Source: Macrostomum lignano
Lineage: Eukaryota
Direction of reading: 5' to 3'
NCBI GenBank assembly: GCA_002269645.1
Contig: NIVC01003816.1
Location: 1 to 64,000 of the forward strand
DNA: 64,000 bases
In this document: in pieces, positions 1-64,000 of the stretch
Numbering within the stretch: position 1 is the first letter of the stretch
How the letters are laid out: the number at the start of each line of letters is the position of its first letter
Notes under the pieces: model-generated
What the model was told of the DNA's origin: nothing
Seen by the model: only the letters and a program-made list of their open reading frames with translations
The model's database searches: none
Made by a program: the position numbers and the translations under genes

Positions 1-157
1 TAGACGAGTCCGAAACGACGAGATGTCACGGAACGGCGCAAGTTACCAAAAGGATGGCCTAAGAGCCAATTTGAGATGCTTTATTGTCTGCGACTCTGAA
101 ACTACTCTCGGACGCTTCTATAGTGACTCTGGGCCATAGAGTATCGTTTTCAATGGG
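1..157 (-). mobile_element. Partial copy of a CCC-ended MITE (same family as 9925-10321), cut by the window edge
   Basis: Reverse complement matches 9925-10250 (cccattgaaaa terminus; tagaagcg..cagagtcgcagacaataaa; gacatctc.tcgtttc). Flanked by tct, which is aga on the element strand. Confidence 0.65.
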
Positions 158-180
158 TCTTAGAATTTGAGAAGTCTCAG

Positions 181-510
181 CAAGTCGATGCGGCGCACGC
201 TGGCCTGCTGCGCGCCGCCTTCAACATCGGCGTCGAGCGAGTCACCAACGCGGCACTCTATCGCCGCGCTGGCCTGCCACGTCCAAGTGATCTACTGCGC
301 CGTCGGCGACTCCAGCTCGCAGGCCATCTCATCTGCGCCGAGTCGTACTGCCCACAGCCGGTGCAGGTGCTGCTGTTCACGCTGCAGGCACCCTACCGGC
401 GAGGTCAAACTCGGCGTTATGTCGACTGTCTGCTGGCTGACGCCGGCGCCCCGGACACTGCCGGTGGCGCGGCCTTTGTTTGCGCCCAAGCCATGAAGTG
501 CGCCCTGTGA
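181..510 (+). mobile_element. 5'-truncated RTE-like non-LTR retrotransposon, C-terminal end of ORF2
   Basis: A frame not in the ORF track reads QVDAAHAGLLRAAFNIGVERVTNAALYRRAGLPRPSDLLRRRRLQLAGHLICAES..RRYVDCLLADAG*. This matches the typical RTE tail motif (LRRRRLxxAGH). A TTG/T-rich tail follows. It lies antisense in the ceramidase intron. Confidence 0.7.
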
Positions 511-610
511 CGCTGACTTTTGCCATCCTGACAGCGTATTTGTTGTTTTTGTTGTGTTGTCAGAATTGAGCAGAAAGTCTCACTAAGAAGATAGTAAATA
601 TTATATCTAC

Positions 611-1045
611 CTTGGAATCCTTAGCCAACACAGACGTGCACAGGTTAGTGGCCTCGTAGAAGATATTGTAAAGCAAAATCTCGCCCAATGGAATGCCAGT
701 CACTGTGCTAATGCCAACCATTTCGTCCTGGTAGGGCTGCGGCACAGTGGGCGCAATAAGAGTCAGAGACCGCGCAACAAGGTTAAAGTACACACTCGAG
801 CCGGTCAGTTGCCGAATGAAATTTTTAAACTGCAACAGTAGGTCGCGTATCTGGGATTGACGGCGCGCTACCACATGGCACCAGCGAATAATTGGAGCTT
901 CGTCTAAGCTGACATCAAACCACTCCACCTCTGAGCTGCTTGGGGGTGGGTAGGTATCGGAACGGCACTCTTGCGTGAACTGGGCTGGCACAAATGCCGA
1001 ACAGAACAGAGCACAAAGCAGCATTAACCAAGATTCACTGCGCAT
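611..1045 (-). CDS. ASAH1: Acid ceramidase, first coding exon (signal peptide, alpha subunit, start of beta subunit); gene continues off the left edge
   Basis: Signal peptide, ECRSDTYPP, WFDVSLDEAP..RW, EMVGISTVTGIPLGEILLYNIFYE, and the Ntn-hydrolase nucleophile motif CTSVLA. Donor AAG|gtagat at 610. Confidence 0.92.
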
Positions 1046-1576
1046 CTGGAAGCATGAGCCAGCAAAATGCTATTAATCTTGCTCTACTCAATTGAAGTTT
1101 AAATAAAATGTTCTAGATAATGATTGCTAGTTTGTAAAGAAGCCAATAGCTTGTGTCTATGCAGTATTGAAATTTATATTTCTATAAACTTGATTTTGCT
1201 TTTACTAACCTAAAGGAGAATAATCCTTTACAAGGCTTACCTATGCAATAAGGTCGATAATGCAGAAAATTCAAGATTAATCAAGCATACAAAGCATTGG
1301 CTAGTGTATACTAGCATACAAAATTTATCTCAAAGCTACATTCTGGCATATACTAGTATACACAGGCATATACTAAGCTTTCATAGACTTTTTGATGTTG
1401 GTATTTATTAAAAAAGCAGAAAAGTATCCTTACCCCCTCCTCCAAGATAGCAAACATATACCCAAATACAAAAGTAAGTACCCCCCCCAAATACAATAGC
1501 AAAATCCCCAAAATACAATGGCAAGCATCCCCCAGATAGTATACTCCAAGATGGCATGCATACATGCAAAACTTTA

Positions 1577-1710
1577 GGAATCACCTGGCCGTTTCTATTG
1601 GCAACACATACATGTAAGTCGCTATTGGCTGAGAGCAGTCACGTGATTACTATTCTGTCCAATAGCAACTTACATGTGTATGTTGCCAATTGAAACGGCC
1701 AAATGAATCC
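1577..1710. mobile_element. 134-bp hairpin MITE-like element
   Basis: ggccgtttctattggcaacacatacatgtaagtcgctattgg is mirrored by ccaatagcaacttacatgtgtatgttgccaattgaaacggcc. The loop contains GTCACGTGAT. Confidence 0.7.
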
Positions 1711-3530
1711 AAGGTTGTGCCCAAGCATGATGGCATGTACCCCCTCCTAAGAGCCAGCCTTTCGCTTTCCCAATATCAGGCATCCCCTGATCATCTAGTG
1801 CAATAATTGATGCACCATCAAATTCAATAATCTTTTTACTCATCTAGTAAAATAATCCTTTACACATCAAATGCAATAATAATTGTCTTATCAAGTGCAA
1901 TAATCCTTGGCTTATCAAGTGCAATAATCATTGGCTTATAAAGTACAATAAACATTGGTTTATCAAGTGCAGTTGTTAAATTTGATTAGCAGATTATCAC
2001 ATTACTTGTTGTCGATAGTATTCCAAAAGATTGCCTTCCCTTCTCTCCTAAATAACAATAAAAAAATCTTTGGCCTATCATATTTCATTGATACAGGCCT
2101 AGACAAAGCATAGGCCTAATTTAAAAGTTCTAGGCCTACCAATTTATACAAAGATGAAGAGACTTTTTTGTCTTAAGTTGTATGTATTATAGGGGCCTAC
2201 ATTTTATGATTTTAAATTATTTAGTTTAATAATAGGCCCTAATTAAACAATTATACATATAATGTATAAAATTAAATTTAACAGTTTATAATATTTCAAA
2301 ATTCAATTAATATAGGCCTATCAATTTTTTTCAAAACAAAAAAATTCAATATAGGCCTATCAATTTTTTTCAAAACAAAAAATTCAATATAGGCCTAGTA
2401 GCACTTTAAGACCTTGTTGAACTTTAGTAAAATCCTTAAATCAATCTTTATTGATTCTTTACAATCTTTACTTCCAATTATCCACAAAACTAGGCCTAAA
2501 ATGGGAGTTTGGAGTCATTTGTATTCTCTATACAAGGCTGGTGCATGCGTGCGCAAATGTTTTCAATACAACAAAATAAAGCTACATGCAGCGCTGCATT
2601 CATTACTGGTCTGTAAGGCCGTGTTTTCCGAGGATAGAATGGCCTCACGAGTGGGACACAGCTACTTTATATATATTTTAGATAAAATTGGCATTCAAAT
2701 TTTTACCTTATTTAATAATCTAACGTATCTAATTGAACCAAATTAATACTTAAAGTTATATTAAAACTTGTTTTACGTGTATCTCAATAATGAAATTTTG
2801 AAATCATTTTGTTGTAAAGCGAGCGTACAACAGATGACAGTAGGCTTACAGTACAACAGTCAGTACTAAATTATCAAATGCTAGCTGTTCTTTGCTTAAC
2901 GCACGCTTCTCTGCGTGCGTGCGTGCTCTGGTATTGTTCTTTGCCCGCCTTAAAGACAATCCCTTAGCTACTGCGATTCTGCGAAAACTAAGCTATGACA
3001 TGCTAAAATAAGTTATTTCTCGTCATAGATAGGCCTATTAATCAAATATACGGCTTCGAGCAGTTGGCAAATTAGATTCAGATATGCTAGGCCTCCTTTA
3101 GATAGGGTGTGTTGTTTCGTCTAATGACTTTTTGTCTAATCCTTTATTTCCTTTAGATAGTAATACCAATAAAACCTTCGTATTGTCTTGATAAGCCTCA
3201 GAAGGTCTAAATTTTTAATAACGAAAATCGACCAAAAGAAACTAGGATATTTGTCACAGCTGACAAGAAGTACTAGGCCTAGGCCTAATAGAATTTGGAC
3301 AAAGTTTACAATGTGCAAGCCACACAAAACAAACATATGTGACATTTACAGATCAGTTGTTTAGGCCTAGTAATAGTATTACTTCTAGTTCTTAGGGCCT
3401 ACTTTTATTTTTATCCAGCTCTTAAGTTAGGCCTACCCCATTATTTCATGGCAATTTCTTTTTCGAACAGAGTATTTATTTTACTTTTTAAAATTGGGTT
3501 CCAAATTTAAAAAACTATTTCACATAATTA

Positions 3531-5731
3531 CAAGGGTTGCTTAATAAATTGGCAGTGCTTATTTAGCCAGCACCAGTCAAATAAGCGCGTCACTATTTAG
3601 CCGGCAGTCCTGCCCCACTGCCAGTCAAATAATCCTGTCACTATTTAGCTGGCAGTCTTGCCCCACTGCCGGTCAAATAAGCATGTCACTATTTAGCTGG
3701 CAGTCCTGTCCCACTGCCGGTCAAATAAGCTCGTCACTATTTAGCCGGCAATCTTGGCTAACACCACATTTCCTGTTGACCTGCGCCAAGGGATTTGGTG
3801 TTAGGTTCTTCCCTGTTCACTCACTATTACTAGAGGAATTCCCCAATGGCATGCTAGTCAAAATACATTTATATATATTTATATATACGCACTGCTTGTC
3901 ATGACCTTAAATTAATAATTTAACATACTACAAGCTAATTATTTATATTACAATTTTGGAGTTTTTTGATAAAGGTGTTTGTAGTGGTTTTTGGCTTTAA
4001 TGAGTGGTTTTGATTTAGAGATTAAAGTGAAAGTAAAATATGCATAATTAATTTTTAATTTGTTTATATGTTTTCTGCTGCTACAAATAATTTTCGGAAT
4101 ATGCAAGACTTCCAGAAACAATTAAACAAACTTAAAGGCAAATAATAAATTGTACTGAATCTACATTGATTTATATTCACTATACCTACTTTGTATTGCC
4201 CAAAGTTTAAATATCTTAAATAAATATATATAATGGCGTGGCCATTAGGGGCCAGGATTGCTGGCTAAATAGTGACGAGCTTATTTGACCAGCAGTGGGG
4301 CAGGATTGCTGGCTAAATAAATAGTGACAAGCTTATTTTACTGGCAGTGGGGCAGGACTGCCAGCTAAATAGTAGCAAACTTATTTGGCCAGTGCCAGCT
4401 AAATAAGCACTGCCTAATCAGTTTGTGGAAAATCTAACTTTCTTTTGTACAAATAAAATAATATTTTATTTGGCATTTCTTTTTATATAGAAATTGACAT
4501 CTTTTATGTCAATTTTCAGCCTCTAACTAAAATGCTAAAATGCAATGGTCAAAAAAGTGATATGACTCTAGACCTTGCCTTGCAATTGACAATGTTCAAT
4601 GTGACAGACAAGTTGCAATCCTTGTTCAATTTTGACTTGGCCAATCTGCCTTTGAGTGCTTGCAGATACTTCAAAAAGCATTAGATGATAAAGCCTCACC
4701 CCAGTCCCAGACAATGGTGTACAAGTGGTTTGGCAAATTTTGTTCTAGCTGCCTGGAGCTAGATGATAATAAACACAAAGACTATCTAAATTTGGCTATT
4801 ACAAATATAACAGTGGCTTGTGTCCAAAGATCAATGAAGATTAATAAATGATAGTTCATGAAATCAAGAAACATGTTGGGATTTCAGATTCAAGCACCAT
4901 TTCTATCCTGCATGATCATCTAGGCATGAGGAAAGTGTCTACATGCTAGATGCCCTATCACTTGAACCCAACCTAGATGCAAGCTTGTGTTGAGTTTGCA
5001 AACTTCATGCTCAATAAATTGATGCAGGAGCTTCAAAATTGGTAGACAATATCCTAATAGGGGATGAAACTTAGGTTTACTTTTATGACCTAGATACAAA
5101 ATCCTAGAGTAGGCAGTGGATTGCTTTTGAAGAGGATTCCTCTATCAAATTCCTATGTGAGAGAAGTATTGGCAAGGTCATAACAGTAGTCTTCTTCTGG
5201 TAGTATGATATCCTGCTGCCTATTCTACTCAAAGAAAGTGCCACAGTGACTGGTCATTTGTACTGAAGTGTTTGCTTGCCCTAGGTGCTGCAGTTCCTCA
5301 ATCAAGAGTGGCCAAATAGTAGATACCATGCCATTTTCCTGTACCATAACAATGTTCTAGCTTACCAAGCCAGGGTGACATAGGAGTTTCTGGTATCAAC
5401 TCAACTGAGTCTGCTGCCATACCCAGCCTATTTGCCCAACCTTGCTCCAGCTGACTTCTTCTTTCCGAAGATCAAGAACAATCTCAAGGGAAAGTGCTTT
5501 GACTCACGCAAGGAGCTTGGAGAGGCCTTGAAAGCAAAGCTGGAAGCTGTCACTTAGTGGAATTAAGGGACTGTTTTGTAGCATGGTTCTATAGGATGGA
5601 GAAATGCATCAATCTATCTAGAAACTATGTTGAAAAGTCTCATTAAGTGGGGATAAATGCAAGTAATTTTTTAAGTGGAAGCATATTCAGAAGTGTCTTT
5701 TTCCACAAACTTATTTATTAAGCAGCCCTTG
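3531..5731 (+). mobile_element. Decayed Tc1/mariner transposon, ~1.34 kb after removing the nested insertion
   Basis: TA flanks at 3529-3530 and 5732-5733. TIR is caaggg.tgcttaataaat(..)agtttgtggaaaa versus ttttccacaaacttatttattaagcagcccttg. Transposase remnants include VYKWFGKF, GDET*VYFYD and YLPNLAPADFFLFPKIKNNLKG, with many stops. Confidence 0.88.
3551..4414. mobile_element. Foldback-like non-autonomous element with modular TIRs
   Basis: Ends are ggcagtgcttatttagc and gctaaataagcactgcc. Each arm is built of ~47-bp tandem units (cactatttagc.ggcagtcctgccccactgcc.gtcaaataa), around an AT-rich core. Confidence 0.8.
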
Positions 5732-6014
5732 TACTTCATGTGCATGTCATCATGGTTGTCAATTTGTTGTTACATTTGTTACATCAAGCAGACCAGTGCA
5801 TGGGTTCTCCATAGCCAATCCACTGTTTGCCAAAGATGTCATTTAGCTATTCATTGTCTTAGGCTTAAGTAGTTTGTAAAAAATGGATAGTAAGTTCTTT
5901 TTATAGGAGTTATGTTCATTATCCAACCTGTTTCAGCCCAATCTGGCCTATTCAGCTATAGCATTTCATGCCTAAGCCAAGGTGCATTGATAGTAAGAAT
6001 TTATTCAATCTAGC

Positions 6015-6845
6015 ATGCAGCCTGGCGACGAAGTAATGATAGTTTACAAAGGCGAGGACGCCCTCGGCATCGTAGAGCGCTGCGATCCCGAGCTGGACTC
6101 TGTGCTTGTCAGCCTCACGCTGTCGTCTGGCGCCCGGATTCAAACTGTGCGCCGCCTGGCCGATTGCCTGCCACGCGCTGTTGCCGAAGCCGCCGCTGCG
6201 GCTGAAGCTGCGGAGAACAGCCAAGCGGACGATGCTGACGAGGACGAATTCGAAATTGACATCGAGGCCAGCCAGCAGCATCCGCAGCATCAGAGTCGCG
6301 CTGTTGGATTCTCGACACCAATTGGGGCAAACCAAGCGCTTGATCCGCCGCGATTGCGTCCGCAGCAGCAGCAGCAGGCTCTGCACATGTACAGCTGCAG
6401 TGCCCCGCCCTCCGCGCCGCCTCCAGTCTGCTGCGCCAGTTTAGCCTTGCCGCTCAGCGTCAACGTCGGCGCCGGGAGTGGCGCATTTTTTGGCGGCTTC
6501 GCCGTCTCGCCGTTTCGCCTGTCGGCTTCGTCCTCGTTTTCGTTTCCTCCTCCGGCCGTTTCGACTGGCGGCGGAGGCAGAGGCGGCGGTGCAGGCGGCG
6601 GCCCGGAAGACCCGCAACAGCTGCTGGCCGTGACCCCGCCGTCGTCATTGTCGTCCTCGTTCTCTGGCGGCGACGCCTCCTCAGCCTCGCTAACGCCGCT
6701 GTCGCCGCGCGGCAAATGCCGCCGAATTTATGGCGTTGATAACCGGAGAATGTGGTGCACGCAGTGCCGCTGGAAGAAGGCCTGTACAAGATTTAAGCCG
6801 GCCCAGACCATGCTGCCCGCTCAGTCCAGCACTGGAATGCAGTGA
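6015..6845 (+). CDS. ZNF395: ZNF395/ZNF704/SLC2A4RG (HDBP)-family protein with C-terminal C-clamp, intronless, 276 aa
   Basis: C-clamp [28 protein letters not shown] matches the family motif KKCRKVYG.E.RD.WCTACRWKKACQRF. The N-terminus [19 protein letters not shown] resembles the ZNF395 N-terminal conserved region. The family call is firm; the paralogue symbol is approximate. Confidence 0.85.
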
Positions 6846-8351
6846 GCCAATTGGCCCTCTGTTCGTGTGCTCCAGCAGCTTTGATTTTTGTTTGTTTCGT
6901 TGTTTTTCACACTTTAGCGACTGTCACACTCATGGGTTGTGTTTATTAAAAGCAATGGTTAATACAAACCACAGATGGTGTAGAATGTAGCCATAAGACT
7001 TTTCGGAAATTTCCCTAAAGTGCATGACAACAAAGTATCGACGTTAAGCAGAAATCAATGGCCAGAGCGATTGCATGTGCAAGTGTGTAATAAGCACAGT
7101 ACCTCGCAGTGTTTTAAGATCCGCAAAACTATCCTTGAAACTATTTGGCATATGAATATCAAACAAGTGACTTTATAATTTTATAAATTTGGTGCTACTA
7201 TTAGTAGAAGTGATAAAGCAAAACAAATATTCATTTTTTGCGCGCATATCTGCTTCGTGTAATCTAATCGCCTCCTGCGCTCTTTCACGCTATATATAAA
7301 GGCAAGTTTATTTTATTACATAGATTGATATTTATTCTTCCACTCTTCGTAAGAATATTTATTTAAATCACCTTTTGGAGCGAATGCTTTTCCTTCTTGT
7401 GTGTCTTCTTGTGTCTGCTTTTCTGTGGGTCTGGTCAGCTGGATCGGTGCTTGCTCAGAGTTATCTGTTATTTTGTTTTAAATTGACTCATTTTCATTGT
7501 CACAAACTGTAGATACTACTTCTGGGTTTCGCGCTGCAGTAGAGTTTGAAGAGTTTTAATATTTTTACTGTGTTTGTTTATTCACCGCAGCCCCAGTATA
7601 TATGATATAATAATAAGTGATTAGCCGCCATAGCCCCAGTTACCTTCAGCAGATGTCATACCTCCTGCCCGTGTTTGTTTTAATTTACACACACCGGTGC
7701 TTTTCAAATTTGTTATACAAAGTAGTAAAATTCAAAACATGTTTCACCAGATCTTGTCTCATTTTATTGCATTGCTTTTATCATCTAATTATCGTTCATT
7801 CCTCAAGTGAGCTCTATGCTCATTGGTTCTCATCGTCCCGGTAACTGGGCTCAGATATTCGCTCTCGCTCCTGTCTCCACATTGCATTCTGAGAAGATTC
7901 TCCTTTGTTTTATAAGACAGCCTTTCTGTGATTTTATCCTTGCGTCAGAGTTGCTGCACATTTTCTTGTGTAAAAATATTAATCCGCAAACATAGAGTAA
8001 GTTACAGCAAGGACATTTCTTCCAAACCAATATTATAAATATTTTTATCAGATCACCCTGTTTTGCTGTTTTTCCTGTATAGCAGAGTCTTATAACTGTT
8101 GCTTTCTTGATTGCTGCTTGTGTACTCTTTCTAGCTATAGTAATACGAGTATAAATAATATAATATCAAAACTTCTGTCTGCACTTGAAAGAGAGCTTCC
8201 TTAGTTGACGAACTTTCACGGATGGAAGTTCAACGAAAAAGCTTTTCTTTCTGACTTCATTTTTGCATCGAGATTTATTTTTGTTTGCGGTCGAAATTAT
8301 AACTGCATTCAGGCTTGGGGCCGCGCTGCTCACAATGCTTGTACTTGCCTG

Positions 8352-9921
8352 TATAATCTAACCCAGTGTAGAATCGCCCCTAACCCAGTGTAGAGAAACG
8401 CCCCTAACCCAGTGTAGAGAATCGCCCCTTACCCAGTGTAGAGAATCGCCCCTGACCCAGTGTAGAGAATCGCCCCTAACCCAGTGTAGAGAATCGCCCC
8501 TAACCCAGTGTAGAGAATCGCCCCTAACCCAGTGTAGAGAATCGCCCCTGACCCAGTGTAGAGAATCGCCCCTAACCAAGTGTAGAGAATCGCCCCTAAC
8601 CCAGTGTAGAGAATCGCCCCTGACCCAGTGTAGAGAATCGCCCCTAACCCAGTGTAGAGAATCGCCCCTTACCCAGTGTAGAGAATCGCCCCTTACCCAG
8701 TGTAGAGAATCGCCCCTGACCCAGTGTAGAGAATCGCCCCTAACCCAGTGTAGAGAATCGCCCCTTACCCAGTGTAGAGAATCGCCCCTAACCCAGTGTA
8801 GAGAATCGCCCCTAACCAAGTGTAGAGAATCGCCCCTAACCCAGTGTAGAGAATCGCCCCTAACCAAGTGTAGAGAATCGCCCCTAACCTAGTGTAGAGA
8901 ATCGCCCCTAACCCAGTGTAGAATCGCCCCTAACCCAGTGTAGAGAATCGCCCCTGACCCAGTGTAGAGAATCGCCCCTAACCCAGTGTAGAGAATCGCC
9001 CCTAACCAAGTGTAGAGAATCGCCCCTAACCCAGTGTAGAGAATCGCCCCTAACCCAGTGTAGAGAATCGCCCCTAACCCAGTGTAGAGAATCGCCCCTG
9101 ACCCAGTGTAGAGAATCGCCCCTAACCCAGTGTAGAGAATCGCCCCTAACCAAGTGTAGAGAATCGCCCCTAACCCAGTGTAGAGAATCGCCCCTGACCC
9201 AGTGTAGAGAATCGCCCCTAACCCAGTGTAGAGAATCGCCCCTTACCCAGTGTAGAGAATCTCGCCCCTTACCCAGTGTAGAGAATCGCCCCTTACCCAG
9301 TGTAGAGAATCGCCCCTGACCCAGTGTAGAGAATCGCCCCTAACCAAGTGTAGAGAATCGCCCCTAACCCAGTGTAGAGAATCGCCCCTAACCCAGTGTA
9401 GAGAATCGCCCCTAACCCAGTGTAGAGAATCGCCCCTAACCCAGTGTAGAGAATCGCCCCTTACCCAGTGTAGAGAATCGCCCCTGACCCAGTGTAGAGA
9501 ATCGCCCCTAACCCAGTGTAGAGAATCGCCCCTAACCAAGTGTAGAGAATCGCCCCTAACCAAGTGTAGAGAATCGCCCCTAACCCAGTGTAGAGAATCG
9601 CCCCTAACCCAGTGTAGAATCGCCCCTAACCCAGTGTAGAGAATCGCCCCTGACCCAGTGTAGAGAATCGCCCCTAACCCAGTGTAGAGAATCGCCCCTA
9701 ACCCAGTGTAGAGAATCGCCCCTAACCCAGTGTAGAGAATCGCCCCTAACCAAGTGTAGAGAATCGCCCCTAACCCAGTGTAGAGAATCGCCCCTAACCC
9801 AGTGTAGAGAATCGCCCCTAACCCAGTGTAGAGAATCGCCCCTAACCCAGTGTAGAATCGTCCCTAACCAAGTGTAGAGAATCGCCCCTGACCCAGTGTA
9901 GAGAATCGCCCCTAACCCAGT
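8352..9921. repeat. 24-bp minisatellite (acccagtgtagagaatcgccccta), ~65 copies
   Basis: Direct reading. The unit junction contains CCCTAACCC. Confidence 0.97.
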
Positions 9922-9924
9922 AGA

Positions 9925-10321
9925 CCCATTGAAAATGTTACCGTGGCAAGAATCGCTACGTCATTGCCAACATGATACTTAGTGACTCTAACGTCACTGG
10001 ATCGACTCTTTAATGATTTAAATGACTGCAATTCGACGGTGAGATGACAAGTGCATCACGTGAGTTGCAGGATCGTAAAAAGAGTACAGCACACCTCAGA
10101 TACAAGTAAGTCTACGGCCCCAGAGTCTAGAAGCGCCCCAGAGTCGCAGACAATAAAAAGCTTTAATTGATCTTATGTGACTCTGACGACTTTTAGCTTA
10201 CCGAGACATCTCATCGTTTCAGTTGTCTAGAGTCACTTCTTTCCTAATTTAACTGTGTTACCTCTGCAACGACTCTGAATTATGACTGGCGCTTTTTGGC
10301 CTAGGTACCATTTTCATTGGG
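9925..10321 (+). mobile_element. ~400-bp MITE with CCC termini and 3-bp AGA target duplication
   Basis: TIR is cccattgaaaatgttacc versus ggtaccattttcattggg, with aga on both sides (9922-9924, 10322-10324). It interrupts the last unit of the 24-bp array. Confidence 0.7.
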
Positions 10322-10437
10322 AGAATCGCCCCCTAGCCTCTAAGCGAGCAAGAAGTGGCATACTCTATAAGTATGATTTTATGATCGAGTTCGCAAACAT
10401 GGTCAAGAGAAAATTAATTACTGCGATAAATTAATTA

Positions 10438-13400
10438 TTAAAAGTCAAGCGGTTTGGCTAGCGAGTCCAGCAGATTCCTGTGCGTCAGCTCTATGCCCCG
10501 GCCGCTGCCGCTGGCGCCGCCCGTTGAAGCGGCTGTCTCCAGCAGCTCGGACTCGATGTCCGCCTTGGATTTGCCCTCGAACGTTGCCAAGCGTCGCACT
10601 AGAATTTCCCGATCTCTTAGCAGATTCGCGATTCGCTCGCGCATGTGGCGCATGTCCCGGTTGAACTGGCAGCTCTTGGCCCTGATGGCCTGGTCTACGC
10701 TCTCCAGCTGTGAGCTGATGCTGCACTCCAGGTCTGTCTGCACAGCGATATTGTTCAATAGCATCATTGCGGCTGCGTCCTGCTGCTGTTGCTGATGATG
10801 CTGATGGTCGTGCAGTCGGGTCTCCTCCGAGTGATCGGCTCCCAGCGACATGAGCAGACTGTCCCTGTCGCTGGTGTACTTTTGAAGCCTGCGCGAGCGA
10901 TTTATGTTGATGGAAATTGTGAAATTATGCGATTCACACTGTAGCGATGGTATGGCTTATTCGAAAGCATGGCTCAAGTATTGAAACTTCTTTAAGGCAG
11001 CTAAGTTTAATTTTTTGGGTTCCAATTATACGAGTATCCAACAGCCCCAGAAGCCAATCAAGAAGAAATCTCAACTTAATCAGAGAATGGCATCAAGTCT
11101 CACAGCTTAATCAGAGAAATGCATCAAGTCTCACAGCTTAATCAGAGAATGGCATCAAGTCTCACAGCTTAATCAGAGAAATGCATCAAGTCTCACAGCT
11201 TAATCAGAGAAATGCATCAAGTCTCACAGCTTAATCAGAGAAATGCATCAAGTCTCACAGCTTAATCAGAGAAATGCATCAAGTCTCACAGCTTAATCAG
11301 AGAAATGCATCAAGTCTCACAGCTTAATCAGAGAAATGCATCAAGTCTCACAGCTTAATCAGAGAAATGCATCAAGTCTCACAGCTTAATCAGAGAAATG
11401 CATCAAGTCTCACAGCTTAATCAGAGAAATGCATCAAGTCTCACAGCTTAATCAGAGAAATGCATCAAGTCTCACAGCTTAATCAGAGAAATGCATCAAG
11501 TCTCACAGCTTAATCAGAGAAAGGCATCAAATCTCACAGCTTAATCAGAGAATGGCACTGAAATCTCACAGCTTAGTCAGAGAATGGCACTGAAATCTCA
11601 CAGCTTAGTCAGAGAATGGCACTGAAATCTCACAGCTTAATCAGAGAATGGCACTGAAATCTCACAGCTTAATCAGAGAATGGCACTGAAATCTCACAGC
11701 TTAGTCAGAGAATGGCACTGAAATCTCACAGCTTAGTCAGAGAATGGCACTGAAGTCTCACAGCTTAATCAGAGAATGGCATCGAACCTCAGCTGCATGA
11801 GTGTCACACAGAAGTCCCACAGTTTAGTGATAGAATTGCACCAAAATGTGGGCCACAAATTCGCACCCAAGTCTCGGCACGTGTCTTTAATTGCACTTAT
11901 CATCTCGAATTATCCGGCCAAAGCAGCCGCTTTGGCTTTGACTTGTCCGAAAGAAAATTTCTAGCCGCGGCGCTGAACTGCTCGAAACTTACAGATTTCA
12001 ATTTTCCCCTCGAACTTCCCTTCTCCCCCTGTCCAGTACTTTCCCAGCTTCGCAGTCGCAGCCTCATCAGAGACCATTAGGAAACCGGGCAATCCAATTC
12101 CACGAATCGCTACTGGGAGCTTGCTGAATGTGGGATTTACTTCCTCAGCAGCCTGGCTGAAAAGTCAATTCCACTTTTATTTGTGTTTTTCTGTGACAAA
12201 ATTCTAGCCTGGGTTTTTTGAACCGTTTTTTATTTCACATTAGTGATGTTTCGCTGACAAATTAGTATCTATATACGTAAATGGGAAGAGGGAAGGGAGG
12301 GGAGATGAGAAACGGAGGCATAGGAGATGGGTGAGAAATAGTAGATGAGAAACGGGGGGAGCAATGTGTAGAAGGAGGGAGAGATTTGTAGAAGGGGAGA
12401 GATGTGTAGAAGAAGGAAGAGGAGATGTGCAGAAGAAGGGAGAGATGTGTAGAACAAGGGAGAAGAGATGTGCAGAAGAAGGGAGAGATGTGTAGAACAA
12501 GGGAGAAGAGATGTGCAGAAGAAGGGAGAGATGTGTAGAACAAGGGAGAAGAGATGTGCAGAAGAAGGGAGAGATGTGTAGAACAAGGGAGAAGAGATGT
12601 GTAGAAGAAGGGAGAGATGTGTAGAACAAGGGAGAAGAGATGTGCAGAAGAAGGGAGAGGAGATGTGCAGAACAAGGGAGAGATGTGTAGAAGGGAGAGG
12701 AGATGTGCAGAAGAAGGGAGAGATGTGTAGAACAAGGGAGAAGAGATGTGCAGAAGAAGGGAGAGATGTGTAGAACAAGGGAGAAGAGATGTGCAGAAGA
12801 AGGGAGAGGAGATGTGTAGAAGAAGGGAGAGGAGATGTGTAGAAGAAGGGAGAGGAGATGTGCAGAACAAGGGAGAGATGTGTAGAAGAAGGGAGAGGAG
12901 ATGTGCAGAAGAAGGGAGAGATGTGTAGAACAAGGGAGAAGAGATGTGCAGAAGAAGGGAGAGGAGATGTGTAGAAGAAGGGAGAGGAGATGTGTAGAAG
13001 AAGGGAGAGATGTGCAGAAGAAGGGAGAGGAGATGTGCAGAACAAGGGAGATGAGGTGTGTAGAAGAAGGGAGAGGAGATGTGCAGAACAAGGGAGAGAT
13101 GTGTAGAAGAAGGGAGAGGAGATATGCAGAAGGGAGAAGATGTGTAGAGGGAGGGAGAGGAGATGTGAGATGGGGAGAGAGTTGACGGTAAGAGAAGGGG
13201 TTAAGTATGAGAAGTGGAGAAAGTGATAAATGAGGCATCCAAGAGGTTACAGTGCAGGGCATAACAGAGGCATAAGAGACGAAGTGTAGAGAGGCTGCGG
13301 AGGTATCGATATGCTTTGCAGTGTAGTGTTTGGAAAGCAGCAGCTCCTGAACATAAGAGTAGAAATTCTCTGACTCTGAAGAGGCCCATCAATGGCCAAG

Positions 13401-16400
13401 TTGCACTCGCCTAGCTGGCGCTGCTTGTCAACTTGACAGGCTATAATTCGAAAGAAAACACATTGCTGTCACAACAACTGCAGCCACTCACCTGAGCGCC
13501 ACGGGCAGCGCGTCGCGATTGCACCGCCGCCTCTCCTGCGCCTCCCGGTAGCGGACCAGGTGGCGGTAGACCCTCTGCAAGGCGTTTGTGGGAAGAGTTG
13601 CTAGGGCCCTGGCCATTCGGGGAAAACTAGCTCGAGAACTAAACTCATATACACTTGTGCCAAGAAGGGAGTAGAAATCACCCTGGCAGAGTTCCCTAAT
13701 GGAATCATTTAATTGAATTCTCTACTGTAACCCCCATTTTGAATTTCCCTAGTGAAATCCCCTAGTGGAACCCCCTAGTGGAATCCCCCTTGTAGAATCT
13801 CCTAGTGGAATCCCCCTTGTAGAATCCCCTAGTGGAACCCCCTTGTAGAACCCCCTTGTGGAACCCCCCTTGTAGAATCCCCTAGTGGAACCCCCTTGTA
13901 GAACCCCCTAGTGGAACCCCCTTGTAGAACCCCCTAGTGGAACCCCCTTGTAGAACCCCCTAGTGGAAACCCCTTGTAGAATCCCCTAGTGGAACCCCCT
14001 TGTAGAACCCCCTTGTGGAACCCCCCTTGTAGAATCCCCTAGTGGAACCCCCTTGTAGAATCCCCTAGTGGAACCCCCTAGTGGAGCCCCCTTGTAGAAT
14101 CCCCTAGTGGAACCCCCTTGTAGAATCCCCTAGTGGAACCCCCTAGTGGAGCCCCTTGTAGAACCCCCTAGTGGAACCCCCTTGTAGAATCCCCTAGTGG
14201 AACCCCCTAGTGGAGCCCCCTTGTAGAATCCCCTAGTGGAACCCCCTTGTAGAACCCCCTAGTGGAACCTCCCTTGTAGAATCCCCTAGTGGAACCCCCT
14301 AGTGGAGCCCCCTTGTAGAATCCCCTAGTGGAACCGTTTAGTGGAACCCGCTAGTGTAACCCGCTAGTGAAACCCCCTTGTAGAATCCCGGCCCTAGTGG
14401 AACCGTTTAGTGGAACCCGCTAGTGTAACCCCCTATAGTGGAACCCCCTAGTGGAATCCCCCTTGTAGAACCCTCTACTGGAATTCCACGGAATCCCCCT
14501 AGCGGAATTCCCCAAGGGAATCTCCAGAAAGCCGTAGGCAAGATAGACATTTTCATTCCGCGTCTTTGTCATGAAGCTATCTAAATCGTGTTTTCACCGT
14601 TTCACCGTGTTTCAAGAGTCAAATCAAGGGTGTCTGCTTATTTAGAAAAATCCTCTCTACATAAAAAATGCTGAGGTTCGAGGATCCACATGGCAGATAG
14701 AAGGAAGTACGTGGTGGAAAAATGTTAACTGAAAAAAATCCGTTGGCTAATAGATCATTTATAGGAAATCGGAATTGAGCTATTAGCTATGAAAATGCAT
14801 CAGGGATCCGGGGAAATGTTGAGTTTTATAAGCATTGGCTGAAGTTTTTTGACCGTTTTTCATCGTTTTTTTGCTTTTCCAAATTCAAATTTTAATTATT
14901 AGCTATTCGAGCCTTGATTTTTTCACATATTCTATCTCTTATTTTTGTATTCATTTTTATTGTAATATTCTGTTACACTACTACATTACCTGTAGCAAAA
15001 TGCCAGAAAGTTAAACATAGGGCTGCTACAACACAATTAGATTGCATGCTGTCACAGATATCTTCAATCACCCCTTCGGATCGTGCAATTATTTTCCAGG
15101 ACTGGTCCGCCAGCTTGCTGCTTCACCGGACCATCGCTACTCAATTTACCTCTCCCTCTCCCTCTCCCGCTCCCTCTCCCTAGCTCCCTCTCCCTCTCCC
15201 GCTCCCTCTCCCGCTCCCTCTCCCTAGCTCCCTCTCCCTAGCTCCCTCTCCCTCTCCCGCTCCCTCTCCCAAGCTCCCTCTCCCAAGCTCCCTCTCCCGC
15301 TCCCTCTCCCAAGCTCCCTCTCCCAAGCTCCCTCTCCCAAGCTCCCTCTCCCAAGCTCCCTCTCCCGCTCCCTCTCCCTAGCTCCCTCTCCCTCTCCCGC
15401 TCCCTCTCCCAAGCTCCCTCTCCCAAGCTCCCTCTCCCGCTCCCTCTCCCTAGCTCCCTCTCCCTCTCCCGCTCCCTCTCCATAGCTCCCTCTCCCTCTC
15501 CCGCTCTCTCTCCCAAGCTCCCTCTCCCGCTCCCTCTCCCTCTCCCTCTCCCTCTCCCTCTCCCAAGCTCCCTCTCCCGCTCCCTCTCCCTAGCTCCCTC
15601 TCCCTCTCCCGCTCCCTCTCCCAAGCTCCCTTTCTCGCTCCCTCTCCCTTTACCTCTCCCTCTCCAGCTCCCTCTCCCTAGCTCCCTTTCTCGCTCCCTC
15701 TCCCTTTCCCTCTCCCTAGCTACCTCTCCATCTCCCTCTCCCTCTCCCTAGCTCCCTTTCTCGCTCCCTCTCCCTTTCCCTCTCCTTAGCTACCTCTCCA
15801 TCTCCCTCTCTTTTTTCCTCTCCCTAGTCCCCACCCTCCCTCTTCCACTCTCTCTCCGTAGCCCTATCTATCGCTCGATTGGTTTATCTCTGACGCATCT
15901 AAGAAAATCCATCAAGCAAAAGAAAATGGATAAAGAAAGTAAATTTTGACTCCAGATTTGGCAACATCTCTCAACCCCCCCCCCAGGGAAAGCGCATGCA
16001 AAGTGCTAAATCAGGATGACCCAGAGCTGACCCTCCACGAACCTGGCTGATTGGCAGGCAGCAGGCGGGGTTCACCCTGACCTTGCGCAGCAGGGGGAAC
16101 AGGGCAAAGTACAGCAGGAACTCCGCGGCTGCTGTGGCACCAGACAGCAGAACTCCGAAGCAGAAGAGCAGCAGCGGGCCCGCGAAGTTGGTGGGCGTGA
16201 GGCGGACTTTATTCTGCGGGTGGTTGAGGGGGTGGGTTCCAGCACATCCCCTCACCGACTCCAGCACATTCCCTCACCGACTCCAGCACATCCCCTCTGT
16301 GACTCCAGCACATTCCCTCACCGACTACAGCACATCACCTCACCGACTCCAGCACATTCCCTCACCGACTCCAGCACATCCCCTCTGTGACTCCAGCACA

Positions 16401-19400
16401 CTCCCTCTGTGACTCCAGTACATCCCCTCACCGACTCCAGCACATCCCCTCTGTGACTCCAGCACATTCTCACTGTGACTCCAGCACATTCCCTCACCGA
16501 CTCCAGCACATTCCCTCTGTGACTCCAGTACATCCCCTCACCGACTCCAGCACATTCTCACTGTGACTCCAGCATATTCTCTCTGTGACTCCAGTACATC
16601 CCCTCACCGACTCCAGCACATTCTCACTGTGACTCCAGCACATTCTCACTGTGACTCCAGCACATTCCCTCACCTTCTCCAGCACATTCTCACTGTGACT
16701 CCAGCACATTCTCACTGTGACTCCAGCACATTCTCACTGTGACTCCAGCACATTCTCACTGTGACTCCAGCACATTCCCACTGTGACTCCAGCACATTCT
16801 CACTGTGACTCCAGCACATTCCCACTGTGACTCCAGCACATTCTCACTGTGACTCCAGCACATTCTCACTGTGACTCCAGCACATTCCCACTGTGACTCC
16901 AGCACATTCTCACTGTGACTCCAGCACATTCTCACTGTGACTCCAGCACATTCCCACTGTGACTCCAGCACATTCTCACTGCAAGCCGAAGCACAGTTAC
17001 TCGGAAATATTCAAGGTCGAGTTTCAAGCAGCCGGTTGAGCACACAGAGAAGCACCCAGCGGTCCGCCCGGCAGCTGACCAGCTCCAACTCCTCATAACC
17101 TGTCGCTCTCGGTAAACAAAGCAAGGCCCAGCAAACACAGCGACTGCAGCTCAAGTCTCTCCCATGATGCCCGCCAGCCTCGGGCCCGCGACTGCTGGGC
17201 GGCCAACTTCAGGAATTTCGTCGGCTCCTCTCCCCCCCTGCCGCCAGCTGTCGAGGCTGCTGAAGAACTTTCAGTTTAACAGCACGCCAGGAAGAAGAGA
17301 GGCCAGCGGACTCGGGAAATATGTGTTTGCCCATCATCCGCCTCTCCTCTGGAACATCCCCCCTGCTTGCTCGCTCATTCTCTCTCTGTGTTCGTGTGTG
17401 CCTAAGCTAGTAGCTAGCAGAGCCGGGTTCCTGAGCAGAAAACTGACGAACAATATGACTGTTGAGGAATCGATCTATCGAATGCCAAATTTTTAGCATT
17501 GACGCTTTAATTGGAAGAACGGGTGATCTTGTTTCTTAGAAATTCTCTGAAGGCAGGCTTAGCTCAAAAAAATCATTACGGAGACAGGAATGGCTCATTT
17601 CTTCCGTTTCCTCGTAATAAGGGACTCCATTTTTTTGGTTTTACAGGGTGTACAGCAGCCCTGACTTTCTAATGGTCAAGCATGTACACTCTCTGTGCCT
17701 TGGGGGTTGGCCCTCATGGCTGCGAATCGCACAACAACCCCACCCTCCTGGCAACCACCTGCCGCATCTCACATGTCTAGTAGTTGCAAAGGTCGTGACT
17801 GACACATAGCATAGCAACGCTCTGCTCTCACCACGTGAGGTCGCTTGTCCTTTCCCGGCACCACTTTGGTCCACAGATCGATCTTCTGCTTCATCTGGTC
17901 GGTGAAATCGTTGGTGCCGAGCAGGTTGGTGAGGGTGGCGGTCAGGTCCTGGCCTGCCTCTCGCAGCTCCCTGCTGAGTGCGGCGGTGTAGCCAACCCTG
18001 CCGAACGGTTTGCCAACCAATTCCACATTGTAGGTGTGGTTGACTCGCAGCAGGTACTGCAGCAGCTCAGTGTCGTATAGGAATGCCCCAATGCTGCCTT
18101 TTCTGTGGGGTGAAAAATTGTCACATCTTGTAGTTATTTTTACTATACTGATTGGCCCGACTTGCCTCTCGATAGAGAAAATCGATTACTACACGTGGCA
18201 TATTGAATAGGTTTTTGAAAAAGTCATTGAAAGTCACAAGGTGTCCACTGCGCCGCCCCAAAACACAACCGTTAGAAGCCATTGGAAGTCACAAGGTGTC
18301 CACTGCGCCGCCCCAAAACACAACCGTTAGAAGCCATTGAAAGTCACAAGGTGTCCACTGCGCCGCCCCAAAACACAACCGTCAAAAGCCATTGGAAGTC
18401 ACAAGGTGTCCACTGCGCCGCCCCAAAACACAACCGTTAGAAGCCATTGGAAGTCACAAGGTGTCCACTGCGCCGCCCCAAAACACAACCGTTAGAAGCC
18501 ATTGGAAGTCACAAGGTGTCCACTGCGCCGCCCCAAAACACAACCGTTAGAAGCCATTGGAAGTCACAAGGTGTCCACTGCGCCGCCCCAAAACACAACC
18601 GTTAGAAGCCATTGGAAGTCACAAGGTGTCCACTGCGCCGCCCCAAAACACAACCGTTAGAAGCCATTGGAAGTCACAAGGTGTCCACTGCGCCGCCCCA
18701 AAACACAACCGTTAGAAGCCATTGAAAGTCACAAGGTGTCCACTGCGCCGCCCCAAAACACAACCGTCAAAAGCCATTGGAAGTCACAAGGTGTCCACTG
18801 CGCCGCCCCAAAACACAACCGTTAGAAGCCATTGGAAGTCACAAGGTGTCCACTGCGCCGCCCCAAAACACAACCGTTAGAAGCCATTGGAAGTCACAAG
18901 GTGTCCACTGCGCCGCCCCAAAACACAACCGTTAGAAGCCATTGGAAGTCACAAGGTGTCCACTGCGCCGCCCCAAAACACAACCGTTAGAAGCCATTGG
19001 AAGTCACAAGGTGTCCACTGCGCCGCCCCAAAACACAACCGTCAAAAGCCATTGGAAGTCACAAGGTGTCCACTGCGCCGCCCCAAAACACAACCGTTAG
19101 AAGCCATTGAAAGTCACAAGGTGTCCACTGCGCCGCCCCAAAACACAACCGTTAGAAGCCATTGGAAGTCACAAGGTGTCCACTGCGCCGCCCCAAAACA
19201 CAACCGTCAAAAGCCATTGGAAGTCACAAGGTGTCCACTGCGCCGCCCCAAAACACAACCGTTAGAAGCCATTGGAAGTCACAAGGTGTCCACTGCGCCA
19301 CCCCAAAACACAACCGTCAAAAGCCACTGGAAGTCACAAGGTGTCCACTGCGCCACCCCAAAACACAACCGTTAGAAGCCATTGGAAGTCACAAGGTGTC

Positions 19401-22400
19401 CACTGCGCCGCCCCAAAACACAACCGTCAAAAGCCATTGGAAGTCACAAGGTGTCCACTGCGCCACCCCAAAACACAACCGTCAAAAGCCATTGGAAGTC
19501 ACAAGGTGTCCACTGCGCCACCCCAAAACACAACCGTCAAAAGCCATTGAAAGTCACAAGGTGTCCACTGCGCCGCCCCAAAACACAACCGTTAGAAGCC
19601 ATTGGAGGTGTCCAATGCGCAACCCAAAAGACAGGCACTGGATGCCCACTCTCACCCTAGGGCCGCCATGGCCTCCTCAGCGGTGTCAAAGAAGCTGAGG
19701 TGCTTCACCAGGTGATGGTAGGTTCTGTTCAGCTCAATCGCTGTGCCGCTGCCCCTCACGGTGCCCAAACTGATCTGGCCGCTCTGAATCTGCAAACATT
19801 CGGGCAACTGGAGGTCAGAGGCAGTGCAGTGAGTGACGCTGCAGTACTATAGTAAGTTAGAGTACAGTATGTAGTTAAACTGCAGTAACATGGATAGCCA
19901 CTCAACAGTAGATGAAAAGGAAAAGCTTGATTTTTATCTGGAACTATCGCTTTTCTCACTTCGAGCAGCAATTGTTATCAAAATAACGCTTTTATACAAA
20001 CCAGACCAGTAGAATATGATCATTTGCCCACACACTATGCCCATTCACCCACGGACTATACCCATTCACCCACGGACTATACCCACTAACCCCACAGACT
20101 ATGTCCATTCACGCCACATACTATGCCCATTCACCCATAGACTATGCCCATTCACCCATAGACTATGCCCATTCGCCCATAGACTATGCCCATTCGCCCA
20201 TAGACTATGCCCATTCGCCCATAGACTATGCCCATTCGCCCATAGACTACTTGTATGCCCATTCACCCCACACACTATACCCAGTCATCACCCACAGACT
20301 ATGCCCATTCACCCATAAACTATGCCCATTCACCCATAGACTATACCCATTCACCCATAGACTATACCCATTCACCCATAAACTATACCCATTCACCCAT
20401 AGACTATACCCATTCACCCATAGACTATACCCATTCACCCATAGACTATACCCATTCATCCATAGACTATACCCATTCACCCATAAACTATACCCATTCA
20501 CCCATAGACTATACCTATTCATCCACAGACTACGCCCATTCACCGGGACTATACCCATTAACCCCACCACAGACTATGCCCATTCACCCACAGACTATGC
20601 CCATTCACGCCACACACTATACTCATTCACCCACAGACTATGCCCATTCACCCTACAAACTATGCCCATTTACCCACAGATTGCATTTAGCAACAGCAAT
20701 TTATTCTGCTGATAAATTTCTGGCAAAATCCTCGTGTGAGAGCAGGTGGCGGGGGCAAAATGAAGGAATGAAAATTCACGCATTCACTTTCCTGATTTCA
20801 GATTAAAGCGAGGTTCCAAAAATGGGTATTAATTATTAAAATTGTTTAAAAAGGCAATGCGGCGCAGAACAATGCAAGAAAATTTTCTGCTCAGCAAATT
20901 GTGTTGCCAAATGAAAAAATCAATAATTTGCCAATTTTATTATCCGAAATTTTGAAATACTAACTTAAAATGCGTTTTTTGTTGAGCTTTGCCTCCATGA
21001 AGGCTGTCATATGGGACTGTGTGAGGATCTGCATCCATTTATAGCTGCTAGATTAGCGAAACACGTCTGGGTTTGCCCGGCTGTCTCCCCTCTCTGTCTC
21101 CCCCTCTCTGTCTCCCCCTCTCTGTCTCCCCCTCTCTGTCTCCCCCTCTCTGTCTCCCCCTCTCTGTCTCCCCCTCTCTCTTCTCCCCCTCTCTGTCTCC
21201 CCTCTCTGTCTCCCCCTCTCTGTCTCCCCCTCTCTGTCTCCCCCTCTCTGTCTCCCCCTCTCTCTTCTCCCCCTCTCTGTCTCCCCCTCTCTGTCTCCCC
21301 CTCTCTGTCTCCCCCTCTCTGTCTCCCCCTCTCTGTCTCCCCCTCTCTGTCTCCCCTCTCTGTCTCCCCCTCTCTGTCTCCCCCTCTCTGTCTTCCCCTC
21401 TCTGTCTCCCCTCTCTGTCTCCCCCTCTCTGTCTCCCCCTCTCTGTCTCCCCCTCTCTGTCTCCCCCTCTCTGTCTCCCCCTCTCTGTGTCCCCTCTCTG
21501 TCTCCCCTCTCTGTCTCCCCCTCTCTGTGTCCCCTCTCTGTCTCCCCTCTCTGTCTCCCCCTCTCTGTCTCCCCCTCTCTGTCTCCCCCTCTCTGTCTCC
21601 CCTCTCTGTCTCCCCCTCTCTGTCTCCCCCTCTCTGTCTCCCCCTCTCTGTCTCCCCCTCTCTGTCTCCCCTTCTGTCTGTCTCTGTGTGTCTCTCCCTC
21701 TTTCCCTCTCCCTCTGTCTCACCCATCTGCATCTAACCTCCCTAAGACAGGGCTGCCAAACCGGGACAGAAAATTTCTCCTAAATATGATGCTACGAGTC
21801 ATATGCAAGCAGAACACAAACACTGGTAAATGTTAGGAATGCAAAATTTTCAAAGTAAATTCTCTTCACTTCGCGACAGGATACTCTCTTGAGGCTGAGA
21901 ATCGGAAAGAGGAGGAACAGAAGCCCGAGCTGTGAGGCTTGGAAGGCTGCAAATCTAATTAATTCGCAGACAGCGCCACTGATTTGATTGCAGGGCACAG
22001 CTGGCTGCTGAACTGGGGTTTTGAGAAAGTTTTGTTCAGCCAAAAATCGGCGCAATTAATTTGAATTGTGCTGCAGAATGAGTTGAAGGAATTGGTGAAA
22101 TTTAAAGCATTTCATTAGTACACTTTTTACTGTAAAATTTTACTGCTGTGCCTTTCGCATACGCAGTCTCGTGAGCATGAAAATGCTATTTGATAAACAA
22201 ATATGAAGAAAAAGAACAAATCGGAAAATAATTGACATTTTCGATGACTGCTAGAGTGACAGATTCGTCGAGTGACAGTTTTGTAGATTGACAGATTCGT
22301 AAGAGTGACAGATTTTTAGATTGACAGATTCGTAGAGTGACAGATTCGTAGAGTGACATTTGTAGAGTGACATATTCGTAGAGTGACAGACTCGTAGAGT

Positions 22401-25400
22401 GACAGATTCGTAGAGTGACAGACTCGTAGAGTGACAGATTCGTAGAGTGACAGACTCATAGAGTGACAGACTTGTAGAGTGACAGGCGACTCACCCGGCT
22501 GTCGTGGATGCCGACGATGTCAGACGCTTCGCCTTCGCCGACCATGAAGGCGGCGAGGTTGGCGGTGTAGCTGGCAATGAAGACGAGGCAGAACATGGCG
22601 TAGATATTCAGCAGGAAGCGGGCGCTCCAGCACTTTGGCGACTTAGTCTGCACCGTGTGCGAGAACAGCACAGACCAGGTGAGGGTCAGAGCGCTTGGGA
22701 AGCTGAACACCCGGCGCCGATTGCGGCCGTAGGGCGTCAGGCCGAACGGGCTGAGCCACTCGTAGATGACGGCGGCAACGGCGGCCACGTGGACGGTGGC
22801 CAGGATGCACATCCACATGAACAGGTCGAAGGGATAGAGGAAGCCAAATCTGGTCGCCCGGCCGCTGAGCTTCTCGGTTCGGTTAACCACGATTGACACC
22901 GAGGTCAGCAGGTAAGGGTCTGAGGTGAGAAAGTCGCGGCGCCAGTTTGCGTTGCTGACCACCTGAAACGTCGCGCGACTTTAATGTTATTTGAGGTGTA
23001 ATTTAACATCACGTGACTTGAATTGTCTTCAGGTGTGTACTTAAACCTCATGCGGTTTGATTTGTTTTTGAGTGTTATCTTGGAGCATGTACTTAAAAGT
23101 CACGTGACTTGATTTGTCTTGGAATATGTACTTTAACATCACGTGGCTTGATTTGTCTTGGAGTATGTACTTTAACATCACGTGGCTTGATTTGTCTTGG
23201 AGTGTGTACCTTGACATCACGTGACTTGATTTGTCTTGGAATATGTACTTTAACAACACGTGATTTGATTTGTCTTGGAGTATGTACTTTAACATCACGT
23301 GGCTTGATTTGTCTTGGAGCATGTACTTTAACATCAGGCGACTTGGGGCCTTTTCATATTGCTTGTTCTGGTTCCAGAACCAGAACCAATTTGTGAAGTA
23401 TAAATTTTTGTCTCCATAACTAGAGGGAGATACGTGCTATAACGTTTTTATTATTGAATGACAATCGCCAAGAAGAAAGTGAAAATTCGTGCAAAGTGAG
23501 GCTGTTAAGGCAGTCAAACATTTAACAGAATTTAATAGTTATACTGCTGTTTTTCTTGGAAGATCCGAACCGATTCTGATTCTGGAATTAGTAATATGAA
23601 AAGCCCGTTGATTTATCTTGGAGTGTGTACTTTAACATCACGTGACTTGATTTATCTTGTAGTATGTACTTTAACATAACTGAATTGATTTACTCGGATC
23701 TTGTAGTGTGTACTTTAACCTCACTTGACTTGTCTGTGAGATTTAGTTCTTTTTAGCATCGTGGGACTAAATACTTATAGTAGGTGTACTTCAAGATCGC
23801 GCGACGCAATACGCCAGGTATCACGTGAGAGAAAGGAATTTTATAACAGCAGTTTTAATACACAATTTAAAACTGTGCTATTAATCCTTGGACGGAGAGA
23901 TAGTAAATGCTTTCAGCAAAAAGCGATTGTCTATAAAATTTCAGGCAGGAAACTTACGGAAGCCCCGAGGCCTTACTGGGATAAGTTGAGGGATGATAAT
24001 TTCAAGAATTTGCTGCCTCATCCTCATCTTGCATGGCGTCCTCCGAGCTGAGGCGAAAGGCAATTTAGCTTGAGTCGGAAACTGCAGCTGTACCTGGGTG
24101 TTTAGAAGGACTCCTATCGCCTCATCTGCCGTTATGACTGTGGGATAGGCAAGATTCTTCGCCTTGGAAAAAACACCCCAGACCGGACAACTCTTTTTCT
24201 GGTCTGTAAGGTCACCCCGGGCCGGAAAGGCAAGAAGAGCTGCCGCGCGGTCTTTTAGCTAAATATTTCGAGCGTGCTGATCCTGTCGAGTTCGAGTGTC
24301 TTAGTATTGATTCATGTTTATATAGCGAACTTTAGCTTCAAGCTGCCGGATGGTTGGCAGAGTTGTTCTTGACTGATTGATATCCTTATAGCAGCAGATA
24401 TATTATTTTAGTAGCCTATTGGGTGAGACAGGTTAAACTTCTAGCTTATGCAGAGCCTTTCCTGTCCCATTAGCTCTGATCGAAGAGTAGCTAACAGAGT
24501 GACACTGACCACTGTCATGTCATAGAAGATAGTGCTGGCCAGGCCCAAGTGAGGAGTAAATACGATTCTGTAGTCTATGGCCTGGCCCATGTGAGTAATA
24601 AATACGATTCTGTAGTCTATGGCCTGGCCCAAACGATGAATAAATACGATTCTGTAGTCTATGGCCTGGCCCAAGTGAGGAGTAAATACGATTCTGTAGT
24701 CTATGGCCTGGCCCAAACGATGAATAAATACGATTCTGTAGTCTATTGCCTGGCCCAAGTGAGGAGTAAATACGATTCTGTAGTCTATTGCCCGGCCCAA
24801 GTGAGTAATAATGACGATTCTGTAGTCTATGGCCTGGCCCAAGTAAGGAGTAAATACGATTCTGTAGTCTATGGCCTGGCCCAAACGATGAATAAATACG
24901 ATTCTGTAGTCTATGGCCTGGCCCAAGTAAGGAGTAAATACGATTCTGTAGTCTATGGCCTGGCCCAAACGATGAATAAATACGATTCTGTAGTCTATGG
25001 CCTGGCCCAAGTGAGGAGTAAATACGATTGTGTAGTCTATGGCCTGGCCCAAATGAGGAATAAATACGATTATGTAGTCTATGCCCTGGCCCAAGTGAGT
25101 AATAAATACGATTCTGTAGTCTATGGCTGGCCCAAGTGAGTAATAAATATACGGTTCTGTAGTCTATGGCCTGGCCCAAGTGAGTAATAAATACGATTCT
25201 GTAGTCTATGGCCAGGCCCAAGTGAGTAATAAATACGATTCTGTAGTCTATGGCCAGGCCCAAGTGAGGAATAAATACGATTGTGTAGTCTATGGCCTGG
25301 CCCAAGTGAGTAATAAATACGATTCAAGATACGAGTCAAGATACGATTCAAGTAAGCCCAATCAAGTATGCGGAGCTGTATATATATACTGTAGACTAGG

Positions 25401-28400
25401 AGGAAACCTTCCTGTCCAGATGCTTGCTAGAGAGGGGGTCCATGGTTTAGGCTAACAACTTGTTTGTCTATGGCTCGAGCTGACTGGAAAACTTGGCCAG
25501 AGGATTAAATGAGACAAAAGCAACGCTGACCAGATTGAGCTCAGATGTGCAGCCCAGCTTACCCATTTGTCACACCTCGCTATACTGCTGCAGTTTGCTG
25601 CACAATATAGCTGAGAATGATTGCTTTAACAGAATTATTAATTATAATTATTCCATGCAATTGGCTGCTTCAGAGCTTTCACATTTTCCGTTGCTTTACG
25701 TATAGTAGAGCTATTTAATATTCGAGCTCTCTCTCTCTCTCTCTCTATTCGAGTCGGCCCAACCTTGAATCCTGGACGGGGGTGGAAAGGAAATGGAAAG
25801 CCACTCCAGAGCGCGTCTTCAGTGAGCGCTCAGGCAATAGAGCTTCTTGGGTGTTGCATAGGGGTGAGCAGATCAAGCTGCTTGAGTCCTGCAGTCAGTT
25901 CGGTCAGAAATTGGCGATGACTGAGATGGAACTGGGAGAGCCATACATAGGAAGCCAATTGAGTAGCTACCCTGACCAATGGATACTCCAACTCAGTTGG
26001 CAGGCAGAAGTTAACATTCCCGTATGAATAATGAAATCAGGGCGCTGATTAAACAATATCCTGGCAGAATTCATGACTAATGGAATATTTTTGATACAGA
26101 CTGTGGGTAGCTGTGAAGCTTAAACAAATTACTGATCACCTGTAGAATCCTCATGCAGTAAGACAAATTCTTGGCTTCCACGTAAATCTTAAAGCTGGCT
26201 TAAAGCCTGGAGTCCTGATAAAAAACTAGGACTCAAGGACAAGCCTAAAACTCACGGAAACACTTGGTACCCAGGCCAAACTTTGTTACCTAGGGACAAA
26301 CCTAGAGGTCAAGGACAAACTCAGTAGGTACCCTATGAAAAACCTAGGACCTATTGAAAATGCCTAGAACCCCAGCACAGACTCAGTGCCCCAGCACAAA
26401 CTCAGAGCCACAGCACAAACTCAGTGCCCCAGCACAAACTCAGTGCCTCAGCACAAACTCAGTGCCCCAGCACAAACTCAGTGCCTCAGCACAAACTCAG
26501 TGCCACAGCACAAACTCAGTGCCACAGCACAAACTCAGAGCCACAGCACAAACTCAGTGCCCCAACACAAACTCAGTGCCACAGCACAAACTCAGTGCCA
26601 CAGCACAAACTCAGTACCCCAGCACAAACTCAGAGCCACAGCACAAACTCAGTGCCACAGCACAAACCTTTGACCCGAGAGCAATGTTGGCCCTCTCGCT
26701 TTTGAGCTCCTGCGCCAGGCAGTTGTCCGCGGAGACGCAGCAGCCACCTTTTGGAAAGACGCGCACGTCGGCAACCTGAATGACGGTGGGCAGGTGGTCG
26801 CAGAGCTCCTTCTGCTGTTGGAGTGCCTTCTGACTGAACATCTTCTCGCACTGCAGCTGCACAGGGAACTGGATGCTGAGGTAGATGAAGTCGATGGCGA
26901 TGCCGAAACAGCAGCGCTGCCGCGGCTCCTCGGTGCCGTTCGGACGCAGCAGAGTGCAGGCCATGCCGTGCTTGCACTCCCAGCGCGACTCGCTCGGCTC
27001 GCCGCTAAACTCCTTGATCCGGACCAGCGGGTCCTCCTCGTTGAGGGTGAACACCAGCTCGATGTTCTTCTGCCTGACCTGAACCGCGCCTTGGTGAGTG
27101 CTGGACCAAGTGGCCTCAAATTCCAGAGTAGCGATCCAGCGCAGGCCAGCCATGGGTTGGTCGTACTTCTGCGGCAGTGCCACCCCATGCAGCAGTTTGC
27201 GCAGGTTGTAGAACCCGGTGGGCAGCACCGGCTGCTGCTGCGAGGATCTTGCACTCGCATTGCAGGCAAACTTTGGGCAGCTAAATGCTCTGTGAAGGGT
27301 TATAGTAATAGTATTTTATCGATATGGAAATATGGATTCATCCTAGCAATGTCAGTGCCAGTTGAAATTGATTTTATTCAAGCATAATTTATTCCACAAA
27401 AAGTGATGATGTTCTATAAATTGGACATTGGTCAACGGTCCCAGAAGAAATTGCGACTGCATTACTGACCTCCTGGCCAGCCACCATCCATCAAACAGGA
27501 TAAATTTGATTAGTGTGCGAGAGTCGCCTTCGCAAGTATCTGCAATGCAAAACCAAAGGACTACTACCCGGTATGTCAGGACGCTACACTTAAATATCGT
27601 GTAATTATTTCGAAGGCCGATTTCCACGAAAACATACACTGCGGAGATAGGAAATAATCATTTTTTCGTCACAAAAACAATGATTGCATTTGATCTGGGA
27701 TGCTGAAGATTATCACTCTTTTAATTTAGCATGGACAGCATGTTACTCTGATGTTAGTGAAAGTTTTATTTTCATATCGCTTTTTACTTTATTTTCCTAT
27801 TATTCTTCTTAATATTGTTTGTATACTGCAAATTTGAATGGGATTGAAATGGAATTACACCCACAATAATGGCTTAAGAGCATTAATGCCTGCATGCAAC
27901 ATTTTTATTACAAATATAATTCTTTGTAAAAATGGAGTGTTGCGTCCTGATATACTGGAGTGGTCCTTGAGCGAAACCTTACATAAAGCATTCTTTGCGT
28001 TGCAAATCTCATGGTCCTACCGCTTCCCATTTGAAAGATTTTCCAATCGAAACCTGTTGATTGAACAAATATGATCTTTTATCAGCTTATACTTGTGCAC
28101 TAATGCGATCCTGTGACATGTATCTAGTACAGGCTCTCTGAGGCGAAACGCGTGTGTATGGCTCAGTAAAAATATTCAGCCCCGTCCATTTTTGACTCAT
28201 TTCTACTCTGAACCCGAACAGATGCAGGCGAGTCTTTCAACACTCTGTCTCTCTCCTTCCCCAGCTTGTAGCCAGGCGACCAGAACGTGAAGGGGCCGAA
28301 CGTGCACAAGAGAGAATTGCTTGACAGTTAGTGATGAAGTGAGACAAGGGGACTAGGATTATGAATCATAATTTATACTGCTAGACTCGTGATACTGCCA

Positions 28401-30619
28401 CAGACGTGCAAACTCAACCAGCACCAGCCTCACCTGATGGTGCTCTCATAGTGCTTGCTCAGCAACCGTCGGCAAGTCGCCAAATCCTCCGAGCACCTCG
28501 CCGGCAGCAGCTGACCTGTCGCCGCCTCCTCCTTCAGCTCCTTCAGCTCCTTCAGCTCCAGCTGCCTCGCCCTGGCATAGGCGATGTGCAGCTGCTGGGA
28601 GCTGGCCATGAACTTCAGCAGCAGCACGGACACCAGGGTGCTGAGCTTACTAATGTGCTTCTTCTGCTCATCGTAGTACTGCTCCTGCTTCTGCTCGTCA
28701 ACGTGCGGCCCGAACACGTGTGCCACAGTGCTGGGGCTGCTGCTGAAGTACCTCAGCTGCATCTGGCCGGCGGTCGTCTCGAACATCGCCTCCATCGCGG
28801 ATGACTCCACGAACACGTGCAACCGTTCGTCGGCTGGAATTTTCAGCTGACGTCGAAATGCGTCCAGCGCAGTAGTGGCCAGGTGTGCGGCTCCGATGTG
28901 GAACAGCACGAACTGCTGCAGCTCCGAGCCGTCCTCCTCATCCTCAGCATCACCTTCTACCCGATCTTCATCCGCCACAGCCTCGGATGAGAACAGCTTA
29001 GCCCGCGTTCGCATGTCAACAACTGGATCTCCAGTGAATGCGCGAACCTGGTGGCTGAACAGGTGTCGCTGCAGGTGTCTGCTAATTAATTGGAAACAGT
29101 CGGAGGCCACTATTGCTACGTACTTGTAGACTCGCCTTCTGCTGAGCAGGTAGGCGAGTAGAACGCGGGCATCGTTGCAGGTGTTGTCCTCCACGGGGAC
29201 GTATTGGAAGTGCTTTTGCTGCAATTTCAACATTTCATTCAGTGTTATGTTACATAGGATCGTTTGATGACAGAGTTTGCCAAGTGTCCCAGCGTCCCAG
29301 TGTCCCAGTGTCCCAGTGTTTCAGTGTCTCAGTGTCCCAATGTCCCAGTGTCTCAGTGTCCCAGTGTCCCAGTGTCCCAGTGTTTCAGTGTCTCAGTGTC
29401 CCAATGTCCCAGTGTCTCAGTGTCCCAGTGTCCCAGTGTCTCAGTGTCTCAGTGTCCCAGTGTCCCAGTGTCCCAGTGTCCCAGTGTCCCAGTGTTCCAA
29501 TGTCTCAGTGTTTCAGTGTCCCAGTGTCCCAGTGTCCCAGTGTTCCAGTGTCCCAGTGTTCCAATGTCTCAGTGTCCCAGTGTCCCAGTGTCCCAGTGTT
29601 CCAATGTCTCAGTGTTTCAGTGTCCCAGTGTCCCAGTGTCCCAGTGTTCCAATGTCCCAGTATCCCAGTGTCCCATGCAGTGTCCCAGTGTCTCAGTGTC
29701 CCAATTTCCCAGTGTCCCAGTGTCCCAGTGTCCCAGTGTTCCAGTGTCTCAGTGTTTCAGTGTCCCAGTGTCCCAGTGTTCCAGTGTCCCAGTATCCCAG
29801 TGTCCCAGTATCCCAGTGTCCCATGCAGTGTCCCAGTGTCTCAGTGTCCCAATGTCCCAGTGTCCCAGTGTTCCAGTGTCTCAGTGTTTCAGTGTCCCAG
29901 TGTCCCAGTGTCCCAGTGTCCCAGTGTCCCAGTGTCCCTGTGTCTCAGTGTCTCAGTGTCTCAATGTCCCAGTGTCCCAGTGTCCCAGTGTTCCAGTGTC
30001 CCAGTGTCCCAGTGTCCCAGTGTCTCAGTGTCTCAGTGTCCCAATGTCCAAATGTCCCAGTGTCCCAGTGTCCCAGTGTCCCAGTGTCCCAGTGTCCCAG
30101 TGTCCCAGTGTCTCAGTGTCTCAATGTCTCAATGTTCCAGAATCTAGCTCTAAGATTCCTCACTTCTCTATGAAAATTCAGGAATATATTATGTATAGTG
30201 TGAGCAAAAGTGAAGATTTGTCAATGTCTCACCAGCTCGGCCGAGTTCGGCAAGTCCACCAGCCGGTTGCCAACGCAGACAACGCGAAGTAGATTGCAGG
30301 CGAGCACCAGCTGAGCGGACATGGTTGGCGACAGCACCGCCACCACGGACTGCGAATCGATGACGCTGACAAGATTAGTGAGCTCGCTGTCCGGCACCAT
30401 GACAGAGTCGGGCTGGAACTCCGCCCCGACCGCGTGCTGCAGATCGCGAACTCGCTTGGTGAGAAACCTGGCGTAGAACTCGGTCCTCTCTGGGGACAGC
30501 TGGCGCAGCTGCGACATGTCCAGCACCATCAGCGTCTTCAGCGACTTCAGCGGCGTCGGCGACTGCTGCTGCGCCTCGAAGGCTTGCAGAAAAAGCACCA
30601 GCTGCACCAGCAGCCGCAT
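10438..30619 (-). CDS. GRIN3: Divergent NMDA-type ionotropic glutamate receptor subunit, GluN3-like, ~1170 aa
   Basis: Phase-consistent exons: 30619-30233 (signal peptide MRLLVQLVLFLQAFEA, ATD), 29218-28434, 28319-28207 (tentative), optional 28053-28021, 27539-27470, 27289-26668 (S1: EEDPLV, C..G.AC, RCCFGIAIDF), 22962-22495 (PFDLFMW M1, FSFPSAL M2, SPKCWSARFL, SYTANLAAFMVGE M3), 19789-19656 (GTVRGS), 18102-17832 (AFLYDT, VGKPF, WTKVVP), 16213-16082 (M4), 13574-13492, 10888-10438. The total is divisible by 3. Confidence 0.88.
11075..11780. repeat. 31-bp minisatellite (aatcagagaaatgcatcaagtctcacagctt) in the last receptor intron
   Basis: Direct reading. There are two sub-variants (tgcatcaag, then tggcactgaaa). 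Confidence 0.96.
12300..13180. repeat. Purine-rich ~21-24-bp minisatellite (gagatgtg[ct]agaa[gc]aaggga)
   Basis: Direct reading. It is the source of the spurious ORFs at 12240-13262. Confidence 0.95.
13745..14500. repeat. Minisatellite of alternating cccctagtggaa / ccccttgtagaa units
   Basis: Direct reading. Confidence 0.95.
15148..15850. repeat. Polypyrimidine minisatellite (ctccctctccc[g/aag/tag])
   Basis: Direct reading. It is G-rich on the receptor sense strand. Confidence 0.95.
16240..16980. repeat. 22-23-bp minisatellite (gactccagcacattc[c/t]c[t]cac[c/tgt])
   Basis: Direct reading. It starts ~30 bp from the acceptor of the M4 exon. Confidence 0.95.
17642..17745 (-). mobile_element. 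SINE core fragment (same family as 56975-57528 and 63585-63948)
   Basis: gtacagcagccctgactttctaatggtcaagcatgtacactctctgtgccttggggg.ttggccctcatg aligns with both other copies. Confidence 0.75.
18225..19605. repeat. 55-bp minisatellite, ~25 copies, filling ~90% of a receptor intron
   Basis: Unit gaagccattggaagtcacaaggtgtccactgcgccgccccaaaacacaaccgtta. Confidence 0.97.
20030..20670. repeat. 21-bp minisatellite (ctat[g/a]cccattcacccataga)
   Basis: Direct reading. Confidence 0.95.
21085..21720. repeat. 14-bp minisatellite (tctctgtctccccc)
   Basis: Direct reading. Confidence 0.96.
22250..22494. repeat. 16-bp minisatellite (gagtgacaga[t/c]tcgta) abutting a 5' splice site
   Basis: Direct reading. 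It decays with distance from the donor at 22494. Confidence 0.9.
22990..23730. repeat. 39-bp minisatellite (aacatcacgtg[a/g]cttgatttgtcttggagtatgtacttt) in two blocks
   Basis: Blocks at ~22990-23345 and ~23600-23730. Confidence 0.9.
24540..25320. repeat. 42-bp minisatellite (tacgattctgtagtctatggcctggcccaagtgaggagtaaa)
   Basis: Direct reading. Confidence 0.96.
26370..26667. repeat. 19-bp minisatellite (cagcacaaactcagtgc[c/a]c) starting exactly at the intron GT
   Basis: The sense strand reads AAG|GTTTGTGCTGTGGCACTGA-GTTTGTGCTG... Confidence 0.93.
29280..30140. repeat. 8-bp microsatellite-like array (cccagtgt / ctcagtgt)
   Basis: Direct reading. Confidence 0.96.
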
Positions 30620-31233
30620 CGCAGAAGAACTGCTGCTGCAGGATGGGGAGTAAAATTTTTGCACTGCTTGCCGGAGCTGCCAGCTGCCAGCTGTTGGCGA
30701 GATGAGGCAGAACAAAATAAGCAATAAATGTAGACTGACCGATAACGGTGGAACTTCTTCGGGAACCTCGGGAACTGTTGTGAGCCCGCCTGATTGGCCA
30801 GTGCGTTGCGGCCCAGTGGCCTCCCAGAGATTGCAGCAATGCGTTCACGGAGCAGAAATTGGGGAGGGGGCACAGAAAACAGGGGGTAGTTGAGCCCGGC
30901 GTGGATAGAAGCATTTTTAGCCGGTTTTAGGTAGCTGGGGGAGAAATTTTAATTTCTGCACCCGACTAAAAGCGTGAGGAGGTAGGCGTATTGACAGAGA
31001 AGCAGTTATTTCTTGCACAAATCGCTGATGTCTCGAGGCTTGTATCAGATGTCAGAACTGATCAGGACTGCAGGTTGCCGCTGCTAAAAAATTGTGCTTT
31101 GGGGGAATCAGATTGAAATTTCCAGCCACGTGTGACATCGGCTTTTGCTGTATTTTGGGGCAATCTAGAATTCGACATGGATTATGGACTGCCTGGTGGC
31201 TGCAGAAGAGTGTTTTGTCCTGAAATGAACTGG

Positions 31234-31603
<370 letters not shown>

Positions 31604-32844
31604 ACAGTCCTCAGTCATTCTATAATTTAGCAAGCAGGCTCTCAGCGCTGAAGGAGCTTCGAGGATCCCGTATCAAATCCCCCCATAAATGATCAATACA
31701 TCTGATGGCCCACTTGCGGCAGTATCAGAGAAGACAGTTATGGATCTTTGAGTCTCCAATGCTGAGGCATTCGATCGTAAAATGAAAATACGGGTTTTAT
31801 AGAAAGGCTTCCCAAAACAGCAGCACGCCGGTCTGCTCCGAGTGGAAGAAAAAACAAGATTACTTGCTTTTAGGGGAGTTTCGCCTGCGGTTCCCGTGGG
31901 GCCTGACTGCTCGAGGGGCCCGGCAAGTGAGGCGGAAAACTACCCCTACATGCATAGCTATCAGTGTATCAAGCACATCCAAGCAGTCAAACTCTGCTTA
32001 TCCGTCACAGGTCTCTCCCATGAACCCGTGGATTATAGACAGCTATCAGATCTGGATACAGTAGCCAGGGCCTAAACAGTCAAATATGGGAAATGCAATA
32101 GTAATGTGTAACTAAAACAATGGTGCGACCTAATTCTACTTTGATTTTTCTATTAAAAAACCATTGGACAATTGAAATATCCTGCGAATACTTATGCACA
32201 GTAAGGTGAGAACATAATTTTCAAGTTCTGTCAAATGCATTGCATAGAAATTGCACAGGCATGATACCTGATAGCTTTACATAATTTTTCATCTTGAGCT
32301 TAGTGCACTTTTATGCAAAATCTTACGAAGGTTTCCTTGCATGAACTTGCCACAATATTTAAACTGTTTCGTGCGAACAGCTTACTTTACTGTTAGTAGT
32401 ATAGTCGAATTTCAAGTGACTTCACAAAAATATTAATACAATGAATGCACTGGCGACCACTGAACGAGCAAAACTTAAACGAGCAAGGCGAAGCTGATTG
32501 TAAACCACCAATTTCTATACATTTTTAAAATACTCGTAGTTCTCAATGTTTCTTACAAGGACCACTGTAGTAGACTGTAGGTCCTTGGTTCCTTAATCGA
32601 AGTCCGTAGTTGCGTTTACTTTGAAATGTTACAGTATTTTGCGTAGCTAGTTATTTATAAACAACTAGTCTGTTAAAACAAGTTTATTAAATTAATTTGT
32701 TCCAGAACGAACTTCTGCCGTTCCAAAATGAGCAAAACAGATTGCTTCTTTTTTATTCATTGAGAACGTAAAAGTGTAAAGTTTGTAGAGCATTCTCCGC
32801 TCCACCGCCAAACCGGTTCTGGCTGACTAGTTGCCAAAGTTGCA

Positions 32845-32950
32845 AACAACCCAATAGCCAATCAGCTAGAGGGCAGAGAATGGCTTTTGGGGTGGGTGCG
32901 ACAAGGATAGAAAGTTAAAAATTTCACGCGAGGCCGCCAGCCAATCAGCG
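32845..32950. promoter_or_regulatory. CCAAT-box cluster, possible promoter region between SLC13 and the receptor gene
   Basis: cccaatagccaatcag and agccaatcagc in a CpG-containing island. No transcript evidence is available. Confidence 0.25.
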
Positions 32951-33594
32951 CAGAGAGAAGCTCCAACACTGTGTTAGGGCACAGAGGTGGGAACAGCTAA
33001 GCTAGTGTTCTTTTTATTAGAAGCGATTAGGTAATAGGGGCTGTTTTTGAGCGAGCAGTTGGAGTACTTGAGATTCTATCGTCAATACAAGTCTATATCT
33101 CCAATTCACCCAGCAGCAGCACACCAGCCACACGGTCAGCCACTCCAGTCAAAATCTACGCTTGTACACCGGCAGTTTTTCGGCTCCAGTCTAAAGGTCT
33201 CGAGGCCAAGGTGCTCCATCATGCGCTTAAATCATCAAAACATTTTATTATGCACTTTTCTGACGCTAGGTAATGACTGCAAAAGAGATTTCGTCACAAG
33301 AATGATTTTAAACGATCAAAAATCGACTACTTCTTATTTGCTAACAGCTGGCAGCTATTAAAATTTAAATTATTACCTGGGTGGGAGGGTAACAGACTAG
33401 GTGACAAACTAGTAATAAACGAACTTTAACTTTTCATCTCTTAAGGAAAAAAATTTTTTGACGCAAAATGCTTAAGCCAAAATCGGCATCCCTTTGAGCT
33501 TCGGCATCAAAGCATCTGAGCAACCCTAATGAGCAACCCCAATGAGCAACCCCAATGAGCAACCCCAATGAGCCTTGACATCTTAGTAATTAGT

Positions 33595-34718
33595 TATACT
33601 CGGCAACATCGAAAAGTCGCCATTCCGGCTGTGGTCGCCACTTTTGAGAGTGCAGGTGAAGTCTCTCAATCTTTGCGAGTGAAGCAACTTCGCTACGCCG
33701 CGTCAGATTTGAGTTGACAAATGAAGTGGATTAAACAGTTTTCGGAATTACAGATAAGAGAACTGCGAGCCACCTAGCTTACCATACCTTACCTACCTAA
33801 TATCCGCCTACGTATTTTTTATTACAGAATAGTCAAAGAGAAATCGCTCACTGGCGCATGAAGTGAAGACTTTAAAAGTTCAAATACAATTATGTAAATT
33901 AAGGGTATCACTAGAAGCGCTCTTTTTTAAGTTTATTGCAGATATTCTTGACAGTTTGAGTGCACTATTTCAAAGTGGAAGTCCTAATCCTTGCTTTGGC
34001 GTTTGATAAATGTGGAAATTGAGGTGTCTGGGGCCCGTGCTATAGAATCAGGAGTTAGGAGTTAGAAGCTAGGACTCAAGACTACTCTTGACAAGGAGTG
34101 ATTGAATTTTGTGTGCTATAGATTTCAAGAGTTAAGAGTTAGGAGCTAGGAGTTCTAGCAAGGAGTGCAGCCTAGGGGTGGGGGTGTGTTCAAGGAGTGT
34201 TGCGCAATCGTTAAAGGATGATAGAGAAATTGTGTGCTATATCACAATCCTAACTTTACGCTCCTTAAGGATTGAATCTCGGAGTGAAAATGCAAATTGC
34301 TCAAAAAATATCATTTGTGAGAGCCGTCGCTGCACGCAAAGACGTTCTCTTTGGTGCGTTTAGTACAACTATAACTATAACCATAAAAGCCAGCTAGGAG
34401 CTAGGAGTTAGGGCACTCTTAAGGATTTAGGAGTTAAGAGTATTCTATAGCACGGGCCCCTGTGCTCAGCAAAATATACTCGACAACATTAAAAAGCCGC
34501 CACCTTGACTTTTGAGCGACGCAACTTGCGCCACGCGTGGGTGAGGAGGGATTGGGAAGAGCGGAGGGCGAAGATTGGATGGATTGAAGCTTCCGCCCGG
34601 TTTTCATTGTTTTTTCAAGCATTTTTAATGTCAAAATGGTTGGCCAGGTGATGAGGCTGGTCGAAAGACACTGCTCACTGGGGCAAAGGGTGGCGACTTT
34701 TCAATGTTGCTGAGTATA
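33595..34718. mobile_element. ~1.1-kb non-autonomous DNA transposon with 28-bp TIRs
   Basis: tatactcggcaacatcgaaaagtcgcca versus tggcgacttttcaatgttgctgagtata. Ends are TA/TATA, and no ORF is present. Confidence 0.65.
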
Positions 34719-34769
34719 CATATGCAATGCGCTGGTTTAGTATGCAGCTTTGTTGAGCAATAGTCACTC

Positions 34770-35375
34770 ACTCACTCACTCACTCACTCACTCACTCACT
34801 CACTCACTCACTCACTCACTCATTCACTCACTCACTCACTCACTCACTCACTCACTCACTCACTCACTCACTCACTCACTCACTCACTCACTCACTCACT
34901 CACTCACTCACTCACTCACTCACTCACTCACTCACTCACTCACTCACTCACTCACTCACTCACTCACTCACTCACTCACTCACTCACTCACTCACTCACT
35001 CACTCACTCACTCATTCACTCACTCATTCACTCACTCACTCATTCACTCACTCACTCATTCACTCACTCACTCACTCATTCACTCACTCACTCATTCACT
35101 CACTCACTCATTCACTCACTCACTCATTCACTCACTCACTCATTTACTCACTCACTCATTCACTCACTCACTCATTCACTCACTCACTCATTTACTCACT
35201 CACTCACTCACTCATTCACTCACTCACTCATTCACTCACTCACTCATTCACTCACTCACTCATTTACTCACTCACTCACTCATTCATTCACTCACTCACT
35301 CACTCACTCACTCACTCACTCACTCACTCACTCACTCACTCACTCACTCACTCACTCACTCACTAACTCACTCAC
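34770..35375. repeat. (CACT)n tetranucleotide array with CATT variants
   Basis: Direct reading. Confidence 0.99.
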
Positions 35376-36052
35376 TCCCAAAAGCAGAAAGTACTCGGTC
35401 TTTAGCCAAGGTGATGAAAGCAATGAAATTAATTATATTTTGTATAGCTATTGAGGATAAAAGGAAATTTTGCGAAACTTCTACAGCAACAAAATAAAAT
35501 TGACTTCACTGGAGATTTCAAGCAATAAAATAACCAAGTGGAGAGATATGCCTACTACATTGAGCTCTCTATCGAACGGGATAAAATAGTAGAAATTGCA
35601 AAAATTTCAATAGTAACTAAAAATACGGTTTCTATGCTCAACTAAATGTAATTTTTAATGGATTTCTAACACAAATAATGCTATGATATTGTACCAGGAA
35701 AGCGGCTATAACTACGGGACTTGTGCTTTACTATGAATAGTAACCTGGTATTCTAATAGCTAGTCTGCTTGAATCAAATTTTCCTTACACTTCGCGCGTT
35801 AAAGATGAGAATCTTCCTTCCCTGGACTACTCTGATTGGTTGAGAGGAACAGGGAGGCTGTTTTATCGATCGATTGCGCGGACTATGAGCATGCAGTTAA
35901 GGGTAACGAGAGTCGAGGCTTGATAGCTCAGAGTTGTTTCAAATTTAAGCTTTTGGGAGCCGAAACATTGCGTTTTACAGCATGATAAACCTCATGTTAT
36001 TTATATAAAGACGGTTCAGCTGCCGGCAACAGAAGACTGAAATAATAAATTC

Positions 36053-39000
36053 TCAGCCGGCGGGGGCGGTGAAGTTGCCTGCCCAGTCGGGGTACTCGGT
36101 CATGTTGAACAGAGCCGTGCCGTAGGTCAGGCTGGCTCCGACCACCACCAAGCCGGACACGATAGTCAGCACGAAGCCGCTCTTGATCTGGGCGGAGTTG
36201 AAATTGTACATTGATAAAGCTATTTTTAGCATAGCGGAAAGCCATCCCTCTAGTCTTGGGTGGAGTTAATTGGTACATGTACACTGATAAGGCTATTTTT
36301 AGAATGGCCGAAAGCCATTCCCCCTAGTCCTGGGTGGACTGAACTTGTACATGTACATTGCTAAGTCTATTTTTAGCATAGCGGAAAGCCACCCCCCTAG
36401 ACCAGGGTGGGGCTAATTGGTACATGTACACCGATAAGGCTATTTTTAGCATAGGGGAAATTCAGAAGTGTTTTTTTAGAAAACTTCCATCTTAGACCCA
36501 ACTCTGTACACTCAGGAATTCTCGCGGCGATTCACATCCTCCCGAACCCTAAGATTCTGTAAACGCAGGCATTCCTGCGGCAATTTAGCTCGTACATTCT
36601 TCTAATCCCAAGACTGGCATGCACACTGAGGCGGCATCCTCCCAAGGACTCACCATGTCGGCCACGGTGAGATAGCCCTTAGAGAACACAATAGAATTCG
36701 GGGGCGTGGCCACGGGCAGATTGAAGGCCAGCGAGGCGGCGATGGTGCAGGGCAGCATCAGGGCCAGCGGGTTCATGCGGATGCTGCGGCACTGAAATTA
36801 TTCATAAATGTAAATCAAACGACAATCGCCTAGATGCTACTAGTGGTAACTGAATGAGGCTTACGAGATCAACCAGGATGGGCAGCAGGATGCTGGCTGT
36901 GGCGGTGTTCGAAGTGATCTCAGTGATGAAGGTGGTGCAATAGGTCACGATGAGCACCATCAGGGGCCGCGGCAGGGCGCCCAGCGGCTTCAGCTGGTCG
37001 CCGATCATCAGGGAGAGGCCCGACTCCTGCGGCGGAGGGATAGAACAGGTGACTCGTGTGACTAACAGGTGACTTGAGTGTTTAACAGGTGACTTAGTGA
37101 CTAACAGGAGACTTTAGTGACTAACAGGTGACTCGCGTGACTAACAGGAGACTTTAGTGACTAACAGGTGACTCGCATGACTAACAGGTGACTTGAGTGA
37201 CTAGCGGGTGACTTAAGTGACTAACAGGTGACTTGAGGGACCAACAGGTAGCTCGCGTGATTACAAGTGAATCGTATATGTATCATGTAAGTTTTATGCC
37301 TGCCGTATGATTTTGGTGTTTTTCGTCCAATGAAGAATTTTTTTAATAATTATAGCGGCTTGTATTGGATACTATACTGTATAATTGACTTCTTCATCTC
37401 AGGAAGCATAATTAGAGTCAATCAGTAGCAGGCCGGTCACCTTGGTGGCCTTGGCCAGGGCGAAGCCACCACCTAGCAGGATGACAATGCCCCAGGGCAG
37501 GCGCTCGTGCACGGCCTGCCAGGTCAACAGGGTGCTCGCCTGCGGGCGCGCCGCCGTCTCGTCCTCCTTGGCGGCGTCGTCGCCCTGTTGAGCCGTCGGC
37601 CTCCTCTTGAACGGATTTCTCGACGGCAGCACGAACAGCAGGATGGACATGAGCAGCGCCGGCTGGGCGTCAGACATGTACACTCGGGTGTCGCCGTCTC
37701 TGGTCTTTGTCGTGAACAGAGGGCTCCAGCCGGTGCGGCTGATCCACAGCAGCACCGTGGCGCCGAAAAGGATGATGCAGCTGACCTCCGGGAAGCTGCA
37801 AGGAGTGCGGTTCGAGATTGTAGGGTCCATCTAGTAGAGTCACAGGGTCCCCTAGTGAGGTCATACAGGACATGAAGTCTAAAGTCTACAGTATGGGTCT
37901 ACCAATGGTCGTTGCGTCTACTAATGAGTCATAGGGTCTATTAATATGAGTCATAGGGTCTACTAATATGAGTCATAGGGTCTACTAATATGAGTCATAG
38001 GGTCTACTAATGAGTCATAGGATCTTCTAATGAGTCATAGGGTCTACTAATGAGTCTAGGGTCTATTAATATGGGTCATAGGGTCTACTAATGAGTCATA
38101 AGGTCTTCTAATGAGTCATAGGGTCTTCTAATAAGTCTATAGTCTCTTAATATGAGTCATAGGGTCTACTAATGAGTCATAGGGTCTTCTAATGAGTCTA
38201 AGGTCTATTAATATGGTCATAGGGCCTACTAATGAGTCATAGAGTCTACTAAAGAGTCAAGGGTCTATTAATATGGGTCAAAGGGTCTATTAATGAGTCA
38301 TAGGGTCTTCTAATGAACCATAGGGTCTTCTAATGAGTCTAATGAGTCATACATCTAGGGTCTTCTAATGAGTCATAGGGTCTTCTAATGAGTCATACAT
38401 GTAGGGTCTTCTAATGAGCCATAGGGTCTACTAAAGACTCGAGGGTCTACTAATATGGGTCATAGTGTCTACTAATGAGCCATAGGGTCTTCTAATGAGT
38501 CATAGGGTCTATTAATTGGGTCATAGGTTCTAGTAAAATGGGTCATAGGGTCTACTTATAGGAACTATAGGGTCTTCTATGAAATCGTGGCGTCTTTCAT
38601 CTGGGTCACGAGGTATTTCCGAATCATGCCAGACAGCTGCAACGTTGCATGTGCATGTGATACCCCTGTCACTGATAATGCAGATCCCAGATCCTTTTAG
38701 AAACCAATCCGCAGAAAACTAAATTTTGTCCCGTCTCAAGACTGGGCCGCAGCCACTGCATTACTTTCGGGACATGGGGATGACAACAAAACTAAAAGTG
38801 CAGGCCATCAGCTCACGTGATCGGTCCGAGTTTCTCGTACTGCGACTTCAGAGCCCGCTGCACAGCCTCAGCTTCTTCGGGGCTTTTGGCGCCGCCTCTG
38901 CACAAATTCCTGAGTAGTAATTGAGAGTAATTTACACTAATTACCTTTGAGAGCCTCAATTACGAGATTATTCAGGCAGTCAGGGCATGAATACTGATAA

Positions 39001-42000
39001 TGGAAAACTGACGGTGGGATTACTATAGTTATGAATTAAGTTAATTAACAATCAGTCAAATCGGAAATGAGTCTTGTCATAGAGGAATCTGATCATGGCT
39101 AGTTATATCTGGTCATAGTTGAATCTGGTCATAAATTAATTCGTTTATAAGCTAATTTGATCGCTAAGCAACTTAGTCATAAATTAACCTGGCCATAAAT
39201 GATTCGGTCATAGAAAAGTCTGTTTATAGATAAATAAGTATGGTCAAAGATGAATCTGGTCACAGCTGAATCTGGTCATGGATGAAGCTGATGATAATGA
39301 ATCTGGTCATAGATGAATCTGGTCATAGATGAATCTGGTCATGGATGAAGCTGATGATAATGAATCTGGTCAAAGATGAAGCTGGTTATAGATGAATCTG
39401 ATGATAGATGAATCTGGTCATGGATGAAGCTGATGATAATGAATCTGGTCAAAGATGAAGCTGGTTATAGATGAATTTGATGATAGATGAATCTGGTCAT
39501 GGATGAATCTGGTTATAGATGAATCTGGTCATAGATGAATCTGGTCATAGATGAATCTGGTCATAGATGAATCTGGTCATAGATGAATCTGGTCATAGAT
39601 GAATCTGGTCATAGATGAATCTGGTCATTGATGAAGCTGGTCATAGATGAATCTGGTCATAGATGAATCTGGTCATAGATGAATCTGGTCATAGATGAAT
39701 CTGGTCATAGATGAATCTGGTCATAGATGAATCTGGTCATAAATTAATAAGCAGGACAAGAGCAAAGAAGCCGCACCTCGGTCCCAAGAAGAGGAACTGC
39801 AGCCAGATCCAGGCCAGCAGCAGGCAGCTGATCGATATGGGAAAGGCGAACAGAAACCAGGAGCCAAAATTGAACGGCGTTTTGTTGCCAAAGTTGGTTG
39901 CCAGATTGTTGTTAAGAACAAGATTCGGCGGCGTCCCAGTCAGCGTCGGCGTCCCGCCGTAGTTGGCGCTGTAGGCCACGGCGATGGTGAGCATCTTGCA
40001 GATGCCGCGGAACTCCACGTTCTCCGGCTGTTGAATGTACTGCAGCACGGTGAACTGCTGCTGCTGGCTGGGCTGCTGCCCGTTGCTGTGACTCTGGTCC
40101 GATTTTGGCTCCACAGACACCTGCAAGTTTATGGCTGATTTCTGACTACTGGCAGATCCCTGATCTTCATGCAGTAGGGCAGCCCCTGATCTTCATGCAG
40201 TAGGGCAATCCCAGATCTTCATGCAGTAGGGCAGCCCCTGATCCCCATGCAGTAGGGCAGCCCCTGATCCCCATGCAGTAGGGCAGCCCCTGATCTTCAT
40301 GCAGTAGGGCAGCCCCTGATCTTCATGCAGTAGGGCAGCCCCTGATCTTCATGCAGTAGGGCACCCCTGATCTTCATGCAGTAGGGCAATCCCAGATCTT
40401 CATGCAGTAGGGCAGCCCCTGATCCCCATGCAGTAGGGCAGCCCCTGATCCCCATGCAGTAGGGCAGCCCCTGATCTTCATGCAGTAGGGCAGCCCCTGA
40501 CCCCCATGCAGTAGGGCAGCCCCTGATCTTCATGCAGTAGGGCAATCCCAGATCTTCATCCTGATTCCTTACACTTAGCAGACCCCACGACCCCCTACCA
40601 AGCCTTGCATGGACCCCTACCAAGCCTTTCATGGACCCCCAGCAGGCCTGCCGGACCCCATCCAGCCGCACGCACCATGGGCACCGCAGCGGACTCATCC
40701 GCGATCCCGTCGGCCCCATCGGCAGCCGCCTTGGCAGCCTCAGCCTTGCGCAGCTGATCGTACACCATGAGCTCCTGCAGCACCGCGTCAACAATCGGCA
40801 GCATCATGGCGGCCGTGGCGGTGTTGGATATCCACATGGACATGAACCAGGTGGGCAGCATGAAGCCCAGGAGCAGCCAGCGGGGCTGCACACCGACCAG
40901 CTGCAGCACCAGCAGCGCCATCCGTCGGTGCAGATTCCAGAATTCCACGCTGATTGCCAGCATCAGGCCGCCTATGAACAGCATGTTGGAGTCCTGCGGG
41001 TGCGGCGGGGTCGGTTCGGGATTAGACTGCCGATCCTCCGCCCTCAGATGCTTTAGTATTCCGCCCTCAGATGCTTTAGTATTCCGCCCTCAGATGCTTT
41101 AGTATTCCGCCCTCAGATGCTTTAATATTCCGCCCTCAGATGCTTTAGTATTCCGCCCTCAGATGCTTTAGTATTCCGCCCTCAGATGCTTTAGTATTCC
41201 GCCCTCAGATGCTTCAGTATTCCGCCCTCAGATGCTTTAATATTCCGCCCTCAGATGCTTTAGTATTCCGCCCTCAGATGCTTTAGTATTCCGCCCTCAG
41301 ATGCTTTAGTATTCCGCCCTCAGATGCTTTAGTATTCCGCCCTCAGATGCTTTAGTATTCCGCCCCTCCGCCCTCAGATGCTTTAGTATTCCGCCCCTCC
41401 GCCCTCAGATGCTTTAGTATTCCGCCCTCAGATGCTTTAGTATTCCGCCCCTCCGCCCTCAGATGCTTTAGTATTCCGCCCCTCCGCCCTCAGATGCTTT
41501 AGTATTCCGCCCTCAGATGCTTTAGTATTCCGCCACCCCACCCTCAGATACTTTAGTATTCCGCCCCTCCGCCCTCAGATGCTTTAGTATTCCGCCACCC
41601 CACCCTCAGATACTTTAGTATTCCGCCCCTCCGCCCTCAGATGCTTTAGTATTCCGCCCCTCCGCCCTCAGATGCTTTAGTATTCCGCCCCTCCGCCCTC
41701 AGATGCTTTAGTATTCCGCACCTCCGCTCTCAAATACACTGTACTTAAGTATTCTGCCCCTCCGCTCTCAAATACTTTAGTATTCCGCCCCTCCGCCCTC
41801 AAAAACTTTAGTATTCCGCCCCTCCGCCCTCAGCTTCGTTAGTATTGTGCCCCTCCTAAACTGTTAAAAATTTTTTCAGAATTCGTTCTGCTCAACTCTT
41901 AGAAAACATGCATTTTGAGCAGTAGAGCAGGCGCGGGTCGAACTTACCGAGAAATAAGCCGGGCAGAGAACTTTCGATGGGATGATTTTAAAAGCTGGCG

Positions 42001-44529
42001 CGAGCACCACGGGGATCAGAGCCGTGACGCCGATGGGCAGGGATTCCGTCACCCAGTACACCGCCATGATCAGCAGCATGTAGGCCACTCGCGCCTCCTG
42101 GGGATTTGAGGGATTTTAGCCGGCAATGAGGCCAGCAAAGTGCCAGTTGTAAAGTGCAAATCATGATTGAGCCCGATTGGTAAACTCCTCGCATTCACAT
42201 AGCTGAACTCATCTGGCAGCAGCAGCCTAGAAGTGGGATTGGCGCCAGACTCATCTCATTCCCTAGTAGCTTATAATTAGGATTGGCGCCAGACTCATCT
42301 CATTCCCCAGTAACTTAGAATTAGGATTGGCGTCAGACTCATCTCATTCCCCAATAGCTTACAATTAGGATTGGCGCCAGACTCATCTCATTCCCCAATA
42401 GCTTACAATTAGGATTGGCGCCAGACTCATCTCATTCCCCAGTAGCTTAGAAGTGGGATTGGCGCCAGACTCATCTCATTCCCCAGTAGCTTAGAATTAG
42501 GATTGGCGCCAGACTCATCTCATTCCCCAGTAACTTAGAATTAGGATTGGCGTCAGACTCATCTCATTCCCCAGTAGCTTAGAATTAGGATTGGCGCCAG
42601 ACTCATCTCATTCCCCAGTAGCTTATACTTAGGATTGGCGCCAGACTCATCTCATTCCCCAGTAGGTTAGAATTAGGATTGGCGTCAGACTCATCTCATT
42701 CCCCAATAGCTTATAATGAGGATTGGCGCCAGACTCATCTCATTCCCTAGTAGCTTATAATTAGGATTGGCGCCAGACTCATCTCATTCCCCAGTAGCTT
42801 AAAAGTGGGATTGGCGCCAGACTCATCTCATTCCCCAATAGCTTATAATTAGGATTGGCGCCAGACTCATCTCATTCCCCAGTAGCTTAGAATTAGGATT
42901 GGCGCCAGACTCATCTCATTCCCCAATAGCTTACAATTAGGATTGGCGCCAGACTCATCTCATTCCCCAGTAGCTTATAATTAGGATTGGCGCCAGACTC
43001 ATCTCATTCCCCAGTAGCTTATAATTAGGATTGGCGCCAGACTCATCTCATTCCCCAGTAGCTTAGAATTAGGATTGGCGTCAGACTCATCTCATTCCCC
43101 AATAGCTTATAATTAGGATTGGCGCCAGACTCATCTCATTCCCCAGTAGCTTAGAATTAGGATTGGCGCCAGACTCATCTCATTCCCCAGTAGCTTAGAA
43201 TTAGGATTGGCGCCAGACTCATCTCATTCCCCAGTAGCTTAGAATTAGGATTGGCGCCAGACTCATCTCATTCCCCAATAGCTTACAATTAGGATTGGCG
43301 CCAGACTCATCTCATTCCCCAGTAGCTTATAATTAGGATTGGCGCCAGACTCATCTCATTCCCCAATAGCTTAGAATTAGGATTGGCGCCAGACTCATCT
43401 CATTCCCCAGTAGCTTATAATTAGGATTGGCGCCAGACTCATCTCATTCCCCAGTAGCTTATAATTAGGATTGGCGCCAGACTCATCTCATTCCCCAGTA
43501 GCTTAGAATTAGGATTGGCGTCAGACTCATCTCATTCCCCAATAGCTTATAATTAGGATTGGCGCCAGACTCATCTCATTCCCCAATAGCTTACAATTAG
43601 GATTGGCGCCAGACTCATCTCATTCCCCAGTAGCTTAGAATTAGGATTGGCGCCAGACTCATCTCATTCCCCAGTAGCTTAGAATTAGGATTGGCGCCAG
43701 ACTCATCTCATTCCCCAATAGCTTACAATTAGGATTGGCGCCAGACTCATCTCATTCCCCAGTAGCTTATAATTAGGATTGGCGCCAGACTCATCTCATT
43801 CCCCAATAGCTTAGAATTAGGATTGGCGCCAGACTCATCTCATTCCCAGTAGCTTATAATTAGGATTGGCGCCAGACTCATCTCATTCCCCAGTAGCTTA
43901 GAATTAGGATTGGCGCCAGACTCATCTCATTCCCCAATAGCTTACAATTAGGATTGGCGCCAGACTCATCTCATTCCCCAGTAGCTTATAATTAGGATTG
44001 GCGCCAGACTCATCTCATTCCCCAGTAGCTTAGAATTAGGATTGGCGTCAGACTTATCTTATTCCCCAGTAGCTTAGAATTAGGATTGGCGCCAGACTCA
44101 TCTCATTCCCCAGTAGCTTATAATTAGGATTGGCGCCAGACTCATCTCATTCCCCAGTAGCTTAAAAGTGGGATTGGCGCCAGACTCATCTCATTCCCCA
44201 ATAGCTTATAATTAGGATTGGCGCCAGACTCATCTCATTCCCCAGTAGCTTATAATTAGAATTGGCGCCAGACTCATCTCATTCCCCAGTAGCTTAGAAT
44301 TAGGATTGGCGCCAGACTCATCTCATTCCCCAGTAGCTTAGAAGTGGGATTGGCGCCAGACTCATCTCATTCCCCAGTAGCTTAGAAATGGGATTGGCGC
44401 CAGACTCACCGGCCTCGGCGCCAGAATCGGCAGCGGAGAGAACAGGATCGGCGCCAGACAGAACACGAGCAGTTTTCTCCAGCGCCAGATGACGCTGAGC
44501 CGCTGCGCACAGGTGGCGGTCTCGGGCAT
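36053..44529 (-). CDS. SLC13A: SLC13/INDY Na+-coupled di/tricarboxylate (or sulfate) cotransporter, 9 exons, 604 aa
   Basis: Exons 44529-44410, 42097-41948, 40993-40676, 40120-39777, 38909-38817, 37795-37441, 37026-36865, 36791-36654, 36187-36053 are all GT-AG and in phase (1815 nt). Motifs: YWVTESLP, LFIGG, WISNTAT, GTPPN, PWGIVILLGGGFALA, TSNTAT, LPVATPPN. Confidence 0.95.
36200..36450. repeat. ~65-bp degenerate tandem repeat in SLC13 intron 8
   Basis: Repeated tgtaca(t/c)tgataaggctatttttagcatagcggaaagcca. Confidence 0.8.
37045..37255. repeat. ~20-bp repeat (gactaacaggtgact..) in SLC13 intron 6
   Basis: Direct reading. Confidence 0.88.
37915..38570. repeat. ~20-bp repeat (ctaatgagtcatagggtct[a/t]) in SLC13 intron 5
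   Basis: Direct reading. Confidence 0.92.
39240..39740. repeat. 16-bp repeat (gatgaatctggtcata) in SLC13 intron 4
   Basis: Direct reading. Confidence 0.95.
40155..40560. repeat. 26-bp repeat (gatcttcatgcagtagggcagcccct) in SLC13 intron 3
   Basis: Direct reading. Confidence 0.95.
41030..41835. repeat. 23-bp repeat (tccgccctcagatgctttagtat, with 29-bp variants) in SLC13 intron 2
   Basis: Direct reading. Confidence 0.96.
42235..44409. repeat. 44-bp minisatellite, ~49 copies, filling SLC13 intron 1 and containing its donor site
   Basis: Unit aggattggcgccagactcatctcattccccagtagcttagaatt. The terminal copy reads gactcac, which is the donor GTGAGTC on the sense strand. Confidence 0.97.
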
Positions 44530-45037
44530 GTCAAAAAGCCTAATAAGAAAAGCGTAAACATGGTCATCAACAGTTTCTTTCCCCGGGATTTACGAGCTAA
44601 AAGCAGGCTCATTTCCTTCTTCAGTCCACCTTCAGATTGAAAAAAATTAGGTACGCACCTGCATGCCAGGCTTAAAAATGGCCCCACACTAAAAAGTGCA
44701 AACGGATTCCGCGTGGGGAAGCAGGGAAGAGAATTTCCCTGTAGTGTATTTTTGGCGTCGCCGTTTGGGCTGAGGCAGGGAGGAGGGGGGGTGGGTTCAG
44801 AGCAATGTCAGACATCTAGGCTGGCGCGGGGTGGTGGCACTGATGGCGTGCGTGACAAACTGGCAGTGAGCGCGAACTGGGGGAAAGCAACTGCTGCTGC
44901 GGGGCAGGCATGAAGCTGCTTTCAGTCAAAGCCATCTACCCCACCCTCTTCCGTCACTGTTTTCTTGTCTGGTACTGTTGCCAGATCAGGTCCTCATCTC
45001 TGATCCTCAGGGGAAACAATCGTGCGTTTGTTTAAAT

Positions 45038-45262
45038 CAGGGGTCGGCATACCCCGGCCCGCCAAGCCTCTCTATCCGGTCCTCGGGTACTTTGAAACTT
45101 CGCAATCCGGCAATCCGGCCCGCTCAAGGTTTAAGTCTCTTCTCAACCCTCCTCTCCCTTCTCTCCTCTCTTCTATCCCATCTCCTCTCCTCTCTTCTCT
45201 TCGATTCCCTCTTATCTTTCCCTTCCATCTGGCCCTTGAGGCAAAAGGTTTGCCAACCCCTG
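45038..45262. mobile_element. 225-bp hAT-superfamily MITE
   Basis: TIR caggggtcggca / tgccaacccctg, with a perfect 8-bp TSD gtttaaat (45030-45037, 45263-45270) and subterminal cggccc motifs. Confidence 0.88.
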
Positions 45263-45394
45263 GTTTAAATGCATTCATTCAGATTGATTTTCACTTCAGT
45301 CTCTGAGCACTGCGGCTCTTTGAAAGCCGCTTTCATCCCTTTTGAGCCAGTACAAAGCTTTATGAAAACTACGTCGTAACATTGTGTTTGACAG

Positions 45395-46585
45395 ACACAT
45401 GGTCTCACACATGAGATGAAGGATGCTTAGTCTCCTTCATGAGATGAAAGACACTTAGTCTCACACATGAGATGAAGGACACTTAGTCTCACACATGAGA
45501 TGAAGGACACTTAGTCTCACACATGAGATGAAGGACACTTAGTCTCACACATGAGATGAAGGACACTTAGTCTCACACATGAGATGAAGGACACTTAGTC
45601 TCACACATGAGATGAAGGACACTTAGTCTCACACATGAGATGAAGGACACTTAGTCTCACACATGAGATGAAGGACACTTAGTCTCACACATGAGATGAA
45701 GGACACTTAGTCTCACACATGAGATGAAGGACACTTAGTCTCACACATGAGATGAAGGACACTTAGTCTCACACATGAGATGAAGGACACTTAGTCTCAC
45801 ACATGAGATGAAGGATACTTAGTCTCACACATGAGATGAAGGACACTTAGTCTCACAGATTAGATTAAGGACACTTAGTCTCACAGATTAGATGAAGGAC
45901 ACTTAGTCTCACACATGAGATGAAAGACACTTAGTCTCACCCGAGATGAAGGACACTTAGTCTCATACATGAGATGAAGGACACTTAGTCTCACACACGA
46001 GATGAAGGACACTTAGTCTCACACATGAGATGAGGGACACAGTCTCACACATGAGATGAAGGACACTTAGTCTCACACATGAGATGAAGGACACTTAGTC
46101 TCACACATGAGATGAAGGACACTCAGTCTCACACATAAGATGAAGAACACTTAGTCTCACACATGAGATGAAGGACACTTAGTCTCACACATGAAATGAA
46201 GGACACTTAGTCTCACACATGAGATGAAGGACACAGTCTCACACATGAGATGAAGGACACTTAGTCTCATACATGAGATGAAGGACACTTAGTCTCACAC
46301 ATGAGATGAAGGACACTTAGTCTCACACATGAGATGAAGGACACAGTCTCACACATGATATGAAGGACACTTAGTCTCATACATGAGATGAAGGACACTT
46401 AGTCTCACACATGAGATGAAGGACACTTAGTCTCACACATGAGATGAAGGACACTTAGTCTCACACATGAGATGAAGGACACTCAGTCTCACACATAAGA
46501 TGAAGAACACTTAGTCTCACACATGAGATGAAGGACACTCAGTCTCACACATAAGATGAAGAACACTTAGTCTCACACATGAGAT
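45395..46585. repeat. 28-bp minisatellite (catgagatgaaggacacttagtctcaca), ~42 copies
   Basis: Direct reading. Confidence 0.97.
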
Positions 46586-46670
46586 ATAAGATTATATATA
46601 AGTGGTAAAGTTAAAATAAATAGTTCCAATAAGCCCTTGCAAGCTATCCAAAGCGCATGCGGAGGCTTAC

Positions 46671-46730
46671 CTGAACTTCTGTTTACGAAAGTCTTGAAAG
46701 TGTTTGAGTCGTCTCTTCTAATTAAAGGAT
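46671..46730 (-). other. Candidate non-coding 5'-UTR exon of SLC13
   Basis: Flanked by ctacag| and CAG|gtaagc. An acceptor ttattag| lies 10 nt before the SLC13 ATG. The exon is not in frame with the CDS. Confidence 0.3.
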
Positions 46731-47849
46731 CTGTAGCGCTCACGAAATCCTTAGCAAGGATATCCTATTTTTAAGCTGTAGGAGTAACCCAGTGATTTAT
46801 CTACCGAACAAATGTGGGATCGGATGGGCGATTCAGCTAGGTGAGGTGGATGAGGGGTGACTTGGCGAGATTCGCTGACTGGCTGGAGGGCGAGGAAGGG
46901 GGCGACAGATTAGAAGGGGAGAAACCACTGGGATGGAGGGAGAATGGGGTGGTGAACGGCGATCCCAAATCGATTCGCCTCAGTCATGAGGGTGTAGGGG
47001 GGGGGGGGGAGGGAGTCCTCCAGTTCTATCCATGGCTCAGCAGTGTACAGCCTGGGGCAGTAGCAGGGATGTACAGTGCCAGCGTCTGGGCATCTAATAT
47101 TGTTAGGCAGCCCGCGGGGGTGCCAGCACTAAGCGTCCACTGCGCTTAGGAAAAAGAAGTTTTGTGCTTACTTTTTAGATAACTGCTAGCTATGCAAACT
47201 CAAGGCAAGAAATAGTTGTCCGTGTGTACTAGCAACTCTTGGGCAGTGGAAAAGAAGTACATTGTGCAGTTTCAGTTTTGATGCTCTTAAAGCAGACGAT
47301 GCTAATAATTATTAAATGTACATGCAGGAGCGTGTGACAGCTGCTCGATGCCATCTGCAAAGATTGACTCGGTGTTTGGCCTATAGAGTGAGTGGGACTT
47401 ACTGCAAACATTGTTAGGAGATGCGCTTGCACCATAGACAGATGTGAGTTGCAGCACGCTGGAGCATTCCTTTTTTTGTTCAGTAGCATTTATTTCACCG
47501 AGTTTAAGCTGATATAAAACTGCTTGAAAACTAGAAAACTTATTAAACTAAAAAAATTAGACGAAAAACTTGAAGGCTCAAGTTTACTTTCTCCGACTGT
47601 ATAAGCGAAAAAAATAATAAGCACAGTCTGTAATTCATAATCTTATCGGCGAATAAATTGCACTTTTAATTAAAGTTGATAGATACAAAATTTAAAAAGC
47701 AAAAAACTGGAGCTAAGCAAAGAAATGTTAAAGCAGGTAAGTAACAGTTATTAGTCTGGAAAACATACTGAGTTTGATGATGCTATGAATTTAGCAGCTA
47801 TGCCTACTAGCATTCCTGGAAATAAACTGTAAAAACAATGCGCAACACA

Positions 47850-48000
47850 ATGATGCGGTCCAGTTTGCTTCTAACTTAATTAAATTGGACACAATGATGC
47901 GGTCCAGTTATCATCGAACTCAACTAAACTGGACACAATGATGCGGTCCAGTTATCATCGAACTCAACTAAACTGGACACAATGATGCGGTCCAGTTTTA
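47850..48000. repeat. 44-bp tandem repeat x3 downstream of the TMC stop
   Basis: ggacacaatgatgcggtccagttatcatcgaactcaactaaact. Confidence 0.85.
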
Positions 48001-48233
48001 TTTTTATTTATTACAAAAACTACTGTCATAGAATTTTAACCAAAAAGTAGTAGAAAAATTATTTAATTAATATACGCTTAAAATACTACTTTTATACGAG
48101 CAGTAGTAGTTAAATCCATGCAGAATTAAAATCTCTGAAAAAATTGACATAGAATTAACAAGAACACACACTATATATTCAAGACCTATAACACAATCGG
48201 CATATAATACTGATACTACTGCCAATCAGTCAA

Positions 48234-51200
48234 TCAGTAGTACTGTCGGCGTTGATTTCTAGTCATACGTTCGGCGTGACGGCGCAATCTGGCGTTGATC
48301 TGCTTGTTTAGCCGGACGCATTCGCTGTTCTCCTGCAAGGTTGATGATTTATGATTTATGACAATGCATCTATAATTAAAATATTTTGGTATAAAAAATT
48401 ACATTTATTATAGCCTACTTATTTACTAATTATGCATTTAATGTTGTATCAAATTACGAGCTATGATTTAGCTTCAAGGATTTTTGTAAAAAATTAGATA
48501 GCTCTACTAATTAGTAGTAGCATGTACTTTTCAGGCGAAAATAACTGTTACTAAGACGAATGAAAATATATTTCTTGTCACTGCGGACGCAGCTGAGAAT
48601 TTAGTCGGAATTCTCGCGCGATCAAAGATAAGAAACCGGCTGCACCCAGGAGACGGTGAGTCATGCCACTGCACAGTGCTTACAAGAGAAGTCAAGTTGA
48701 ATGCGAGATTTTGTTTAGAAATGATTCAGTCAGGTTAATACAGAGTTTTGATGATTCCTACACTTCCTACGAATTCCACAGCACTTCAGATGATTCAGGC
48801 AGGAATTCAGATGATTCAGGCAGGAATTCAGATGATTCAGGTAGAACATTCAGATTATTCACATGAAACTTCAGATGATTCAGGTAGAACATTCAGATGA
48901 TTCAGGCAGGAATTCAGATGATTCAGGTAGAACATTCAGATTATTCACATGAAACTTCAGATGATTCAGGTAGAACATTCAGATGATTCAGGCAGGAATT
49001 CAGATGATTCAGGTAGAACATTCAGATTATTCACATGAAACTTCAGATGATTCAGGTAGAACATTCAGATTATTCACATGAAACTTCAGATGATTCAGGT
49101 AGAACATTCAGATTATTCTCATGAAACTTCAGATGATTCAGGTAGAACATTCAGATTATTCACATGAAACTTCAGATGATTCAGGTAGAACATTCAGATT
49201 ATTCACATGAAACTTCAGATGATTCAGCTAGAACATTCAGATTATTCACATGAAACTTCAGATGATTCAGGTAGAACATTCAGATTATTCACATGAAACT
49301 TCAGATGATTCAGATAAAACTTCAGATGATTCAGGTAGAACATTCAGATTATTCACATGAAACTTCAGATGATTCAGATAAAACTTCAGATGATTCAGGT
49401 AGAACATTCAGATTATTCACATGAAACTTCAGATGATTCAGATAAAGCTTCAGATGATTCAGGTAGAACATTCAGATTATTCACATGAAACTTCAGATGA
49501 TTCAGATAGAAGTTTCAGATGATTCAGGTAGAACATTCAGATGAATCAGATAAAACTTCAGATGATTCAGAATCTCAGATAAAAGGCTAAGCTTATTCAG
49601 TCAGACACACAGTGATAGGCATCTCACCAGCACAATGTAGCGCTTCAAAGCTCTAATAGCGTCCTCCTTGCCCATGGCAACGCTGCGTACCCGCACCAGC
49701 ATGGTGAGGAACAGGCACAGCAGCAGCACCTGAGGCGTCCCAGTAGTCACGTAGCGAACGAAGCCAACAAGGTTGGACTGGTCGAAATAGGCGTCCTTGA
49801 GCAGGCCGTCGTTGCGGAACGGGCCGCAGACGGGCGACAAGGGCAGGGAGTAGATTAGAAAGGACAGGAACAGGCCAGGCACCAGCGAGGTCAGGAACAG
49901 GAAGGTGGTGATGGTCCTGGCTGTCAGCAGCTTGCCCATGCCCGCCAGACTGGGCCGAAAGCACAGCTGCAGGATCAGCTGCGGGAATGCGGGTGCGCAG
50001 TTAGGGTCGGGCGGTGCTGGCTCTAGGTTGTGATATTTGGGATGAGCATCAGTGGGGGCAGAGAAAAGGGGATCAGAGAGATGGGGATCAGAGAGATGGG
50101 GATAAGAGGAGATTGGGATCAGAGAGATGGGGATAAGAGAGATTGTGATCAGAGAGATGGGGACCAGAGAGATTATTATTAGATAAAAAGGGATCAGAGA
50201 GATTAGGATCAGAGACATGGGGATCAGAGACATGGGGATCAGAGACATGGGGATCAGAGAGATGAAGATCAGAGAGATGGGGATCAGAGAGATGAGAATC
50301 AGAGAGATAGGGATCAGAGAGATGAAGATCAGAGAGATGGGGATCAGAGAGATGAGAATCAGAGAGATAGGGATCAGAGAGATGAAGATCAGAGAGATGG
50401 GGATCGGAGAGATAGGGATCAGAGAAAAGGATTAAAGAGATAGAGATCAGAGAGATGGGGATCAGAGAGATGAGAATCAGAGAGATTGGGATCAGAGAGA
50501 TTAGGATTAAATAAATAGGGATTAGAGAGATTAGGATTAGATAAATAGGGATCACAGAGATTAGGATCAGAGACATGGGGATCAGAGAGAGAAATCAGAG
50601 AGAAGATCAGAGAGACTGGGTTCATAGAGATGGGGTTGAGAGAGATGGGGATGAGAAAGATGGGGATCAGAGAGATGGGGATCAGAGAGAGAAATCAGAG
50701 AGAAGATCAGAGAGACGGGGTTCATAGAGATGGGGGTGAGAGAGATGGGGATGAGAAAGATGGGGATCAGAGAGATGGGGATCAGAGAGATGGGGATCAG
50801 AGAGATGGGGATCGGAGAGATAGGGATCAGAGAAAAGGGGATTAAAGCGATAGAGATCAGAGAGATGGGGATAAGAGAGATTGGGATCAGAGAGATTTTG
50901 TGATCAGAGAGATTAGGATTAAATAAATAGGGATCAGAGAGATTAGGATTAAATAAATAGGGATCAGAGAGACGGGGTTCATAGAGATGGGGGTGAGAGA
51001 GATGGGGATGAGAGAGATGAAGATCAGAGAGATGGGGACAGAGAGATGGGGACCAGAGAGATGGAGATCAGAGAGATGGGGATGTGAAAGATGGGGATCA
51101 GAGAGATGGGGATCAGAGAGATGTGGATCAGAGAAATGAAGATCAGAGGGATGGGATCACATACATGGAGATCAGAGAGATGGGAATCACATACATGGAG

Positions 51201-54200
51201 ATCAGAGACGTGGGGATAAGAGAGATGGGGATCACATACATGGGGATCAGAGACGTGGGGATCAGAGAGATGGGGATCAGAGAGATGGGGATCAGAGAGA
51301 TAGGGATCAGAGAGATGGGGATCAGAGAGATAGGGATCAGAGAGATAAGGATCAGAGAGATGAGGATCACAGAGATGGGGATCAGAGAGATGAAGATCAG
51401 AGAGATAGGGATCAGAGAGATGGGAATCAGAGATTTGAGAATCAGAGAGATGGGGATCAGAAACTTGGGGACGAGGCCTTGATCTCACCTTCAAGCAATA
51501 AACAAGCAACATAATGTGGATCAAAGCACTTACCCATTTGTAAAAGAACAATGTGAGAATTTTCAGCGCTCCAAACACAGCCAGAGGTGGACTAAAGAAC
51601 GCGCCGAGCCTGAAGAGAACCAATGATGATAGCCATAGTAACAATCAGACTAAAAACTTTGTTATACATATAGTCAAGATAGAACAAGCAAGTCCAACTT
51701 ACCAAAGCAAAGCAGCGGAGAATGTGAGACAGGCGGCATTGTAGCTGATGTCAATGTTCAGCTTGATGGATCTCTGCAGAGCTGGGAGGGGCAGCAAGCT
51801 AAGCAGCCTGCGATGGGTTGGGTGAGTTGGAAAAGCATACATCAAAATATAGTAGCCAGAACTTATACAATTATTGATGATAAACAGAATGAGATTTGAG
51901 GGTGACACTGTATAGGAAACTTATGGTGTGAGATAGAGGATGAGACAGGGATGAGATTGGAGACGAGACCAAGGCGTGACATTCGAGATGAGACTAAGGG
52001 ATGAGATTGGAGATAAGACAAAAGGGTGAGATTGGATGCGATAAGAGATGAGAAAAGGGGTGAGATTGGTTGATGAGACGAGGCGTGTGCGTGAGATTAG
52101 AAATAAGACAAAGGGGTGAGATTAGAGATGAAACAAAGTCGTGAGATTAGAGATGAGACAAAGGTTTGAGATTAGAGATGAAACGAAGAAGAGAGACTAG
52201 AGTTGAGACAAAGGGGTGAGAATGGAGACGAGACCAAGGCTGAGATTAGAGACGCGACCACGGCTGAGATGAGAGATTAGAATCTTCTGTGGTATTGAGG
52301 AAGAGAATTCGGAACAAATGAGACTCATTTGTTATTCCATAAGGAATTGGTTGTTGCCGCTTAACTCACTTTGGCAGAACCTCGAGAAGAAAAGACGATA
52401 CCAGAGCAGCAAAGAAGTCGTAAAAGTTAAGCCGGTAGAGCTGGGCAGCCATCCAGGACTCCCAACAGAATTCATTCGCCTCGCTAGTCACAGACCAGCC
52501 GTCATGTAATTGCGAATGACCCTGAAGAGGGGGATGGATTTTGTCTGGATTTCGAATTTTTACCACAGACACACACCTCACTCCCTGCCCTCAGCCACCC
52601 ACCTCACTCCCTGCCCTCAGCCACCCACCCCACTCCCTGCCCTCAGCCACCCACCCCACTCCCTGCCCTCAGCCACCCACCTCACTCCTTGCCCTCAGCC
52701 ACCCACCCCACTCCCTGCCCTCAGCCACCCACCCCACTCCCTGCCCTCAGCCACCCACCCCACTCCCTGCCCTCAGCCACCCACCCCACTCCCTGCCCTC
52801 AGCCACCCACCCCACTCCCTGCCCTCAGCCACCCACCTCACTCCCTGACCACAGACACCCACCTCACTCCCTGACCACGGACACCCACCTCACTCCCTGA
52901 CCACAGACACCCACCTCACTCCCTGACCACAAAATCATAGCTACAGTACAATGCAAACTAATTGTAGTTTAAAAACTTACCAACACTCTACAGGTGAAGT
53001 AATTTGAGTCGGATTCCGCCTCCGATGAGTGGCAAAATATGAAAGCGTGCAGCACAAATGCTAAAGAAGCCACAGTCGCCAGGGTGAAGAGGCCACTTCT
53101 GTAAATTTAGCGACAAGAAATACGTGGCTCTAATCGTCAAATAACAAAAAGCTGCTTTCCCATTGCTGATTCTCACCTGACTAGCGGATAGGTGACATTA
53201 TAGTGCAGATCTGTGTGCCGCTCCATCATGGAAAGCACCCGGAGGCAACACAGGAAGCCATGATAGCCGATAATTATGCTGGCAAAAAAGGTGCCAGAGC
53301 TTGGCAACAGATTCGATGCGCTCAGGTGTTCCTGGGCCTGCGTTTATCAAAGAGAAATTATTTCCTTAATGAAGGTAGTAAAATAATAATTTGATAGACA
53401 TACGAGTTTAATTCTCACCTCCAAGTAGATATATTCGCGAAACATTATGATAAGCAGCAGACAGGCCACTACGATGAGCAGAAGGGAGACGACATTGATT
53501 ACCAGCAGCTGCAGCAGGCTGCTGGCCCGGTCTGAGAAACCCGTCTGCCGCTGATGCTTGCCGATCTGCACCGCAGTCTCCTGAGGATGCGGCGTCGGTT
53601 GGCGGATGGCGCTGGGAATGGTAACACCTCACTCCCTGGTTCTACACCCACCTCACTCAGTGGCTCTGGACCCACCTCACTCCCTGGCTCTACACCCACC
53701 TCACCCCCCGGCTCTACACCAACCTCACTCCCTGGCCCGTACACCCACCTCACTCCCTGGCTCGTAAACCCACCTCACTCCCTGGCCCGTACACCCACCT
53801 CACTCCCTGGCCCGTACACCCACCTCACTCCCTGGCTCGTAAAGCCACCTCACTCCCTGGCCCGTACACCCACCTCACTCCCTGGCCCGTACACCCACCT
53901 CACTCCCTGGCCCGTACACCCACCTCACTCCCTGGCCCGTACACCCACCTCACTCCCTGGCCCGTAAACCCACCTCACTCCCTGGCTCGTAAAGCCACCT
54001 CACTCCCTGGCCCGTACACCCACCTCACTCCCTGGCCCGTACACCCACCTCACTCCCTGGCCCGTACACCCACCTCACTCCCTGGCTCGTAAAGCCACCT
54101 CACTCCCTGGCCCGTACACCCACCTCACTCCCTGGCTCGTAAAGCCACCTCACTCCCTGGCCCGTACACCCACCTCACTCCCTGGCCCGTACACCCACCT

Positions 54201-57200
54201 CACTCCCTGGCCCGTACACCCACCTCACTCCCTGGCTCGTAAAGCCACCTCACTCCCTGGCCCGTACACCCATCTCACTCCCTGGCCCGTACACCCACCT
54301 CACTCCCTGGCCCGTACACCCACCTCACTCCCTGGCCCGTACACCCACCTCACTCCCTGGCCCGTACACCCACCTCACTCCCTGGCCCGTACACCCACCT
54401 CACTCCCTGGCCCGTACACCCACCTCACTCCCTGGCTCGTAAAGCCACCTCACTCCCTGGCCCGTACACCCATCTCACTCCCTGGCCCGTACACCCAACT
54501 CACTCCCTGGCCCGTACACCCACCTCACTCCCTGGCCCGTACACCCACCTCACTCCCTGGCCCGTACACCCACCTCACTCCCTGGCCCGTACACCCACCT
54601 CACTCCCTGGCCCGTACACCCACCTCACTCCCTGGCCCGTACACCCACCTCACTCCCTGGCCCGTACACCCACCTCACTCCCTGGCCCGTACACCCACCT
54701 CATCCACTGGCCCGTACACCCACCTCATCCACTGGCCCGTACACCCACCTCACTTCCTAACAAGCATACAAGCTCGTACTATATACATTCCCAATCACTG
54801 ATCCACACAATCATCCCTAACAATTCTCACCTTAAAAGTGGTAGCAATGGCTGATCTTCGCTGAACCACAGCGCGCGGCCGTCGCATGGAGAAATCCCAG
54901 GCAGAAAACACGGTAGCAATTAGGCTGCTGCCGCGCAGCTCGCCACTGCTCTCCACATAGTGATCCTGCACCGCTGTTGTGAGCCTTTCAAATTAGATCA
55001 AATGAGTACGAGAGCTATATTGATAACTGAACCGGCTCATTGGCTTAACACTTTGTTACATATAGGAAACGAATTATGAGATTTTCGCACTCAGCTCACA
55101 TTTTCGCCACACAGATCAAGTTAAAGATAAGAAAACCGAGACCGGTGAAGAAGTAGGCATTTTTCAAATCGTATCCGCTGCCGTCTAGAGTTTTGTTTGA
55201 ATAGGCGCCATAGTACAGCAGCGATTGCGGCCTGATGTCCTGCGGGTTTTTGCCATAATTGTGTCTGTACTGCAGTAGACTACAGCTCCAGATCACTTAG
55301 CCCCGCTCCATCACCCAGGTCCATGAGAATCGCCCGCAGACGAATCGCCCGCCGAGATTTGTCCGCAGAGATTTCCCAAAGTGCATTTTGCCCGCGCGCG
55401 ATTTGCCCGCCGTTTTTTTTCAGCCGAAGTTTGCCCGTAAAGCTTTTTTCGCTCGAGGGCAATTAACTCGCGGCCAAATTTCACTGCGGGAAATCTCGGC
55501 GGAAACGGCTCGACAGGCAAATCTCCGTCATCCCTCCGTCACCCACCCCACTTATCTATATTCCCTCCGTCACCCACCCCACTTATCTATATTCCCTCCG
55601 TCACCCACCCCACTTATCTATATTCCTTCCGTCACCCACCCCACTTATCTATATTCCCTCCGTCACCCACCCCACTTATCTATATTCCTTCCGTCAGCCT
55701 CCCCACTTATCTATATCCCTTCCGTCACCCACCCCACTTATCTATATTCCCTCCGTCACCCACCCCACTTATCTATATTCCTTCCGTCACACTCCCCGCT
55801 TCCAATCTCCTCTATCCAACATTGAAATCGACTCACCCTGCCCAGCACAGCGTCAGCTAAAGTGGCATTATTAACAGCGTAAGCTGACCGACCAAAGCCT
55901 TTGGGCCTGAGCTGGGGAAACACCAGAAAGAAAAAGATTGACATGGCTGACAGCACCGTTGCCATGGCCAGCTGGCGGTAGATTGTAAAGAATGCGCCCA
56001 CACCTGTAAGGCAACACAGAATAAGACGGAGCTGTGCTTATCATCGGCGCACACCTAGTGCACTGAACCGTCAATCTTATGGCTTTGTCTCACCTGTGCC
56101 ATAGTCGGCGGCTACGCTATCGTCTATGGCCGAGCCGAACCCGGTCACCAGGTCGTACGCGCGCACGAGGCCGTGATAGATTGAGCGGACCAGTTTGAAA
56201 GCGCAGTTAGTGCGCTGAGTTAGTGGCTTCTGCTGGCCCGTCTCATCCTCCTGGGCCTGCAGTCGCTGAGCTCTAACTGCCTGCCTCTTGCGACTGGCTT
56301 TGAGCGCTGAGCCGCGACTGCGCAAGGGAAAGAAGACATTTTAAATCCTCAGTTGGCATGTGCCCAACTTGCTACACACCTTATTTCTCAGCAAATCACA
56401 ACCCCTGCAGTTGGCTACAGACTTCTCAGACAATCACAACCCCTGCAGTTGGCTACAGACTTCTCAGCCAATCACAACCCCTGCAGTTGGCTACAGACTT
56501 CTCAGCCAATCACAACCCCTGCAGTTGGCTACAGACTTCTCAGCCAATCACAACCCCTGCAGTTGGCTACAGACTTCTCAGCCAATCACAACCCCTACAG
56601 TTGGCTACAGACTTCTCAGCCAATCACAACCCTAAGCGATGCCACAGACTTATCAAACAAGCCGGATTCCTACGATATTCGTATTTAATCCGTTCACTCA
56701 CTATGCAGTCATGTAGGTTTGCTGCTCTGTGGCACCTATTGAAGCATCTCCAAGGCCTTCATCATTGCTACTCTCAGCGGCGCCGGCAGTAGGCGAAGCA
56801 GCAGCAGCGTTCAAGCTGCTCTGCGAAGCCGACTCGGTTCGAAGATTCCGAACTCTGTCAGACAGAGACTCCACACTGAGCCAGTCTGTAAGCGTGGAAT
56901 TTATTTGTTCAGTTAAGTGCGTTGAAACAGATATTTGCAAGCGCTGAGGCAATTCTGCCCATTCCGCTGACTGCTGAGCACATACAAGCGCACCAATACT
57001 GTACGCAGGCACAGCACTCATGCACACGCTCACACAGGATGTACAGCAGCCCTGACTTTCTGATCGTCAGGCATGTACACTCTCAGGCATGTACACTCTC
57101 AGGCATGTACACTCTCAGGCATGTACACTCTCAGGCATGTACACTCTCAGGCATGTACACTCTCAGGCATGTACACTCTCAAGCATGTACACTCTCAGGC

Positions 57201-57695
57201 ATGTACACTCTCAGGCATGTACACTCTCAGGCATGTACACTCTCAGGCATGTACACTCTCAGGCATGTACACTCTCAGGCATGTACACTCTCAGGCATGT
57301 ACACTCTCAGGCATGTACACTCTCAGGCATGTACACTCTCAGGCATGTACACTCTCAGGCATGTACACTCTCAGGCATGTACACTCTCTGAGCCTTGGCG
57401 GCTGGCCCTCATGGGTGTTAAATCTCACGACAACCTCCACACACAAGCCGAATGTGGCCGAACATGGAATCGAACCAGGGGTCACAGATTGAGAGTCAGG
57501 CACATTCACCGCCAGGCTGCACTTCCCCCTCCCCTTGAAACCACAATTGATTAATTGTGGCAACAATATTAATACGCGAGCATACTTACGCATCTTGCTT
57601 GATGGCAGGTTTCTGACCACCTGCATTCCGCCAGATGGCTGCACAATCAGGCTACCAATGTCATCCAGAGGAATTGCTTCGATATTGCTGGCCAT
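48234..57695 (-). CDS. TMC: Transmembrane channel-like (TMC) protein of the TMC4-8-like branch, ~770 aa
   Basis: Phase-consistent exons: 57695-57590 and 56966-56702 (both tentative), 56317-56094, 56003-55837, 55269-55100, 54984-54831, 53580-53419, 53337-53177, 53098-52981, 52521-52370, 51807-51703, 51609-51534, 49978-49628, 48332-48234. Motifs: YGTGVGAFF, LLYYGAY, VFSAWDF, CWESWMAAQLYRL..YDF, DISYN, WLGAFFSP, LSPVCGPF. Confidence 0.9.
48785..49570. repeat. ~22-bp-based minisatellite (ttcagatgattcaggtagaaca / ttcagattattcacatgaaac) in the last TMC intron
   Basis: Direct reading. Confidence 0.94.
50070..51465. repeat. 15-bp minisatellite (ggggatcagagagat)
   Basis: Direct reading. Confidence 0.95.
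51925..52280. repeat. Degenerate ~25-bp repeat (gatgagacaaaggggtgagattaga)
   Basis: Direct reading. Confidence 0.8.
52565..52930. repeat. 26-bp C-rich repeat (ccacccac[c/t]cactccctgccctcag)
   Basis: Direct reading. Confidence 0.94.
53625..54755. repeat. 25-bp C-rich repeat (cccacctcactccctggcccgtaca)
   Basis: Direct reading. It shares the core cacctcactccctg with the 52565 array. Confidence 0.96.
55525..55790. repeat. 31-bp repeat (ccctccgtcacccaccccacttatctatatt)
   Basis: Direct reading. Confidence 0.94.
56385..56632. repeat. 38-bp repeat (cacaacccctgcagttggctacagacttctcagccaat)
   Basis: Direct reading. Confidence 0.94.
56975..57528 (-). mobile_element. tRNA-derived SINE with an internal 16-bp tandem expansion (~20 copies, 57066-57388)
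   Basis: The head GGGGAAGTGCAGCCTGGCGGTG..GACTCTCAATC..CCCCTGGTTCGATTCC has A/B boxes. Core and tail align with 63585-63948 and 17642-17745. Confidence 0.82.
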
Positions 57696-58377
57696 TGCTG
57701 ACTCAAAGCGAATGACTGTCAAAGCTTAAAAATAGTTGCATAATGACTCAATTATTACTTAAAGAACAAAACTATACTTGGAAATGTAACTTCAATTTAG
57801 TTATCCTACTGCACTGGCTCATGCACCTGAAGGTGTAAACAAAGCATATATTTATACTTCCAGAATAACTATCCAGAAAATATAAAAACCCAAAATAGAA
57901 TTTCATCATTCCCAGTGAAGTGCATCTAGTTATATTGAAAAAAAAATTAATTTATAATATGGAGTCTTATTAAACACCTAATATCCCTACATTAAGTACT
58001 TTATATAATAAATATTTACAGGAGGGCTGTGGGCACCTTGGCTCAATGCCTTCAGCAATGTCATTCCAATGGTGAGACAATTCCACCCATTGTACTAACT
58101 CTTGGGCACACAAGTTTTTAGATACTGCATGCAGTCACTCTATATGCTTACATATGGCATATAGTGGCACTACTATTCTAGTAGAGATGTTTTGAAATTT
58201 TAATTAGGATTTTGATTTCCCAAATTTTTTAATTTTCAAATGCAAATTTTGATTTTGAAAATTTAAGTCAAAATTTTGAGAGTCTAGTTTCAAAATTGTT
58301 TATTTTATTTAATTTTCTTAGAAATGATTTCAGCTCTGATATGCAAAACCTTAAGCAGTCTAAAGATATAGTGCAGA

Positions 58378-58381
<4 letters not shown>

Positions 58382-58455
<74 letters not shown>

Positions 58456-58458
58456 TAA

Positions 58459-58515
<57 letters not shown>

Positions 58516-58518
58516 TAA

Positions 58519-58557
<39 letters not shown>

Positions 58558-58566
58558 TAAAGAGAA

Positions 58567-58630
<64 letters not shown>

Positions 58631-58707
58631 AGAGAAAGAGAGAGAGAGAAAGAGAGAGAGAGAGAAAGAGAGAGATGGGGAGTCGGGGAGAGAGAGAAAA
58701 GAGAGAG

Positions 58708-58770
<63 letters not shown>

Positions 58771-58854
58771 GAAATAACAAGAAAGAGAGAGAGAGAAAGA
58801 GAGAGAGAGAGAAAGAGAGAGATGGGGAGTCGGGGAGAGAGAGAAAAGAGAGAG

Positions 58855-58921
<67 letters not shown>

Positions 58922-58940
58922 GAAATAACAAGAAAGAAAG
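58382..58940. repeat. (AG)n-rich array with a higher-order duplicated block
   Basis: gatggggagtcggggagagagag occurs twice (~58674 and ~58820). Confidence 0.97.
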
Positions 58941-60241
58941 AAAATGAAAAATAGAGGTAGACTATAACTAATAGCAAAAACCACAAGCAAGTCAAGGAGC
59001 TAAAACTAGGTCTATAGAACCTTATTAGAATAATATAAAGAACTCACAAATAATGCACTGATGCCCTCATTGTACTTATGATTGCAACAGCATTAATTTT
59101 TGACAAATATTTATATTTTATATTGCTAATAGCCTCTGTCTTAACAGACTAAATTCTTATAATAATTTAATATAGCATAAGACTAGAAATTTATACTTGA
59201 TATCTAGCAAGAGCAAAAGTATCAATTGTTTAACAAAATAAATAATGCATACTTAAAAATAAAAAGAATGATACTCAATAATAAGCAACTTCTAAAAAGC
59301 GTAAAATATTAGAATCTTCCTTCTTAGAGATCCAGTCAGAAAGTCAAAAACATGGTTGCAATTAAGGCTTGAAGCTTTGCTTAGAAACAAAATCATTCAT
59401 AGGGCCTAGGGCGGTTTTCAACTAGGTGCTTTTCAATAAAAATACACCCTATCCTATGTATATATTTTTAACTACTTAGACGCACAATTTAAAGAAAAAT
59501 TAAATATAATACCGAAACGGCGTAACATGGTCTATGGAAGATTCTTAATCTTTACCTGACTGCACACATAAATAAAAGATACAATAAACCAAGATAAAGA
59601 AACCAAGAACCACTGCTTAAATGGTTTGTTAGAGTAGAGTTTGATTTATGTGACTCGTCTTAGAAATGTGACTCGTCTAAAATTACATTCCATTTCCAAA
59701 ATGACAGTTTCTTAGAATTTCTTGCATTCTAATTCGTGCTTTAAAGCGTTGCCTGTACGGGTTAATTTTGTTTAGTCAACGTGGTCACACGAATGGGACT
59801 CTGCAGAGGACTGAGAATGTAAGCATAGCTATATTGAAGTTTAAAGGAAGCTATGTCTTCAGTTAAGGTACATGTAACTCAGGATTTAAATTTAGGATAA
59901 TAATAAAATGATTACACCTGCCCTTGGTGGGTAATGTGCAACCGACCACTTAGCCGCAGCTACATGTATTGCGCGCTATGGCGTAATAACTCTGCATGTA
60001 TGTATTTCTTCTATTTGAGATGCACCCACAATTTTATTTTTCATAAATATGCTACCGCGGCAGACCGGCAAGCAAACAAAGTTACGGCGAAATTCCAGTG
60101 TAGCTCTTATCTAAAGTCGTATTTTTAGACCATTTTACTGCTATCTTAACCGAATTTTTCTATGGTAAAACCCCATATAGCGCTATGCAACTGAAAAGAT
60201 AAACAAGCCGCTTCAATAATAGCCTACATGATCGATCGAAA

Positions 60242-60960
60242 GGTTTACCCCCGATTCGCCGAATCCCGATTTGCCGATTCCCAGCTCGCCGAATTCTGAT
60301 TCGCCGATTCCTGGTTCGCCGAAATTCCCGAGTCGCCTATTCCCGATTTGCCGAAATTCCTGATTTGCCGAAATTCCTTATTTGCCGAAATTCCTCATTT
60401 GCCGAATCCCGACTTGCCGATTTCCTGATTCGCCGAATTCCCGACTCGCCGAATTCACTATTCGGTCAATTCGTACTACGTCGAATCTCTGGTAATGCCT
60501 GTGGCCTGTGCTAGCTAATAGATAAGCCATTCTTTGTTCGAACCTTGTGTATATTTTGCTTGTTTCATTCACTCTACTATTTCTTAGTGACTTATACTAA
60601 TACTAATACTCAAGAAATAATAGAGTAAATGATAACAAGCAAAAATGTACAAAACGTTCGAGAAAAGAATGGAGCCTTATCTATTAGCTAGCACAGGCCA
60701 CAGGCATTACCAGAGATTCGACGTAGTACGAATTGGCCTAATAGTGAATTCGGCGAGTCGGGAATTCGGCGAATCAGGAAATCGGCAAGTCGGGATTCGG
60801 CAAATGAGGAATTTCGGCAAATAAGGAATTTCGGCAAATCAGGAATTTCGGCAAATCGGGAATAGGCGACTCGGGAATTTCGGCGAACCAGGAATCGGCG
60901 AATCAGGATTCGGCGAGCTGGGAATCGGCAAATCGGGATTCGGCGAATCGGGGGTAAACC
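60242..60960. mobile_element. 719-bp almost fully palindromic foldback/MITE with an 8-bp TSD
   Basis: Ends are ggtttacccccgattcgcc and ggcgaatcgggggtaaacc. The TSD gatcgaaa is at 60234-60241 and 60961-60968. The arms are built of ~14-17-bp ttcgccgaa(a)ttcc units. Confidence 0.93.
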
Positions 60961-61562
60961 GATCGAAAGTTAATTTTGGCAATTTTACAGACACGTACAT
61001 GTACATGTGTAATGAAGATGTAAGACTACATTTAGGTAAATAGAAATTTATACACGCTTTTAGCAGCCTATCGCAAGACGATTTTACATACGTATATTTA
61101 CTTTACTCATTTTCTGCCTATCATGGCTGTGAGCTACACAATTAATTGGCAGAAAAAGCCCACAAATAAACCGAATTATTCTCGATCTCACTTATATAGG
61201 CCAACAGAAAATATGGCTAAACCTCGTACGTAGATAAATATAAGCACAGTACGCAGCCATTTCCCTTGTTCTACATACATCACATTGTAGTAGACTAGCA
61301 TAAACTTCTTATTTTGTGAATTATATAGTCATGATATAAGAACAAAGACATATGCTTTTTAACTGTTTAAAAAGATTTTTGTTGTGAATTTACTTTAAAT
61401 TTTTTAATAAAAATCGTAAAAAATATTTTTAAATTCTTGAAATAACAATTGATTTTCGTTCCATGTAGTTTACAGTAATCAGGACGAATCGTGAATAAAC
61501 ACTTGTCGGACTCTTAATGAATTTTCCAGACAAAGCTGTACAGTGCACACACACAGTTTGGG

Positions 61563-61820
61563 TCAGCTCTCCCCTTGCTGGCTCAGGATTTCCACAGCGG
61601 CGTTCAAATCTCCGTTGGTGACTTGCAGGGCCAGCAGGCTGGCCGTGTCATCCGTGAAGCCCATGTCCCTGAGCTGGGGAACCAAATGGGAGTAATCTGA
61701 ACCTTCATCGCCAAGACCTCCGCCGAGACCTCCGCCGAGACTTTTCATAAACTGCTCGAAAAGTTCAGGCATTTGGTCCAGCGGGTTGCCTCCCGACTGA
61801 CTCTGCCGCCGAATTGCCGC
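61563..61820 (-). CDS. UBL7: Terminal exon encoding a UBA domain, UBL7-like
   Basis: Acceptor ttctcag|GCG. The exon reads MPELFEQF..YSHLVPQLRDMGFTDDTASLLALQVTNGDLNAAVEIL*, with the UBA MGF loop and a UBL7-type QLRDMG..DD..SL.ALQ.T.GD..AA.E pattern. Upstream exons were not identified. Confidence 0.75.
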   Translation of the reverse strand, partial: AAIRRQSQSGGNPLDQMPELFEQFMKSLGGGLGGGLGDEGSDYSHLVPQLRDMGFTDDTASLLALQVTNGDLNAAVEILSQQGES

Positions 61821-62729
61821 CTGAGAATGTAGGAAAGGTTGCGGGTGGCACGTCATCAGAGACTTGAAGGATGGCGCGAAAATGAGGATATAATAGTTAT
61901 TCTTGATACCGTGCCTCGGGGGCAAGAGCTCTCCCCGACAGAGCGGCAATGCGTCCGAACCTCGCAAATTTACTATAAGGTTCAGCAATCAGCATGAACT
62001 CTGGCTTGGAGCTTTTGAGATTATTTACGCTCATGCGAACCGATCCTTGAAGCCATGCGCAGTTTAGAGCAGATGTTATACCCTGCATGAGTGTGTTCCT
62101 GAGTACATGTATATATCCATCAAGGACCACTAGATATACGAGTAGGAGGTAAAACTCAAGATTCTCAATTATTCATTTCTTAATCATTTTGCCACCTTGC
62201 AGAGGCACTTATCAACATCAACCGCATGAGTTGAAGGGAAAATTCACAAGAATGAAAGAGTTGAACAAAACTAACAAAAATTCTGAAGCTGAAGACACGA
62301 ATGCATTCGATGCAGTCACGCGATTCATGCTGACCTCAAGCAATTGTTTCTCCTGCCCCGATGCACTTCTTCATTCGAAACTTGTCTGGGTGCCTTCTTC
62401 AAACAATGCACTGGAGACACTCTTATCACAGATTGCATGGGATAGAATGGTAAGAGTCAGCGCCTTAGTTTGTGCTACAGACAGATGGCAGCGAACGTAT
62501 ATTGCGGCGGACAAGTTCTACTTTAAGTATTTTAATCGTGAAACGCACCAAATTATATAGGGTGCCTTCATTGTACAAGCATTTTTCTTGCACCTCCATA
62601 TTAGTGGGAAACTAAATTTCTGCTTCACTTAAAAGAAGACAAAATGTTGAACAATCTGATAAAAAAAGTAAACTTCTGTACTGATGCAACCGATCTGAAG
62701 ATACAGGCATTTAAATTATCGACATTCAA

Positions 62730-63315
62730 CTATTTTCCACGATTCGTGAGTGTCATGTCCTTCAAGTAGTCCTTGTTATCCATGTGTGCCCATAGGGTCA
62801 GCGTGTAACTATGGACATTCTTAATGTCTCCTCGATGTCGCTAAAAGTTGTGATAACCACAAAAGCCTCAAACCTGCTCCTGTTGACGCGGTTCCGGATT
62901 GGGCTGCTGACTTGTCGTTGCCAGAGCCAAGTTGTTGCCGAGGCCAGACTCTTGCAGCAGTGCAGGCAGCAGCTCCGGCGCCTCCTGCTGCAGCAGTTGT
63001 AAGTTTTCTTTGGCCTGCTTGTAAGCTTCCACGGCGCGCTGGTTTTTAAAATTCGACAGCTGCGAGTCGCTGCGGTCCGATACGCCTCCTGGCCGCTGCT
63101 GCTCCCCTACTGGCGTCCCATGCGTTGTGGGACTTCTGCACAGACGGGCCTCTTGTAGGCTGTGGGGGCGGCGGCGGTGGCGGCGGCGGCATACGCATTG
63201 ATTCCTGCATCATCCGCTGGTAGAATTTGATGTCCTGATGGATGTTAGCCACCTGGTTTGAGCTATTCAGCTGTTGCTGCTGCTTGCTCAGGAACTCCTG
63301 CAGTAGTTTGTTGCT
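62730..63315 (-). CDS. Unidentified protein-coding segments (Gln/Pro-rich, helical), with a frame break
   Basis: Acceptor ttcccag|AGC at 63315 opens SNKLLQEFLSKQQQQ... A second frame reads VSDRSDSQLSNFKNQRAVEAYKQAKENLQLLQQE.. to 62874. Then 62840-62730 reads RHRGDIKNVHSYTLTLWAHMDNKDYLKDMTLTNRGK*. Confidence 0.4.
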
Positions 63316-63584
63316 CTGGGAAGAAATTAAGGTAAGATAAGGTAAAAATGTACTTACCAATAAGTAAATCATTCACAAGTTGGCAATGCAAAAGTCTTAA
63401 TTTAAAAGCCATGATTTAAAGGTACTCCTAGACTACAGAGGCACAGTAGCTCTGCCGTAAACGTGTCCGATTCAAACGTTACGATCCCTGGTTTGATTCA
63501 CACCCATAAGGGCTAATACTGTACACAGGAACGTACGCAAGCATACACAGGTACTGTACTGTGTAAACGTACTGTACACAGGCG

Positions 63585-63948
63585 TATACAAGCGTCCCAA
63601 CACTGTAGACCGGCACGCACTCATACACCGCGCTCTCACAGGGTTGTACAGCGGTCCTGACTTTCTAATCGTCAGGCATGTACACTCTCCGTGCCTGGAG
63701 ATTTCGCGAACCTCATAGTTGTGAATCGTACGACAAACCTCGGCCAATTTTCATGCAAAAGCTCCAAATGAATGTGGCCGTGCACGAAACAAGGACCACT
63801 AGGAACACTTCGTTATAGAAGGACGTTACACTCTCTATTTGTGTAAAAATAGTTGAAAGCCGAAGTCTAGTAGTTCTTGGCACAGAATCGAACCAGGGGT
63901 CCTGGGCGCGAGTGTCAGACGCGGTTACCGCTGAGCTGCTCTGTCCCC
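63585..63948 (-). mobile_element. tRNA-derived SINE copy
   Basis: Head GGGGACAGAGCAGCTCAGCGG (A box)..CCCCTGGTTCGATTCT (B box). Core gtacagcggtcctgactttctaatcgtcaggcatgtacactctc. Confidence 0.8.
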
Positions 63949-64000
63949 AAACAACTACAAAGAGAATAAGCTAAATAAGCATTCGATAATCGGCAAACCT

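Follow-up and report, generated by a model that had tools for sequence, protein, structure and literature searches.

A GluN3-like receptor gene of Macrostomum lignano without the canonical agonist arginine

In all characterized ionotropic glutamate receptors (iGluRs), the agonist arginine (R523 in GluN1) is essential for agonist binding, and GluN1/GluN3 currents are abolished when the glycine site of GluN3 is disabled. What, then, is encoded by a GluN3-like gene of Macrostomum lignano in which this arginine appears to be missing? An earlier note on this DNA, made from the sequence alone, had placed such a gene at 22495-27289 and interpreted it as a functional channel subunit not binding glycine or glutamate canonically. 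Within the window, i.e., the whole analyzed stretch of 64,000 nucleotides, a gene with nine exons was found on the minus strand (30619..10438), which encodes a protein of 1123 amino acids and comprises the following features:

30233..30619, minus strand: exon 1, with the start codon (30619..30617), a probable signal peptide (MRLLVQLVLFLQAFEA) and the first part of the N-terminal domain
28434..29218, minus strand: exon 2, remaining N-terminal region (ATD position), with a consistent phase 2 into exon 3
26668..27289, minus strand: exon 3, S1 lobe with the cysteine motif WECKHG...RCCFG, ending in ERANIALGSK
22963..26667, minus strand: intron 3, 3.7 kb, with three minisatellites
22495..22962, minus strand: exon 4, with the S1 end VVSNANWRRDFLTSDPY, the pre-M1 linker, M1, the pore loop LFSHTVQTKSPKCW and M3
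22930..22947, minus strand: codons N604-W605-R606-R607-D608-F609, with Asn604 in the agonist-arginine column (GluN1 R523 / GluN3A R638)
19656..19789, minus strand: exon 5, start of S2 with GTVRGSGTAIEL, and GSGT at 19753..19742
17832..18102, minus strand: exon 6, S2 with GAFLYDT (AFLYDT at 18086..18069; acidic D809, GluN1 D732 column) and GKPFGRVGY
16043..16213, minus strand: exon 7, M4 and the post-M4 segment VRVNPACCLPISQ
13492..13574, minus strand: exon 8, RVYRHLVRYREAQERRRCNRDALPVAL, conserved with P0066
10438..10888, minus strand: exon 9, C-terminal domain with the stop codon TAA (10440..10438)

All introns of the gene are of the GT-AG type, all exons are in frame, and the 3369 coding nucleotides of the nine exons contain neither stop codons nor frameshifts. 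GC3 is about 0.80 overall and 0.74-0.96 exon by exon (0.85 in exon 1, the sequence of which is also present in UniProt A0A1I8IVW0), with an intron GC of 0.40-0.53. The donor of exon 7 was set at 16043 by comparison with a paralogue described below. The strings quoted in the earlier note (the ERANIALGSK junction, GSGT, AFLYDT, and SYTANLAAF) were all found in their places, GSGT and AFLYDT being located in two further exons outside of 22495-27289. Since this interval holds two of the nine exons, the full-length open reading frame that had been ascribed to it is true of the whole gene only. The public annotation of the gene is truncated and fused to a neighboring transporter gene, and no public protein model was found for its 3′ half.

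Exon 3 ends in ...VRVFPKGGCCVSADNCLAQELKSERANIALGSK, followed by a GT donor, while exon 4 is preceded by the acceptor ...tttcag and ends in ...GIHDSR, followed by gtgagt. Joining 26668 to 22962 yields ...ERANIALGSK continued by VVSNANWRRDFLTSDPY, and the public model A0A1I8IVW0 has identical exon 1-4 junctions, including this one. It had been considered that a missing micro-exon or a different acceptor might restore the T/S..R spacing. No such micro-exon was found: intron 3, in which a 19-nt minisatellite array (26373..26667) starts at the donor GT, was searched for S1-like coding segments and alternative S1-end exons and yielded none. Moreover, in L004, a relative from run DRR639838, a single uninterrupted frame without an intron runs from an arginine-less S1 end of equal length through M3, and therefore no micro-exon is missing.

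The protein is an iGluR by its match to PF00060 (Lig_chan; residues 647-909, E-value 2.5e-25), the only family that the Pfam search returned. Sequence comparison places it in the GluN3 class, in agreement with what had been proposed: phmmer searches against the PDB scored GluN3A at 3e-53 (184 bits) versus 1e-33 (120 bits) for GluN2D, and the best named matches are the GluN3A-like proteins of Tubulanus, Branchiostoma, Saccoglossus, and Ptychodera. In a neighbor-joining tree of iGluRs, the protein falls into a clade with vertebrate GluN3 (89% bootstrap), apart from GluN2-type sequences, a placement which is provisional because it comes from a distance method on 171 columns. In the same tree, IR25a lies outside the NMDA clade and the M. 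lignano gene inside the NMDA3 clade. To its counterparts in GluN3-like proteins from other phyla, exon 4 is 50-62% identical; its identity with the paralogue reaches 80%. The NMDA-type cysteine pattern of S1 is present as well (WECKHGMAC...RCCFG, aligning with CCYG/CCHG of the relatives) and is kept in the paralogue. The same applies to a C-terminal motif in exon 9 (NIAVQTD...MRERIANLLRDREILVRRLATFE, 10752..10576), interpreted as a coiled coil, which matches the C-terminal domains of GluN3A-like proteins from Tubulanus and Branchiostoma (E 1e-9 to 1e-11): in tblastn, these two domains (P0001 and P0002) hit 10752..10489 with E-values of 2e-11 and 1e-9. For the N-terminal region, which is about 390 amino acids long, no match to the Pfam family ANF_receptor (PF01094) was found, and the search for homologues of this domain returned the species' own model alone.

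In the agonist pocket, MAFFT and HMMER agree in aligning Asn604 with the agonist arginine and Val599 with the Ser/Thr that helps to hold the agonist (by its amino group, according to the earlier note). Of the two residues previously considered for the arginine position, N or W depending on gap placement, it is thus N that holds, and the valine in the Ser/Thr position is borne out. The GluN3A glycine-binding columns R638, S633, S801, and D845 are occupied by Asn604, Val599, Gly769, and Asp809, i.e., the Asp alone is retained. The S2 loop GSGT, which had also been counted as degenerate, differs only slightly, with the backbone NH preserved at Gly769 and, at Thr770, the residue that GluN2 and AMPA subunits use. 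Lobe 1 (S1) of the clamshell, on the other hand, is remodeled, with the aromatic GKYG lid absent, VRVFPKGGCCVSADNCLAQEL standing where GKYG..W.GLVGDL would be expected, and an insert of 27 residues added (26868..26788, minus strand). Pfam searches of S1 did not match PF10613 or PF00497 even at E<=1; P0001, P0031, and P0037 match both in the comparison run. An AlphaFold2 (AF2) model of the protein has a mean pLDDT of 66 and Foldseek matches to NMDA receptor chains (E ~1e-22). It contains beta-alpha elements at the position of S1, part of which reaches a pLDDT of 65-79, values being below 50 at residues 600-604; for the N-terminal region, a single-sequence AF2 prediction gave a pLDDT of 36.

An arginine in the agonist column was found in 43 of the 45 aligned relatives, and in a survey of 204 animal iGluRs it was kept in 97% (bioRxiv 10.1101/2023.08.03.551817). 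The same arginine is lost in GluN3A-like predicted proteins of the acoel Symsagittifera (XP_063722254) and of the horseshoe crabs Tachypleus/Limulus (XP_076353138, XP_022249429) as well as in two genes of run DRR639838. The latter pair and the acoel protein are nearest to the M. lignano gene in the tree at a weak support of 40-57%, whereas the horseshoe-crab protein is found in a different subclade, so that the arginine was lost there independently. In contrast to the M. lignano protein, the arginine-less proteins of horseshoe crabs and acoel are still matched by PF10613. The acoel protein has apparently also lost the acidic S2 residue, as seen by visual alignment, while M. lignano keeps D809.

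A diverged paralogue, with a frame open over about 820 amino acids, is present on contig NIVC01002941.1 of M. lignano. Its agonist-arginine column contains Asp (D-W-R-D-E-F versus N-W-R-R-D-F), while W-R, GSGT and the acidic S2 residue are retained; GTVAGSGTEVEL stands opposite GTVRGSGTAIEL at the start of S2, and GAFLYET opposite GAFLYDT. Conserved in both copies are S597, V599, W605, R606, GSGT, Y808, and D/E809. The S1 part encoded by exon 3 is 48% identical between the copies and differs in length by 13 amino acids near the former aromatic lid. Its dN/dS of 0.58-0.62 (95% CI 0.37-0.94) reached values of at least 1 in 1% of bootstraps, and the corresponding values are 0.14 for residues 599-640 (around helix D), 0.20 for M1-M3, and 0.27 for S2, i.e., dN/dS is below 1 in every domain. 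As an older sister copy in the same genome shares the loss of the arginine, the gene is to be regarded as a variant that has been maintained, and not as a broken one. Judging from these coding sequences, the gene is intact and selectively maintained.

The coding signature, the same junction in A0A1I8IVW0 and the paralogue dN/dS below 1 all speak for what had been suspected, a functional-looking subunit without canonical glycine/glutamate binding. Several readings share one core, a functional subunit that has a clamshell of non-canonical type, and this core appears highly probable. Most probably, the subunit works, but with a clamshell to which glycine and glutamate would not bind in the usual manner. 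What a pore-forming subunit requires is kept, namely M1, the GluN3-type pore loop, an exact SYTANLAAF gate (residues 729-737 in exon 4, 22572..22546, minus strand), M4, the segments linking the clamshell to the channel, and the motif at the C-terminus. We infer that the subunit may form a heteromeric channel of the NMDA type together with a GluN1-type partner, a GluN2-type one being optional, and would contribute pore and gate properties to it. Its own clamshell would be unresponsive to glycine and glutamate, making it an agonist-insensitive modulatory partner, and gating would therefore depend on the agonists of the partners. As a whole, this partner-gated mechanism is held tentatively, at somewhat less than an even chance. 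Against it stands that W605, R606, GSGT, Tyr808 and the acidic residue 809 are kept in both copies; together with the very low dN/dS of helix D, these retained residues fit a binding pocket at least equally well. In addition, the confidence of the AF2 model is moderate overall and weak precisely at residues 600-604. Furthermore, opening of known NMDA receptors needs closure of all four clamshells, and we know of no natural NMDA-class subunit that works without an agonist.

The retained residues lead to the alternative that survives best, although we regard it as rather unlikely: a clamshell which closes on a ligand other than an alpha-amino acid, preferably an amine or cation without an alpha-carboxylate, the two paralogues being diverging receptors. 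In line with such a re-tuned sensor, the place of the carboxylate-clamping arginine is taken by Asn, or by Asp in the paralogue, and the acidic residue of S2, which binds the amino group of the agonist, has been retained. The shared pocket residues and the strong constraint at residues 599-640 would fit as well, and the fast evolution of the rest of S1, its length difference and the differing residue at the former arginine site are what would be expected of diversifying ligand-binding domains. An analogy exists in those insect ionotropic receptors (IRs) that have lost the arginine and detect amines and other odorants. However, the comparison comprises two paralogues only, and conservation of the approximately eight pocket positions does not stand out statistically from a background of 64% identity in S2 and 74% at 599-640. 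The gene also belongs to the NMDA class and not to the IR clade, and to our knowledge no NMDA-class subunits serve as chemoreceptors. A further extension, which we consider doubtful, is that the M. lignano pair and both genes of run DRR639838, perhaps joined by the one of the acoel, represent an unrecognized radiation of GluN3-derived subunits, with clamshells repurposed for ligands other than alpha-amino acids, such as amines or cations. These would be candidates because Asn/Asp replaces the clamping arginine and the acidic S2 residue is retained. If this were true, a sensor family resembling the IRs would have arisen independently from the NMDA branch.

Alternatively, an arginine shifted along helix D might take over the task of the lost one, as had been suggested for the adjacent RR. 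Arg606 (or else Arg607), which follows it at a distance of two or three residues, would then reach the alpha-carboxylate, and glycine or another amino acid would still be bound. Anchoring the alignment on D/E-F would place R606/R607 at one turn of the helix from the position of the canonical arginine; R606 is common to both M. lignano paralogues, and the protein DRR639838_b has an arginine two residues ahead of the conserved Phe (TNRSF). Nevertheless, R607 is replaced by Asp in the paralogue, an arginine is absent there in DRR639838_a and in the acoel relative P0031, and neither arginine of the pair is conserved in the DRR639838 relatives. Moreover, the Ser/Thr and the aromatic lid are gone too, AF2 confidence lies below 50 at residues 600-604, and we know of no iGluR using a displaced arginine. 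Compensation of this kind thus seems improbable. Least of all do we expect a pseudogene remnant or a wrong exon choice in a repeat-rich genome, as could be suspected from the weak partial matches that are at most found outside M. lignano for S1 and N-terminal domain, the relaxed S1 dN/dS, the faulty public annotation and the exon 3 donor at a minisatellite edge, given the open frame with high GC3 in all exons (S1 and N-terminal ones included), the equally open and arginine-less paralogue, an S1 dN/dS significantly below 1, the intronless S1 end of the same type in L004 and the lack of an alternative exon in intron 3.

Compared with known systems, the best-scoring solved relatives of the M. lignano protein are vertebrate GluN3A/GluN3B (PDB 8usw, 9oeo), which are glycine-binding NMDA receptor subunits and align from the S1 end to past M4. 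The M. lignano protein shares with GluN3A the SYTANLAAF gate, the KxPKCW segment of the pore loop, the 'CC' motif of S1, the acidic S2 residue, a Ser at the S631 column and the domain order. It differs from GluN3A in the substitutions of R638 by Asn604, of S633 by Val599 and of the second Ser of the S2 SS pair by Gly769, in the replacement of the GKYG lid and the W.GLVGDL helix motif, and in the 27-residue insert. S1 before residue ~580 and the entire N-terminal domain cannot be aligned with GluN3A, and the tip of the pore loop reads S-H, the one of vertebrate GluN3 being G-R.

A second group of relatives comprises the predicted invertebrate NMDA 3A-like proteins of Tubulanus (XP_074641443 group/P0001), Branchiostoma (P0002), Saccoglossus (XP_002734105), and Ptychodera (XP_070564328), for which no functional characterization was found in the literature searched. 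With these, M1-M3 (50-62% identity), the pore loop LFSHTV.TKSPKCWS.RFL, the C-terminal NIAVQTD...MRE.LA..LR.KE.L.R.L..LE and the clade in the tree are shared. All of them possess the agonist arginine and PF10613, whereas the M. lignano protein has neither.

Variant IRs of insects and other protostomes have the iGluR fold, have lost at least one of Arg/Thr/Asp while keeping the channel, and form heteromers with a conserved partner; they mostly lack the N-terminal domain and are chemosensory. The M. lignano protein resembles them in the loss of agonist residues (here Arg and Ser/Thr) from an otherwise kept channel. Unlike the IRs, which belong to the non-NMDA branch, it is of the NMDA class and possesses an N-terminal region of 390 amino acids and a GluN3-type C-terminal tail. 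Constitutively active clamshells due to native or engineered substitutions in the cleft are found in Trichoplax AKDF19383 and in GluN1 D732L/F (bioRxiv 10.1101/2023.08.03.551817), which provide a precedent for an agonist-independent subunit. These carry a hydrophobic residue at the D732 column, whereas in M. lignano the Asp is kept (Glu in the paralogue) and it is the arginine side of the pocket that is altered.

Tracing the reading frame outward from exons 3 and 4 of the window gene yielded nine exons with GT-AG borders at every intron and compatible phases throughout, which together encode a product of 1123 amino acids.

Exons of the window gene
30619-30233, minus strand, exon 1
29218-28434, minus strand, exon 2
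27289-26668, minus strand, exon 3; 3′ end reads ...VRVFPKGGCCVSADNCLAQELKSERANIALGSK, followed by GT
22962-22495, minus strand, exon 4; begins VVSNANWRRDFLTSDPY after ...tttcag, encodes M1, the pore loop and SYTANLAAF, and ends GIHDSR/gtgagt
19789-19656, minus strand, exon 5; GSGT
18102-17832, minus strand, exon 6; AFLYDT
16213-16043, minus strand, exon 7
13574-13492, minus strand, exon 8
10888-10438, minus strand, exon 9; stop codon TAA

Translation of 27289..26668 and 22962..22495 reproduced exactly the strings quoted in the earlier note; GSGT and AFLYDT, also quoted there, are present but lie in exons 5 and 6, beyond the interval 22495-27289 to which that note had assigned them. An end of exon 7 at 16082 was ruled out by comparison with a paralogue fragment (P0066) and the Tubulanus protein, the exon running on to 16043. 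GC content at third codon positions was 0.74-0.96 per exon, as compared to an overall GC of 0.40-0.53 in the introns, and since this range holds throughout, one coding signature is common to every exon, the odd S1 exon and both N-terminal exons among them.

Long minisatellites occupy seven of the eight introns (10889-30232; periods of 6-66 nt, 7-108 copies at the score threshold applied), for example at 26373-26667, 24536-25325, 18221-19606, 29283-30140 and 16238-16981; none was found at this threshold in intron 2 (27290-28433). The 19-nt array at 26373-26667 starts precisely at the GT of the exon 3 donor, and every repeat unit therefore carries a cryptic GTTTGT donor.

Searches with the N-terminal 639 amino acids retrieved a single protein, UniProt A0A1I8IVW0 from Macrostomum lignano, which differs at one residue, shares the junctions of exons 1-4 and terminates after exon 4. 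Upstream, it is fused to the adjoining SLC13-type (Na+/sulfate or dicarboxylate symporter) gene at about 36000-42255 on the minus strand, combining the last transporter exons with the iGluR exons (Pfam PF00939/PF03600 plus PF00060). This joint is probably a fused gene model, with read-through or operon-like transcription being possible, and the truncated, transporter-fused annotation needs correction. For the 3′ half of the window gene no public protein was found, the sole match being P0066. Between the two genes, some 600 nt before the start codon of the window gene, lies a perfect (CTA)x123 microsatellite (31234-31603). Elsewhere in the window, an open frame of 282 codons with normal amino-acid complexity was noted on the plus strand (5997-6842).

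For the unusual end of S1, which spans the junction 26668>22962, the earlier note had allowed for a missing micro-exon or a different acceptor. This possibility did not hold up. A tblastn search of the window with eight relatives gave only noise (E >0.2, mostly within minisatellites), and four S1-end peptides likewise revealed no S1-like coding segment in the 3.7-kb intron (E >0.2, mostly minisatellite). Reading on past the exon 3 donor gives 18 codons and then a stop, and alternative GT/AG pairings break either frame or length. The public model A0A1I8IVW0 (...ALGSK/VVSNANWRR...) independently contains the same junction. The closest relatives having S1 sequence, two genes from run DRR639838 (P0027 and P0028), carry Lys and Ala in the arginine column; P0028 (contig L004) encodes S1 from its first strand onwards, through to M3, in a single uninterrupted 314-codon frame, free of introns, and its A...Y spacing of 25 residues equals that of the window protein. 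Because the public model, the intron without S1 coding potential, the DRR639838 genes and a second M. lignano copy all agree, the junction is not an artefact.

The earlier note had called the gene GluN3-like, and this assignment was borne out. Among named proteins, the closest to it are predicted 'NMDA 3A-like' sequences from a nemertean, amphioxus, hemichordates, a starfish and vertebrates; of the solved structures, GluN3A scored 184 bits (E 3e-53) versus 120 bits for the best GluN2. In a neighbour-joining tree the window gene and vertebrate GluN3 shared a clade with 89% bootstrap support, to which neither GluN2-type sequences nor kainate receptors nor IR25a belonged; as this is a distance method on 171 columns from the S1 end to M3, the placement within the GluN3 class is provisional. 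The pore loop LFSHTV.TKSPKCWS.RFL is common to the window protein and invertebrate GluN3-like proteins, and the C-terminal motif NIAVQTD...MRERIANLLRDREILVRRLATFE, which we read as a coiled coil, is common to the window protein and the Tubulanus and Branchiostoma proteins (tblastn E 1e-9 to 1e-11). An AF2 model of residues 391-946 (15-sequence alignment) had a mean pLDDT of 66 and a usable fold with low confidence at 600-604, and Foldseek matched it to NMDA receptor chains (E about 1e-22); the N-terminal 454 amino acids, modelled from one sequence alone, reached a pLDDT of 36, too low for use. Queried for orthologues, the N-terminal domain together with S1 brought up only the species' own model, and nearly all of the 1180 matches of an exhaustive HMMER search aligned only from residue ~580 on.

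The agonist arginine is among the best-conserved positions of animal glutamate receptors, being present in 97% of 204 animal iGluRs (bioRxiv 10.1101/2023.08.03.551817). It is kept in 43 of the 45 relatives aligned here. In the window protein, alignment by MAFFT (with 15 and with 46 sequences) and by HMMER to GluN3A places Asn604 in this column and, five residues before, Val599 in the Ser/Thr column; the earlier note had read N or W, depending on gap placement, at the former and V at the latter. In invertebrate GluN3-like proteins the Ser/Thr column is occupied by M, P, F, V, S or T; with this position variable anyway, the loss of the arginine is the decisive change. The replacement of the GKYG...W.GLVGDL segment was also confirmed, S1 carries a 27-residue insert after its CCFG helix, and Pfam found no PF10613 (S1) match in the window protein, while this domain was matched in one canonical and two other arginine-less relatives. 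The S2 loop reads GSGT, and the acidic D809 is retained. GluN1 and GluN3 bear Ser at the Gly position of this loop, the backbone NH of which also touches the agonist, and GluN2 and AMPA subunits have Thr at the position of its Thr. Canonical agonist contacts are absent from lobe 1; conservation extends over channel, gate, linkers and tail. The earlier view of a functional subunit without canonical glycine or glutamate binding is supported to the limit of sequence analysis.

The paralogue fragment P0066 (PAA54276.1, 240 amino acids, 64% identity with the C-terminal tail) pointed to contig NIVC01002941.1 (L005), where tblastn and manual splicing revealed the same exon order and an open frame of ~820 amino acids. 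Its S1 ends in ...RSNMAIGSKVISSK/DWRDEFLVTDPY, where Asp occupies the arginine column and the adjoining W-R is kept, and its S2 contains GTVAGSGTEVEL and GAFLYET.

Comparison of the two M. lignano copies (identity; dN/dS by Nei-Gojobori with codon bootstrap, 95% CI in brackets)
S1 exon: 48%; 0.58-0.62 (0.37-0.94; 1% of replicates at least 1)
Residues 599-640 (helix D, next strand, pre-M1 linker): 74%; 0.14 (0.03-0.36)
M1-M3: 83%; 0.20 (0.10-0.35)
S2: 64%; 0.27 (0.16-0.41)
Tail: identity 54%

S1 is relaxed yet constrained, and the two most constrained regions are the non-canonical helix-D segment and M1-M3. As the arginine is absent from both copies, the paralogue having Asp, its loss is older than the duplication (overall dS about 0.9), with both copies intact since. 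The predicted product belongs to the NMDA3 class, has a remodelled clamshell that lacks the arginine, and is kept in two copies. In the paralogue, the intron splitting the S1 end appears to be displaced by 15 nt at both borders relative to the window gene (GSKVISSK/DWRDEF versus GSK/VVSNANWRRDF; L005 560-650, 2150-2190, 10203-10290), leaving the overall length unchanged; at the paralogue donor the 15 nt lie between copies of a TCCAAGGT direct repeat. The penultimate intron of the paralogue has a GC donor according to the annotation of PAA54276.1.

Among 159 surveyed sequences (50%-identity representatives of the exhaustive search plus earlier matches), true loss of the arginine was found in both DRR639838 genes, in predicted GluN3A-like proteins of the acoel Symsagittifera roscoffensis (P0031) and the horseshoe crabs Tachypleus and Limulus (P0037/P0166), and in the nematomorph Gordionus (P0043); in Diaphorina 'IR12' the arginine segment is deleted. 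The 929-bp contig bearing P0039 contained no usable S1. Since the horseshoe-crab gene falls into a separate subclade from the window gene, the arginine has been lost more than once among GluN3-like genes. The Gordionus 'NMDA 2B-like' gene groups with GluN2-type sequences, which places its loss elsewhere than in the GluN3-like clade. The 2907-aa 'protein' P0019 from an ENA contig is a translated tandem repeat with ~23 unit copies bearing an iGluR M1 fragment (ITAIFIAMFEWLSPYGLHPLGRNRY); here a piece of an exon has been multiplied into a satellite within a eukaryote. No paper on flatworm GluN3 or on the arginine-less genes found here, and no characterised NMDA-class subunit without the agonist arginine, was found in the literature searched.

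We infer that the window protein functions as one subunit within a heteromeric NMDA-type channel and that its own clamshell would not bind glycine or glutamate normally. With a confidence just short of even, we lean towards an agonist-insensitive partner that would tune a channel gated via other subunits. Rather unlikely is a clamshell adapted to some ligand other than an alpha-amino acid: IRs provide an analogy, and a cationic group would go well with Asn or Asp in place of the arginine and with the acidic S2 residue that was kept. The conservation of W605-R606, GSGT, Y808 and D/E809 and the tight constraint on helix D suggest that the cleft still does something, although with n=2 paralogues such arguments are statistically not decisive. 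That R606 stands in for the lost arginine, as the conserved W-R might suggest, is improbable, the adjacent residues varying in the DRR639838 and acoel relatives. Gene decay or mis-modelling is very improbable, the window gene being shown here to be intact and under purifying selection.

Recurrence of the loss in horseshoe crabs, an acoel and a related NMDA-type nematomorph gene suggests that the GluN3 class tolerates losing canonical agonist binding unusually well, which is relevant to the gating of GluN3 subunits. With the arginine loss fixed in two old paralogues under purifying selection and channel, linkers and tail well conserved, M. lignano offers a natural experiment: does an NMDA-type subunit remain able to work if its clamshell is blind to glycine and glutamate, or has a new ligand been gained? 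As RNAi and transgenesis exist for this species, the question is testable there. For the agonist-insensitive partner, engineered GluN1 D732L/F and a natural Trichoplax leak channel both offer a precedent of iGluR clamshells that can be active without agonist (bioRxiv 10.1101/2023.08.03.551817).
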